From contig NC_134028.1 in assembly GCF_964204645.1 (NCBI RefSeq), positions 16,499,653 through 16,563,652 on the forward strand: a stretch of 64,000 nucleotides of DNA, written 5' to 3'. The stretch's first letter is position 1; each line of letters opens with the position of its first letter. Made by a program: the position numbers and the translations under genes. The stretch is from Tubulanus polymorphus (lineage: Eukaryota > Animalia > Nemertea). The notes beneath the pieces were generated by a model that saw nothing but the letters and a program-made list of their open reading frames with translations, had not been told where the DNA came from and did no database searches. This document shows, one piece after another, positions 1 through 64,000 of the stretch.

Positions 1-299
1 TACTGTTAGACAAAGAAAATACAAAATCTATTTAGTTTTCTAAAATTGTATGTAGGCCTATGTCTCATACCGTCTCATTACCTCGAACACTGTGTATCGT
101 ATCACTCGAAATTCATAAATCTACCGGCTTTATGGCTTTAAAAAAACTAATTACACCCAAAACACCTATCTTTCTAAAATTTCAGGTTATAGCGTTTAGT
201 GGTGGTAGGAAAAATTCCTCCCAAAATCAATATACTTTGAATCAAAGACTCGGGTTCATTTTCCTTCAGTTGACAAATGAAAATATTTCGAATATCAGA

Positions 300-550
300 C
301 CAGGTCCATTTTCCTTCGTTTGACCATGGACGTATAAACTAGATTATACGTCCATGGTTTGATATAGGGAGGAACATTCCTCCCGACGTCGATACTTTGA
401 ATATCAGACCTGAAGGTCAAATTCTCTTCGTTTGACCTTGGGAGGAATATTCCTCCCAAAGTCAATTGTTAAAATATCGGACCCCATGGTCAAGTTTCCA
501 TCGATTGACATTGGGAGGAATATTCCTCCCGCAGTCAATTTTCACAATAG
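300..550. repeat. Short tandem array (~70-90 bp units) with palindromic core GGGAGGAATATTCCTCCC; related inverted copy near 49875-50030
   Basis: GGGAGGAA(C/T)ATTCCTCCC at ~367, ~440 and ~513; the segment 552-645 resembles the reverse complement of 49876-49970. Confidence 0.6.
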
Positions 551-1029
551 CGGTCCTCTTAATTGGTGACACTCAAAGAACGCGCGGCTCAGATTTCTAT
601 TGTGCGCCTATCGCGCGCTGCGCGTGAATCACTTACGTAATCTTTTCTGTAAATTTGAAGACCTAGGGGGCATTATGTTCTCTAAAGCCCAATAGTATCC
701 CAAATTCCGGACTGTTAATAGGTTGATTTTACAGCAGAGTCGACATGTTTCAACAATTTTTAACTGTTCATTTATGAATATTTGAGGACTTATGAACTAA
801 AAATTAGTTAAATTTTGGATACATTTTGAGAAAGTCACAAAACATTTGAGACTGCGTTTTTTATGAAAACATGTCACCGATGCCTTGTCCGACAGTGGGT
901 ATCCCCACGGGAAAACCTGGTTACTATTTATAGTTAAAATGAAGTAATTCCGCAATTCCGTGTTTCCGCGATATGACAACACCGGACCTTTTTGTACATT
1001 TTCCATAATCTTCCGTGGGGTTACATATA

Positions 1030-1205
1030 ACCAGGGGAATAGTATAGAACCTGGGAACACCGGACTCGAGAAACAAATAGAACCCCTGATATGTATGATT
1101 TCCCTTGGGGAACATAGGACCCGGGGAATATAGAACCCTTTTTGAATAATTTCTCTTCGGGGAATATAGCACCCGGGGAATATAGAACCCGGGGAACATA
1201 GGTAT
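1030..1205. repeat. Degenerate short tandem repeats (GGGGAATATAGAACCC-like)
   Basis: About 7 imperfect copies visible; the overlapping ORFs are repeat artefacts. Confidence 0.6.
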
Positions 1206-1367
1206 GGACCCTACAAGAACTCAATCTTATTCTGATGAGTTCAACAGACATAAGAATATATCTCTATTAATTCGAAAAAAGACATCTGTTACATTGAAAT
1301 ATTTGAATACATACGTATGTGAAGTTGTAGATCGCCAAAAAAGCACTATTATTAATATTATTATGAA

Positions 1368-1872
1368 ACATAGCTGCAAAGCAGGATAACGGGTTTTCTG
1401 GATGCATGTGATCGAAAGGAAAAATTAATTACCGGGTATTCGATGGAAAAAATAAAATGAGATGATTTGGATATTATCGGAGCAATCCTCTTTTTGGTTG
1501 AATGGTCTAACCCCAGTATAGTCCACCGTGATTTGGAAATTCTCGGAGCCCTCCTTTATTTACTTACTAAATGACGTCACAAACTGTTATTTCGCCGGTG
1601 CTTGTGTCTAACAATTCAATTCAATTCTTTATTTACAGTAACCTAATAAGTAATTTTAAGTTTCAAATAGGATGGAAAGTACATTCAGACAATCTGTTGG
1701 TTCAGAGAGACCGTTATTACAGTATCAATTTATACATTTCGTTTCGAAGCTGTCAGTTGCCGAATCTGAATGAAGATGAATTTTATTTGACGAAATCGGC
1801 GGAAAATATATGATAATGATAATAATCAACAGAATTTCAATAGGGTTTTCGACGAAAGTCAGAAAACCCTAA
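1368..1872 (-). mobile_element. Non-autonomous Helentron-type (HINE/DINE-1-like) element
   Basis: One end has the hairpin AGGGTTTTC...GAAAACCCT (1842-1870); the other has subTIR GGGTTTTCT plus stem-loop CTGC-AAA-GCAG (1371-1400). Same ends as 33895-36413. Confidence 0.6.
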
Positions 1873-2632
1873 TAAAAAACTGATGGAATATCGAGCAATG
1901 AATCCCTTCAGGTCACATGTAGGTAGAATGTTAGAAAACTCCATTGCTGCTTTACAGCCATGTTTTACATTTCATTTGGGTCATCTTTCTCAGGCGTCAA
2001 TCAAAGCATCGACGCAATGCAGGCTAACTTGTTTACGTCTCGGTTGCAGCGTGGCAGGGTGGTCATTATATTGCTCACTTAAATCACTTACACAGCCCAA
2101 TGTTTTTCAGAGTGTAAACTCCATCGTACTCGGCATTACAGGGACATTGAGCAATTGAATTTTAGGCACCTGAGCCCTGAACTTGATTCGAACAAGAAAC
2201 CTTAACTGACTTCACATAATTTGATTATGAGTCTAGGATTTTCTAAATTGCTGAATACTTTCTGCTCTGGTTTTAAGATCAATTCAAATTTAGTCTTGAA
2301 TACATAAACATTAGTCAAATAAATTTTATTGAAAGAAATTCTACTGAACACAGATTTAGAAATGTACGATGTGTTTGTTGATTTATCCAGGTGAAATAAT
2401 TACAGCAAAATCAACTGACGATCAACAAGGTGAAGTTTTCATCTATCTTTTGATAATTTGTCTACCCCTGATGACACAAGCATTTTGGCTACACCTTTTG
2501 AAACATTAACGCTTTATCTACTCGCGCTAATTAGTCATTAATCCAAAAATCAAATCTTTCTCAAACCACACAGTCTAACGCAGAAATTCGTTGTCTTTAA
2601 GAATAATCTTACTTGAAGCGGATTGAATTATC

Positions 2633-3323
2633 AACAAGGCAATTTGATACTACGTATCTATGTCCCCCGCGATCGCCAGTAGGGAATTAATGACCCCTGA
2701 AGACACTGATCTTTGGTATAGATAAATGATGAGTGTATCCAGGGATAACCATGCTATGAAATATCATTTTCCTGCCATGAATGGTTATTTAAGAATTGAG
2801 TTTACAGGGTTTAAGGCAAAAGACGTCTACCAACCTTGACCTTTGACCCTAGAACTCAAAAATCACTAATGCACATCCTCTCCCCAGGGATAATCATACT
2901 ATGAAATAGCATTGTTCTGTTATCAATTGTTCTTCTTGAATCGTGTTCACAAAGTTTCATATGAATAACCTGTTGTGACCTTGACCTTTGGTCCTTGGAC
3001 TCCAGAATCAATAGGGCACATCCTCTCCCTAGGGGTAATCATACTACGTAATAGCATGGTCCTGCTATCAACAGTTCGTCTTGAATGACGTTCATAAGCT
3101 TTCACATGAATGACCTGTAGTGACCTTGACCTTTAGTCCTTGGACCCCAAAATCGATAGGGCACATCCTCTCCCTAGGGGTAATCATACTTTGTAATATC
3201 ATAGTCCTGCGATCAACGGTTCTTCTTGAATCGCGTTCACAAGCTCATGCGGACGGACGGACGGACGGACGGAGGCGGATACCAAGTCCCCCGCTCGCGG
3301 CCTACGCCGCGCGGGGGACAATA
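2633..3323. mobile_element. HINE/pearl-like non-autonomous element with ~145-bp internal tandem repeats and (GGAC)n microsatellite
   Basis: TGACCTTGACCTTT units at 2976 and 3121 (period 145); (GGAC)5 at 3251-3271; terminal hairpin GTCCCCCGC...GCGGGGGAC; subTIR TGTCCCCCGC at ~2661. Confidence 0.6.
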
Positions 3324-6054
3324 ACGAAGTTACGAACTGTTGAAGTGAAAAACCTATCGACCGATCTGACGGAGAGTTGGCTCCCTTGTTTTTTTTATAT
3401 ATAGTACCTAGGATACTGGGGTCAAAATTTTTTTTTGTCAGGTCCCTATGCATCTGACCTCTTTCCACCTGTAATTAAGCAATCAAATGTAAGAATTACT
3501 CAGCTATGTAATATAATAGAGGAGTGAAAAAAGTATAATAGATATACCAATTTAAATCGTGCGTTTGTCGTGTAACATCTATTACTACTGTCTCGCAGAG
3601 CATAGACACCGACCATTGAGACATGTGGAATTGGTATTTTAATGGCTATTCGGTTTACTCCAAAACAAGTCTCTGATAAACTTTAATAAATTGCCCATGG
3701 GCAAAGTGTGGTTTACCTTGAAAGCTAGAGGTTGTTTGGAGTAAGGGCATTGCTTGAAAAAAAATCTTTTTAATTCGTGACTTCAAAGTTCTAGAAGTTT
3801 ATATTGTATTTTATCTTTCTTAAAGAATTATTTTGTAGTCACATAAGACCAAAGATAAACATTTGTTTATGGTCTACGTCCATAATTTCGTAGGGTACAG
3901 GTAGGCGCGGCATTGGAAACTATTTTATATTTAAAAAAAAAAATATTTTTCACAATATGAACAAATATTCAAATAAAATTCATATGATGTCACATATCAA
4001 AGGGTGGCTGAATATTGAGTCTTGGGAACGAAACTTCTTGCAATGTATGGCCGCGGAAGCTAAAACACCGGAGCGTAGTATTAGATCGTTTTAAATCCTG
4101 GAATTTAAAACGTACAAACGTACAAACAGAAAACACAGCGCTCATCTTCTGCTACGACGATTATTCAGCCTGTTATCATACCAAACGTGCACGCGCCAAG
4201 CAGCGTTACAGCATCTCCATATAGTAGTCTGTATGAGCGTGTGTTTGTGTATGCAACAGTCTAATGTTTAGCACTCCCGTCCAGCGCACGTGGAGGCCTT
4301 GTGTAGTGAACGCTTGCTTCACTTCAATCTCAATCAACACAATCATCGGATATTAAAACGAAACAATACCTTTAAAATTCGCACCTAGTCGAATGAAACG
4401 TTCGCCATAAATGGCTATCCCATTATTTTAGTAGCGCCGGAATTCCCTGTATATCCCAAAAACAGCCAATCATATTCGCTCGTAGAGACGACGCCCCCCA
4501 ATCGAGGTCATTGCAATTTTATACGCAAGAGCTAAGAATTTTCCCGCCAAAAACAGTTTTTCGTCGAATTTTAACAAAGTTGACCATGTCATCGACGGAA
4601 GTTTAACCCGAGAACCAATGAAAAAAATGCTCACATAAAAAAACGTACCGCGATTTTACATGAATTGGCTCAATGCCAACCTCATACTGCTGACAAAGGT
4701 AAACCAAAAAGCTTGATATCAAGGGTATGTCGTAGGACTGTTAACGCCCATGAATTATCATCCCACAATAACAATGAAACCGATTCTGCATGTACGTTAG
4801 CTCGACTGATTACTAATCCAAATATTTTAAACATGGCATTAGAAAAAAAACCATAACACAAAACGTCAAGTACTTACAGGAGACAGTTGCGCATACGTTA
4901 CGGCTTTAACCGCCAATGACAAAAAAGCTTGATTTGAAACGTACACTTGCACACTGCAGTTGAAATATATTCCCACCTGCTGCAAGAATCCGCAAAGGAA
5001 TTGAAGACCGTTGTGACCTGTTCATTCCACGTATAATAGCTGGACAGAAAGTAATCGAAATAAATAGTCGTATACATGAGTGTAAACCAGCCCCTTACTA
5101 ACTACTTATGCTTCCACTGGCTCTACTCACTACATTAAGGGCCTAAATCTATCCTAGGCGTATCCCCCCCCCAAAAAAGCTAGGCACTAAGTAGGTAGCC
5201 TATCATTGCTTCGCCGAGTACTCGTACTCATTTTCTACCGTATGTATTTATATCATAGCACCACCCAGTGGAAAGGTCATCTTAACTATAGTTAGAACAA
5301 GAAATCATGTCTAACATTCCCTGGTTAATGGATTCTCACCTTAAATTACATAAACTCTGCCGTCGTTGCCATCATTCAGAGTCGTCAAATGAACGCGGAA
5401 GTAAAATTCCATATGAAAATTCCATTTCTGTCCATATTGCGTTGATTTGAGCCAGAAATTTCCAGGAAGTGTAGCCAACGTAAATTGATTTACGAATAGA
5501 ATTAATCAATTGACTCATTTTAGGGATCATAGTACAATGAAGTCCTAAAACTTGCCATAAATCAGCGATAAAGTTAAGCCGAAAATGACTTCAACCATCC
5601 GCCATGTTGTTTCATTAATAAGACACTTGTTGCACACCGGCTGTATATTGTTCGCAGTAAATGACGGATCCGGACTGATGGTAAGTCTGAATCCGTAATT
5701 TACGGTTGAGTTTGACACTCGAGGTCGTCCGGTTATTTGTAGGCTTGTCGGGATGTACTTTTATCCTAGGCGTATCCCCCAAATATACGCCTTGGTAGCC
5801 TTACTCCAAGCAGAAAAAGTCCAGGAAATCCCTTATTTCATCACCAATCTGCCTCTCAGGACCAATGGATTTTATACATACAACCGAAATCCGTTACCTA
5901 TCCCATCTGCAGAATTATGGCGGCATTTATGGGGGACCTCGTCTTCACTCGAGATACTATTTTTCGGGTCCGGCCCTACGCATCTTCGAGCTACTAACCT
6001 AATTGTGGTCAGCTGCCGTCTGATGCCATCAAAGGTTGAACATGTTGAACGGAG

Positions 6055-6281
6055 CCGAGGACGACGACCTTGCAGGCATATATCTCTATAACCAATTCAA
6101 TATCCGAAACTTAGGTAGAGACTAAAGCACGGTTCAGGTCTCGGCAGCGGACACCGGCCCAAAAGTAATAACAAAACGTGTTGTCTGTTCCTTGCACGAT
6201 TTGAGCGTTTTTCGGGTATTCCCTAAAATTTCAGCGTTTTCTATTCAGTGTTTCAGCTTTTTCAGCGAAGTTCAGGAACCG
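6055..6281. mobile_element. Solitary end (TIR) of the MULE-like family seen intact at 25151-27512
   Basis: Ends in ...TTCAGCTTTTTCAGCGAAGTTCAGGAACCG, identical to the terminus at 27483-27512. Confidence 0.7.
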
Positions 6282-8159
6282 TGATTTGTGAACTTGCGAA
6301 GAGCCTGGTTTCATCGGAGGTTTTTCTATTAATCACACGGACGATACAACCAAAGCCCCAAGTTCTTCAAATTTAAACCAGGCTGGTTAGACCGGTTATG
6401 ACGAATTCAAATGTATCGACTAATGTGGTTTTTAGGCGCTATTGCGCTTTTGTACCCCCCCCCCCTCAAAATATTTTTGAATAGATATAATCAGGGATTC
6501 AAAATCAGTAATTTTTAACCAAAAAACTTACATTTTCTATGTCAAAATTAAGATATTTTTTGCCCTCAATTCATAAAAGGTTCATCGATGGGCTCGACTT
6601 TACTTCCGGGTTGGTTGTTGCTAATCTCGCGAGAATGGCGCTAAATCTAAACCGGAAATAAGTCCATAATATCACAGAATTACCTTGAGGGTGATATCGT
6701 TTAATTATCAGTATTTTGACATCGAAAAAAAATATGCAGGAATTTTAGAAAGAATTTGGTAGGGGGTACGAAAGTGCAAAAGCCGATTTTCAATAGTTCT
6801 ACCATAGAATATTTCCATACAGGCAGTAATAAGCAAGCAGTGATTCAAGCTCACGTCTTTACTGACATGTTGTAAGATTGTAAGCGCGACCTGCACCATG
6901 GTACGCGTTATCAATTACTGATATACACGCAACGAACGCGAGAGTATAAGGCGATATTGCCGACGCGACTGTACCTCATTTTTTCAACGCGCACTACTTA
7001 TCACTGTGCCCAAGTTAACAAACTATACACATAATCAGGCCCCCGAAGTGCATCTTTAACCCGAACGTCCATAAAATGAATTCAATTAATGGCGATAAAA
7101 CAAGTATTCAATCGTGTTAATATAAGACTATCACTAAAATTTCGATGCAATCAATATATCAGCCGGCCGTATGGCGACCACGGAAGTAAATTTCCGCATT
7201 TTGAACCCTCATTTTCGCATAATATCTTGATGCAACGTTAATTTCGAAATTAGACGAATCATTTAACACATTTAACACAATAAACCGTTATAGCATACGC
7301 CTTGAGTATCATGAGTCGCGCTATAAAACGATGAATATCAACTCATTCAATTGTACCGCCATTTTGTTTAGTAAAATAACGCACACCTGCTCGACCCACC
7401 TGCTCGGGGATCCCGTGAACATTAACATAAAATCAAACTAGACGAGAAAACTGATTTATCAGAGTACATATAACACGGTATAGCCAATTTACATCATCTA
7501 TCTATAATCTTTGCAAGTACAATACATTTAACGAAACTCAACTAATAAATCGATAAATAGACACACGTATATAGCATGCGTTACTGCAACATTGGAACCT
7601 TATTCTATCTGATCTGAACTTTGATCCTGATTTACCAGAAATTCATGTTCAATTTGATGATAAAGATTGTACTATAGCGAAAATTATATCGTCTCAAATT
7701 TACAGAAATCTATTAGTCAAAAATCTCCATAAAATCACACCGGTTGGATAAACGGCACCAGGGTTCGTCTTTGTGCTGTGCAGTTGTATTTTAGTGTATT
7801 GTATTTTCGTGTTTATTTGTGTAAATGCAGTTCTGGTGGTGATGATGTAAGATTTCCAGACATAGGCAATTGTTGAAAAATAAAATTCATTTTACTTTAA
7901 TTTATATGTTGCTGTCCTCGTAAGGTTTATTCGAAAAAATAGACACATCCATACGCATAACTCAAGTCATCTCTACAAAGGAATTACCAAAACCATAGAG
8001 AATTTTTCGAATGTACACTCGCAACTTTTATTTCTCGCACAATTCATTTTGTACAAAAATAGTTACAATCTAGAACAAGGCTCTGATCGCATCAACACAA
8101 TAATTTATTTCAAAAACCGACTTTCAGATCGCCCAAATCAAGATATAATATTTCAATAA

Positions 8160-8271
8160 TGTGACGTTTCCTGCTGGCCGATTATCAATGAACTATAACG
8201 CCATTCATTGTACTCTGAACGGAAGTGTCTTTATTCAGGAAAACTAATTACCGAAAGCTACATACATCACA
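8160..8271 (-). repeat. Short (112 bp) 3' LTR of Gypsy element 1
   Basis: Minus strand reads TGTGATGT...ACGTCACA (TG..CA with terminal inverted repeat), contains AATAAA, and follows the purine-rich tract GTGGAGGAG downstream of integrase. Confidence 0.7.
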
Positions 8272-8387
8272 CTCCTCCACACTAGTTAAAAGAACTAGGA
8301 GTTATCTTAAAATGCATAAGCTCCATATTAACATCTTAAAATGTAATAAAAGAAAAACTGTCATAATAAAACCCAGGAAATCCACAT

Positions 8388-9566
8388 TTAACTTTCTTCG
8401 ATCAGCCTCTTAGGTGGTACAGAAACACGACAAGATTTCCTGACAGTTATAGGAACACTATGGGCTTGGAGTTGATCAGAAACTTCAACCAAATCACCTG
8501 AGTTTCTAACTCCACTCTCAACATCTGGGTTTGAACCTTTTTGAGTACCCAGATCAGTATTGACTGGAGGTATCACTGGTACAGTAACACTAGGCATATC
8601 ATATTGTCGATTATCTACATCATCTTCACGACTACTATTTACATGAACATTTTCACTACAGGGAAATAAGTGATCAATGTGACAATAACGATATCTGCCA
8701 CCAACCCTAACTAGGTAGGTAAGAAGACCTTTCCTGTGAATAATTACACGTGGAAAGTACTTTTCAAGACCTCTCACATTAGATTAAACCATAACATTTT
8801 GTTTCTCAACAAACTCTCTAGGTTTTGATGATACGGAATCATGATATCTCCTCTGAATATCCTGTTTTGCACACATTTTGATATACATATCTGGTTTAAT
8901 AAGTGACAGCCTAGATCTTAACTGTCGTTTCCTGAAAAGTTCAGCTGGGGACCTACCTGTTATCGAGCGTGGTGTTGTTCGATACATGAACGAAAAGTTA
9001 TCCAGTCTTTTAGACGGATCAACCTTATCAACTCAAAATGCATCAAAATGTGTTTCTTGAGCGCTCGTTTAACTATTTGTACTGACCTTTTGGCCGCCCA
9101 TTTGAGTTTGGTAAACAGGTGCTGGTGTATATTTGACACCATTATTACATAAGAAGTCATGGAATTCCTCCGAATTGAATGGGGGCCCATTGACACTGAC
9201 CAACTCCTTAGGTAATCCCTCCCGAGCAAAAACACTTCTCAAGGTATAAATCACTCTTGGTGCAGTGCAGCTGTTGATGACATCATAAAACATTCCAACC
9301 ATTTAGAAAAACTATCAACATTAATGAAGTAATGTTAACCTTCAAGTTCACCAAAATCTATATGAATCCTATCCCATGCACCATTTGTTGGTCGCCATGG
9401 CAACAATGGTACCTTAACCGGAGCATTTCTCATACTAAGACACAATTGACAGTTTTGTACTAAATTTTCAATATCTTGATCAATTCCAGGATACCACAAA
9501 TAATTTCTAGCTAAAGACTTGATACCAACAATACCAAAATGTTTTTAGTGCAACTCATTCAACATG
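8388..9566 (-). pseudogene. Gypsy/Ty3 integrase (frameshifted), element 1
   Basis: HHCC region (YLWYPGIDQDIE...C..C), WDRIHIDF, LRSVFAREGLPKELVS.NGPPF, YRTTP..ITGRSPAELF, GPY/F-like C-terminus. Confidence 0.9.
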
Positions 9567-9726
9567 AGTAATAGGAAAATGACGCTTTCAGATATGGAGG
9601 TCGGAGGTCGAGACACCACTCATCACCACAAGTAATTTTTTTTCCTAATAAATAGGAGAGAGTGAACAACATACAGAATAAATTGATGTTAATGAAAATC
9701 AATATTATTGTACATATTGTAAACAA
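9567..9726 (+). repeat. Left TIR of Polinton element 1
   Basis: Reverse complement of ~19608-19767; the outer ~58 bp are identical and the inner part is imperfect. Confidence 0.9.
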
Positions 9727-9864
9727 TCTTTTTATATTAAATCTATCAACATTAACACTTCCCATTTTAAATACTTTTTTTAATACCATTGAATAACTAA
9801 CATTTCCAACTGATAGTAAGGCTCCATTATATAATCCAATTATTATCCACTTATTATCACTCAT
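9727..9864 (-). pseudogene. Truncated small Polinton membrane-protein gene (homolog of 59379-59620)
   Basis: MSDNKWIIIGLYNGALLSVG...KMGSVNVDRF matches the sequence at 59379+; runs directly into the TIR. Confidence 0.75.
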
Positions 9865-10069
9865 CTATCTCCAGTTCTACCCAGTTGCTCATGTTCTACT
9901 TTTGAGCAACTAGTTGTACTCAGTTGCTCTCATATCCGTCGATGCGAGCGCTCCATATCGGCAAAATATCGGTGATCATTATTTACGAATCGATCGTATG
10001 GATTTATTATTACAATTCATTTGAATCCGACGCCATACATGGCGATATAACGTGAACTTGCGCTAAGAG

Positions 10070-11037
10070 GTGACTCGTACTCGTGTTTGCTCATACGTGT
10101 CAAGCGGAGATCCGACAATGGGCAGAACAAAACGTAAACAAAGTCGAAACAGCTCCGGCTCTGCAAGTTCCAACGCATCCTATGAACCGGATCGTAAAAG
10201 ACACTCAACCAGAACCCGTTCTCATCAAGAACCAGTCAATGAAAATGAAAATGAAAACGAAAAAATTGCAGCCGATGATGTTTTTGAGACCCTGCCTTCC
10301 GAACGATCTCTACAGGACGAACTTTTGGATGTAAAGATTTTAGAAGTCCTCAACAGCAAAGGTGTCCGCAGTATTCTAGAATCGTTGGTCAACTCGGTGC
10401 TTTCGTCGTTTAGGAGGGAATTAACGATCATTATAAACGATAAGATGGACAGATTGGATTCTCTTACGTTGGATCTCTGGAAATCACAGGACGATCTCAA
10501 AAGTCATATGGAGACAGCCGTCGAGAAAATGAGTGCTTCGGTAAATCTCATCAAGCAACAAATTGTCGAACTGGAAAATAAATGTCCCAACAGCCAGGCT
10601 CACACTAGAGATCTCGAAGCTTACGCAGAAGAACTAGAAATGTACACAAGGCGTAATTCAGTTCGGATTTTTGGCTTAACGGAGAGTATCGATGAAGATT
10701 CAGTTACCAAATGCACCTCGTTTTTCAAAGAAAAATTGGATATTTTAATTTAAGACAATCTAATCGATCGCGCGCATAGGATTGGTAAACCGTCTATCGA
10801 TCCCCGAGTACCGCGACCACTCATCGTTAAGTTCGTTAGACATCTGGACAAAGAACGCGTACTCAAACAAAGGCGTAACCTCAAAGGTACGAAAACCCAT
10901 ATTTGCGAGGATACAACCATGAAAACGTGAGCGCGTCATGGTCGTTTGACGGTCGGATTACTGCGATCATTAATGGGAAAAAATTTAACGTAAACGGTTA
11001 AGCGGAATTCGATAGAATCCTGAATGGTCAAAAATAA
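10070..11037 (+). pseudogene. LINE ORF1 (coiled coil + L1-type RRM)
   Basis: LEMYTRRNSVRIFGL, then after a stop IDRAHRIGK...PRPLIVKFVR. Confidence 0.85.
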
Positions 11038-11317
11038 CGAATTCGCTTAGTTTCGAAAACTCCGCGCGCGCCAAACAATAATTGTATTGCGAAAACAATG
11101 ACTCGTCATATAGAACGGAGATTCTATTGTTTATTCTGGTTCGATAATAGCTATGACCACGTTCATTTTACACGTTCATTATATCTATATTTTCTTATCT
11201 ATTTTTGTTAGCATCTATATCCGATGATGGTGGGATGTTTTCAAAGTTTTTTGTGTTTTTGAATTCATGCAGGATAAGAATAGTACATTACTACTGCGAG
11301 ACTTATAATGCTGATCA

Positions 11318-14312
11318 ATGTGTTTGAATAATATTTTTGATAAGCGGATGAGTGATCTTGAGACTATGGAACAGTTTAACTTGAATAATCTAATAGACGA
11401 AGATTTTAGTTTAACCGGATCTGATTGTCCTTATCTAGATGTATCTGAAATTGGATCTATTGGAACAGGTGATTCAAAATTTAATATAGTTCACCACAAT
11501 ATTCATAGCGTCTTCAGCAAGTTAAATGATGTTAAGCTATTGATCGATAATTGTAAGAGGAAACAATTCGAAATTGATGTACTTTTACTATGTGAAACGT
11601 TTATCACCGATAATAATAAGTCCCTTTGTAAGATACCTGGGTATGTTTTGGTTGAGAAACATCGCAAGTCAATGGCTTGTGGTGGTGTGTGTGTATTTAT
11701 ATAAAAGATAGTATTTCATTCAATACCAGGGATGACCTTAGTATATTCAAAGAAGGATTTTTTGACAGCTGTTTCATTGAGATTAATTTTCGTGATTCTA
11801 AAAATTTGATTATTGGAGAAATTTATCGCGTGCCGGGTAAAAGTGAAAAACAGTTTTTAAGTGATTATTATCAACTCATAACAAATACACTAGACTCTGA
11901 AAATAAGTCAGTTGTGATAGGTATCAAAATCTGGATTACTTGAAAATAAAAAGTCATCATAATACAAATAAGTTTTTTGAAATCAACGTAAACAATGGCC
12001 TTTTACCAACTATTATAAGGCCTACTAGAATAACTAAAAACACAGCAACACTTATCGATAATATCTATGTTAGTCAAGATATTTGTTCTGCAAAATCTGC
12101 AATCTTATTAACACATTCCTCTGACCATATGCCATGCGTACTTTCAATCAAAAAAATTACTGATAAAACAATAACACAGGAATTCATGTTAGAGACCTAA
12201 ATGAAGGAAACATTAACAGAATACGACTAAGACTTGAACAGTTTAATTGGAATAATCTTGAAACTATGAATTCTGAAAACGGCAACAATCTCATAATAAA
12301 CAAATTGCATGATATATTGGATGAAATTGCCCCAAAACAAACTAAGAAACTCAAATCAGTCAAAATCATTGAACCTTGGATGACTCCCGGCTTTTTATAA
12401 TGTTCAAAGAAAAGCGACGGATTATATAAAGCAATCATTGGTACAGATAAGAGTAGTGTAAAATACAAAAATTATATATCATATAGAAACAAGTACAATC
12501 ATTTAAAAAGAGCTGCAAAAAACCTTTGGAAACCTTTAAACGTGATAGTAGAAAACTGTGGAATATTTTAAGATGTTCTATAGGTAAACACAATGACAAG
12601 AGTTCTATTATAAGTGATACTTTTGATATTCAAGGTCAACCAGTCAAGGACCCGTTTGTAATTGCCAACTCATTCTGTCAGTTTTTTAGTTCTGTCCTAT
12701 GCTGAGAAGATACGTCATTCGAGTGAAAATTATGAATCTTTTTTAGATGGCTCTAATACAAGTTCTATTTTTATATTTCCAACTGGACCCGAGGAAATAA
12801 TTAAATTCATCAATTATTTGCCTAATAAGAATAGCTCTGGTCACGATGACTTAAGTAATAACTTTCTGAAATGCATTGCAAATCAAATCAGTCAACCGTT
12901 ATCAATTGTATTCAATAAGTCTTTAGTTGAAGGGCATGTACCTGAAAATATGAAAGTAGCCAAAGTTATTCCGCTACATAAAGGAGGTTCAAAAAAGGAG
13001 CAAACTAACTATAGACCGATTTCTCTCTTACCTGTATTATCTAAGATACTAGAAAAAAATAATGCACGCTAGGCTTTACCGCTTCCCAATCAAATCTAAA
13101 AAGATTTACAATAGTCAATATGGATTTCGTCACAATCACTGCACCACTCATGCCATTATGGAATTATTAGGGAATTGTATAAGTGGGTTGGATAATAATG
13201 ACAAAGCAATGGGAATATTCCTTGACTTGTCTAAAGCATTTGATTCACTTGACATAGATATTTTATTAAACAAACTTTATCATTATGGAATTCGGGGAAT
13301 TGCATATGATTGGTTCAAGAGTTATTTAAATGGACGGAAAATTTATGTCAAATATAATAGCTTTGAATCGGAAATCAACACTGTTGATTACGGAGTTCCG
13401 CAGGGATCGGTTTTGGGGCCACTCCTATTTTTGTTGTATATAAACGATCTTAGTCATAATCTAGACAACTGCAAAGCTATTTTATTTGCCGACGACACCA
13501 CACTTCTAATTGTAGGGAAAGACTTTGAAAAAATAACTAAACATCTAAGTGACGACTTCAAAATTGCTATCAATTGGTTCAGGGCAAATAAACTCACGCT
13601 CAATATAACAAAATCTGCTGGACTTTGTATTAAACCACATCATCTAAGAATTGACAATCCCACTTTAAAATTTGAAAATAGCCAAATCGAGTTTGTTCAT
13701 GTGCATAGATTTTTAGGACTGCTGATTGATGATGAAGTTACATTTGAAAGTCACGTGAAATCTCTTTGTTCTAAGCTGAATAAGAATATTTACCTATTGA
13801 AATGTGTGAAAAATCTTTTACCAAGCTGGTCAAAGCGATTGCTTTACTTCAGTTACATAAACTCTCATCTAGCATACTGTTTATCTATCTGGGGCCCATT
13901 TATCTCAAAGAAGCAAGTCAATGTTTTAACCAACTTACAAAAGAAAGCAATCCGTGTTACTGGTTGTGCTAAATACAACGCCTCTACCTCACCTCTTTTT
14001 AAAAAGTTCAAGATTCTGAAGTTTGAAGATATGATAAACTTAGAACTTATCAAACTTGCATATGGATTTGTTTATAACCAACTTCCGCAACCAATTGTAA
14101 ATTTATTCAATAGAAATTCCTTTAATCATAGATATAATACTAGAGCTCGAAACCACCCTAGAATCCAAGCCCACAAAACCAGCATTTTCAATAAGTCATT
14201 CCTCTGTAAAGTTCCTTCAATTTGGCAAAGTCAACCTTTACTCATTAAATCCGCTCCAACTATAAACACCCTCATTAGTAGGTTCAAAAGAGATATTTTT
14301 AACCAATATTGA
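11318..14312 (+). pseudogene. LINE ORF2 (APE endonuclease + reverse transcriptase), frameshifted
   Basis: LLCET, PTRIT..TATLIDNI, SDH, NYRPISLLPVLSKILEK, FLDLSKAFD, GVPQGSVLGPLLFLLYINDL, LFADDT. Confidence 0.95.
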
Positions 14313-14605
14313 TACAAAATAGATACTTATACAAAATACTATCCTAATTCATACACGTCTGCATGATTTAAATTCATCTTAATTTTTCATCAACTCATCC
14401 CTCTTCATTTGTTCTTTTCTTTAATTTGTTCTTTGTGTTCAAGGTGTCTGAACATCCGTTTTGATATACAGCCTTTATGGCTTTGTTCAGGCTCCTGTCA
14501 CCTCATTGTTTGTAATTTACTATTGTTATTATTAATCTTGTACATATTGATGGTGACAAATAAACTACTATACTATTCTTATAGAACCAAAATTAAAATA
14601 TCTAG

Positions 14606-15139
14606 ATGAAATATTTAATATATTTTCTATGGAAGATCATACACCAGAATATAAGCAATTGCTTGAAAAAATGAAAATGATAGAAAATAAAAATGGTGAA
14701 ATAACTAAAAAAGATATTATAAAAACAATTATTCCATCAACATTTAACACACAAGAAAAGAAAATGTATTTATATCTATTATTTAACGATTATTATAAAA
14801 AACCCTAAATTAACAGAAGAAGATATGGAAAATATAAAAGAAACATTCACAAACATATTAAAATATTATGTGGATAATAGAATAACAGATTCAATTAATT
14901 ATGAATTCTTTTTAAATAAGATTGTAAATTTTTTAAACATCGATATTATAATTCCATTTGATGAATTAACGAATAAAAAGAAACAAAGAGAGCGAGATGA
15001 AATGTGGTACAAGATAGAACTTTATTTAAATGAGAAAAATGAAATGGAAGAACCTAAACAAATTATACAAGAACAATTAAATGGAAAAGAAGAAACCAAT
15101 AGTGATTTCGAGTTTGATGATATTAATCCATTTCAATAA
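14606..15139 (+). pseudogene. Polinton hypothetical gene(s), convergent with pPolB
   Basis: AT-rich ORFs 14629-14808 and 14825-15139 inside the TIR-bounded element; no recognisable motif. Confidence 0.45.
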
Positions 15140-18100
15140 CCATAAGGTAATGTTTTTATACCATCATCTAAAATATGCCTTTTATCATCAAATGGATTCA
15201 AGCTAGTCTTTTCAACTTCATTAATGTACATCTCGTGATCTTCTGATCTTAAACAATTCATTTTATGTTTCATTACAATTGAGTTATATAAACACTTTAT
15301 ATAATCTTGAAATTCTATATGTTTATCAACCACATGTTTTGTTTAACTTTTTAGCCTCATGATAGCCTCATTTTCTATAACTGTACATTTTACTTCTTAT
15401 CCCAACAAATTCAATCATTTCATCACCCCCTAATTCATCTTTAAACTTACCAGGAATCTTTTCATTATCATTGCTAAATAGTTCATGATCTTTGGGATAA
15501 TTGCTAAAATCAAAATGATGTTTTATGTTTTTAAGTCTTTTGTTATATCATTTGTCTTGATTTTTAATATGTACGCATCCGTATTGGCCGCAATTAATGG
15601 ATTAATGGAAATCCACAGTTAAATGTTCCATCTTCAGTTGATAAATCATAGACATAATCTGATGGGATATATATTTCAAATAAATCTTTAACTTCTTCAG
15701 TTATTACTTTTTCTGTATGCCTTAGATTAAAACAATTTGGCATAGATTTAATCAATCCAATATTCACATCAAAACCTAATGAACTGCATAATATATGTAA
15801 TCCTGATAAAGCAACTTTTCCTTTTTGTGCAAATGTTATTTCTGGAGAACTCATAAATTTTTTAGCACCATCTGCAGCATAAAATCCAATGAAGAACCAT
15901 TTTCTTAAATTATCTTTTGCATTTAATACATAATCTGGAACTATCTTTTCTTAAGTTGAAGTATTACTTTTAACTATTGCATGAATATAGAATTCGTCTT
16001 TATATTTTATAGCAAAATCTTTAGGGTTATTAACGAGTATTCTATAAACTGCTGATGATTTCATAACATCCATGATTCTAAATGTTTTATGTGAATAAAC
16101 TTCTTTACAGAATTTCTTAATTCTTTCTAATAATTTCAAGTCTTGATTGCAAATAATAATACCAACAATATTTAAAATATATGTAAATAAAAATACCAAC
16201 AATATTTATTACCCCAAACACTATTATACACACCTGCTGAACCATCTCCCATGAAAAATCCTTTGATTAAATATTCTTTTTCTTCCAATGTTTCGGGTTC
16301 TATATTGAAAATATTATCAATTATTTCATTAAATGATATATGATTCCTTCTTTGGAAAAATCTTTTATGTAATAATTCATCTCCAATTTTTATATTAGTT
16401 GGTTTTATTTCATCACCATTTCGTTTAATTAAACTATGATCTTCTGTAACATCTACAAACCCTAATTTAGTTCTAACTCTATAGATTTTCTTATTTGTTT
16501 TATGCCTAATTTTATTCTTAAATTTTTTCCATCCATTTCTTGTCCAAACATCCATTAATTCATTTATTTGTATTAATTCTTTTTCACCATACGAATTATA
16601 ACATTCATTATGTTTTGGAATTATTTCTGAAATTCTTCTAATTAATATCTTACTATTACATTTTAATAATATTGGGTGTCAGCTGTTACAGAATCAAAAT
16701 ATAATATTTCAATATGCTTTTCCCCAAAAAGTGGTTGTAAAACATTATAATAAAAATCATACATAAATAATTTTGATACTTCTAAAACAGTTGAACCAAT
16801 GAATATAGGTTTATTAAATTTCATTGACGTTCTTTTTAATTTAACTGCTGTTAAATAATCTTCAAATCTTTTATTTCCTAAATGTCTAGGACTTGATTGT
16901 AAATGTCTGAATCGTTCCGAATTATTTACTAATTCAATATAACTTCTATTTCTAATATTTTCACATGTTTTACCATAAAAACTATTATTCATTAATTTGA
17001 AGAAATCTTTTTCACAATCTGTTTTTGATATGGTTCTCTGTTGTGTATTAAAATCTATATATTTTTCTAACAACTTCGATTGATTAAATTCAATATATCG
17101 ATGTACTTTCTTTAATTTCATTCCTTGTTTAAGATAAAATTTTAACATTCTATAATGAACAATATAATTGTATTTATTATTTTGAGTAAGTATTAATTTT
17201 TCTGTAAAAACATTTTTTAAGATTTTTTATCTTAAAGTGACTCCAAATATCTAATGTTCTATTAAAAACTTCATCTTTCATATACTCCTCTTTTAATTGA
17301 TCATAAAATTGTTATTTTAATAATTCTGTTTCATTAAAATCATCATGTGTTTTATAAAATGAATAAGGAATTGCGCCTTTATATCTCAATAATTTAAAAT
17401 CTTGTTCATTTGGGTAATAATGTCGAGTTATTACAAAATCATTATCAACTAAACTTTTTGCTAAATTATCTAATGAACTTGCTAGAAATCTATAAGAATC
17501 TAAAAATCTAATGCAACCAAATTAAAATGAAATATAATTTTCGGATGTCTTAGCTAATAGTTTAAAATCATATTTTCTTACATTTGTACCATTCATAGCA
17601 TTATATTCTTCTATTTCTTGGAGAATTGTGCCAAATTTTCCTGATAATTGTTTTATAAATAGATGGGTATCATAGCCCGATAAATTATGAAATAATATTG
17701 GTACGAAATTAACTTTCTTAGCTTGTAAATTACAATCTTCATGAGCAGCTCCACGATATTTTGCATTTAAATGATCATGATCTCTAACTTTTTTATCAAA
17801 TGAATGAAAACGTTTTTCACAGTAACAACAATGAGTTGAGTAATTAAAATAAATTTCATCTTCTTTTGTCATAACTATTCTTTTATTTTTGTTTAATAGT
17901 TTTGCAAAATCACTTTCTAATTCAATTATTTTGTTACAAAAATTATTAACTACATCTTCACCTCTAAAAGGAATATATTGACTTTGATATAATTCAGGAT
18001 AATTTGATTTTATGTAAATTCCATAAGCAGCAGCTCTTTGATGAACTTTTTTAATTGTGTTTATAATTGGTGGATTGAATCATATCTTCATTTAATTCAT

Positions 18101-19682
18101 TTCCTTTATCCATTGATTTTAAAATTTGCTTTTTATTATATATTTCTTTTCTATCTTGATTAGTTAATTCTTTATTCAACGATTCAAAATCCCCATAAAT
18201 TACAAATGGCACTCTATTTTTTAATTTATGATTAGTAAATTTCAATTTATAATCTTTTTCTGTTGGCATTATTAATTTACATAAATCTTTATTATCACAT
18301 AATTCTTTATGTTTTAGTAATGCATTTTCAGTTCTAAGTTTAGATAAACATTTTCAACATAAATATATTTTGCTATGACTGTTGAAATCACTTTCTGTTC
18401 TAAAGAATAAATCAATTTGTTTTAACCACATATAATGTTCATTTTCATCTTTTTTGTAATATAACAAATCTATAAAATTTTCATCGTCATAATGTTTTGT
18501 TAGATATAAAGCTTCTAATGTATAATCTTTAATATTTTCACCTTTTTTCTTTGGTAATTGCATTAATTCGAATACATTTATTTTTAAATCATTATCTTTT
18601 TCTATTTTAGGAATCATTTTTATAGTTACTGGATATTGATCAATTTCATATTTTTTTTCATATTTCTCGTAATTTGTCGTACAACAAACATTTTCCTGAG
18701 TTGGGTGTAAGCGACTAATAATTGACCATAGAAAACATTTATTATCTTTATTTTGAATATTTATTACTGCTTTTGTTGTAAATGGTAATTTAATATAAGA
18801 TGATGCTTTAATATCCTTTTCTGTTGTAAAGTTTGTGTCATTTTTAAACATTGTTTTACTTTTTGATGTTTTAATCATTTTTGTATTATAAACATTTAAA
18901 TCTAAAAATATAATTTCATTCAATGTTAAACCAGAACCCTCAAAATATCTTTCTTCAATATGTCGTTTAAATTCATTAAATATTTTTTCTAACCTCTCTT
19001 TTATTTGCGTTTTTGAAATTATTTCTTCAGAGAGTGTTTGAATATCATAATCCATTTCATCTTCTGACTTTAAAAAACTTACTTTCCCAGAAATACTAAT
19101 TTTTGGATATTCAACATCTGTTACCAAATCTAGTATTTTTTCCATGATTTCAATAAATTTACTATAATCTTCTATTGTTGTACATTTAAAAAATCTAAAT
19201 ATAATAGCTGCAGGACCAATTTTACTACGTAATGTTTCTAATATTTCAATTATATCTTTTATTTCTAGTGAATCGATATAATTTCTAACATTTTCCATGT
19301 AAGGTTTATTTGAAATGGATTTAGTTTTTGAAGTTGATTTTTTTACTTGTTGAGGTTTATCATCAAAATATTCTGATCCTCAAACATTTTTATTTGAATT
19401 TTGATAGTGTTTTTGTGATTCGAGATGTCTTTTATAATTCCTTTTTACTATAAATTCATTACAAACAATACATTTAATTTCATCTTTTTTCATATCATCT
19501 AATCGTTCTTTTCTTTCATTGGAATTTTCTGGAGTTTCAAAATCTATTACATTTTTCATATGATTTGTAGATTTTTCATGACGCGATTTTTGATATTTAT
19601 CAATGTATTTTTTACAATATGTACAATAATATTTATTTTCATAAACATCAATTTGTTGTGTGTGTTGTTCACTCTCTCCCAT
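15133..19682 (-). pseudogene. polB: Protein-primed family B DNA polymerase (pPolB) of Polinton 1, intein-containing, frameshifted, internal deletion near 17215
   Basis: N-terminal C2H2 fingers; SSYIKLP/INIQNKDNKCFLWSI; VIYGDFES (ExoI); RDHDHL..YRGAAH..CNL; FHNLSGYD (ExoII); KLMNNSFYGK (motif B); YFD|intein|TDAY; LNPFDDKR. Confidence 0.93.
15583..16692 (-). mobile_element. Intein with LAGLIDADG homing endonuclease in pPolB motif C (degenerate)
   Basis: Block A SVTADT(P)ILLK; block B VDVTEDHSL; block C LIKGFFMGDGS; block D KIVPDYVLNA; block E FFIGFYAADG; block F YVYDLSTEDGTFNCG; terminal Asn followed by Thr (IAAN|TDAY) once an 8-bp duplication is removed. Confidence 0.92.
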
Positions 19683-19767
19683 TTATAAGGAAAAGAAATC
19701 ACTTGTGATGATGAGTGGTGTCTCGACCTCCGACCTCCATATCTGAAAGCGTCATTTTCCTATTACT
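19608..19767 (-). repeat. Right TIR of Polinton element 1 (contains the pPolB start codon)
   Basis: Inverted match to 9567-9726; the ATG at 19682 lies inside it. Confidence 0.9.
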
Positions 19768-19773
19768 AACATG

Positions 19774-20395
19774 ATCTGTTTGAACTTTGGTGGTATAACA
19801 ACTCTCAATCCCAAAAGTATGCAACCCTGATTCACAGATAATTCATTTCTGCGCCTAAAATAAGGCAAAATATCAGGATCATTGCAGTGATTAGGCCAAC
19901 CATTAAGTATATGTTGTGACATTGTTGGATCTTTTCTTATCTCAGACTCAATGTCTGCAGCATTAATAGGTAACACATTCACATACGTAAAATAATTAAT
20001 ATCCAGTTCCACTGCTTCCATCTCAGCATTAGGATTAGGAATTCCAGACAACATATCACAGTTTTCATGATCTTTACCACTTCTATGCACAATTTCGTAA
20101 TCATATGCCATTAAAGTAAGTGACCTCCTTTGCAGACGCAGAGCTGCCAGGGCCGGAACTCCTGTTTTCGAACCAAAAATTGTTACAAGAGGTTTGTGGT
20201 CAGTGACCAACAGAAACTTTCTACCGTATAGATATTTGTGGAAGTGCTCGACTCCGTAAATGATTGAAAGAGCCTCACGTTCAATTTGGGAGTAATTGCG
20301 TTCTGCAGGAGTCAAACTACGATTACCATATGCTATGGGTTTCTCTGAGCCATCTGGAAACTTTTGAGAAAGAATCGCACCTAAACCATACGGAT
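19774..20395 (-). pseudogene. Gypsy RNase H region, element 1 (continues into integrase at 9566)
   Basis: PYGLGAILSQ...PIAYG; AERNYSQIEREALSIIYGV..FHKYLYGRKFLLVTDHKPL; VVIPPK. Confidence 0.92.
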
Positions 20396-20422
20396 TTAAA
20401 ATATTATTAAAAATTGAAAAGG

Positions 20423-20608
20423 CTATATGTTCAATAGATTTTTATTCGATATATTGTAAAATGAGTTACATAAACTAATATTTACTAATTCTAAATCAAC
20501 ACAATTTCTAAATTCTCTATCTAGTTGTATCAATAAATAATGAGATTTATAATTTTTAAATCTTCTTGAATCAACAAATATTCTATATTCTTTTGATTTA
20601 TCTTGCAT
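20423..20608 (-). pseudogene. 5' part of penton/minor-capsid-like gene
   Basis: KEYRIFVDSRR...LCNSFYNIS is nearly identical to the 58245+ protein. Confidence 0.65.
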
Positions 20609-20625
20609 TTATTTTACGTATTTTT

Positions 20626-20964
20626 TCATTCGAAATCTATATCATGACATCCTCTTTCATTCTTACCTTTGTATATGAAATAGAAATCACCAGAACACAC
20701 TTCTAGATCTTCACTAGATAATCTATGAAATCTATCTGGTAAATTTGGTCTATATTTATATCTATTTCCTTTTAATCCTTCATATTCTAAGTGAATAACT
20801 AATTTATTACCATATCTATTAGTAATTGTTTCAATATTTGTAATTAAATATCTCTTATGTAATGTTAATTCGGTTAACTTTTTGAATTTATAATATACAG
20901 ATTTGACATTTGTAGTATCTTTTATTCTATCTAGGAATTCACTGTGTATTTGTTTACTCTCCAT
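20626..20964 (-). CDS. Small Polinton protein, possibly OB-fold ssDNA-binding (112 aa, open)
   Basis: Homolog of 57875-58230; beta-rich pattern FKKLTEL...YLITNIE...YGNKLVIHL...LPDRF; the fold is an inference. Confidence 0.55.
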   Translation of the reverse strand: MESKQIHSEFLDRIKDTTNVKSVYYKFKKLTELTLHKRYLITNIETITNRYGNKLVIHLEYEGLKGNRYKYRPNLPDRFHRLSSEDLEVCSGDFYFIYKGKNERGCHDIDFE

Positions 20965-22180
20965 TTATTATACATATTTTTTTATTAAAATTGATTTCAT
21001 TGATATTATATTCATTTATATAATGTTCATATTTGTGAATATTATTAGAGTAATAGGGTAAGTGTTGTTTCAGATTAAAGGTTGAAAGGTTGAGTGAGTA
21101 AAAAATAAAAATAAATTCGAGTGTGTATTTATTTTTATCTTTTATGAGCTCGACCTTTCGACTTTTGATCTGACACAAGACTTACCCTATTACTTACGTC
21201 AGGTCGATTTGTTTTATTGTGAGAAATGGCCGGTTATAGTTCAAAAAGACCGACAGGCCAATGGGTATCGCTTTCAAACACTTTTTAATGATAATTGGAC
21301 CGACAACTTCAATGAAAATATATGATGAAGTTTATTTCATTCAAAAAAAACTTATTTCACTGTATGAAAAACGCAGGTAGCCATAACGCGCGCGTCAACA
21401 TGAGCACATATGCTGTCACTGTAGCGTGTGCAGTGTGAGACACTTTGATCTGCCAGCACGCGCTTGCCTCGCGTAGTACATATATGGCTAGACGCCGACT
21501 GTTGCGATGCAATACGTCTGCAGTAAATGAGTAAACGCACGCCACATTGCCATACAACTCGGCGATAATTTCGGTCTTACTGTATGGCTTTCAAGGACAT
21601 TGTCTAGCAACCTTTCAAATTTAAAGACTCCCGCTGACTTTCCCGGCACAAAACAAGGAATTTAAGACCGCTACGGTACCGACCCTTTTGATATTTTTGA
21701 TATTATTGTGATCAACTTCTAGGCCTATCACCATTCAAACCAATATAATGTCAAATAATCTTGAATACAACGTAACCGGATCTATTTTGCAGCGTATTTA
21801 ACCCCATTTATCGTATCTTTCGTTAATTCAATGACTTTAAAAATGGTGCGCTTTGGTTCGCGGTAAACATACACGACACCATGCCGAACCACTCGTAATA
21901 GCTCTCTAAAAATAAGTAACCTATCGTACTACTCGTCTCGTAGTTCATAATTAAACATACCTGTAAATGCTGAAGGTATCGTAGTGAGAAATATCTTCTG
22001 ACACCTGACAAGAACGCCATTTATCGGATTTTGCATACCTTGCACTATATTTTCAATCTGAAAGCATATTGAAACGTAGGTACAAGAGTCAATTTACCTT
22101 ATTATTGTCTCACTGTGAATTCTACTAACATATCGAAGATATACACGCCACACAGTTGGGCTTAACTGTAATCTAGAATC

Positions 22181-22326
22181 CAGGGGCCGGTTGCATGGTC
22201 ATGGCTTAGACTTAAAAGACCAGTCTAAGACCAACTTAGTTCTATAGCCAATCTAACAACTTAAGACCCGTCTTAAAATTTAAGACCACTTTTGGACTTA
22301 AGTCACGACTGTGCAACTGGCCCCTG
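22181..22326. mobile_element. MITE (PIF/Harbinger-like)
   Basis: CAGGGGCCGGTTGCA ... TGCAACTGGCCCCTG terminal inverted repeat, 146 bp, non-coding. Confidence 0.75.
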
Positions 22327-22699
22327 AACCTATTGGAATTTTGAAAATTTGGATGATCATATTCGAACACCAACTAAACGCGATATGATGATTTATCCTT
22401 TACTGCGACACACCACACTACACTCCCAAGTGAGCATGAGTCTTACAAGCCTTACCGTCGAATTACATATATCCATTTCATCCACTACCTTAACTCAGAT
22501 CTAGATAAACCTACTGAACAAATAACACTGCTCGAAGATTTTGCCATGACAATTCTAATGATAAGGTTAACTTATTATGCTAGATAAAATGAATCCCCAA
22601 TACGTGTATAGTTATGAATGAAATCCAACTTAAAGATCAATTAGCGCTTTATTTGTCAAGATGCTTATTTTGAACCCATTCAATAGTTAACTAACCCAT

Positions 22700-23036
22700 A
22701 TTACAGTACAAAATGTTAATTCTAGTATATTAAATATTTTACCTTTGAAGAATGTGAACGAATTTGGAACGCAAATAAAATATTTATAATTTATCAGAAT
22801 GTGATTTTAAACCTTTTATTTCTCAATTTAATAATTTGAAATTAGAAATCATAATGGATATTTGATTGATTTAAATAAATTTCCTGTAATTTATGAATAA
22901 GTTATGAGATGTAAAGATTAATCATTATTTTTTTTATAATAGAAAATATGAATATTAATGTAGGACCGAGTATATCTTTTGGATTTGATTTTAAACATGG
23001 TAAAGAAATGAGAATTAAACATATGTGATGACTGAT
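22700..23036 (+). pseudogene. 3' part of penton-like gene and start of the next gene (Polinton element 3); continues after 30441
   Basis: Nucleotide homology to 58790-59110 (TTTGGAACGCAAATAAA...GTAGGACCGAGTATA). Confidence 0.75.
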
Positions 23037-23446
23037 TTTAACAAAACTAATTGTTCTAACTCGTCTTTTGGGGTAGCTCCAGCTACGATTAAATCCCGAG
23101 TTATGCGACAATGAGAAAGCTAGTAGTTTTCAGCACTAAACGTAGACGATTTTATTATTTAGATTCTCAATCGAGTAGCTTGGGAATTTGCCTGCAAGAT
23201 GTATCAGGCTCCAAGACTCGTCTCAAACTCAACTGCTTGTTCATGGATTTACATTCTATTTATATAATGCTATAAAAGTTGACAGACATGTTTGAGCACA
23301 CAATTAATTACAAAACAAACTGTTATCACAAGTGTCGAATTGACAGATGTCTAACTGATTGTGTCACTAATAATTAATTAATGGTGAATTAAAACAACAG
23401 CGCGAGTTACTGAGGAATACATCTATCCAAACTTTCTATTATTAAA
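23037..23446 (+). repeat. LTR-A (TTTAAC...ATTAAA termini) followed by PBS TGGTGGAGAA (tRNA-Ala-like)
   Basis: Lies between the TSD and a TGG-starting PBS at 23448, just upstream of gag. Confidence 0.65.
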
Positions 23447-23474
23447 ATGGTGGAGAACCCAGCTTCGAATACCG

Positions 23475-24803
23475 ATGCCGCAACCATCTAACAACCGTAC
23501 GATCGTAACAAGACAACAAACGAACCAAGTTCAGCAAAACGTTGCAAACCCATTATTAATTCCGCTATACGAGCCGCCGAGGGATATTCAAAAAATTATA
23601 GTTCACGAGGAGGACGAAGAAGTACATCTGACAGAAATCGACCAGGTAGATAACGATATAGACATTAACGAAAACCTAGAAAATAACATGCCTTATAAAC
23701 TCGAACTTCCAGGTTACGACCACAGTCGGCCTATCAAAAGTTGGCTGAGTGACTTTGACCGTTGGGTCCAAGCGACAAATATACCGCTCGAGCAGCAAAC
23801 CACAGCCCTAATACTGCGTTTATCTAGTTCCGCCAGATCCGCCATAGATGCATTGACTCTCGAACAACAGAACGATTTGGAAACAGTAAAAAACTGCTTG
23901 AAAAATAAATCCAAACCTCTGCAAGACCCAATGAGGGGTCTACATAAGCAACAGGCAGACGAATCCGTACAGGCGTACATGGACCGAGTAGAAAGGGCAG
24001 CTAGCCAGTCAGAATGTACGTTGAATGTGCTATCGAGCAAGCCATAGAATGCCTAAACGACTCTATTAAAACCTTAAGTCGCAACTCACTGCCCTAATAC
24101 ATTTGATAAGTTAAGAAAAATTGCAATGAACGCAGAATCAGCAGCAGAGGGTAAAGTTACCGCGACTTGTAGTCTCACTGCAGCAGTCGACAAACTAACT
24201 AGTCTTTTGGAAAATGTTCAATTAAGACCGGACAATAAGGTGTGTGCGTGTCAAGTAAACGCGATAACGGGAAATCATTTTAATAAAGAACAATATAATA
24301 GTTCCAATAAAAGTGACAACGGATTTAATTATGCGAATGGACAGAATTATCAGAAGCAGCAACAACAACAACAGTCCTGGTCTCCTCAATTCATGCCACA
24401 AACGCAACAGTTTTGGCCGCAGCAGCAGTTTTGGACACCACAACATCAGCCGCAGTTCCAGCAGCCGCATTTCCAGCAGCGGCAGTTCCAGCAGCTGCAG
24501 TCTAGTAGTAGCAGCAGCAGTTCCAGCAGCCCCAGTTACAGCAGCAGCAGTTCCAGCAGCAGCAGTTCCGGCAACAGCACTACAGGGGACACCAGAGGCA
24601 TAGAGGGAACAAAAATAGGAGAAATCAATGGTCGCCGCGGAATGGACATGATAATTCATGTAAACAGGTTCCATTGTGTTACACATGCAATACCCTCGGC
24701 CATATATCTCGAAATTGTCCAAGCTCAGGTCAGAAATAGGGGTGCGAGCCTGTCCAAGAAAATCCAACTATGGACGGGCACTCGAAGGTTGAAGTTGCGT
24801 TAA
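23475..24803 (+). pseudogene. Gypsy gag (frameshifted; Q-rich tract; CCHC zinc knuckle)
   Basis: Capsid-like WLSDFDRW...QQADESVQAY; CYTCNTLGHISRNC in an alternate frame at ~24677-24720; CAG-rich tract 24350-24570. Confidence 0.8.
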
Positions 24804-25150
24804 TGGCGACATTAGAGAAAAATATTTGTGTCGGGGCACAGAATTAACGCATTGCTTGACACAGGTGCTGGTATTTCTTGCATATCATTGTCATGTCTAT
24901 ACAAAACTAAATTTGCTAGTGAAAAATTATCAGCGCCTGAGATAAAAGAAGTAGTTGGCGTGAGTGGAAGTAAGTTGTCAGTCCTAGGTACAGTAAACTT
25001 GCCCTTAATCTTCCCGGGTATAAAAACGCCAGTGGAGCAGAAATTTCATGTATTTCAACATCTTCATCAACCCCTTATACTAGGTTTAGATTTCATAAAG
25101 GAGAAGCAAGTAATAATTGATATACCCATTAAAGTCTTTAGTACGAAGAG
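24804..25150 (+). pseudogene. Gypsy aspartic protease
   Basis: ALLDTGAGISCI ... LILGLDFI. Confidence 0.9.
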
Positions 25151-27512
25151 CGGTTCCTGAACTTCGCTGAAAAAGCTGAATCACTGAAACGCTGAAATAA
25201 AAACGCTGAAATTTCAGGGAATTTCCGAAAAACGCCGAAATTTCAGGGAATTCCCGAAAAACGCTGAAATCGTGCTAGGTACCAACAATACACGTTTTGA
25301 AATATTTTCCGGGCCGGTGTCCGCTGCCGAGTCCTGAACCGTGTTTTAGTCTCTACCTTCGGTTACAGAGACACGCATGGACAGTATGTGTGGAGTATAC
25401 TTCTAGAGGGCCACTTGTTGGACAAATTAATTCGCTTGAAATCCGGATTTTTAATGCATACAGGCAGCATAATGAGGAAAACCCATACACAAACCGTGCA
25501 AGCCAACTTAAACACTATGCTCAATATTCCCTGCAAGACGCAAAATATCTTATTTGAACGTTCATGTATAAAACATGGAGCAACTTTTCTTTTGTCAACA
25601 CGTTGATGGGCGACGGACTATGTCACTATGGTATTCTCTGAAGGAGGTAAATTAAATTTGACAGCTAGTTATATAAATGATGCAGCTTTTGGACAAAAGG
25701 GATCTAACTAAATTTCTTTTTAATTCACTGTGGAATGGAATGGAATGGATTGACGCAAATGGCATGCAGTAGGCCCCTACGTATGGGTCATACTGATTAG
25801 CGTCAACCAATTAATCTAAATCGGGCTAACCATTCAACAACTGTGAATAATTTATTTGCTGTGGCGAGATAATAATTAGTTTTTTTGAAGAAATGACATA
25901 CCAACTGTTAGAAAAATGAACCCATTCTTATTTTTAGACTACTACTGAATCTATAAAAGGAGGAGTCATAGACAAAGTTGATTTGCTTAGCTGGTGACAC
26001 TTCTTGTCAAGTACATCATCTCAAGTACTGGGTGTTTTGTAAGTTTAATTTCAGTATTTATTTACTAAGTGCTGTTCTCTCGGACCTCAGTGCTTTCAAA
26101 CTAGGCCCACCCCATAGGCTATATAGTCCAGGTGTATTAGCCACTATTCTTTTATATCCGACTAAAATGCACCTTTTTCTATTTTTAGATTCAGGCTTAG
26201 AATGTGCAAATTTTTTGAGATACTGAGAAATCAGATGGCACCAGTAAACTTCAACTGCGAAATTTGCAGCAGGATAGCTGAACGACACAATTTTTAAAAA
26301 TAAAATGGCTATTCGAATGCTATTTCAATAATAACTTGATTCAACCGGAGAGAAATAAGTCAATTGCGGATGTACAGTACACCCACTTTTCTTCCCTGTT
26401 TCCTGGTACCAAATTTTTAGTCTTAAGCTAAGCGATATTCTAAGGTATACTAGTGGATTTCATTAGAATATGAAGCAATGGAACCAGAATTCTAGCCAGA
26501 GTTAAGCGAACTATTGATTCTGATATAATGTAAGAACTGATTTCCTTTGTATACTCTTGCAGAATGTGTTATGTATTATTTCAAGCTGTTAAATAATATA
26601 GTTAGACAAATGTCCAATTATTGGATCTTTCTTGTTGACTCGTTTAATTTTGTGAGTTAAGAGTTCCAGTCAATCCACAATGTGCAGTGCCTAGCCTTCA
26701 TCTACACTAAAGCCATGCCTGTGTATGGGAAAAAAATATCGGTCGACTCCTATAGGCCAGACACATCAAAGCATGCAATACATTGCAGATAGTAGTCTCC
26801 GGCAAGTCGAAAGTAAACCAGGTTTTACCCCGTACCCCACCCGGGAACAAAGACACTTAAAGATTCCTTCCTCCTTGTAGAAATTGTAGAAATATGGCAC
26901 CCAATTGTAGCAATGCTAAGTACAGTATACTATGACGGTTGAACCTTTATTAACGAATTTCAATGACACCGAAAATAGAATCAAAATAATCATTAGTTCC
27001 ATGCTAGCACTTAATTTGGGTTATCAGGTTCAGCCTAACTGTACTTTCATTCAGCTACTACTTGTATGAGACTTGGCAATGATAAGTTGCAAGAAATCAC
27101 GAAACATAAGAAAAAATATTGTGAATTAATATTACTGTGATTAAGAATTTATTCAAATGAAGTGATAACTTCATTGTTAGATCGTACCGGTATATGCACA
27201 TAAAACTATGGCAAAAAACACATCTAACAATCCACGCAATCCGCAATCGATCAAGTCGATCATGACGACGACCTTAAGGCATGTCTCTGTAACCGAAGGT
27301 AGAGCATAAAACACGGTTCAGGACTCGTCAGCGGACGACGGCCCGGAAAACATTTCAAAACGTGTATTGTCGGTACCTAGCACGATTTCAGCGTTTTTCG
27401 GGAATTCCCTGAAATTTCGGCGTTTTTCGGAAATTCCCTGAAATTTCAGCGTTTTTATTTCAGCGTTTCAGCTTTTCAGTGTTTCAGCTTTTTCAGCGAA
27501 GTTCAGGAACCG
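25151..27512. mobile_element. Non-autonomous Mutator/MULE-like DNA transposon
   Basis: ~225-bp TIRs starting CGGTTCCTGAACTTCGCTGAAAAAGCTGAA with internal subrepeats; 9-bp TSD TACGAAGAG (25142-25150, 27513-27521); no transposase ORF. Confidence 0.85.
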
Positions 27513-27521
27513 TACGAAGAG

Positions 27522-28604
27522 TGTTGAGGATAAGGTTTTGGACATGGAGATCCATACTAAGTTTGCACGCACGATTAAACCAATCAAATTGAAAGCTCAG
27601 AAAAGTCAGAACTTCAAATTCCTGTGAAAGCTTCTAAAACTTTTGATAAACAAACTGTACTTTTGTCACCAATACAAGAATTGGTGGCTATGAATTATAC
27701 AGGTGCCCGTTGCTTAGTAACAGTTAATAATGGTAGAGCAGTAATGAGATTATTGATAACCCAACTACATCAGTTATCAAAATTCCAAAAGGGCAATCTA
27801 TAGCATATATATCGGATATTGAAGAGTCGTCAATTATGTCAATTGACTAAGAAGAAACTGTTTCTGTAGATAATATTAATGCTGAAACACCAGATTATGA
27901 TACTAGCGAAGCTATGAAGTTCCCTCCTACGGGGCAAACTCCAAACGTTGAAGATTTACAGTTTGACTTATCTAATTCGGATCTAAATAATGAACAAAAA
28001 GAATTGTTACTAGCTTTTCTTCATAGAAATCGTGAAAGATTCTCTTCAAACTTAAATGAATTGGGGCATACTTCCATATACGAACATACTATTGATACTG
28101 GTTTGCCAGAGGCCATATCGCTGTAATGGGATAATTAGAGAAGAGCAAGATCGTCAGATAGACGAAATGCTCAAAGCCGATATTATAACTACATCAAACT
28201 CACCGTTTAATTCACCTGTTGTGATGGTAAAGAAATAGTCAGGCGAATATCGCTTCGCGGTTGACTACCGTAAATTAAATGCTATTACTAAATCTGTTTC
28301 TTACCCACTACCACGAATTGCAGACGCTGTTGACTCCGTAGCAGAGTCTAAAGCTTAATTATTTACAACTCTCGATATGACCTCCGGTTTCTGGCAAATT
28401 AAGTTAGATCCGGCTACTATGCATAAGTCTACATTTGTTACTCAAAATGGCGCCTACATGTTTAAAAGACCACCATTTGGTCTTAAAAATTCACCCATGG
28501 CATTCCAAATGACCAGGAATGAAGTCCTCCGTGGCTATCATTGGAAATTTTGCTTAGTATATGTAGACGACATTTTGGTATACAGTTAAGACTTTACAGA
28601 ACAT
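27522..28604 (+). pseudogene. Gypsy pol linker and N-terminal reverse transcriptase (truncated)
   Basis: HTIDTG, SNSPFNSPVVMVKK, YRFAVDYRKLN, LDMTSGFWQI, PFGLKNSP, YVDDILVYS. Confidence 0.92.
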
Positions 28605-28616
28605 AGTGAGGGAGGA

Positions 28617-28984
28617 TTTAACAACACTAAATGTCACTTGTTATACAATTGTTATACATATTTCATCTATATTTCGTATTTCTTTATTGTTTTATGTCTC
28701 CATCTAATTACTCATTGTCCTCTGATACCGTTTGTCTGTGTCAGAATGTGTTAATTGTTGTTTGTCTCACTGTCATGTCACTACTCGTCACCTTTGTTTT
28801 TGTATCATTTTCCATGTCTCAACCTGTCTTGAATCTGTGTTATATAGATAGCTATGTGTAAAAATAAAGTCAGTTCCAGTTTTGGTATTCCAAACTGATA
28901 GTTCGCTCGTTACTCTTTCGCTCTGTTCCGGATTTCCGACGTCGACCATTCTTCGAGAATAGGACAGAAAATAGCTTTGCTAAA
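28617..28984 (+). repeat. LTR-B copy 1, followed by PBS TGGTGTTAGAA (tRNA-Leu-like)
   Basis: Near-identical direct repeat of 30081-30440; preceded by PPT GAGGGAGGA; has TATA-like box, AATAAA and TCAGTT. Confidence 0.88.
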
Positions 28985-29075
28985 TTGGTGTTAGAACCGG
29001 CGGGCAAGTTTTACATTCAACTCCCCGTATAAGATCCTGGTACCGCGCTCTCAATAGCTAGTTTTCCCCATCACG

Positions 29076-29888
29076 ATGAATATTCTACCACCGGTAGTCG
29101 TAGTAACTCTTCAAGAGGCTGGATACCACCGTGCACCTCAGAATTGGACTATTAATGCCGAGGAAGGATGTATCAAAGTTTCACTGACATGGACAGTCCA
29201 GTCATCGAAGCCATCGAAAGCGATGAAATCGAAGTCGACTCTGAATCGGGACCATAGACGTATGCAGGAATTCCTAAACCGAAGGATGCTGAAAACAGAA
29301 TTTCCGAAGTCAACGAAATCAGATAACGCTACCATGGACACAGCGCTCATGACTGTCAACGCGACTCATGAAATAGGATCTCAGACAGTTGAGGACGTCA
29401 TAACTACCGCTGAAATAAAGAAATTGGAAGAAACCTCGCAGAAACTTTCAGGTGAACTTGTCGATTTGAAGGCCAATTTTAGAATCAAAAGAAAGAACCA
29501 TTATTGGACAAAAATCTTTGGACTACAATCAAAATTGGATAAATTAAAAATGCGAAATTATCCGTGTCATTGCGCTAAAGATCCGAAAAACACTCAAACA
29601 TGCGAACATACATTAACTGATATCGGGGCTCTTTACGAAGCAGACCAACCGAAAATCATGGCTGCAAAACGAACAGGAGTATTATATGAGGTCCGGGTGC
29701 AAGATCCAATCTCGAGAAAATATGCTGATTTCTTTGTGCACTGGGGACAATCCTTATCATCAGTTTTCTATGAAATTTTGAACAGATACTATTTGGATTT
29801 AAAATCATTCACCTATCGCGAACCAAATTCCAAAAATAAATGCTTGGACATTGATCGAAATACTTCATTGTGCTTGTTACATGAATGA
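29076..29888 (+). CDS. Intact 270-aa ORF of unknown function inside the non-autonomous LTR element
   Basis: Uninterrupted ATG-TGA ORF filling most of the space between PBS and PPT; no gag/pol motifs recognised. Confidence 0.7.
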   Translation: MNILPPVVVVTLQEAGYHRAPQNWTINAEEGCIKVSLTWTVQSSKPSKAMKSKSTLNRDHRRMQEFLNRRMLKTEFPKSTKSDNATMDTALMTVNATHEIGSQTVEDVITTAEIKKLEETSQKLSGELVDLKANFRIKRKNHYWTKIFGLQSKLDKLKMRNYPCHCAKDPKNTQTCEHTLTDIGALYEADQPKIMAAKRTGVLYEVRVQDPISRKYADFFVHWGQSLSSVFYEILNRYYLDLKSFTYREPNSKNKCLDIDRNTSLCLLHE

Positions 29889-30080
29889 GGAATCATCAAA
29901 CACTTATGGGATAAAAAGGGTAGAAATATAGTTTGGTTAGGAATGAGATTTTGATTAGCTTGTAAATGATTGATACTTTTAATGTATATATGATTATTGT
30001 TCTCAAATTGATAATTCTCCATTAAATTCATTTCATCTAATTTTCGGGGACGAAAACTTTCAGAACATACTGAGGGAGGA

Positions 30081-30440
30081 TTTAACAACACTAAATGTCA
30101 CTTATAACTGTTATACATATTTCATCTATATTTCGTATTTCTTTATTGTTTTATGTCTCCATCTAATTACTCATTGTCCTCTGAGACCGTTTGTCTGTGT
30201 CAGAATGTGTTAATTGTTGTTTGTCTCACTGTCATGTCACTACTCGTCACCTTTGTTTTTGTATCATTTTCCATGTCTCAACCTGTCTTGAATCTGTGTT
30301 ATATGAATAGCTATGTGTAAAAATAGTCAGTTCCAGTTTTGGTATTCCAAACTGATAGTTCGCTCGTTACTCTTTCGCTCTGTTCCGGATTTCCACGCCG
30401 ACCATTCTTCGAGAATAGGACAGAAAATAGCTTTGCTAAA
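30081..30440 (+). repeat. LTR-B copy 2
   Basis: Direct repeat of 28617-28984; preceded by PPT; followed by TSD TGAT. Confidence 0.88.
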
Positions 30441-31704
30441 TGATATTAAAAGTAAATCATTTAACAACGCATCAATGATTAATAAAGAAAATTATATTAA
30501 TCAATATAAAATGAATAATTATTTCAGCTATTTTCAACTCGTTCGATCAACGCGGTTCATAGTTAAACTATTGAGCGACCCAATCTTGTTCTAAATATCA
30601 CTAAATGAATAGATTCTGAAATCACCCGATCCAAAAGATGCCGGGTTTTAGTAACTTCACTGCCGGATTTTAGCGTGACGTAATTCTACTTCCGATTTCC
30701 CCATGAACTTCAAACCGGACGTTCTCTGACGTAATTTTTTCTGACGTTGTCAGTGAGTCAGATTCGGTTAAAAATACACTTTGTCATATTCGCCTTTATC
30801 AAAGGGACGTCCTCTGGGCGCCTTCGGCATTTAGGTTCGATAGGATATCGATTTTAGGATATTTCCAGAAAGATATTTCATATTACACAGTCAAGTTTAT
30901 AGGAATTCCGGGATTTTCCGGAAAGATATCACAGTTGATGGGGGCTGGGGTGTATTGGAATTCCGGAAAAAAAATTCCAGAATTTTCTGGAAATTTCCGG
31001 AAAATATATTTCAATTGTTTGGCCCATAAGTGAAAATCTCATAACCATTACATGTACAGCAATAAAAATGATTTAACACTTATTGAACGTTTTAAAATCA
31101 ATGTTATTTTATAATTTTTAGGTTTAATGAGGGTTTGGGTATAAAGGGTTAAGTGTTCAGAAGTTATGGGATTAGTGTTTAGAGGGTAAGAGTTTAGAGG
31201 GTTAGTGTTTATAGGCTTTGACGAATTGTTTTTCCGCAAATTTCCGGAATATCCGGAAAGATTTTTCCGGAATTCCGGTGTAGCCCCCTCCGTCTTGGCT
31301 TTGACTGATTGCTTTTCCGGAAATTTCTGGAATTACCCCCCGCCCCTACCGTCGTGATCTTGACCGACTGCATTTTCGGAAAAATCGGAAAAATACTCCT
31401 AAATTGTCGGAGGTCGTACCATTATCTGCAGTCCGTTTATTAACTCGCTTTGATTGCAATTAAATATATGGCCGGTTTCAAAATGGCGTAAACACTGACC
31501 TTCTGGTTTTGCATTTGAAACATCACGTCAATGTTGGCTCTAGTCCAGTATACGATTAAGTAGTCATTGAGACCGCATTACACTTAGAAATGTTTTCTAT
31601 ATTCTTCCGCGCATATCTTGGGTAGTTCTCCTACTAATTCTGCGCAAATCAATATACCCTTCATAGTATCCCATCCATATCTTTCAGGCACTTTAATGAC
31701 AAAC

Positions 31705-33010
31705 CCGTCATACCCGACACTCCCAACATTCCCAACAATCCCTGACATACCCGGCACTCCCGACACTCCTGATACACCCGACATTCCCGACAATCCCGAC
31801 ATACCCGACTCTCCCAGGATAGTAAAGTATAGGTGCTGGGATAGTGAGGTATAGAGGTGCGGTTCGACTCCGGAATAGGTCAAAATAGTTCCATCGTGGA
31901 TGGTTTTCTTAAAAACTGTGAGTGGTTTGGTTTCAAATTGCCGTAAGAAACCTGATTGTCGACCATTTCTCAAGTCGACAATCGGCAATCAAAAACCTGA
32001 TTGCCGATTGTCGACCTGTTTTCGAGTCGGCAATCGGCAATCGGCAATCAGAAACCAATCACCCACAGCATCTATATCACCCTCACAATCGCAGCATCTA
32101 TATCACCCTCACAATCGCAGCATCTATATCGCCCTTACAATCACAGCATCTATGTCACCCTCACAATCACATCATGTATTGCACCCTCACAATCACGGCA
32201 TCTATTGCACCCTAACAATCACAGCATCTATTGCACACTCACAATCGCGGCATCATTATCGCCCTCACAATTACAGTTTCTATATCACCCTCACAATCAT
32301 AGCATCTATATCACCCTCACAATCACATCATCTTTATCGCCCTCACAATCATAGCATCTATTTCACCCGCACAATCGCAGCATCTATAGCAACCTCACAA
32401 TCGCAGTATCTATATCACCCTCACAATCACAGCATCTATATCGACCTCACAATCACAGCATCTATTTCACCCTCACAATCACAGCATCTATATCACCTTC
32501 ACAATCACAAAAAAATCACAACATCTATTTCACCCTCACAATCACAGTATCTATATCACCCTCACAATCACAACACTGAATTTTATGAAAGTCAATAAAG
32601 GGAAATGGTCGATTTCCGATTGTCGAACCGAGAAATGGTCGACTAGCAGGTTTCCGATTGCCGAATGCCGGGAATTGCATAGTGAGGTATAGATGTTCTC
32701 AATAATGAGGCATAGATGTGATGGGATAGTGAGGTATATAGATGATGCTGTAATGATAGTGAAGTATAAACGTGCTGGGCTAGTGAGGTATAGAGGTGCC
32801 GGGCTGGTGAGGTATAGAGGTACCGGGATAGTGAGGTATAGATGTGCCGGGATAGTCATGTATGGAGGTGCTGAGAGTCCCGGGTATGTCGGGCTTGCCG
32901 GGAGTGTCGGGTATTTAGGGATTGTCGGGAGTGCCTTGTACGTTGGGATTGTCGGGTATGTCGGGAGTGCCGGGTATGTCAGGAATGTCGAGTATGTCGG
33001 GAGTGCCGGA
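31705..33010. repeat. Minisatellite cluster: 9-bp (ACATACCCG), 26-bp (CACAATCACAGCATCTATATCACCCT), 24-bp (GGGATAGTGAGGTATAGAGGTGCC) and inverted 9-bp arrays
   Basis: Units read directly at 31705-31815, 32060-32575, 32680-32880 and 32880-33010. Confidence 0.9.
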
Positions 33011-33894
33011 CTAAATTTGATAAGCTTGGCAGAATCACACCTTTTCAAAATTAGAAAAACTACATCTACGCACTATTTCACAAGATACTGGACTTGACCC
33101 TCTATGGTATTTTATTCTTGTACTAACTGACCGACAAGTCTATAAGGAAATAAAATGTGGGTTTTTATACGCATTTTAGAGTGTAGTCCATACAAAATAG
33201 AAAACAGTACAACCGTAAATATAGACCTAATTTTCTTTTCATATTTTTCAATCATAAAGTGGACATAAGGGGTATAAGTTATATCCAAGTGATTGAAAAT
33301 GCATTGAAAATGCATTTTTCAGTCCTTAGAAAATTTACTCACATTTATGATTATTTCTGCAGATATAATAGAAATATATGCCACAGCCAAAGCATGGGAA
33401 AGAACTAGGCCTACTACGAAACTTTGTTCGGACACGTGAGGTCTGAATTAAATTTCATAATTTTGGTTATAATCGATTGGGTGACGGCGGAAGGCGATAA
33501 AACGAAAATAATTCTTTTCCTGGTTGTTAAGTCGGAAAAAAAATATTTCATGTATATTTAAAAGTGAACATTCGAAACAAAAAACCTGGTTGGGCCTAAA
33601 TAATCAGTATTTTCCAACTGTGATCAATTTTTAAACTGGAGGCTTGGAATGATAAAAAAGAACCAAAGATATGAATTCAAGAAGATCAGTAACTTTTATT
33701 GAATTAATAATTCATTTAAGCTAACCAATTGGTAATGTGCATTAGATTTAATAATAATCATATAATAGGATATTTCATTCCATAAATTAACAGTTTTCAA
33801 GAAATGAAAGAACAAAATAACGGACCAACTGGCCCTGTGGCTCACTTTCAAATCATTGAGTGTATATTGTCAAAAATTAAATACTAACTATAAA

Positions 33895-36413
33895 ATATAG
33901 CTGCTTAGCAGAAATAACGGGTTTTCTGCACAGTCTTAGAATGCTGTTCAACGGTGGGTTTCTACAGAGCATTTGATAAGGCACAACATCAGCCATTACT
34001 AAATAGGCTATTATGAAACAGTATCAATGATAGGTCGCCCAAATGGCTCAGAAGTTATCTCTGAACGAAAACTTGTAGCCGAAATCAACGGAACGCCTCA
34101 TCTTGGAATAAGTCGGCCGTTCGACCAAAAAACTTAATGTTCCGACAAGAAAATCTTGTTCAAATGAAAACAATTCTGTTTGATCGAACAATACGCTTCG
34201 AATAAAAGCTATGTTGTTGTTGAAATGAAAAACTTTTGTCCCGGCAAAAAAATTGGTTGATCGAAAACAATTTTTTTCGAACGAATGTTTGAATGAAAAC
34301 AATTCTGTTCGATTGTACGAAATACTTAATACTTTTGGTTCGTAGAAAAAAACTTTTTACAATATACTTGTTCGAACGAAAAACTTAATGTTCTGACAAG
34401 AAAATTCTGTTCAAATTAAAACGATTCTGTTCGTTCGAACGATTGTTCGAATGAAAAACCTTTCGTTTGGACAAACAAAAGTTTGTTCAACTTTGTTCTA
34501 ACGATTTTTTTCAAATTGGTTCAATCGAACAGAATATTATTGGTACGAACGAAATAAATTTTGTGTCGACGAAAGAATTTTCAAGCGAAAGGTCTTTTGA
34601 ACAAAAAAAAAGATATTTCTGGAGCTCAGCAGTATAACTTAAAGCCGGACGTAGGTCGGCCTTGCAACGCGATGCGATCCTCGCGTTGCATCGCAAGTTT
34701 CGGTGCAATTCGGTTGCGATACGATTGTCAGCGACTGTGTGCGACTAGTTTCTGCCAGTAGCAAGAGCGCGTAGGTCGGTTGTGACAGTCGTGTCGCGTC
34801 GCAGAAAGTATAACCCGTGCGACTCCCTGCGACTGGCGTTGCTGACAGTCGCAACCCGTCGCAAGGGAGCGTAGGTCGATGAGTCGTTGCGACACAATCG
34901 TCGCTGGCGGTCGCAGTGAAAATTGTCGCAGTGAGTCACAAGCCGTCACAAAGCCAACCTACGTCCGCCTTAACTCATTAGGAATTAATGAAATACCAGT
35001 TTCATTTATGATGAAAAAACTCAAATGAAAAGTCTGGCATATAAAGCTGTCTGCTCAGACGATATTTTCAAAAAAAAACTTCATTTTTGCCAATAAAATT
35101 GATAATTGTGATTTATCGTTGCAAGTCAGAACCAGTTAATCACTAATTAACATGCATTTTAATAAATCTGATTCCCTCCTTTGAAGTGAACTTAGCTTTA
35201 ACCTAGTAGAGGCTACTAGCCTATGTAGGCCTATGTATATGCGTAGGCCTAACATCCGGACAGATTTGTCGTAGGCCTATTGAATAACAACCCTCCTAAA
35301 TATCGTAAATTTTGTTTTGAAGTTCAATCCAATGAGTCCGTTAATAACCGCAACATTTATACTGTGTTTGTTTGAGACAGTAAAGGTCAGTACCGGTAGG
35401 CCTAAAGCCTTAATGAGGTCACGTAAAACTCGATAAACACTTCAAGCGACACAGCGAACGATCTCCTTTCCCCCACAGCGAACGCTTACTCCGATTGTCA
35501 AGTGTGAGTCCAGCATACGGATAGGAGTGTGTTTTAACCTTGTATTTAGTAAAAACCTTGTGCATTTGACAATGATCGGTATGTACTGTAGGAAATATAG
35601 AGAATTGATGGTATTGATATAGAGGTTGAAGCCCGCGGCCGAATAAAGTAATATATTCTTTTATTTTGATACCTCGTCGACATAACAGCTTTTCTCCGCT
35701 ATATCTCTTCAAAGTGTTTAGTTTAGGCCTACGACTACGCGGTACACTAAAGATTTATTTTAGTAAATACACGGTTAATTTGGTAAAGAAAAATAGGTAT
35801 TGTTAAACTAACTCCTTGAAACCCGCAGCCAAATCACTGGTAGTAATACATTAATTTGTACTCGATTTGATTCTCACGATGAGGAGAAACTCGCAGCTGA
35901 TCCCCGGAACGACGATGTAGTGACACACGTCGATTCGTCGATGTTTACGGCTCGAAAGTGCTTTTAAAATCTAAAGTAGTAAATTTCCAGTGTATCGGTA
36001 ATATGATTTGATGAGGAAAATGGGCTATTGTTAAAATTTTGAAGACCGCGGCTGAATTTGAAACCGCGACAATAAATTAGTTCATTTATACTTGAATTGA
36101 TAATCGAAGTGACAATCGGCCTGCGGGTTGATTTCGGGATGACGACTCGAAAAACATCTCGCCCCATTGAATGGGGCTAAATTTTCGATGTTTACGGCCG
36201 GACAGTGCTTTTGTAACGATGATTCGTGAAAAAAACACGCGGAGTATTTGTAGATCTCAGCAGTGAGCTGAACGATATCATACGGATTGTATCGACAACA
36301 GCGGCAAGGCAACAAAGCCTTAGTTCATTTAGTGAAAATAGTGTGACATAAAATAATAATAAGAACACGCGAATCTCAATAGGGTTTTCTGTGATGTAAC
36401 AGAAAAACCCTAA
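33895..36413 (-). mobile_element. Helentron-type (HINE) non-autonomous element, present only in the left arm
   Basis: Empty site AACTATAAA|TTAATATGG in the right arm (~46255); hairpin AGGGTTTTCT...AGAAAAACCCT; subTIR plus CTGC-TTA-GCAG stem-loop; no TSD. Confidence 0.75.
34643..34970. mobile_element. PIF/Harbinger-like MITE nested in the HINE
   Basis: TIR AG(C/G)CGGACGTAGGT(C/T)GGC; TAA TSD at 34640-34642 and 34971-34973. Confidence 0.8.
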
Positions 36414-38907
36414 TTAATATGGATTGTAATCGAATGCAGAATAGATTACCAAATTAAAACCATCAACTGGCGATATGCTGAACTAACTCTTCAAACAACA
36501 ATCCTTTATTCTAAATCCAATCACTACAATTCTTAGCCCCTTATTAGACGATTGATACATAATATTATTATACTCGCAATTTCCAGATTTGAATTATAGT
36601 ACGCGCGCGGCGCACGTCTCCCAGTTTCATCTGTTTGTTTTTTAACAGCACGCGTGTGATAACTATGCTGTACGTTCTCTATTGATCGCTTCGCACGGAT
36701 TACCGTAGTACAATAGCGATATAAGGGTCTATTTACCTAGATAATTTCATTTTCCGCGCACGAGACACCAGATGAATTTAACAGCTCGTTCCCATGGTCA
36801 ACTTATTGTCAATTCTGCTATTAGAAGTAAAAGACCCACATTATGAAGAAAAAAATAGATGTTCATTTGACGTGCGACCAAATCATAGGCCTATGGCTAT
36901 CTTTAAAAACTGATTTATTATGCAGTTTATTACTTCAAACATTTAACACGTTTTCCATGCAACTATCCTTTGATACATTTACGCTTGTCTTTGATCCATA
37001 AGCATAATTCGCAACTATTTCACGGTCTCAAAGAACGCGACTTCACTTTGAAACAACTACTTAAGTTTTCTTCATTGTGAGTACTACAAGCGGTGTCAAC
37101 CATGATTGATGTTTTCAATCATGCGTTATCAAATTATATCCTTTTTTTCTTGAAAGAGAAAATTCGAAAGACGTACGTATAAGCCTATCGCTTAATTCGG
37201 GCTTAACAAAATTCGATGAATTTAAACTGTACGAAAGCGAATAAGACAAATTTGGATATAGTTCTGCTAATTACTGAATACTTCAAATTGGTACCATTAG
37301 TAACACTAATATTCAGAATTAAAAATGGTTTCAAATTTAAACTCAAGTGAAACTTAGGAAAACAAAATCAAGGAACGTTTAACAAAAATAAATGTACAGT
37401 CAACCCCGATATACCGCACCACATCAGTGCAGAACGATTCTGGCGGGGTATAGCAGTATGGTGGTAGATCAGGGGTGTTTAACAATGTTTTTGTAGATTG
37501 AAATAAAGGACCAATGGTCCAGTGGCTCGCCAAACTAGTGTGAAGTAAAAATCTGTCACGTAGGCTACCGGTATGCAAAAAATCATTTCATTGAAAATTA
37601 AACGATGACATCTTGATAAATTGATTATGGGCTTTTTGTCTGAACAAATGTTCATAATTGTAATACATCCCTTGAATGATGTAAAACAACTAAAACTATG
37701 AGTGACTCGATAAGATACGGTACAAACTTGATGAGAGCCTGGGTTTCATCGGAGGTTTTTTCATTTTTATCATACGGACCAATCAATGAAATGATTTTTT
37801 GCAAACCGGTAGCCTACGTGACAGATTTTTACTTCACACTAGTTTGGCGAGCCACTGGACCATTGGTCCTTTATTTCAATCTACAAAAACATTGTTAAAC
37901 ACCCCTGATCTACCACCATACTGCTATACCCCGCCAGAATCGTTCTGCACTGATGTGGGGCGGTATATCGGGGTTGACTGTACATTTATTTTTGTTAAAC
38001 GTTCCTTGATTTTGTTTTCCTAAGTTTCACTTGAGTTTAAATTTGAAACCATTTTTAATTCTGAATATTAGTGTTACTAATGGTAACAATTTGAAGTATT
38101 CAGTAATTAGCAGAACTATATCCAAATTTGTCTTATTCGCTTTCGTACAGTTTAAATTCATCGAATTTTGTTAAGCCCGAATTAAGCGATAGGCTTATAC
38201 GTACGTCTTTCGAATTAAGCTCCCAAGTTCTTCAAATTTGAGGCCAGTCAATGCCGGTTGCTGACGAAATAAAGTGTATTGAGTGACATGATTTTTAATA
38301 ATTTCACGATAGGATTGCTTTAAGTAGCTTACATCTTCACTCGGACAAATCGTAGTTACGCGCGACCTACACCGTGGCGCGCGTACTCTATAACTGATAC
38401 ATACACGCAGCGAACACGAGAGTTGTCGGCAACGCCGAGGTACACATCTGTTTGCGGTTTCAGCTATAGTACTGAATGACCATTTGTCCTATTTAGCTAT
38501 TTAGAATGTACTCTTGTTTATGCCTCCAGTCAAAACCTGGTTACACAGTGTGCACAGCCACAAGAGTATAAGGCTATGGGCCTATTGCCTACGCGACTGT
38601 ACACTACTGTTTTCAACGCGAACGCTCCACTGTGCCCCAGTGGCGCAAATAGCATTGCATTTTCACATGTGTTCTTTTGGACAGTAAAAAGATGCTGCAT
38701 AAAAAAACGTGCTAAAATAAATCGAATTTTTTACACTTTTTGGTAAATTTCTCAAAAATATAAAACCCACGACTTTCAACTTTGCGCACAATAAAGAAAA
38801 ACCAATAACGAAATATGTTTTTGCTTAATCCGTAATTCGCCCATTAGTAGCGAAATTACAGGCAAATGAAATTGCGTTTGAGTGAGCTAAAAATAGCTTC
38901 AAGCGTA

Positions 38908-38977
<70 letters not shown>

Positions 38978-39241
38978 TTTATTTACGTGTCATCTTTTTT
39001 ACAAAGCCAGCCTCCTAGAGGCTTACGAAACACAATATGCATATACGTACAGAAAGTTACATTGAATTGTAAATTATTAGTAGAAGTTAAGATAGTACGT
39101 GTTATTCTAAATGACGGCATTGCGCAGTTGTAGGGCTGTATTTATAAAGTTAGTTAGCGACTAATTTACAGACTTTACCTTCATTTAGGAGTAGAGAGAT
39201 TCTACTTGATACAGGTAGGTCTAAAATATCGATATTCAACT

Positions 39242-42200
39242 TTACATAAATTCTATTAAATAAATCTGCCGTTCATCTGAGTAACGATTACAATAAGGTA
39301 GAAAGTGTTCTTCTGTTTCTATTTCTCTTTGGTTGCATGATTCACAGAGTCTATAGTTAATTGGGATATTTCGGTATCTGCCTAGTTCAATATTAATAGG
39401 AAACGTTCCATTTCTCATGCGTGCAATGTTAGATCTGTTCATTCTTGACAGTGGAGCTTTTACATAATCATCAGTTTTAAAATCAAATTTGAAAGTGCAA
39501 TAGGTTCTAAGTTTAGGAAGTGAGGTAACAGTTCTAAGCCATTCAGTTTGGTAAAGTGATAAACATTTGGTTTTACAGTACAAAATAGTTTCCTTAATCG
39601 TAGAATTGCGTAGTATTTTATTTCCTATATGTTCGTAGTATTGAGCTATATTTAGTTTATACATAATTGAAATTACGTCCTTACACCAGGTATTTCTAGT
39701 TAACGATAAATGATAGTCCCAAAGAAATATTTTCCTAGTAAGTCTATAAACTGGTAAGTTACACAAACGGAACCACAATCTCAAAGTTTCTAGTTGGTGG
39801 CGGATTTTGACGGGAGTCCATCCAATATCACCCTCCAGTGTCACAAGTGCGGAATATTTTCCTACACCTAGATAAGATCTCATTGCTCTGTACTGAACAT
39901 TTTCTGCCACCCGCCATGGTTTGAGTCCCCATACACCGGCACCGTAATCCAGAATAGGAACCACTGTCGTATTAAAAAGTTTAGTATAAACCGCATACGG
40001 GAGTCCATTAGTAGAGAAATGTTTCGCTAAAATTCCAGCTAAACTGGTGAACAATTTCTAGTGGTTCGAGTCCATATCTAAAGTTGAAATTAGTTTCGGG
40101 CGATGTCTTATTTCGGAAGTGCATCATTTTTGTCTTATCGGTGTTCACGGCCATACGCCATTTATCGCACCAATTATGTGATACATTTATCATGCGCTGT
40201 AACGAATCCTCACTATCGCTGATTAAAACAATGTCATCGGCATATAACAAAATCGACACTTTTATACCATCTTATCCCAAGGTCTAAGCTTTTGATTTCT
40301 GATGCTAAATCGTTAATATAGATATTAAACAGTGTAGGCGATATATTATCTCCTTGAGTTGTTTTAAATCCATCGGTATAGTGTCCGTTAATTCGAATAT
40401 GCGCGCTAGTGTTCGTATACATGGCTTCGATAATCTTGAGAAAGTTACCTCTTATTCCTTGACGGTGTAGTTTATACAATAATAAAGTTCTATTTACAGA
40501 ATCGAACGCTTTCGAAAAGTCAACATAGCACACAAACATTGGTTTTTTAACTAATTTACGATTACTTACGATACTAGTGAGGCTAAATACTAGGTGGTCA
40601 AGGCAACTGCGATTAGGTCGAAAGCCGTTCTGCTCGTCGCATACAAGACGTATCGGCCCCACTCCGCGCGGTGGCGCCACCCCGCGGGATTTACGCGAAG
40701 CAGCAGAACACAAACACGGCCACTCTCTCAATTTTCAATGATAGAAATCGTGTGTGCATTTCAATTATTTCGGCTGTCAGGGTTTTAAGGCACAATATAA
40801 GTTGATGATGTGATATGGCGATGTTCATTAATGATAATTCCGCAGTGAAGCTAGTCACGAACGGTGCCGATTGAGTGTACAGCTGCCAAAAACACTGAAA
40901 TGTGCGTAGTTGCGTAACTATTTGCAGTGAATTGCAGACGAAACATGAAGCCTTAACGGCCGTTTAAAAAAAAATTATACCAATCGCAATTGTAAAATAA
41001 AAATGAGATAGAACCTAAGTTAAAATTCTGGCCATTTCTAAAATGTTATTAATTATTATTACTAATTTTTAGTCAGTGCGGAACGTTTAGTTTTCCAACA
41101 ATAATGAGGGGTGGTAGGTAGTCATGCAATTCAAGTCATCATTTATTACACGTTACTTCCGTGTTGTTGAAATCTCGCGAGTCCTGGACTAAACCCCAAT
41201 GAACAATGTGATCTGTGTGCTGGCCACAAATGCACACAGATCACACTACGCTACCCATTACACACTCCAGTACCCACAGCTTTCATATATCCATCCAAAT
41301 ATTTAGTGACTTTCTTCCTGGGTCGTATTTCTCGCAATATTGGGTTAAACGGTTATTCAGAACGCTGCTGAATAGTTTTCCTATTGTTGAGTTCAGGCTG
41401 ATCGGTCTATAGTTCAACGGATTTTCGGGGTCATTTCCTTGTTTATGTATCGGATGAATAATACTTTCGTTCCACGATGTTGGCACTTTCCCATAACTGA
41501 ATATCTTATAGAAGAGTGCATGTAGAATATTCGTTAAGTGCGGGCTTTTTAGAATTTCGTTTGGTATCTTATCAGAACCGGTTGCTTTTCCATTCTGTAA
41601 TTTACAAACAGCTTTGACAATTTCAATTCGTTTTATCGGTTCATTCAGTTCTGCATTATTGGGTTCAGCGTTTGGTGTATTGTCCGATCGAATGTTCGAC
41701 CATTCCCGTTGTATCTCGTTAAAGAACGTATCGTTAAATTCGTGATTTTGTTTATTGTATAAGTTGTCCCATTCGCTCTTCCATTTTTCTAAGATGGTAT
41801 CTTTTTCGGTTGAGGTACTTCCGTCGTCCAGTTCAACAGATGATATTTTCGAGTTCTTTCCGCTATTGGGGCCTAGTTGTTTGATTTCACGCCAAAACAG
41901 TTTTGGGTTGTTTGTTTGAAGTAGTTCTATATCCGACATTTTGCCACTATAATAACGCCGTTCGGCTTTACGATATTCGCGATCGAATTCATTTCGGGCT
42001 TTTTTAAACGCATTTAGATATTGGTCTCTACGAGGACCTTTGTGTCGTAGATATTCGCGTTCTCGAGTTTTGCATCGCGTCCATAATGATTTTAAGTCAT
42101 TGTTCCACCACGGTTTTTCTTTTATTCTATGGTTGTTACGATGAAAGTTAGTTTTTAAGTCTTTATACGGTATCGAGACATCCATTTCATTCTGAAGTTC

Positions 42201-43217
42201 TCGTATTAATTCCATATACGATTCGTCTATGTCTGTCTGTGTTGAGTGTGATTTGATTTTATTGTTGCATATAGCGATAATTGCACGACGTCTACGATCA
42301 TTCAATAGGAAATTTAAGTGCGCTCCGTTTGGTGAATATTTTCGCTCTTTTCTTTTATCGCGTTCACGTTGCGGGGTTTTTCGAGAGAATTTACAGCTAT
42401 CTATGTATTCTGAATGTTTGATCGTGCAGCAAAATATGGAGTGATCGGGTATCCGACAGTCTGCACCGTAGGTGGATATTTTTGCGAGATCGGAGATAGT
42501 ATGCACTTTAAAGTTTTCGATTTTATCAAAACAGCTGATCGGTGTTAAGAGGTAATCCACTACCGATCGACCTTTCGATGACACGCATGTGTAATTATCG
42601 TATTCCGATTCAAAGCGCCCGTTTAATACGCAAAGATTGGTGTCCTGCACGAATGATAGGAGAAAGTCACCGAATTTATTGTGTGTTTCATCTACATTTA
42701 TTCTTTCGGGGAGGTTTTGTTCTTCGTGGTCTTTTTTACTACCAATTCTTCCGTTTAAGTCACCTGCAATTATGAGTATATCGTTATTCCAGTAGTAGTA
42801 CATTTGCGTCGTGAGCGTGTCGTAGAACTCTTGAGCTTTATTGCCCCGTGACGATCTTTCCGGTGGCAAGTATGTCGCGCAGAGTGTAAATGTTGAATTA
42901 TCTTCTTGGTTACGAAATCGCATCCACATTATATCTTCATATGAACGATCAAGTACTTGCGGTTCAAACCTGTTTAGTACTGAGTTTTTAACTAGTATTC
43001 CTACTCCTCCGGAGCCTCGCAGTGCTTTCTTGTGTATTTCTTTACGATTATGACCGTACCAAGTGTATCCTGTCAGCGTTATCACCTTCTCGTCCATTAA
43101 GTGTGTTTCGTTAAGTATCAATATATCTAGATTGAGTTTTTCTATGATATCTGAGCGAAGTAGATTTGCGGCGTGATTTTCTGTTTCCGTCCAGCCATAT
43201 ACGTTCCATTGTCCCAT
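39242..43217 (-). pseudogene. LINE ORF2 (endonuclease, RT, C-terminal CCHC), interrupted at ~40654-41323
   Basis: WNVYG, LNETHL, GDLNGR, SVVDY, PDH, NYRPISL, EQNGFR, YVDFSKAFD, LLYADD, IELGRY..RLCESC..ETEEHF..C. Confidence 0.93.
40654..41323. mobile_element. ~670-bp unclassified insertion in LINE ORF2
   Basis: Breaks ...QYCEKY|LVCDEQNGFR; flanked by CGTAT on both sides; GC-rich hairpin at 40663-40687. Confidence 0.6.
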
Positions 43218-43250
43218 TGTTATATTACAGTCTAGAGACTGGCTGATGTC

Positions 43251-44321
43251 TTATTCTGTGTGTTCCTTGTCATTGTCCGGTCTTGTTTCCAACCGATCAG
43301 GATCCGGCTCAGGTTCAGCATTTTGGGTATCCATTGATTGTTGACCTGATACGTTTCGGAGGTCTTTGAGATCTCCGGTGTGTACTTTCCCGTTGATGAA
43401 AAGCTTCCCTTCCCAGTTGAAGTGCGCTTTGTGTCCCTGTTTGATAGCTTCTTTTTTAGCTGGTAGTTTTTTCTTAATTTCAGCTGCCGTTTCTGAGCAG
43501 TAATCTTCACTAACGGATATATTAGAGTTCTTCAATTTATGCGCTTTACGACGGGCATTTTCCCTGTCAGGAAAATTAGCGAATCGTGCTATTATTGCGC
43601 GAGGTCCGGGTTTGGCATTTCTTCGGTTTAATCTGTGGACGCGTTGGAATTTCACTTCGTCTGCATTGGTTATTTCCATCGTATTCTTCAGAATATCTCG
43701 AATCAAATTTCCACAGTTCTCACGGTCAGCTTCAGGCACGCCATAGAATATCAGGTTGTCCCGTCTACTATAATTTTCGATATTACGTATGCGTTGGGCG
43801 TTTCGCTTCGATTGTTCATTTATATCCGTGATGAGCTATTTCGTTTTTATAATAATCTTTTCTAATTACATTGTGTTCCAAACGGGTATTAACAATTGAG
43901 TTCTTGACTGCGGTCATTTCGGCTTCGACTTTCGTTACTCTTCCGGATAAATCGTTGATCGATTGGGAGATGGTTTCAATCTTTGCATTAAGATCAGGGA
44001 GTAAATTTACTTTCTCAATTACGGTATTCAGCATCAGTTCTAATTTGTTTTTCAATTTGCTGCAATCGGGACACCTTTCACAGTCCACTTTCGTGATTTT
44101 TCCGGTTTCTAAGTTCAGGTACTCCAGGGTTCTATATTGTTCTGTTTCTGGACTCCTGTGGATATCGATCGTTTATCTCCAGGTCGGGGATCTCTATGCA
44201 CGGTCACAGGCGTTTGGTCACCTTGGTTGTACATTTTCACCGTGTTGTGATTATTCAAGCGGAACGGATTTCGGTATGTACGGTAGACGCTATACGGTAT
44301 ATCGCGACTTAGAGTTTCCAA
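43251..44321 (-). pseudogene. LINE ORF1 (coiled coil + L1-type RRM)
   Basis: RRDNLIFYGVPE, FQRVHRL, PRAIIARF, ISVSEDY, GKLFING. Confidence 0.85.
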
Positions 44322-44559
44322 TGAAAATTTCGAGTGAAAATAAAGGTTTTGCGATGTCTATATATTACCGGACGAACCGATAAATGTTCTGACGTACTGT
44401 TTCTTATGGATAATCGCCAGTCACTGATATAATATTGGTACCCAGTTCCATCAGGAAACGGTCATTATAAAGGTTTTTGATCGAGCCAAAGTACAGCGTG
44501 TCCATTGGTGTCCGCCATCTTGTGTATATCTTATTCAGTGTTATTACCAACTCGAAAAT

Positions 44560-47500
44560 AACACATGTGAAAATGCAATGCTATTTGCGCCACTGGGGCA
44601 CGGTGGAGCGTTCGCGTTGAAAACAGTAGTGTACAGTCGCGTAGGCAATAGGCCCATAGCCTTATACTCTCGTGTTCACTGCGTGTATGTATCAGTTATA
44701 GAGTACGCGCGCCACGGTGTAGGTCGCGCGTAACTACGATTTGTCCGAGTGAAGATGTAAGCTACTTAAAGCAATCCTATCGTGAAATTATTAAAAATCA
44801 TGTCACTCAATACACTTTATTTCGGCAGTAAACGGCACTGACTGGCCTCAAATTTGAAGAACTTGGGAGCTTCTGTCCTGATTGGTCCGTATGATAAAAA
44901 TGAAAAAACCTCCGATGAAACCCAGGCTCTCATCAAGTTTGTACCGTATCTTATCGAGTCACTCATAGTTTTAGTTGTTTTACATCATTCAAGGGATGTA
45001 TTACAATTATGAACATTTGTTCAGACAAAAAGCCCATAATCAATTTATCAAGATGTCATCGTTTAATTTTCAATGAAATGATTTTTTGCATACCGGTAGC
45101 CTACGTGACAGATTTTTACTTCACACTAGTTTGGCGAGCCACTGGACCATTGGTCCTTTATTTCAATCTACAAATACATTGTTAAACACCCCTGATCTAC
45201 CACCATACTCTCTATACCGCCAGAATCGTTCTGCACCGATGTGGTGCGGTATATCGGGGTTGACTGTACATTTATTTTTGTTAAACGTTCCTTGATTTTG
45301 TTTTCCTAAGTTTCACTTGAGTTTAAATTTGAAACCATTTTTAATTCTGAATATTAGTGTTACTAATGGTACCAATTTGAAGTATTCAGTAATTAGCAGA
45401 ACTGTAGCCAAATTTGTCTTATTCGCTTTCGTACAGTTTAAATTCATCGAATTTTGTTAAGCCCGAATTAAGCGATAGGCTTATACGTACGTCTTTCGAA
45501 TTTTCTCTTTCAAGAAAGAAAGGATATAATTTGATAACGCATGATTGAAAACATCAATCATGGTTGACACCGCTTGTAGTACTCACAATGAAGAAAACTT
45601 AAGTAGTTGTTTCAAAGTGAAGTCGCGTTCTTTGAGACCGTGAAATAGTTACGAATTATGCTTATGGATCAAAGACAAGCGTAAATGTATCAAAGGATAG
45701 TTGCATGGAAACGTGTTAAATGTTTGAAGTAATAAACTGCATAATAAATCAGTTTTTAAAGATAGCCATATGATTTGGTCGAGACGTCAAATGAACATCT
45801 ATTTTTTTCTTTATAATGTGGGTCGTTTACTTCTAATAGCCGAATTGACAATAACTTGACCATGGGAACGAGCTGTTAAATTTATCTGGTGTCTCGTTCG
45901 CGGAAAGTGAAATGATCTAGGTAAATAGACCCTTATATATCGCTATTGTACTACGGAAATCCGTGCGAAGCGATCAATAGAGAACGTACATCATAGTTGT
46001 CACACGCGTGCTGTTAAAAAACAAACAGATGAAACTGGGAGACGTGAGCCGCGCGCGTACTATAATTCAAGGATGATAAAATCTGGAAATTGCGAGTATA
46101 ATAATATTATGTATCAATCGTCTAATAAGGGGCTAAGAATTGTAGTGATTGGATTTAGAATAAAAGATTGTTGTTTGAAGAGTTAGTTCAGTATATCGCC
46201 AGTTGATGGTTTTAATTTGGTAATCTATCCTGCATTCGATTGCAATCCATATTAATTTATAGTTAGTATTTTATTTTTGACAATACTCAATGATTTGAAT
46301 GTGAGCCACGGGCCATTTGGTCCGTTATTTTGTTCTTTCATTTCTTGAAAACTGTTAATTTATGGAATGAAATATCCTATTATATGATTATTATTAAATC
46401 TAATGCACATTACCAATTGGATAGCTTAAATGAATTATTAATTCAATAAAAGTTACTGATCTTCTTGAATTCATATCTTTGGTTCTTTTTTATCATTCCA
46501 AGCCTCCAGTTTAAAAATTGATCACAGTTGGAAAATACTAATTATTTAGGCCCAACCAGGTTTTTTGTTTCGAATGTTCACTTTTAAAATATACATGAAA
46601 TATTTTTTTTCCGACTTAACAACCAGGAAAAGAATTATTTTCGTTTTATCGCCTTCCGCCGTCACCCAATCGATTATAACCAAAATTATGAAATTTAATT
46701 CAGACCTCATGTGTCCGAACAAAGTTTCGTAGTAGGCCTAGTTCTTTCCCATGCTTTGGCTGTGGCATATATTTCTATTATATCTGCAGAAATAATCATA
46801 AATGTGAGTAAATTATCTAAGGACTGAAAAATGCATTTTCAATGCATTTTCAATCACTTGGATATAACTTATACCCCTTATGTCCACTTTATGATTGAAA
46901 AATATGAAAAGAAAATTAGGCTTATATTTACGGTTGTACTGTTTTCTATTTTGTATGGACTACACTCTAAAATGCGTATAAAAACCCACATTTTATTTCC
47001 TTATAGACTTGTCGGTCAGTTAGTACAAGAATAAAATACCATAGAGGGTCAAGTCCAGTATCTTGTGAAATAGTGCGTAGATGTAGTTTTTCTAATTTTG
47101 AAAAGGTGTGATTCTGCCAAGCTTATCAAATTTAGTCCGGCACTCCCGACATACTCGACATTCCTGACATACCCGGCACTCCCGACATACCCGACAATGC
47201 CAACGTACAAGGCACTCCCGACAATCCCTAAATACCCGACACTCCCGGCAAGCCCGACATACCCGGGACTCTCAGCACCTCCATACATGACTATCCCGGC
47301 ACATCTATACCTCACTATCCCGGTACCTCTATAGCACGTTTATACTTCACTATCATTACAGCATCATCTATATACCTCACTATTGAGAACATCTATACCT
47401 CACTATGCAATTCCCAGCATTCGGCAATCGGAAACCACGATGGAACTATTTTTACCTATTCCGGAGTCGAACCGCACCTCAATACCTCACTATCCCAGCA

Positions 47501-47598
47501 CCTTTACTTCTCTATCCTGGGAGAGTCGGGTATGTTGGGATTGTCGGGAATGTCGGGTGTATCAGGAGTGTCGGGAGTGCCGGGTATGTCAGGGATTG
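44560..47598 (-). repeat. Right arm of large inverted duplication
   Basis: Reverse complement of 31736-38673 minus arm-specific indels. Confidence 0.92.
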
Positions 47599-50500
47599 CA
47601 TAGGCCTATATGGCACTCAGGTTGAGAAGGGGGTGCGAGCTTCATCACGGGGCTCGTATCAGAGTAGTATATAGGTACAATAACGAAAACCTACAAACGA
47701 GCCCCCGTGCTGTTAATAGCTAGAAAATTCAATGACTGAGTAACAACTGCACAATATATTCATATAACTGAGAAACAACTTACGTTTAATATGTATTCTT
47801 TTTATAATCAAGTGAGTCGGCTGCGCTTCTTGTATATATATTTATATAAAATATAAGCAGTAACTGACGTTCAGGGAGGCTTGGTCAAGCGCACGACTTC
47901 AGGACCACCCACCGGAATTAAAACTCATCTCCATCTAATTTAATTACATCATTTCGTCGGAAATATATACTGCCATGTGACTGTATAATGTAAAATTATC
48001 TCTTTTCAACAAGTTTTCTTTAGCAATCCTGCAAAGTTAATTTACTGACAATCACTGTTCTATTTAAACTACCCGTCCACATAAATTCGGGTCGTTTAAA
48101 AACCTAATTATCAGGTATGTAGGCCTTCTACCAAAAGACGACTGAGCTATTAGGGCACCAAACTACCGTGCAAACAATAGAAAGCTGAAATAAACATTAC
48201 AGTCATATAACTGATGTTTGCCTACCTTTGAAAATACCATTTCGTTGCTGCTGTTTGGCACACAATAATGATTGGAATAGCCTGCTTCCATAGCTTTGCG
48301 ACCGATAGTCATTTTCATTTGATTTCTTATACCTCGATTGTCACAGTTTATGATGCTTTGATATCCCTATTCCGAATACCAGTATCCACTCGCAGTCTAG
48401 TGTATCATGCCGATGACTGTATACAAGCGCTCAACGCAATGCGTTTTCCATACGTGAATCGATTCTGAGATTAATGTCGCAATGGCAACGATCGATTTTG
48501 TATAAGTACCGTTGCATGTAACAGTAGTGTAACCAGTGGAGGCGAGTTTTCCTGGTAAGTCGTACCGTGTGGTCCTATCTCCCGATGTGGCCCACTTTAA
48601 CACCAGAAGACATCCACATCGATACATGTTGGATACGTATATATATCATGCAATGCTAGAATATGTAAGAATAGCTCAACATAAGCCAATCCCTTGATAT
48701 TGAAGGAATTTTTTCAAATGAAGAATTATTCGTGAAAAGATGCAAAGCATTTTAGAGGAATTCAGAAATCACTTTAGCAACGATAATTTGATTATACGAG
48801 TTGATCAATTGAAACTTTTACTGAAGGGGAATATATCTTCATTTGAAGTGCACATATGAAAGGCTGAATCCAAGAACATGTTTATCGCACTTTTGAGCCC
48901 AAACGTCTACTTTTACTTAGTAGTCACTTGAGAACAATAAGCAATTAACGATATCAGCTACTTTTCCAGTAGTATACATTTCAAAACAGTCACTCTGAAA
49001 TAGTATTCCTTTCAATTCGGTTGGTTTTCTATAGTGGCTGTTTCGATGAGTCTACTATTGAAAAGTGACCATTTTAAAACATCTGGTTTCGATAGTGCAC
49101 ACTAGCAGTAGAGGTGACTGTAAAACCACCCGCATGTAAACAGTGACTTTGTGATAGTAACTTTTACCGTAACAGCTACTCTCAAAACACATCGTTTCTA
49201 AAAGTCAACTATTGAAAAGTGACCATTTTGAGATCGCTTGCCAGATTCCCTGTTATAAATACACTGTAGCAACATATGCTTCAGATTTGCAGTGATACGT
49301 GACAATATAAACATACTGATAATTCTACTCATGCTATACTTTGGGGTATAGTTCTATTTAGAGCGACTCAGTTAAGATCTGAAGATATTGTAGATACTCT
49401 TTGAGGATGTGAAATGTGATGAGCGATTCCCAACTCTAACCAATAAAAGTCAAGATTGGAGTTAGATTTGTTTACAAATTGTCAATAGTTATGTAGTGTT
49501 AGGATTAATCGAAATGTCCTTCTTTTCATGGCGATATGATTTAATAAAGAATTCAATTTGAACAAATGCAACTTCCAAGCATAGGTCTGCATTTATTTTT
49601 GGTAAATTCTTAGATTAAAAGCGCAATCATAAATCCAGGCTATAACCTCTCATTATTGAAATGGAACGCGTTCTCAAATGTTTTGATACTTTCTCAGTTT
49701 GTATCAAAAATATTGCCGATTTTTGGTCCTTATGTCCTGAAAAATGATAGATTTACAGTGTACAATCGTACAAACGTGTCATCTATACCACAAAACACTT
49801 TATTTCCTGACCAATTTATGATGTTATGTCTGGGCCATAGACCTCAATATCTGCCTGTGATCTCAACTTTCAATTAAGATTACGTAAGCTACTCGTGCCC
49901 AAAACGCGGCAGGCGCACAATAGAAAGTTCCGCGCAAGGTACTTTTATTGTCGCCGACGTAGAGGACCGATATTTTGCTAATTGGATTCGGGAGGTTTAA
50001 ACCTCCCAAGGTCAATTTACTAAAATTGTGACCTTCAGGGAGATTCTACGAAATGCCGATCGTAATCAATTTTGGTAGAACTTTATACCATAATGCTCAC
50101 TGGTTTTAATGTCAAACCATGTAGTCCATATTTGGTAAGTTGTAAATTACTTAAAACCGAAAGAAAAACCCATTATTGGATCGAGTTTTTCCTAATTACA
50201 CGAATTACTTGAAATATCTACTAAATGAAATGTATACACAATACCAATAAGAACAACCTGATTTGATTCTGTTCGGAATTCATTCCTATATTTTCAGTAG
50301 TAGGCAGTATTTCTTAATGATTTTTTCTATAGCGTCATTTCAGCCATGGACTGTAAAAAAACGTTACTGATTCCATGGTTTAGCTCGTTTTCGAGTAAAA
50401 TATTGCATTTGATTCATTTCCCGTTGTGGTGTTGTCAAAGCTATATTTTCACAGTCCGATCAGTGATACAAATAGCTACTCAGTTACCAACGGTATAGCC

Positions 50501-52649
50501 AATAATCTACAGAACCACCCGAATAGCGAAAATTAGCAAATTGTACCAGTGATGCCAGTTTTTGTCATGATTTTAACGAACATGTCATTCAATAATCGAT
50601 GTGATCGGGTAAAAACTCGCCCCGTAAAGGTCCCTTTCAGTAAAAATCCCCTAGTTAAATATACCCCAAGGTAAAGGCCCCTGGTAAAAAACCCGAAGAA
50701 AGATTTTTCAGTGTCTAGTTGGATGTTCTTTTCTTGTTCCTCTGTATACCTGTATACCTTCTCTATCAGATAGAAATGTTGTTAACTGCAACTATCCGTT
50801 AATCAAACTGTTGAATTATTTCTTATAATCGGGAGTGATGAAAAGTTAGGAATGAAAATTAACGGTTTAGCTACTTGTATTTAGTTTAAAATCATGTGTT
50901 CTGCTTTAACAAATGCACTGTTTTATCTAAAAATATTATTTGACCCGAGTGCCTCAATCAGGGCTACATCAACAGTCCATCTCACTGATTACTTAATCAC
51001 AAATAATCACCAGCCATTGAAATGTTTAATCCTCATACAATACAATACAATTATCTCAAATCTAAATTTCATGAGATAAATGCTCCTAGATTTCATAGGT
51101 TTTATTCCAACTGTTGCGACAGTCATATCAAAACTGGACTATTCATATCAATAGACGTTAAAATGGACTGTTAATATATGAAAAGTCTTTAAGGCCATAT
51201 CATATATCTGAAGTGCGCTATGTTTTGCCTTGCAGTAATAATTTGATTTGTCACATGATTACTCCATATCTTCATATAATTTCCAAATAAACGAATACAT
51301 TTCCATTGTTATGTTAAATGACATCAGCAAAAGCAAATAGACACAAACTACTACACTACTGTGTTTAGGATGGTTTAAGAGATTGGACGCCGATTGATAC
51401 CAAAACTAGATTTCATGCAATCATTTTCTTTCCTTAAAATCGTTGCGAATTAACGCCTGAGTGTTCGACTCTGGACGAACGGTTAATGGAATTTAATCGG
51501 CTTTGTCTTTCTATAGCCGACTAGCTATTGAATACCAGTGATTAAGCCATAAGTAAATAAAGAAGTTACTTGGGATGTTTAATTAATTGATGACAATGTA
51601 CAAGTAAAACCAGGCCTATGAGACACCCTGTAAAATGATATCATGCAAGATATTGATATAAGCGTATTTTAGTCCTGATTTGAATGAATGTACCCACATT
51701 TTAGGCAATGAATCGAGACTTGGTTTTATCCCATAGCGTCAGCGCTAGTACATGCTTGAGATGAGATTGTTGGTTTATATTTTGAACTCTGTAAAGAAGT
51801 TTTGTACATTTAAGCGTGAATGACGCACTGTGATGAACTATTGTACCAAATAACATATTAAATTCAATGAAAGAATCTTAATGTTCCAAAAGGTATATAA
51901 GTGTAGTTAAGATTAATAGTTCTTTTTTTTCTTAATGAAAACCGATGATTTAAAATAATTTAGGTTATATCCCCAAAGTAAAAATCCCCCGGTAAAATAT
52001 TCCAAATATTTGATTTAACTAACATAAAATCAACACAATTTATTATGTTCAAAAAAACTCAACTCATAGATTCTAGATTTTATTGCATTTCTATTAACTG
52101 AAGATGATAGTAATGATGTATAGATGTATAATATGATGACCGAACGTTTGATGAGGAATAACTACTGTGGTTAGATACAATTCTCATTCTCAGGGTACGA
52201 ATCGGTTGATTGAATTCGGTCATTTAAACTACTGGCTAATTTACAGTGGTCACTATTGAAACGATTATTTGAAGTGCCCTTGAAATCAAGATAGATTCCT
52301 GTTGCGTAAATTAACTAATTTTTAAGCGACCACCTTCTATATACCGGTATTCGGTTAGCTCTTGGTTAGCCAGAAGTTTTACCATACAGACTCAGACTAG
52401 ATGATTGAATTAAATCTTTGAATCAAAATATTGTCACTGGAGTAAATATATATTCCTTATTACACTTTCAGCAGTGATCATATTTTACATGTAAATTGAA
52501 GGTATTACTGTCATCTAAAGTTAATAAGGTATTAGAATCGCAAAATTTAAGTTGTTCAAAACCAACATGAAAATGAGAAGAAAATACACAATATCCGTGT
52601 ATGGTGAATAACGAGACAAATCCCACAATGAATTCAGCTAAATATCCAA

Positions 52650-52700
52650 TGTTCTACGAGCAATGTTTCGGCTAATGCTATTAGCCATCATCAGGCCCCC
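52650..52700 (-). ncRNA. Possible degenerate hammerhead ribozyme (Penelope pLTR-type)
   Basis: CTGATGA-T-GGCTAAT-agc-ATTAGCC-GAAAC core with a perfect 7-bp stem II; stems I and III are weak. Confidence 0.4.
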
Positions 52701-53256
52701 GTCAACATGAAAATATTGATACGTAAATCGAATCCATATCATAAGCATACTTATTATTGTACAAATGAAATTAGGAAATACGACAAATTAACAGTTCATT
52801 AATACTTAAATAATGCTTAAAGTTATCGCACAGTTCACATCGCTCGCAAGCAGCTCGCAAGTTAAAAAGATTTCATCGCCAATTAAAATATATTACAAGC
52901 TCGAAGTTAAGATATTCCAAATTAAGAGTTCTTTATTTCTAATATTTTATCGCACAGCACAGTGAAATATACCACAAGTCAAAAAGAGTTATTTAGTTCG
53001 AATTAAAAGATAGTATGAATAAAAAGTTCATTAATTTCATTTATTCTATGAATTAATTTAAAGATTTATTTCAACAAAAGAGTTTAATGCACAGTTCAAA
53101 TATATTGCAGTTGTATTGTGGATGAATATGTTTGAATAAATATCGTGCTTTCAAATGTTCTTGAAAAATCGCCAAGTGAGGATTTTACCTAGGGGATTTT
53201 TATCTACAACCATCTAAAATGCCCCAGGCCCAACATCCAGTAGGTTTATGGCGAAA

Positions 53257-53708
53257 AAATCAAATACATTTATTTTTAGATTATTATCTCTTTCTATTTT
53301 TGGGATATTTTTAAATCTGACAGGATAATTATCTATCTTATGATTATTTTCAAATGGTTTATAATGTTTTAATCTAAAACTATGTTGTTTATAATCTTCA
53401 ACTGGGTGTAAGTAACTAATTATTGACCATAGAAAACATTTATCATCTTCATTTTGTACATTTATAACAGCATTAGTTTTAAATGGTAGTTTGATATAAC
53501 TTGATCCATTTATATTATCATCTTTATAATATGATAAATTATTTTCATCAATTGGTTTCGATTTAGTTAATTTATTATATTTTGTATTGTATACATGTAA
53601 AGTCATAAATATTATTTCATCAAATATTAATCCAAATCCTTCAAAATATTTCTCTTCTATTTTACTTTTTATTTCACTATAACATTTATTTAATTTATCA
53701 TCTATATA
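53257..53708 (-). repeat. Inverted duplicate of pPolB segment 54413-54864
   Basis: ORF 53214-53606(-) is nearly identical to the C-terminal part of ORF 54275-54874(+). Confidence 0.9.
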
Positions 53709-53761
53709 TTATAGAATACATCATATTTTGAAATTTAAAAAAAAGTCAGTTACCCTTTAAA

Positions 53762-56700
53762 ATGGAAGCAGATAAGAAGTACTCCCGTCCAACATGTAAA
53801 ATCAATATAGATAAATCTAAAAAAGCAAGACATAATAAAACTAAATCTCACTTAGAGAATAAATAGAAATTAGAATATAAAGATGATATATTAGAAACTA
53901 AATTAGATGAAATGAAGAATGAAAAAGAAATATATAAATGTGATACATGTAATCAATCATTCAGTTACAAAAGATATTATGAACAACATTTAAAATCTAA
54001 AAATCATATTAGAAATATTAATAATGATATTTTAGGTGAAGATTATTTTGATAAAGATAATGATAAGAAACATAAGACAATTAAAAAAATGAAAAATAAA
54101 TTAAAAAATAAAAGACCATACATGGAAGATGTTAGAAATTATATTAATTCATTAGATAATAATAAAGAAATAGAGATAACTGAAGCATTTAAAAGTGATA
54201 TTGGTCCAGCAGCTATCGAGTTTAAATTTTATAAAGGTAAAACGTTAGAAGAAAATTAAAAACATTTAGAAAATATGAAAAATATTATAAAAATAATTAC
54301 TGATGTTGAATACCCTAAAATTAGTATATCAGTTAAAAGTAAATTTATAAAATCTGAAGATAAACCAATATATAATATAAATTCCCATTCACAACATATT
54401 ATTTCAAAACAACATATAGATGATAAATTAAATAAATGTTATAGTGAAGTAAAAAGTAAAATAGAAGAGAAATATTTTGAAGGATTTGGATTAATAGTTG
54501 ATGAAATAATATTTATGACTTTACATGTATACAATACAAAATATAATAAATTAACTAAATCGAAACCAATTGATGAAAATAATTTATCATATTATAAAGA
54601 TGATAATATAAATGGATCAAGTTATATCAAACTACCATTTAAAACTAATGCTGTTATAAATGTACAAAATGAAGATGATAAATGTTTTCTATGGTCAATA
54701 ATTAGTTACTTACACCCAGTTGAAGATTATAAACAACATAGTCTTAGATTAAAACATTATAAACCATTTGAAAATAATCAAAAGATAGATAATTATCCTG
54801 TCAGATTTAAAAATATCCCAAAAATAGAAAGAGATAATAATCTAAAAATAAATGTATTTGATTTATTCAAATAACCAAAAACAAAAGGTAATAATACAAC
54901 ACATTATACATTAGAACCTTTATATCTATCAAAAGATTATGATTCAAATGGTGTTATAGATATATTATATTATGCAAATCATTTTATGTGGATTAAAAGA
55001 AATGATTCATTTTTCAAATCAGAAAATGATTTTGAAAATAAAATATATCTATGTAGAAAATGGTTAAATAAATTCAGTAATGAAAGTGCATTATTAAATC
55101 ATAAAAGGTTATGTGATAATCATGATTATTGTAAAATGATTTTACCAAATGGAAAAGATAAAATATTAGAATTCAAGAAATATTTTTACAAAAATAAAGT
55201 ACTATTTGTAATATATGGTGATTTTGAATCACTAAATAAAGAATTAACTGATCAAGATAGAAAATAAATATATTATAAAAGAAAGAAATTAAATTCTAAT
55301 CAAAATGATGTAATTGATTATTCAGATCCTCTAATAACAAATACTATTAAAAAGATTCATCAAAGTGCTGCAGCTTTTGGGCTATATATTAAATCTGATT
55401 ATCCAGAACTAATTGAAAGTGAATATTATCATTATAGAAATGAAAATGTTATCAATCATTTTTGTAACTTATTAATTGAATATGAAGTAAAATTTCATAA
55501 ATTGTTAAATGAAAATACATGTACAGATAATAATTATGACAGAAGATAAAGAAGAATTTTAGTTTGCAGATAAATGTTTTTATTTTGAAAAGATATTTAA
55601 TCTAAAAGATAAAAAAGTAAGAGATCATAATCATTTGAATGGAAAGTTTAGAGGCGCAGCGCATGAGAATTGTAACTTACAAGCAAAGAAAATCAATTTT
55701 GTTCCAGTTATATTTCATAATTTATCAGGATATGACGCACATTTATTTATCAAACAGTTATGCCATAAAATAGAAGAAATCAATAATGAAATAGAAATAT
55801 TAAATTCAAATAGATCAAAAGATAAAATACCAACTTCTAAATTTAAGATATTAGCTAAAACATCTGAGAATTATATATCTTTCCAATTTGGGCGTCTAAG
55901 ATTTATAGATTCATATAGATTTTTAAGCAGTTCATTAGATAATTTATCAAAATCATTAGTTGATGATGAATTAAATATATTAAACTCTTTCCATGCTAAC
56001 TTCCTGAAAATCAGATCCCGAGACTGTGCTAACTTTATTTCGAAAAAAAATTTTTTTCGAAAAATATTGGGTTCTCAAACTTCTAGACGGTCTAATACGC
56101 TTCCCTACACTAAAATATGATGATTCAGCTTGTTTCTGATGATCTAGCAATTCTGGGGTCGTTAGGGGCCCCCAAAATGTCCAAAAAAAATTTGACCTAC
56201 TTTCGGGTCATTCGGGTACCCCTACCCCTAACTGCAGCTTCATATTCTCTCTATATATCTCCATTATATCCACTGCGCTATGCATAGACACCGTATACCA
56301 GCCGCTGTGTCTACTTATAAAGCTTTCAATTTTGCCCTACTTTGTTTACACAACTTGACCTCAATTCACCGATAATGACTTTCGTGACCTAGATAGATTT
56401 TATTCATACACCCGCCAGCGAACTCGAACAAAAACAAGTCCCTGGGGTTGCCGGGACTACCAGGCATACATACAAGCCGTATAAGCTTTATACATTTTAT
56501 GCCATTTAGACAGTAAGGGGATATATAGGTCATCCAACTGTGACGTGGCGTCACACCCGCACAAACTAGCGTCCGGTCACAGTTAGCATGGAAAGCAACA
56601 TTATCCAAATAATGATGATTTTCAATTAATGAGATATAAAGGAGCAATTCCATATTCATTCTATAAAAATCATAATGATTTCAATATAACTGAATTATTA

Positions 56701-57815
56701 AAAGAACAATTCGATGATGAATTAAGATCCGAATGTGTTAAAGATGAAATTTATAAAAGAACATTGAATATTTGCAATCATTTTGGGATGAAAAATCATG
56801 GACAATTAGTAGATTTATATTTAAAATCAGATGTATTATTATTAACTGATATATTTGAAAGGTTTAGAGATCTAAAATATTTTAATATAGATCCATGTCA
56901 TTGTTATTCGAGTCCAGGTTTAACTTGGGACTGTGGTTTAAAATTTACAGATATAAAAATGGATTTGTTAACAAATATAAATCAATTACGAGGAGGAGTT
57001 TCAGGTGTATTGGGTGATAGATATTTCAATATAAATGATAACCCTGGATATAAGTTATTATATATAGATGCAAATAATCTATATGGTTGGGCAATGATGG
57101 ATTACATATCCTAAATTCATTGGTAACAGAATATTTGATGAAAATTTAGCTGCAGTTAAAATGAGGAGAACTTCTATGAAATTTAATAAACCAATTTATG
57201 TTGGGGCAACAGTTTTAGAAATATCAAAATTATTAATGTATGAATTATATTATAACGTATTACAACCTCATTTTGGAGAAAAGCATATAGAAATCTTATA
57301 TTTTGATACTGACAGTTACATATAAAAGATTAAAACTAATAACCTAACAGATGATTTAAAAACATTAAAACATCATTTTGATTTCAGTAACTATCCAAAA
57401 GATCATGAATTGTTTAACAAAGATAATAAAAAGGTGCCCGGTAAATAAAGATGAATTAGGTGGTGAAGAAATGATTGAATTTATAGGCATTAGGTCTAAA
57501 ATGTATTCATATAAAACTAAAACTCATGAAGCTAAAAAGTTAAAAGGAATAACCAAAAGTGTAGTAGAAAAGAATATTCATTTCAAAGATTATATCAATT
57601 GTATATTCAATGAAGAAGTTAGAAAACATAAGATGAAATGTTTAAGATCAGAAGATCACGAGATGTTTATTGAAGAGATAGAGAAGATAAGTTTGAATCC
57701 TTTCGATGATAAAAGATATATTTTAGATGATGGAATTCATACAGTCGCTTATGGTTGCAATTTAGATGAATACTTAAAGTTCAAAAGAGAAGAAACAAAG
57801 AGAATGAGATTATGA
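53762..57815 (+). pseudogene. polB: pPolB of Polinton 2, intein-free, with deletion near 57105
   Basis: C2H2 fingers; INVQNEDDKCFLWSI; VIYGDFES; RGAAHENCNL; FHNLSGYD; YLKSDVLLL (ExoIII); YIDANNLYGWAM (motif A); LYFDTDSY at 57296-57319; LNPFDDKR. Confidence 0.93.
55984..56595. mobile_element. TTAA-inserting non-autonomous TIR element (piggyBac/Kolobok-like) inside pPolB
   Basis: TTAA-ACTCTTTCCATGCTAACT ... AGTTAGCATGGAAAG; removing it restores ELNILK|QHYPNNDDFQLMRYKG; right tip eroded. Confidence 0.7.
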
Positions 57816-57874
57816 AAAGGATTCTAACATGTTAATCGGCTTTAATTCAATTTTAATAAAAATATTCATAATAA

Positions 57875-58230
57875 ATGGAGAGTAAACAAGTACACAGTGA
57901 GAACAACAAATCATTTCTAGATGGAATAAAAGATATCACAAATGCTAAATCAGCAGATTATAAATTTAAGAAGTTAAATGAACACTAACAATTCATAAGA
58001 AGTATTTAATTACTAATATTGATAGAGTTACTAACAAATATGGAGATAAATTAGTTATCCACTTAGAATATGAAGGGTTGAAAGGAAATAAATATAAATT
58101 CAGAACATATTTACCAGATAGATTTCATAGATTATCTAGTGAAGATCTGGAAGAATTATGTTCTGGTGGATTCTATTTTATATGTAAGTGTAAGAATGAA
58201 AAAGGGCACCATGATAAAGATTTCGAATAA
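57875..58230 (+). pseudogene. SSB/OB-fold-like small protein (homolog of 20626-20964), frameshifted
   Basis: MESKQVHSE...YGDKLVIHLEYEGLKGNKYK...LPDRFHRLSSEDLE. Confidence 0.7.
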
Positions 58231-58244
58231 AATATGTAAAATAA

Positions 58245-59002
58245 ATGGTAGAATTAAAAGAATATACAATATTTGTTGATTCAAGAAGACTTACAAATTA
58301 TAAATCACATAATTTACTAGTACAATTAGATAGAGAATTTAAGAATTGTGTAGATTTAAAATTAGTAAATGTAAGTTTATGTAACTCTTTTTATAATGTA
58401 TCGGATAAAAGTCTTGATCATAATGCTTTAATGATTCACGTTAGGAGAAATAATAAATGGTATCATCTATTCATAAAACCAGGATTATATAATTTAGAGA
58501 CTTTAGCGCAAGAAATTAATAGAAAAGCTAAGACAAAAATGGGCGCAGCTGCTGGATTTGGAATTAAATTTATTAAAAGTGATTTTAATAATAAATTAAG
58601 AATAAAGTTAGCTAATGAAGAACAGCATAAATTTATAGTGAGAAAACCATAAGCTAAAATGTTAGGAATTGCACCAAATAAACTTCATGCAAATGTTGAT
58701 AGTATAGCAAATATAATGCCTTTTACACATTTTATATTTATTGCAATTTAATTAACCCTGTAAAAACATTTGAAGCAACTAAAGATACAATTTGTAATTC
58801 TGGTTTATTAAATATTTCACCATTAACAAATGTTGAACAATTTGGAACGCAAATAAATTATAATTTAGCTGAATGTGATTTTAAACCTTGTATTCCAAAA
58901 TCTAATAATTTTAGATTAGAAATTAGAAATCATAATGGATATTTAATTGATTTGAATAACTTTCCTGTGATATATGAATTAGTTATAAGATGTAGAGAGT
59001 AA
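58245..59002 (+). pseudogene. Putative minor capsid protein (penton)
   Basis: L..VSLCNSFYNV...IKPGLYNLETL..EIN pattern and C-terminal LEIRNHNGYLIDLNNFPV.YEL, as in Polinton single-jelly-roll pentons. Confidence 0.65.
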
Positions 59003-59018
59003 TTTTTTTGATATATAA

Positions 59019-59378
59019 ATTAATATAATAGTAGGACCGAGTATATGTTTTGGATTTGATTTTAAACGTGAGAAAGAAATGAAATTTGATATCAATGATG
59101 TAATAACACATATCAAAAATATTGCATTTTTGAATGAAACAACATTTGAATATGAAACAACAATAAATAAAGAAACTTTTAATGTAGAAAATATTACCGA
59201 TTTAATTAGAGAGTCTTTAAGATTTTATGAATTAGATGAAGATTTTATTATTGATGATATTAGAAAAATAATAACTGAAATATATGATAATCATAAAAGT
59301 AGTAATGAAATAAATGTTGAAATAATCATAACTAAGGTAACTAAATATTTTGAGGATAATTATTTTTTTGATAAATAA
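59019..59378 (+). pseudogene. Polinton hypothetical acidic protein (start codon mutated)
   Basis: Open frame; the homolog at 22948+ starts with ATG. Confidence 0.55.
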
Positions 59379-59620
59379 ATGAGTGATATAAGTGGATAAT
59401 AAATGGATTATATAATGGAGCATTATAATCAGTTGGAACTGTTGGTTATACAATGGTATTTAAAAAGTATTTAAAATGGGAAGTGTTAATGTTGATAGAT
59501 TTGATATCAATGATATTTCAAAATTAACGTTAGCAGTTACTTTATCTAATTTGACTATTCATTATTTGGAAAAACAAAAATATATTCCTCCTATATAAAT
59601 GCATCAAATTTTTACTAAAT
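59379..59620 (+). pseudogene. Small Polinton membrane protein
   Basis: ATAAATG start; hydrophobic; homolog at 9727-9864. Confidence 0.6.
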
Positions 59621-59622
59621 AA

Positions 59623-60038
59623 ATGGCATCTGCAATTATAACTATTATAGGATTGGCAATTGTTAACGCTTTAGCATTTACTGGTGGTGGATATTTGTTT
59701 AAGCATATTGATAAAAATAGTTCATTAGCAGAACAAAAAAGACATAACTTAGCGTTAGAAAAATATAATAATGCAGTAGAAGAATATAGAGAAAAAAGAC
59801 AAAACTATATGGATTATATCAATAGAGAATTTTATAATCAGAAAATTACACACATTTTCAATCAGTTGATGATGCAATGAGTTTATATAACGTAGTAACA
59901 AATAAAGAAAAATTACATCTATATAAACCTACAATATCAGATTATGATACCCCATGTAAAGAACAACAGAAATATGAAATAATTTGGATTTTAGGTGGAA
60001 CAGTTATTGTTATATTTGTACCGTATAAATTTACTAAT
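59623..60038 (+). pseudogene. Polinton membrane/virion protein
   Basis: MASAIITIIGLAIVNALAFTGGGYLF...EQKRHNLALEK; hydrophobic C-terminus in a shifted frame. Confidence 0.65.
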
Positions 60039-60065
60039 TGATTATATATTATTTTTGTTAAATAA

Positions 60066-60500
60066 ATGGGTGATAAAGTTGATAATAATGACATTATTCC
60101 TCATGATATAAATAAAACTAAATTAAAATCATATTTTGAAAAACAAATAGTAGAATTTGAAAATGATTAAAAGATAAAAAAGAAAAAATATTTAAAATCT
60201 AAAATTATATATTATTTTATTTTAAGTGGTTCAGTTACAATTAGTTCGGTAATTACATTTTTAGCAATATTCAGCCCATTAACGCCTTTAGCTATATCAT
60301 TTGGTGCGTTAGGATTAAGTTCAAGTGTTTTAACCGGAATAAAATCAAAATTAAATATAAAAGGTAATAAAGAAAAAATAAAATCTAATATAAAAGAATT
60401 AAATAAATTAAAAAATACATTAGATTATATAATAAGTTTAAATGGTAATATAACAATTCAAGAGCAGGATAAATTATTAAAAGAATTAATAAATTATTAA
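60066..60500 (+). pseudogene. Polinton two-TM protein
   Basis: ATAAATG start, one internal stop, two hydrophobic segments. Confidence 0.5.
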
Positions 60501-60516
60501 TTTTTTTATAATATAA

Positions 60517-61873
60517 ATGGTAGATAGTTTTCCAAAAGCTTTTCAAAATAAAAAATCAATTAAATATAATATTCCTGCAATAGATTTAAATAAAGATATT
60601 TCATATAGAAATGAAGATAATTCATTAATCAATTTAGATATTTATGTTACTGAAACTAATAATTCTAATGCAAAGATGGAAAATATATATAATTAATTTT
60701 AAAAAATTGAAAAATGAAAAACAATGGTTATTAAAATCTAATATGAAGTTTTGGCAAAACCAATAAATTGTGCAGTTTATTACGCAACAACAGGTTGTGG
60801 AATAAGTTGGAATGATCATTTGAATAATTCTAAATATAAATTAATTCAGATTCCATACTTATTTTCAAATAAGATTAATATCGAATGAATTAGACTCCTT
60901 TACCAGGATCTAGATATTTTAAAGAATAATAATATTAATTTATCAAAGTTTTATAAAATTTGTAATGAATCTAATATAAATATAAATAATTCTGATTTTA
61001 GAACAAAAATTGGAACAATAAGATCACTTCCTTGCCCTAAAAAGATTGCAGAATATTGTGCACTTCCCTTACCAATTAATAGATATTACAATATCTATAA
61101 TAATAAATTAGGTTATGGTAAAATAGAAAATATGGATTTAGAAACATTAAATTTCAATTAATTACCGAAATTCTATGATAATTTAAAACAAGAAAATAAT
61201 AATGGTTGGGTTTATTTTATTTTAGAAAATAGTGAAGGATTTGCAAAATCAGGTATACAAAGAATAAATCAATCAATTAGAACTTATTTGATTTGTATTT
61301 TAGGATCACAAGTTGAAACAAGATCCCCAATAATTGGAAATTTAAATACATCATTTGATAAACAGAAACAATTTAAAGTATTATTTGAAGATTCCATTCA
61401 TAATGATAGAAATTGATCGATTCCAGAAAACATTGTAAGATATCAAAATTATTTAGATAAATCACATGTAAGATTAAATGATTGTATAGGACCTAATCTA
61501 TTAATTATTTCTGATGATTTAATATTATAGATGGGAAATATAGTTGGTTATAATAATCTAATTAAAACTGCTACAATAAATAATTCATTTGGATTAAATG
61601 ATATAAATAAAACGATTATTACTGCTCCAAAATTAATGGAAGGTGAAAAAAATTAAAAAACATATTCAATCAACTGAAACTAAAACTAAGAATATTAAAT
61701 TGGATAATGATTCTAAAATAAAAGATTACAATACATCAGTAAATATAAAAACTGATATTATCCAACATGATATAATTAAAACTAATAATGATAATAAATC
61801 ACATGAAAATACTAAATTAGCTATAACTTGTATAGGAATTGTAATAGGAGGAATATTATATTTTGAATTTTAA
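60517..61873 (+). pseudogene. Conserved Polinton structural/unknown protein
   Basis: FWQNQ..CAVYYATTGCGISWNDHL and RINQSIRTYLICILGSQVETRS motifs; C-terminal TM; several frameshifts. Confidence 0.6.
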
Positions 61874-61888
61874 TTTTTTATAATATAA

Positions 61889-63628
61889 ATGGTAGAAGGT
61901 GGAGAAGATATTCCAATGGATACTTTTGGTGACGCCCCTGGTATAAGCGATGAACCACAACCTGATTTTGATGAAACTAATATTGATAATGATGGATGAG
62001 CAGCATATAATACTTATTTAGGTGAAGATGATTCTAGTGGGCCTATATTATATGATTATGATGAATTTAAAGATGATACTGAAACAAATTAATTAGTGAA
62101 AAATTAATAGATTATTTAAGAACCCGCGATGAGATATTAATTAAAACTAGACCACAAAGAAAAGGTTTAATTAATAGATTAGAAACAACAGAAAACCCTG
62201 AATTGAAAAAAAGAATTATTTTACATAAAACAAAGTGTAACAAATACAGTTATTGAAGAATTATTACCAAAAAATGTAACAGATAACATTGAACCAGAAG
62301 ATATTTCAGAACAAATTAGAAAAGATGACATACATTTCATGAATAATTTAAAAATGATTCATGGTATTATGATGTTGAATTAAGTAACAAAAGTTTATCA
62401 ATTCAATTATCTAAAATGGGACAAGAAGATCTGTACCATCCTGAAATGTTAGCAAGATCTTCAATTGAACGTTCAAAAGGTGGTTCAGAATTTAGCAGAA
62501 TTATATGGAATGCACTCGATAGAATAAATGAAGAAGAACCAAATGTTGGTATTGATATTAACAATTATTCACTATTTAAAAATCCAAATTTTAATCCTAC
62601 TGATGTTGATCCAGAAATGGAAGAGTATGGAGATCGATTAGATAAATTAAGAACTGCAACACCAGAAACATCGAGAAGAGACATTCAACCAATTGATAAT
62701 GGTTCAAGTCAATTACAAGTAGTAAAACATTTTGATAGCATGTTAGATACAGTTCATTCATTTGAAGAAGAGATGAATAGTATTTTAGATAGACCAAGTA
62801 CTGAAACTGGAACAAATCAAATACAACATTTATCAGAAAAAGGATGACTTGATTTAAATGAAGAAGAATTAAAAATATTTCCTGAACAAGCACGTAGAGA
62901 AATTAAAGGTATGCAAGAATCAACTGGTGAAATTGCTAATATTAAGATGAGATTTTCGAAAATAACCATGTTAGAGAAAGAATTAACTGATGCAAATGAA
63001 GAATTAGAACAATTAAAATTAGATAAAAATCTTCAATTAATCCAGGAAGCTAATTATGAAAGCAGAAAGTTAGCTTTAGAAAAACAAATTGATGATTTAA
63101 ATTATAACAAAGAATTACAGGAAAAAGAAAGACATATATTATTAAAATCATTTGATCTCAATCATATTAAAAAATTAGCAGTTATTTTTAGAGATTTATT
63201 GATAAAACCAGATTCTGAATTATCATTGAGAGATAGAATAAGATTATTATTTAAATTAGAAGGAATAACAATTCTTTCAATTCTAACAGCTGTAACTATG
63301 TTATTTACAACAATTGGTTTAGCAAATTCAAATATCAAATTCATTAAAATCTACGCCTACTCCCAATAAACCGGATAAACCTCCAAATAATAATAATTCT
63401 ATACAAGATAAAGTTAAGGAAGGTTTAAAGAAATTAGCAAAATATCTATGGGAACTATCAAAGAAATCTGCTACAGCATTACCCGGTGTTATTGCATCAA
63501 TTGTTGGTTTTATATTGAAATCTGCTGGAAATATTCTTAACTTTGCTGCTGAACATATTATTTTATTTTTAGTAACAGTTGTAAGTGCAATTATTTTTGG
63601 ATTAGTGAATATGATAAAAAATAAATAA
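61889..63628 (+). pseudogene. Large Polinton coiled-coil protein with hydrophobic C-terminus
   Basis: Acidic N-terminus; LRDRIRLLFKLEGITILSILTA; ALPGVIASIVGFILK...FAAEHIILFLV. Confidence 0.65.
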
Positions 63629-63649
63629 TTAATTTTTCTCTTAAAATAA

Positions 63650-63790
63650 ATGAGTGGGAGTTACATAAATCCTTCTAAAAATTCTAGAATATCTAATGCT
63701 ATTAAAGCAGATAGATCTCATCATATAATTACTCATAATCCTTCTAATATTAATCCTGATGAAACTTTATACGTTAGAATTCCTCGATTA
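63650..63790 (+). pseudogene. N-terminus of putative major capsid protein, cut by a LINE insertion
   Basis: MSGSYINPSKNSRISNAIKADRSHHIITHNPSNINPDETLYVRIPRL resembles Polinton double-jelly-roll MCP N-termini. Confidence 0.6.
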
Positions 63791-64000
63791 ATAAATAATA
63801 ATAATAAAAAGTTCTTTTAAAGCGCTTTTCCGCAGTATCCCACGCTCAAAGCGCTATCTCCTGGAAATACTGCAAAAACAGATATTTCTTTAGAGCGTTG
63901 CGAAAAGATCCTTCGTCAACGGTGGCACGAATGGAAATGGGTAGACTATTCCAAAGGTAGGGTGCACAGCTAGAAAAGGCACGGTCGCCATATTTGGATT
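63790..64000 (-). mobile_element. 3' end of an L2-clade LINE
   Basis: YGDRAFSSCAPYLWNSLP...FRNALKKYLF; AGCGCTTT...AAAGCGCT stem-loop; (TTA)n tail. Confidence 0.85.

Follow-up and report, generated by a model that had tools for sequence, protein, structure and literature searches.

A 64-kb stretch of DNA (hereafter the window) carries a dead copy of an intein at the pol-c position, in the catalytic motif C of an integrated, Polinton-derived family B DNA polymerase of the protein-primed kind (pPolB). The host is likely an invertebrate, and the intein belongs to a lineage that likely entered Polintons once, from a giant virus, and that likely spreads by homing; we give this reading a probability of roughly three in four. 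The parasite sits in a Polinton polymerase and not in a host gene, and the stronger news lies behind the fossil copy, in a living, polymorphic clade of inteins.

The insert occupies 1110 bp of the minus strand (16692-15583; Table 1) and is organized as a Hint intein with a LAGLIDADG endonuclease. Upstream, the polymerase frame reads IEILYFD to position 16693 and the intein opens with SVTADT at 16692; downstream, the terminal Asn lies at 15583 and the extein restarts with TDAYILKIK at 15582, placing the insertion point (marked by a slash) at YFD/TDA. A second, related polymerase copy in the window reads IEILYFD/TDS with no insert, and both ends of the intein are thereby fixed. Compared with the intact intein of the related polymerase P0001, the window intein is 61% and 57% identical over two long segments (tblastn, combined E 7e-148). 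The residues of class 1 inteins (Ser or Cys first, TxxH, block F Asp, terminal Asn, and +1 Ser, Thr, or Cys) are present in the window segments, and the block B His and Thr-region columns are invariant or nearly so in two intein alignments (A1 and A2). The original prediction of an intein at this place is thus borne out by both junctions, the length of the insert, the match to P0001, and the empty site in the second copy; the blocks it named (VTEDHS, GFFMGDG, GFYAADG, VYDL, and Asn before Thr) all fall in unbroken segments, and its assignment to the pol-c site agrees with the position in motif C and with kinship to other pol-c inteins.

Table 1. Coordinates and evidence for features of the window.
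Feature	Position	Strand	Evidence and remarks
Polinton-derived element	9567..19767	.	Inverted repeats and target duplication; 10.2 kb, about 5.5 kb minus nested LINE
Left terminal inverted repeat, AGT start	9567..9727	+	161 nt; matches right repeat at 93%, with no difference in first 59 nt
Right terminal inverted repeat	19607..19767	-	Overlaps 5' end of polymerase frame
6-bp target-site duplication, left copy	9561..9566	+	Sequence
6-bp target-site duplication, right copy	19768..19773	+	Sequence
N-extein, protein-primed family B polymerase with endonuclease VII/HNH-type insert, pseudogene	16693..19640	-	tblastn with P0001, P0315-P0318
Intein with homing endonuclease (Hint and two LAGLIDADG motifs)	15583..16692	-	3 frame changes and 1 stop; ends from empty site of copy 2
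Intein block B, VTEDHSL (Thr and His of TxxH)	16430..16450	-	Sequence; alignments
First LAGLIDADG motif, LIKGFFMGDG	16241..16270	-	Sequence
Second LAGLIDADG motif, FFIGFYAADG	15867..15896	-	Sequence; PF14528 above cut-off on corresponding part of P0001, P0004
Intein block F, VYDLST	15636..15653	-	Sequence
C-extein of polymerase, begins at +1 Thr, pseudogene	15133..15582	-	tblastn; junction
VLTF3-like late transcription factor gene, broken, convergent with polymerase	14557..15139	+	PF04947 E 4e-7, above cut-off
Nested LINE (ORF1-like, endonuclease, reverse transcriptase)	9870..14560	+	PF00078 E 8.5e-27, endonuclease pieces; ends approximate
Interrupted Gypsy-type pol, RNase H side	19768..20441	-	PF17917 E 3e-27
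Interrupted Gypsy-type pol, integrase side	8787..9566	-	PF00665 E 0.002
Second related polymerase copy, empty site at 57307/57308, pseudogene	53762..57800	+	71-82% nucleotide identity to copy 1

The residue before the terminal Asn is Ala in the window intein, not His. At this position the 12 complete relatives described below have His in ten cases, Ser in one (P0001), and Lys in one (P0004), and 134 RNA-primed pol-c relatives have Lys (87), His (42), or Ser (5); since Lys outnumbers His in these relatives, the penultimate His is dispensable in this lineage. Hint and LAGLIDADG profiles, suggested earlier as a check, gave a divided answer: pieces of the window intein remain below the curated cut-offs (PF14890, E 0.005; TIGR01445, 21.9 bits versus 24.5 required), with no Pfam family matching its C-terminal half, whereas some profiles do recognize intact relatives. 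TIGR01445 scores above its cut-off on P0043 and P0056 and just below it on P0001, P0004, and the window piece, with no match in P0055. A single-sequence fold of the N-terminal piece of the window intein reached a pLDDT of 38; the model of the P0001 intein, built on a 51-row alignment, reached 93. The latter is predicted to combine a Hint fold with a LAGLIDADG domain, and in Foldseek comparisons it matches the intein-endonuclease crystals TliVMA, PI-PkoII, PhoVMA, PI-PfuI, and PI-SceI (E 1e-16 to 1e-9). Its best viral fold matches are polymerases of a phycodnavirus, Pandoravirus, Marseillevirus, and Megavirus.

The polymerase itself is recognizable as protein-primed. Its core segments are 54-59% identical to P0001, on which PF03175 scores E 5e-17 (E 4e-5 on copy 2), and PF02945 marks the endonuclease VII/HNH-type insert of the N-extein at 17522-18079 (E 1e-4). 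The surrounding element bears the marks of a Polinton: a protein-primed PolB, AGT-ended inverted repeats, whose terminus AGTAAT is an imperfect (AGT)2, and a 6-bp target duplication. Inverted repeats ending in AG or AGT, together with a 6-bp target duplication, define Maverick/Polinton integration (PMC8097293), and a VLTF3 gene is known from one polintovirus subgroup (PMC11131425). No integrase, packaging ATPase, protease, or major or minor capsid gene was recognized within 9567-19767, and we read the element as a Polinton derivative that has been internally reduced rather than as a complete Polinton. The polymerase frame begins its zinc-finger codons inside the inverted repeat (19607-19682 / 9650-9727), with the result that this coding stretch is found at the start of the element from either end.

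The element has landed in a Gypsy-type pol gene, with RNase H on one side and integrase on the other, and the Gypsy frame picks up again across the duplicated 6 bp. Given the inverted repeats, the target duplication, and the insertion in a Gypsy gene, the element is chromosomal and truly integrated, not a free contaminant. No target duplication was found around the LINE nested within it. An artefact is accordingly hard to credit, be it a contaminant, a chimeric assembly, or the misreading of an intron or a chance insert as an intein: target duplication in a Gypsy gene and a nested LINE indicate real integration, a translated intein matches the insert at 57-61% identity, and the same junction occurs in frame in the independent records P0001, P0266, and L041. 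P0266, for instance, reads EILYFD/SVTADT in frame and is 67% identical to the window piece. The Polinton context originally proposed is therefore upheld by the inverted repeats, the 6-bp duplication, the pPolB, and the VLTF3-like gene. The further proposal, of a jump into an animal Polinton that was then endogenized, is supported as to integration; the intein is not the product of a one-off jump, being rather a member of a clade that dwells in pPolBs.

The window at large intersperses LINEs with Gypsy elements; its flanks are retroelements only, and no host gene was seen within its 64 kb. These LINE and Gypsy types are, we presume, ones common in invertebrates. The eukaryotes named among the 120 best relatives of the window polymerase are the coral Oculina patagonica (four proteins) and the mussel Mytilus coruscus (two); all six have an empty site, and the mussel pair is 78% identical to the occupied P0055. 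Retroelement flanks and coral and mussel relatives together suggest that the host chromosome is likely that of an invertebrate. It is also conceivable that the intein is real and that the host of the window, or the hosts of the intact copies, are protists or other non-animal eukaryotes, which would repeat a case known from the nuclear scaffolds of Klebsormidium, Tetrabaena, and a labyrinthulomycete, where viral-like DNA polymerases carry inteins (PMC10710043); in view of the retroelement mosaic and the named relatives, we consider this improbable, and an invertebrate host remains our preferred reading.

Several other structures were observed in the window. The region of copy 2 (53200-64000) is Polinton-like. 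At its left end, 458 nt (53253-53710) recur almost perfectly in inverted orientation (54411-54868); farther on come an unrelated insert at about 56000-56590 and several small membrane-type genes, one of which (60171-60500) is weakly SLATT-like (E 0.004). It also contains a DUF5901 gene (58245-58999), which gave no PDB match and which, from its motif pattern, we presume may encode a penton. A third related element is represented by fragments, 81-82% identical to copy 2, at 20426-20997 and 22707-23016, with a 146-nt palindrome at 21049-21194; the locus has the look of a nested-insertion cluster. A large nested fold-back around a LINE spans 32800-47350, its inverted arms 95-100% identical (e.g., 32813-33563 versus 46583-47333), and also holds tandem arrays of 26 nt and 9 nt.

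To judge from its reading frames, the window copy is non-functional, a fossil that could not be translated through. Within the intein, the frame changes near 16675, 16190, and 15600, the second break being a local duplication and the third an 8-bp duplication, and an in-frame stop lies at 15953-15951. The earlier diagnosis of a dead copy stands overall, as do the frameshifts it placed near 16675 and 16190 and the 8-bp duplication; the frameshift it placed near 15960 is instead this in-frame stop. Over 3.4 kb of extein sequence the frame changes four times and six stops occur. The density of lesions is similar in the two parts (3.6 per kb in the intein, 2.95 per kb in the exteins), which suggests that intein and exteins decayed together after integration; at that time the intein was presumably still intact. 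Inspection led us to reject a spliceosomal intron at the break near 16190, since the sequence there is locally duplicated and conserved residues would be lost under a GT-AG reading. Fungal RIP was likewise rejected as a reason for the low GC content, as adjoining retroelements retain 32-42% GC. CpG is depleted in the Polinton copies (15132-19640 and 53200-64000), where the ratio of observed to expected is 0.57-0.58, and 0.36 in the intein; the flanks and the LINE, at 1.0-1.1, show no such depletion.

Intact relatives of the fossil exist, in which the insert is in frame. Intein searches and cluster look-ups yielded 12 complete inteins in pPolBs (P0001, P0004, P0055, P0056, P0173, and seven members of the P0043 cluster) and partial ones in P0002, P0003, P0006, P0036, P0266, and locus L041, the last with one stop. 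The complete inteins are only 40-47% identical between families, and all 12 keep Ser1, VTEDHS, the acidic residues of both LAGLIDADG motifs, VYD, and the terminal Asn; across pPolB inteins the site reads YFD, YMD, YLD, YGD, SSD, or ASD. Among the best 120 of 1302 relatives of the P0001 intein, 114 lie in RNA-primed PF00136 polymerases, five in pPolBs, and one in a topoisomerase II, and P0043 weakly matches both halves of the split pol-c intein of Nanoarchaeum (E 0.03 and 0.8). The intact relatives stem from ENA/JGI assemblies. IMG/VR gave no relative of the polymerase and no match to the pPolB-type N-junction; GTDB genomes and plasmids gave none, and phages one weak match. A DNA pattern for the C-terminal junction gave one viral and four metagenome matches, of which L041 is a pPolB and L038/L039, L040, and L042 are giant-virus-type polymerases; the 16 inteins that could be excised from 37 IMG/VR loci all sit at YGD in RNA-primed polymerases. 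Two near relatives of the window's Polinton polymerase, P0319 and P0322, are source-labelled Bartonella sp. and Sulfurimonas sp., and are probably host-derived contigs within bacterial assemblies.

Occupancy of the site is patchy. Of the 120 sequences that match the window polymerase best, 118 have it empty, one has it occupied, and one is unreadable. The intein state needs five changes on a polymerase tree of 48 rows (9 occupied and 39 empty, picked from polymerase relatives and intein searches), and an empty sister is present for each of the window copy, P0001, P0043, and P0055/56. ENA contigs ranging from 57 kb to 1.0 Mb carry the 136 members of the P0043 cluster; among the 15 listed from the 40 of 136 that were read, seven are occupied and intact, six are empty, and two are too short. 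Occupied and empty copies coexist in this family at about 98% identity, with exteins that are 94-99.7% identical, yet 10 of the 11 residues that separate them lie at 1035-1085 of 1191, around a site that follows residue 1041. Six separating residues fall within 20 residues of the site (binomial p 7e-7, a value that rejects scatter only, because a conversion tract is a single event). Such a tract of differences is the footprint that homing with co-conversion, or escape of the empty copies from cleavage, would leave. Empty copies of the P0043 family carry three different site sequences. Two of these empty copies, P0164 and P0166, have Cys in place of Thr in motif C (YTD/CDS).

The same pattern could, in principle, follow from one old gain, vertical inheritance, and repeated precise loss, with no present homing among Polintons. 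The intein tree matches the polymerase tree once P0004 is set aside, and because the two agree in this way, including for the HNH-type polymerases, vertical descent with losses would also explain the distribution; nor can counts of changes separate gain from loss. We nevertheless hold this history to be unlikely, given that the endonuclease motifs are intact in every complete intein despite the low identity between families, that the separating residues cluster at the site, and that P0004 requires a horizontal move.

The origin of the lineage was addressed with 190 inteins cut out by motif, 156 of them at least 300 aa long, and with the separate intein and extein trees that had been proposed at the outset. 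The 12 best matches of the window intein among the 156 full-length sequences are the 12 pPolB inteins themselves. For three intein trees, subsets of 61, 51, and 31 rows were chosen that left out near-duplicates, short inteins, and less similar rows, and in the last tree long branches as well. Each of the three trees unites the pPolB inteins in a single clade (support 100; 100/97; 100/100), and the seven pPolB rows stay together in every tree and in 100% of 200 bootstrap trees, although an AU test does not reject a position of P0004 outside the others (p 0.17). Under a mixture model this clade is nested in a larger one (99/95) that also takes in inteins from giant-virus genomes of IMG/VR, and under LG+G4 its sister falls, unresolved, among RNA-primed pol-c inteins; the sister group thus varies by model, and the root rests on the chosen outgroups. 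The giant-virus kinship first suggested from the window is borne out by these trees and by the viral fold matches, and a single entry into Polintons from a giant-virus polymerase is the simplest reading, and a likely one. Several independent captures from giant viruses into separate Polinton lineages might be proposed from the patchy distribution and from the existence of giant-virus inteins with the same C-terminal motif, yet a single clade in every tree and the confinement of the window's best matches to pPolB inteins make such captures very improbable.

Over the 18 bp of site DNA, the empty site of the window shares only 9-12 bases with six giant-virus-type loci, which makes ordinary homing an improbable mode for the first jump; a relaxed or non-allelic form was probably needed. 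Elsewhere, two sites outside polymerases, EGD/S and DQD/S, are occupied by inteins of this wider family in giant-virus-type topoisomerase II proteins (P0005, P0038, P0219, P0268, and P0300), a sign of non-allelic spread. P0004 is known from a single contig of 5.3 kb, and P0207 is an intein fragment that resembles its intein; its exteins barely align with other pPolB exteins (best E 0.001), PF03175 scores 111 bits on it versus 62 on P0001, and from its motif we take its polymerase to be of VSR type. Because an intein of the same clade resides in a polymerase that can barely be aligned with the rest, the intein appears to have crossed between two deep pPolB classes. These are probably the Alpha (group 2) and Beta (group 1) types of PMC8502044, a study that describes the two types of Polinton PolB as diverging in this manner.

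In class 1 inteins, splicing proceeds by acyl shifts via Ser1 and the +1 Thr, assisted by the block B His and the block F Asp, and ends with cyclization of Asn. In an intact element, the intein would be expected to excise from the polymerase precursor by means of these same residues and to rejoin the YxD-TD active site; the polymerase would depend on splicing, because the halves of motif C must be joined. The endonuclease may then cut empty polymerase genes of Polintons that are co-resident or co-infecting in the same nucleus, and repair of the cut would copy the intein in together with some flanking sequence. The lineage, which likely entered Polintons once from a giant-virus polymerase, would in this way spread among them by homing. 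A bolder version holds that a live, giant-virus-derived intein homes among animal Polintons, has crossed between the two deep pPolB classes, and drives empty copies to alter the codons of their active site, and that these are the first working inteins of animal nuclei; we offer it tentatively, at somewhat less than even odds. The intein preserves in sequence what is likely gene flow from giant viruses into Polintons, offers a route for inteins into animal nuclei, and comes with a multicopy family suited to measuring homing, co-conversion, and target escape. If the bolder version is true, it would represent a natural homing gene drive in animal nuclear DNA.

These findings place a known pol-c allele in a host protein class and, likely, in a kingdom without described inteins. 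A survey of eukaryotic inteins states that inteins are absent from metazoan genomes, as the original prediction had assumed, and lists viral inteins only from large nucleocytoplasmic and unclassified viruses (PMC5784728). No Hint intein in a protein-primed polymerase was found in the main texts of the accessible full-text literature that was searched; the available portions of PMC12220804, PMC3671162, PMC13768754, PMC5718144, PMC4104785, and bioRxiv 10.64898/2026.10.13.758929 hold nothing on pPolB inteins.

Several known systems share parts of this arrangement. The site is that of the pol-c inteins (YGD/TDS, position III; PMC549080) in RNA-primed PolBs of Mimivirus and other Nucleocytoviricota and in archaeal PolB3 (PMC549080, PMC5784728), with which the pPolB inteins share the motif C position, Ser first, Asn last, +1 Thr, a LAGLIDADG endonuclease, and 36-40% identity to the best of those compared. 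The pPolB inteins form one branch inside the pol-c intein tree; unlike the others, they reside in a protein-primed Polinton polymerase, on an integrating element. With animal Polintons/Mavericks (adintoviruses), among them those with Beta-type PolB and the VLTF3-bearing subgroup (PMC8097293, PMC8502044, PMC11131425), the window element shares AGT repeats, the 6-bp duplication, the pPolB, and a VLTF3-like gene, but it has an intein, a term that does not occur in the available portions of those three papers, and shows no recognizable gene for capsid, protease, ATPase, or integrase. The HNH and VSR domains that are fused into Polinton pPolBs (PMC10748475) likewise place a homing-type nuclease inside a pPolB, like the endonuclease VII/HNH-type insert of the window, and such inserts have been suggested to stem from intein invasions (PMC11161782, citing PMC10748475). 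Those domains, as described in the available text, come without a Hint module, and that text makes no mention of Hint, LAGLIDADG, or inteins, whereas the window holds a complete splicing module in the catalytic motif, with empty alleles. The nearest precedent is the set of algal and protist scaffolds introduced above (PMC10710043), in which an intein likewise reached a eukaryotic nucleus via an integrated viral polymerase gene; there the hosts are algae and a protist and the polymerases only "viral-like," whereas here the host polymerase belongs to a multicopy Polinton family, likely of an animal.

Follow-up and report, generated by a model that had tools for sequence, protein, structure and literature searches.

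An uninterrupted pol-c intein site in a decayed Polinton polymerase, and a decayed intein-bearing cousin in the same window

Two genes for protein-primed Polinton polymerases (pPolB) lie in the window, the whole stretch of 64,000 nucleotides that was analysed. The gene in Element 1 (E1) carries an intein in its YxD/TDS motif (the slash marks the insertion point), and the gene in Element 2 (E2) reads through the same site. A sequence-only reading had taken them for sister polymerases that form a natural donor/target pair for homing. Are they such a pair, and how is the empty site in E2 to be understood?

Two decayed elements and one insertion site

The features concerned were the following.

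9567 to 19767, minus strand: E1, an internally deleted Polinton/Maverick with 161-bp terminal inverted repeats (TIRs; 150/161 identical) that start with AG
10070 to 14312 (limits approximate), plus strand: LINE retrotransposon inside E1, with an RVT_1 match
14723 to 15136, plus strand: VLTF3-like ORF piece in E1 (Pfam PF04947, E=4e-7)
15138 to 19682, minus strand: E1 pPolB pseudogene with intein; stops, frameshifts and about 195 residues (motif A region) missing
15583 to 16692, minus strand: intein in the E1 pPolB; Ser1, block B TEDH, GFFMGDGS and GFYAADG, block F VYDL, terminal Asn, +1 Thr
53762 to 57815, plus strand: E2 pPolB pseudogene in five pieces; six stops inside the matched pieces and about 190 residues (motif B region) missing
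57290 to 57325, plus strand: empty pol-c intein site of the E2 pPolB (YFD/TDS), junction 57307/57308; the uninterrupted sequence, then an in-frame stop
58245 to 58652, plus strand: DUF5901 ORF of E2 (Pfam match below the cut-off)

The E2 polymerase read HFGEKHIEILYFD-TDSYI and then a stop, without interruption. GAT (57305-57307) was followed directly by ACT GAC AGT (57308-57316), and the in-frame stop lay at 57323-57325, just after the empty site. The intein-free allele and its GAT/ACT joint at 57307/57308, as first described, are exact in the sequence. In E1, on the minus strand, LFGEKHIEILYFD was followed by an intein of 1,110 nt (16692 to 15583) that begins with Ser and ends with Asn, and then by ACG GAT GCG (TDA).

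The two sites share the same position in the polymerase and lie 40.6 kb apart, as the earlier figure of about 40 kb had it. The near-identity of the upstream exteins also held (12/12, 28/30 and 53/60 nt). Downstream of the site the corresponding values were 4/9, 20/30 and 43/60 nt, and the codons differed in the way reported, ACG GAT GCG (TDA) in E1 vs ACT GAC AGT (TDS) in E2, including the change from Ser to Ala. The intein boundaries drawn from this comparison agreed with those in intact intein-bearing relatives (xxD/S...N/TDS).

The insertion was in frame at YxD/TDS with an empty allele known, as expected of a class 1 intein of the pol-c type, and the difference in size between intact intein-bearing and empty relatives was exactly that of the intein (1537 vs 1191 aa, and 1604 vs 1256 aa). 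Other class 1 hallmarks were present: Ser at position 1 (Ser/Cys in class 1), TxxH in block B, Asp in block F, a terminal Asn and Thr at +1 (Ser/Thr/Cys in class 1). Blocks B and F are splicing motifs. The penultimate His was replaced by Ala. This position held His in only 82/216 related inteins, Lys in 102/216 and Ala in 1/216, so that His is not defining in the clade of the E1 intein. The Pfam model Intein_splicing matched the E1 piece (E=0.005) and P0122 (2e-9).

Two LAGLIDADG motifs with acidic ends (GFFMGDG and GFYAADG) were seen in E1, and P0001, P0006, P0007 and P0122 had Pfam matches to LAGLIDADG_3 or Hom_end. The C-terminal piece of the E1 intein, searched alone against Pfam, gave no match. 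A PDB sequence search gave weak matches only, the best being PI-PkoII (E=0.003). The E1 intein was 59% identical to the intein of the intact P0001, and its splicing and LAGLIDADG motifs were still recognisable, but the copy was disrupted by frameshifts and a stop. Being frameshifted, E1 is now unable to make the endonuclease. The intein/C-extein junction (15571-15591) was 62% GC within an element of 22-27% GC, and resembled two adjacent imperfect palindromes.

Long TIRs starting with AG and a 6-bp target-site duplication, the marks of a Polinton/Maverick, were found in E1, where the duplication was a perfect AACATG (9561-9566 and 19768-19773); the ends of E2 were not identified. E1 had inserted within a Ty3/gypsy element, and the only recognisable genes left in it were the polymerase and the VLTF3-like piece. 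The LINE and Ty3 elements nearby suggest that the host is an animal. The E1 polymerase aligned in four pieces to an intact relative, P0129, with 61% identity. The E2 polymerase, which holds a foreign insert at about 56000-56593, was identical to the same intact empty relative at 838/1109 aa (76%). PF03175 was matched in both elements, the fragments scoring below the cut-off.

E2 runs from about 53.7 kb almost to the end of the window, with other decayed genes reaching to about 63800. A start at 63650 is possibly capsid-like, by resemblance. Among the ORFs scanned there was no Pfam match to an integrase, packaging ATPase, protease or capsid; E1 has internal deletions, and E2 has decayed and is truncated close to where the window ends.

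Some further features of the elements were observed. The inverted repeats of E1 (9567-9727 and 19607-19767) include the first 25 or so polymerase codons, so the start of the gene is copied at the far end of the element. E1 may have arisen by deletion or template switching. A third Polinton was represented by pieces (20426-20997 and 22707-23016) that were 81-82% identical to the 57844-59086 region of E2. These pieces adjoin the Ty3 element into which E1 was inserted, an arrangement of nested insertions. Directly upstream of E2, 53253-53710 was a recent inverted duplicate (98.7%) of 54411-54868 in its polymerase. The host DNA between E1 and E2 contained tandem repeats and large inverted near-identical blocks (94-97%; 32064-32575, 2739-3245, and 36412-38216 vs 44879-46257).

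The empty site among relatives, and E1 and E2 as a pair

The state of the site was read in 121 proteins. It was empty in 107 and held an intein in 12 (11 pPolB and one giant-virus PolB); two were unreadable. All seven metagenome loci with this flank pattern were empty. An uninterrupted site in E2 is therefore no surprise. A short-protein search gave 110 empty, no intein and 10 unreadable among 120, a count biased by a query that itself spans the empty site. In viral contigs, a search for the junction pattern found nothing, a search with P0006 found no relative, and a search with P0394 found three distant loci, of which two could be read at the site and were empty.

Raw reads of organism A contained both states. 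About 443 reads spanned the empty site, varying at third-codon positions, and 74 broke into one uniform intein start (0.98 agreement). Read depth inside the intein was 159-248. The intein-bearing share of the copies was roughly a third, a rough value since the two read analyses used different thresholds (85 and 80). The runs contained only 0.22-0.28 of the window's words, and organism A may therefore be a relative and not the species of the window. No joint that skips the intein was seen among the best 15 of 73, so that the E1 family may have rare copies without the intein, and the E2 family rare copies with it.

E1 and E2 were homologous far above chance (blastn E=0, and 7e-47 beside the site). 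At the nucleotide level they agreed at 1434/2040 positions N-terminally, at 152/186 beside the site and at 338/440 C-terminally. These values of 70-82% place them in two families. On the DNA tree of the flanking exons, E1 nested among six empty relatives, and its sister was the empty allele L042 (100/98) and not E2. The protein tree agreed on E1 and L042, although the E1 branch in protein trees is artificially long because its pieces are broken. The description of the two copies as sister polymerases was thus not borne out.

Nor did they form a natural donor/target pair. An active pair has a translatable donor and a near-identical target allele. Here both ORFs were broken upstream of the site, and each had lost about 190 core residues. 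That both genes are pseudogenes had gone unmentioned in the sequence-only reading. What the window preserves is a fossil from each of two co-resident families, and not a donor at work on its target. The E2 polymerase, decayed and intein-free, is an ordinary one with the site in its default state, and it is likely that this empty copy is not a live homing target.

The families behind the two fossils may still have met as donor and target. The E1 family would then have been the donor here and the E2 family a susceptible target, with an endonuclease able to cut the E2 site, and E2 would have died uninvaded. The shared site fits this, with its 12 identical upstream bases and with two of the three downstream codons differing only at wobble positions. 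Two bases at -11/-9 are common to E1 and E2 and absent from their closest relatives, and both families are multicopy in organism A. Other observations argue against it. Apart from the broken frames, only four of the nine bases directly downstream agree, and the divergence of the families makes a poor substrate for homologous repair. Empty alleles stay in the majority in the reads, where the intein start is one uniform sequence. No intein joined to an E2-type downstream flank was found among the organism A read rows listed, with 51 more loose ends beyond those. We consider this history decidedly unlikely.

A short segment of E1 (9731-9868) was 91% identical to 59375-59510 in E2, though the polymerases are about 70% identical. 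This suggests mosaicism between the two families.

Distribution and origin of the intein

The inteins closest to that of E1 were in other protein-primed polymerases: P0001 at 59%, and P0122, P0005, P0006 and P0007 at 43-46%. Giant-virus inteins reached up to 42%. All 37 viral-contig matches to the N-terminal half of the intein were examined. Most were large PolB ORFs, many of them on giant-virus MAG contigs, with the intein at YGD/TDS.

On an intein tree of 41 rows, eight of the ten pPolB inteins, including E1, formed one clade (100), and P0124 and P0125 nested apart, among giant-virus PolB inteins. The pPolB inteins therefore have two separate origins on this tree, which indicates at least two entries. 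To judge from its branching, the intein appears to have entered Polintons from the giant-virus pol-c pool at least twice.

The polymerases themselves gave a scattered picture. On an extein tree of 42 rows, built without the 15 residues on either side of the site, intein presence needed eight changes, at least six of them forced by starred branches; an earlier tree of 63 rows needed six. Lateral spread had been proposed, and it would have been contradicted by intein-bearing copies forming one clade. A single clade was rejected (AU p=1.2e-4), and the intein-bearing copies were polyphyletic. The extein of P0007 had only 24-30% local identity to the others, as a member of a distant polymerase group, and its intein was 49% identical to that of P0001. 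In P0124 vs P0125 the intein identity was 81% and the extein identity 70%. The intein seems to have crossed between polymerase groups.

Repeated precise loss of an old intein could be another source of the patchy tree. In the full form of this explanation, the intein is an old resident inherited vertically and precisely lost many times, and the altered flanks of empty sites (next section) are scars left where gene conversion with unrelated empty copies removed it, and do not reflect resistance. Most other pPolB pairs had similar intein and extein identities, which fits vertical descent, and the intein tree roughly tracks the extein tree among pPolBs of the HNH type. If an empty copy served as the template, conversion would delete the intein and alter the flanks, as seen in L038 and in the clusters of P0122 and P0125. 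On the other hand, many independent precise losses would be needed around E1 and P0001, and P0007 and the second origin (P0124/P0125) are left unexplained. The endonuclease motifs are also intact in open full-length ORFs, which argues for continuing homing. We regard vertical descent with losses as very unlikely, and prefer lateral spread.

The YxD/TDS site and the allele name pol-c are taken from published work (PMC549080, which describes the allele for Mimivirus, and PMC1635734). The pPolB inteins resemble the pol-c inteins of giant-virus PolB (Mimivirus, HaV01) and archaea in the YxD/TDS insertion, the Ser start, the Asn end and the +1 Thr. They also share the size of about 340-355 aa with a LAGLIDADG domain, at 36-49% identity. 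Their host differs, being not an RNA-primed PolB but the protein-primed polymerase (PF03175) of a Polinton that is integrated in the genome of a eukaryote, likely an animal. They also differ in that eight of ten form their own clade. Direct homing between such distant PolB genes was judged implausible in PMC549080.

Polinton/Maverick pPolBs with HNH or VSR inserts belong to the same polymerase family, and the relatives here have an Endonuclease VII-like domain. Those inserts have been suggested to derive from intein invasions (PMC11161782). They were described without splicing motifs; the E1 insert, in contrast, is a full intein with splicing blocks, in a catalytic motif and with empty alleles. 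Inteins of viral-like polymerases on algal and protist nuclear scaffolds, and intragenomic mobility in Anaeramoeba, are likewise cases of virus-borne inteins in nuclear DNA and of movement between paralogues (PMC10710043). Those cases are giant-virus insertions or host genes in microbes, whereas the intein here is carried by an element that integrates and is multicopy.

The main text of PMC10710043 did not contain the words polinton, animal or metazoa. The word intein did not occur in that of the vertebrate Maverick paper PMC8097293 or in PMC10748475. General mentions were found in three other papers (PMC12220804, PMC3671162, PMC13768754). The literature covered gave no account of a Polinton polymerase with a pol-c intein; subscription papers were mostly outside its scope, and supplements could mention such inteins. 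So far pol-c inteins have been described from archaea and giant viruses, and here they were intact and polymorphic in Polinton polymerases.

The same intein family was also seen at a D/TDG site in other long proteins (P0088, P0349, P0367, P0382-P0384), a look-alike second target. P0088 carries topoisomerase II-type Pfam domains. Three Polinton polymerase fragments (P0395, P0397, P0406) were filed under Bartonella by their source, and are likely animal-host contamination of Bartonella assemblies.

Residues around the site and a possible history of homing

Two clusters at 90% identity contained both intein-bearing and empty members. They consist of database proteins, and the members of the two kinds may or may not share one genome. 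In the first, the intein-bearing P0125 and the empty P0535 differed at 3 of 1,256 extein residues, all of them at the site (-2, +4 and +5). The clade consensus FTD/TDSL (63/71) was kept in P0125 and lost in P0535, which makes the empty P0535 the derived form.

In the second cluster, that of P0122, the best 15 of 136 members comprised seven with the intein (HYMD/.../TDSF), five empty and three fragments. In all five empty members read, 8 of 20 residues around the site differed from an intein-bearing member. Their total differences were 17, 21, 26, 31 and 65 (the last being P0531) over about 1,190 residues. Four of the five had TDA.

A similar patch was seen between two empty loci. Over 1,951 coding bases L038 and L040 showed 17 differences. 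Fifteen of these fell within 52 nt (-42 to +9), a patch that in L038 encodes TDA with the same Ala codon as E1. L038 is one metagenome contig, in which this patch could be an assembly chimera. In near-identical pairs, then, the differences are clustered at the site. As a control, ten all-empty clusters showed clustering at the site in 1 of 51 comparisons, and that one was the L038 protein.

The sequence-only reading had suggested that the TDA of E1 could reflect co-conversion or a resistant allele. Its general idea gained real support from these relatives. TDA as a mark of intein donors did not stand: it followed none of 216 pol-c-like inteins and occurred in 2 of 107 empty-site proteins. TDA is therefore mainly a variant of empty alleles near invaded lineages, and E1 is unusual in having it behind an intein.

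Co-conversion from a giant-virus donor was rejected. Compared with six giant-virus loci, the E1 flanks agreed at only 8-11 of 15 positions upstream and 6-7 of 15 downstream, and TDA was absent behind the 216 inteins.

Between -38 and +77, three of the four quartets had no site supporting E1 and L042 as sisters, and the fourth had one. E1 and L042 differed at 5/9 positions from +1 to +9 (p=0.024). The contrast of this tract was significant in two of the four quartets, with windows chosen post hoc, so that a converted tract in E1 itself is suggestive only.

The downstream codon differences, including Ser to Ala, might instead reflect decay and ordinary divergence between dead copies. A divergence of a few percent separates E1 from other copies (TIRs 150/161), and 27 of 432 nine-base windows in the C-extein alignment had at least five differences. 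Decay would hardly place TDA with the identical Ala codon in the open ORF of L038, or TDA in most of the empty P0122-cluster members read. These genes also make little use of that Ala codon (0-3 of 15-19 Ala codons). We consider decay an unlikely explanation.

Probably, then, E2 is an ordinary decayed empty polymerase and E1 a decayed cousin with a giant-virus-type pol-c intein that likely spreads among Polintons by endonuclease homing, the two not being an active pair. In homing, as described in PMC2814812, an endonuclease recognizes 12-40 bp and cleaves the empty allele, and copying occurs during repair. The LAGLIDADG domain would here cut empty YxD/TDS sites once two elements share a cell. 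With an intein-bearing copy as the repair template, the intein would be brought in together with a short flank (co-conversion). Altered empty sites (TDA, TDST and CDS types) that escape cutting would arise by repair from an empty copy of divergent sequence, or by selection.

The E1 lineage likely gained the intein after its split from the empty L042 and then multiplied as one family. The E1 copy would later have been deleted and decayed, while the E2 family stayed empty. The TDA codons of E1 were likely part of a converted tract.

More tentatively, and with slightly less than even confidence, Polintons of animal genomes may carry a naturally occurring homing gene drive. An intein derived from giant viruses would invade the active-site codons of the polymerase, jump between polymerase groups and repeatedly select escape alleles. 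These would have changed residues around the catalytic motif and would be spread by short gene conversion. The window would then keep one invaded and one uninvaded family side by side. Such a system would offer a natural parallel to resistance against engineered homing drives.

The presence of intact, polymorphic pol-c inteins in Polinton polymerases implies that Polintons and giant viruses have shared a cell, with at least two recombination events at a conserved motif of the active site, and that different Polinton families still exchange DNA. The pair in the window adds little itself except fixing the intein boundaries. Because the near-identical intein-bearing and empty pairs differ in the target alone, short oligonucleotides would suffice to test homing, co-conversion and natural resistance directly.

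Other variants of the empty site were TDC in the cluster of P0146, the sister group of the intein-bearing P0121, and TDG in six fragments (P0432, P0440, P0457, P0469, P0473 and P0478). The TDC and TDG sites are candidate escape alleles.

What the first reader, a model, noticed from the sequence alone, without database searches (positions are those of the whole stretch)
57860..63660. Nearly every Polinton gene starts ATAAATG, like the poxvirus late promoter: possible helper-virus (virophage-like) transcription
Seen: ATAAATG overlaps the start codon at 57875, 58245, 59379, 59623, 60066, 60517, 61889 and 63650 (+) and at 19682, 20608 and 20964 (-); a mutated ATAAATT is at 59019. It is often preceded by a T-run 10-20 bp upstream in very short intergenic gaps. 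Known: TAAATG is the pox/entomopox late initiator, and virophages share their helper's late promoter. Inference: these genes were transcribed by a large DNA virus polymerase, which would also give a route for acquiring the intein.
Basis: partly seen in the sequence, partly recalled or inferred. Interest (0 to 1): 0.72.

Follow-up and report, generated by a model that had tools for sequence, protein, structure and literature searches.

The report
Animal Polintons with poxvirus-style late promoters
In a family of virus-like elements integrated in this likely animal genome, almost every gene begins at one short DNA signal laid out like a poxvirus late promoter, so the genes are likely read by the RNA polymerase of a co-infecting large DNA virus rather than by the host's own.

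Summary
Observation confirmed and extended. The window holds decayed Polinton (Maverick/adintovirus) copies. ATAA precedes 11 of 13 scorable start codons but only 17 of 419 other sense ATGs. In six mostly intact relatives, 32 of 35 ORFs start TAA|ATG; same-rule controls give 5-10%. Head-to-head genes carry it (4 of 4) and only 1 of 36 starts abuts an upstream stop. Position -3 is T, against Kozak bias. A G/C-free core at fixed distance, mostly a T-run ending 5-8 nt before TAAAT, matches the published vaccinia late promoter. One copy also carries a VLTF3-like gene and a PolB intein at the site used by large-virus PolB inteins. Best reading: transcription by a helper NCLDV polymerase (virophage-like), inferred; no RNA or helper genome was available. 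The helper need not be a poxvirus: an iridovirus-like contig has the motif at 6 of 7 starts. The intein's nearest relatives lack the motif, and distant Polintons mostly lack it. Nine literature searches and four look-ups of this scan's notes showed no report of this in Polintons.

The parts
53762..63800 (+). Decayed Polinton copy B: pPolB, then nine genes ending in the first ~50 codons of the major capsid protein; many stops and frameshifts
14557..21194 (-). Decayed Polinton copy A: small gene, penton-like gene cut by a Gypsy fragment, intein-bearing pPolB, convergent VLTF3-like gene; 68-bp inverted repeat at 21049-21194
57871..57877 (+). ATAAATG at start of small conserved gene; A-rich core upstream
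58241..58247 (+). ATAAATG at start of penton-like gene (label inferred; weak DUF5901 hit); A-rich core
59000..59021 (+). Full core-spacer-initiator layout at a broken start (ATAAATT); residue 1 of the L002 homologue aligns here
59360..59381 (+). T-run plus ATAAATG; the only start in copy B whose TAA is also the upstream stop
59604..59625 (+). T-run plus ATAAATG
60047..60068 (+). T-run plus ATAAATG (SLATT-like gene, weak hit)
60498..60519 (+). T-run plus ATAAATG
61870..61891 (+). T-run plus ATAAATG
63631..63652 (+). T-run plus ATAAATG at the major capsid gene start
63650..63800 (+). 5' piece of double-jelly-roll major capsid gene, 76-87% identical to full-length 414-415 aa proteins
53762..57815 (+). 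Broken protein-primed PolB of copy B, no intein; start lacks the strict motif (TTTAAAATG)
20962..20968 (-). ATAAATG at start of small conserved gene, copy A
20606..20612 (-). ATAAATG at start of penton-like gene, copy A
19680..19686 (-). ATAAATG at pPolB start, copy A, T-rich upstream
15583..16692 (-). Broken intein in pPolB motif C (YFD|S...N|TD); approximate ends
14557..15139 (+). Broken VLTF3-like (poxvirus late transcription factor family) gene, convergent with pPolB; 5' end not located, so its start cannot be scored
   Evidence: Pfam PF04947 30.4 bits, cut-off 25, E 4e-7; Atlas 0.91

Best explanation
Nearly every gene of this Polinton clade starts at a two-part DNA signal (A/T-only core, short spacer, ATAAATG containing the start codon), which is likely a post-replicative promoter read by the RNA polymerase of a co-infecting large DNA virus, making these elements likely virophage-type parasites that sit integrated in the host genome. 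Shown: the motif, its fixed geometry (TAWWWTTT-N5-AWATAAATG), its conservation across 17 gene families and its independence of upstream genes. Inferred: initiation within the AAA of TAAAT, polymerase slippage giving a non-templated poly(A) leader that removes the unfavourable -3 T from the message, and expression of all genes, pPolB and integrase included, only in the helper's late phase. Helper class is open: pox-like is the best-documented match, iridovirus-like is a real alternative.
For: 32 of 35 ORFs of at least 100 aa in L001-L006 start TAA|ATG, versus 31 of 554 internal out-of-frame ATGs and a mean of 2.9 (max 11) in 20,000 shuffles. Same-rule controls: 7 of 135, 5 of 50, 2 of 27 and 40 of 447. 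All 17 orthologue groups have a member with the motif; 4 of 4 divergent starts have it; 1 of 36 abuts a stop. Two of the three exceptions are integrase genes keeping TAAAT/TAAAAT out of frame with the ATG, as a DNA-level initiator would allow; the third is the downstream piece of a split integrase. One representative per group: T at -19 in 15 of 17, A at -18 in 16 of 17, G+C 1 of 119 in the core versus 12 of 68 in the spacer, T-run ending 5-8 nt before TAAAT in 12 of 17. Published vaccinia late layout is a T-containing core 5-7 bp from TAAAT(G/A) (PMC5294985, passages); vaccinia polymerase reads TAAA directly (PMC12917281, passages). Supporting cargo: VLTF3-like gene, deoxynucleoside kinase in L002, intein at the large-virus PolB site. 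No ORF over 485 aa except pPolB in the 11.5-kb L002, so no own polymerase is seen there. Precedents: mavirus shares its helper's late promoter; mavpol2-related elements occur in entomopoxvirus occlusion bodies.
Against: No transcript starts, poly(A) leaders or helper sequences were observed. Distant Polintons (L007, L008, L010; capsid 37-42% identical) have TAA|ATG at only 2 of 27 ORFs, so the claim is clade-limited. VLTF3 was not found in L001-L011. The intein's closest relatives come from viruses without the motif. All relatives are 20-27% GC and closely related, so they are not independent origins. L002 is incomplete. ATAAA is also part of TATAAA and AATAAA, which host polymerase II uses.
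Confidence: 0.65

Rival explanations
1. The motif is a compact host polymerase II promoter or initiator, and the elements are autonomous nuclear viruses giving nearly leaderless messages, perhaps helped by their own VLTF3-like factor.
For: The motif contains TATAAA in 15 of 35 starts. The elements integrate in nuclear DNA and are abundant there. Some copies carry a transcription-factor homologue.
Against: A TATA box on the ATG would put the start site downstream of the ATG (established knowledge). The fixed core lies at -19 to -12, not near -30. All 34 coding regions tested contain internal AATAAA with no depletion (150 versus 146.6 expected), though the host retroelement control is not depleted either, so this is weak.
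Confidence: 0.15
2. The motif is a translation or mRNA-processing signal: stop-start coupling on polycistronic messages, Kozak bias, or the poly(A) signal of the upstream gene.
For: TAA is in frame with the ATG and is the commonest stop (32 of 36). AATAAA is present in 20 of 35 starts. Gaps are short.
Against: TAA is the upstream stop in 1 of 36 relatives' starts and 1 of 9 in copy B; 4 of 4 divergent starts, with no upstream gene on their strand, have the motif. T at -3 in 32 of 35 is the opposite of the purine preference (established knowledge) seen in control viral loci (90 of 135 purine).
Confidence: 0.06
3. The promoters are of large-virus type but are read by a polymerase encoded on the element or on a companion linear element, as in yeast virus-like elements, or are a relic of a past helper that is no longer used.
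For: Yeast linear elements use a TAAAN initiator with their own polymerase (PMC6211774, passages). No complete element was seen; several conserved genes are unassigned.
Against: L002 shows 15 genes plus the pPolB start, none long enough for a catalytic polymerase subunit. The motif is kept across relatives whose capsids differ by about 25% and on accessory genes (dNK, HNH), which argues for current selection rather than a relic.
Confidence: 0.14

Closest known systems
Poxvirus (vaccinia) late and intermediate promoters
   Same: TAAAT(G) overlapping the start codon, purine after ATG (17 of 17), A/T core with T-run 5-8 nt upstream; a minority A-rich class
   Different: Found on a small integrated Polinton that shows no RNA polymerase; used by nearly all genes including pPolB and integrase; a fixed TA at -19/-18; no transcript mapping
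Mavirus/CroV and Sputnik/mimivirus virophages; Gezel-14T/PgV
   Same: Integrase- and pPolB-bearing double-jelly-roll element whose genes share one large-virus-type promoter
   Different: Protist hosts and Imitervirales helpers with other motifs; capsid here belongs to the Maverick-Polinton type; helper not identified
Entomopoxvirus-associated Polinton-like viruses (Barth et al. 2024, PMC11296320)
   Same: Animal elements next to the mavpol2 capsid clade, proposed hyperparasites of poxviruses
   Different: That paper's main text has no occurrence of promoter, motif, transcription or VLTF; their genomes were not available here; evidence there is co-packaging, here promoter grammar
Maverick-Polintons / adintoviruses (Polintoviricetes)
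   Same: pPolB, rve integrase, A32 ATPase, double-jelly-roll capsid; VLTF3 already reported in a subgroup
   Different: No promoter analysis in the passages read (0 occurrences of promoter in PMC8502044, 10.1101/2023.10.06.561300 and 10.64898/2026.06.19.733378); no adenain-type protease detected in these relatives
Yeast cytoplasmic virus-like elements (pGKL)
   Same: pPolB-replicated A/T-rich linear elements with TAAAN initiator and 5' poly(A) leaders
   Different: They encode their own polymerase and lack capsid and integrase

Membership tests
Maverick-Polinton (Polintoviricetes) | Protein-primed PolB | tested here: met
   PF03175 hits on pieces of both copies, just under cut-off because broken
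Maverick-Polinton (Polintoviricetes) | Double-jelly-roll major capsid protein | tested here: met
   Homologue model pLDDT 83.5 matches PBCV-1, iridovirus and mavirus capsids, TM about 0.6
Maverick-Polinton (Polintoviricetes) | rve integrase and A32 ATPase | tested here: met
   Met in relatives L001-L003; the window copies are truncated and show neither
Maverick-Polinton (Polintoviricetes) | Terminal inverted repeats and target-site duplication | tested here: inconclusive
   No long repeat bounding either copy; copies truncated
Maverick-Polinton group 1 | Adenain-like cysteine protease | tested here: inconclusive
   No protease hit among 21 proteins of incomplete relatives; group assignment by tree not done
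Poxvirus-type late promoter | TAAAT(G/A) initiator at the start codon | tested here: met
Poxvirus-type late promoter | T-rich core about 5-7 bp upstream | tested here: met
   12 of 17 groups, gap 5-8 nt; 5 of 17 A-rich
Poxvirus-type late promoter | Initiation within AAA and non-templated 5' poly(A) leader | not testable with these tools
   Only contigs could be laid
Poxvirus-type late promoter | Specific to poxviruses | tested here: not met
   Iridovirus-like contig L029 has ATAAATG at 6 of 7 starts
Virophage lifestyle | Promoter shared with an identified helper virus of the same host | not testable with these tools
   No host genome held; helper unknown
Virophage lifestyle | No own RNA polymerase | tested here: inconclusive
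   None in 11.5 kb of L002, which is incomplete
Virophage lifestyle | Replication only on co-infection | not testable with these tools
   Needs biological material
Lavidaviruses (Maveriviricetes) | Virophage-type capsid and protease module | not tested
   No tree built; capsid relatives found are Polinton-type loci, so membership is not claimed

The most novel reading that the evidence does not exclude
A high-copy clade of animal Polintons are endogenous virophages of an unrecognised pox-like or iridovirus-like virus of their host: silent to the host polymerase, switched on by the helper's late transcription machinery, possibly tuning it with their own VLTF3, and perhaps acting as inherited antiviral defence in an animal. 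The gene-start motif of any Polinton clade would then be a readable label for its helper class.
Probability: 0.4. Interest if true: 0.88.

Novelty: new variant of a known kind. Interest (0 to 1): 0.72.

Why it matters
Animal Polintons are widespread, no virions have been observed (10.64898/2026.06.19.733378, passage), and how their genes are expressed is open. A clade-wide large-virus late promoter gives a sequence-level, directly testable argument that some are helper-dependent, could explain why VLTF3 turns up in Polintons, and predicts an undiscovered large DNA virus in this host.

Tried and rejected
No RNA holder listed for the stretch; the laid runs are contigs only and show no starts. 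No own genome held. Capsid, pPolB and VLTF3 scans of viral contigs found no relatives; a capsid-start pattern found none. VLTF3 piece: no homologue by word search, no PDB hit, no alignment to the VLTF3 of giant-virus bin G003, so its donor is unresolved. dNK nearest relatives are unnamed; origin unresolved. T-run as terminator of the upstream gene: TTTTTNT is depleted in coding DNA (9 versus 24.7) but A7+ runs are depleted too (27 versus 47.3) and only 8 of 32 stops have TTTTTNT or T6 within 60 nt; not supported. Three giant-virus bins picked by a motif match have TAA|ATG at only 5 of 50 ORFs; not helper candidates on this test. Unassigned genes gave nothing in PHROGs except one weak hit on the HNH gene or the Atlas. 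Sigma-70 scan at chance level. The entomopoxvirus-associated elements could not be fetched as a positive control; PMC3438937 was not held. Literature searches; most papers were seen as listings only, including the three that hold both polinton and TAAATG; no supplements were read, and subscription papers and Repbase reports are outside the library.
Full report
Setting. The window is repeat-rich DNA of about 37% GC with LINE and Gypsy remains; an animal host is inferred, not shown. Two A/T-rich islands are decayed Polintons. Copy B (53762-63800, +) runs from pPolB to the first 50 codons of the capsid gene; copy A (about 14557-21194) has an intein-bearing pPolB on the minus strand. The capsid piece is 76-87% identical to six full-length proteins, and a homologue folds as a double jelly roll. 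Contigs of one public run cover the whole of 57500-63800 with 7,000 variant records, so the family is abundant in that organism. No whole genome was held.

Observation. Every listed coordinate is correct. ATAA precedes 11 of 13 scorable ATG starts and 17 of 419 other sense ATGs in the same elements (p 7e-13). The misses are the pPolB start of copy B (53762) and a remnant at 22948. Six metagenome contigs with capsids 73-99% identical to P0001 give TAA|ATG at 32 of 35 ORFs of at least 100 aa, against 31 of 554 internal out-of-frame ATGs and at most 11 in 20,000 shuffles. The rule favours in-frame stops before an ATG, so I applied it to controls: 7 of 135 in intein-bearing viral loci, 5 of 50 in giant-virus bins, 2 of 27 in distant Polintons, and 40 of 447 (80-aa floor, matched ORF left out) in 80 of 120 motif-matched viral loci. 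L003 and L004 are near-duplicates; by orthologue group, all 17 groups have a member with the motif.

Trivial explanations. Stop-start coupling: the TAA is the upstream stop in 1 of 36 starts in relatives (23 had a tandem neighbour, 4 divergent, 9 none detected) and 1 of 9 in copy B. Upstream poly(A) signal: 4 of 4 divergent starts carry the motif, and 15 of 35 read TATAAA or TATTAA-type rather than AATAAA at -5. Kozak bias: -3 is T in 32 of 35, whereas animal messages favour a purine there (established knowledge) and control viral loci have a purine in 90 of 135. Of the three exceptions, two integrase genes keep TAAAT or TAAAAT out of frame with the ATG and the third is the second piece of a split integrase whose first piece has the motif.

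Anatomy. With one motif-bearing representative per group, T is at -19 in 15 of 17, A at -18 in 16 of 17, T at -14 to -12 in 14, 15 and 16 of 17, the core has 1 G/C in 119 positions against 12 in 68 in the spacer (p 2.5e-5), and a purine follows the ATG in 17 of 17. Twelve have a T-run ending 5-8 nt before TAAAT; five have an A-rich core. A strict 22-nt pattern occurs nine times in L002, eight of them at annotated ORF starts on the list and all at gene starts. The review PMC5294985 (passages) describes vaccinia late promoters as a T-containing core 5-7 bp from TAAAT followed by G or A. PMC12917281 (passages) shows TAAA at -1 to +3 read by the viral polymerase and an A/T core upstream for intermediate genes. 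PMC6211774 (passages) describes slippage on this initiator producing 5' poly(A) leaders. PMC4542343 (passages) annotates TAAATG on conserved genes of salmon gill poxvirus.

Cargo. Copy A carries a VLTF3-family gene (PF04947, 30.4 bits over a cut-off of 25; Atlas 0.91 with low recognition score); its start is lost. VLTF3 in some Polintons is already reported and was not found in L001-L011. L002 encodes a deoxynucleoside kinase. The intein sits in polymerase motif C, where copy B is uninterrupted. Of 17 viral loci with a related intein, 11 have it at YGD|SV of a PolB gene, at 40-46% identity over about 100 residues; two of the 11 are labelled giant-virus MAGs. This supports contact with large DNA viruses, but no tree was built and those viruses lack the motif.

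Which helper. One locus, L029, has ATAAATG at 6 of 7 starts and a capsid whose best solved match is the entry pair 6ojn/8hif, E 6e-113, named Singapore grouper iridovirus. So the signal is not pox-specific. Earlier notes of this scan on giant-virus-like genomes with AAAATG starts (unchecked) pointed the same way; none concerned Polintons.

Mechanism. Shown: a conserved, position-fixed, two-part signal at nearly all gene starts of one Polinton clade. Inferred: a large DNA virus polymerase initiates in the AAA, adds a poly(A) leader that replaces the poor -3 context, and so expresses the whole element in the helper's late phase, as proposed for mavirus (10.1101/068312, passages). I put this at 0.65, host polymerase II at 0.15, own or relic machinery at 0.14, translational signals at 0.06. 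Against it: no RNA or helper evidence, limited independence of the relatives, absence of the strict motif in distant Polintons, and a failed test of the T-run as terminator. Lack of AATAAA depletion in 34 coding regions fits non-nuclear transcription but the host control behaves the same.

Novelty. Promoter sharing is known for protist virophages, and Polinton-like elements near the mavpol2 clade were found with entomopoxviruses without promoter analysis in the main text (PMC11296320, abstract and passages). Other papers read as passages: PMC8502044, 10.1101/2023.10.06.561300, 10.1101/2024.03.23.586382, 10.64898/2026.06.19.733378, PMC3671162. Nine searches (listings) showed no report of this promoter in animal Polintons; supplements, subscription papers and Repbase were not seen. 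Verdict: real feature, new variant of a known kind, interest 0.72.

Noticed in passing
   Followed up: yes
window 53253-53710 versus 54411-54868: 458-nt, 99% identical inverted duplicate of part of pPolB just upstream of copy B; accounts for six minus-strand ATAAATG hits.
   Followed up: partly
window 9562-9860 and 22720-23020: Two further small Polinton remnants; the first repeats the junction seen upstream of the pPolB start of copy A, suggesting a rearranged unit that was copied as such.
   Followed up: partly
window 21049-21194: 68-bp inverted repeat with 10-nt loop at the upstream end of copy A.
   Followed up: no
window ~56000-56590 and ~19750-20420: Insertions into the elements: an unidentified higher-GC piece in pPolB of copy B and a Gypsy RNase H fragment in copy A.
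   Followed up: no
L029 (whole locus): Iridovirus-like large virus contig with ATAAATG at 6 of 7 gene starts; a non-pox NCLDV lineage with a pox-like start signal.
   Followed up: partly
L002 10340-10981; L003 5568-6083: Accessory deoxynucleoside kinase and HNH-like genes, each with the full promoter layout.
   Followed up: partly
L007, L008: Distant Polintons filed inside bacterial MAGs; several starts have looser TATAAA/ATAAA/AAATA directly before the ATG with A/T-rich upstream DNA, like the iridovirus-type bins.
   Followed up: partly
L018, L019: The same intein family sits in a different large-virus gene (topoisomerase II-like by recalled N-terminus).
   Followed up: no
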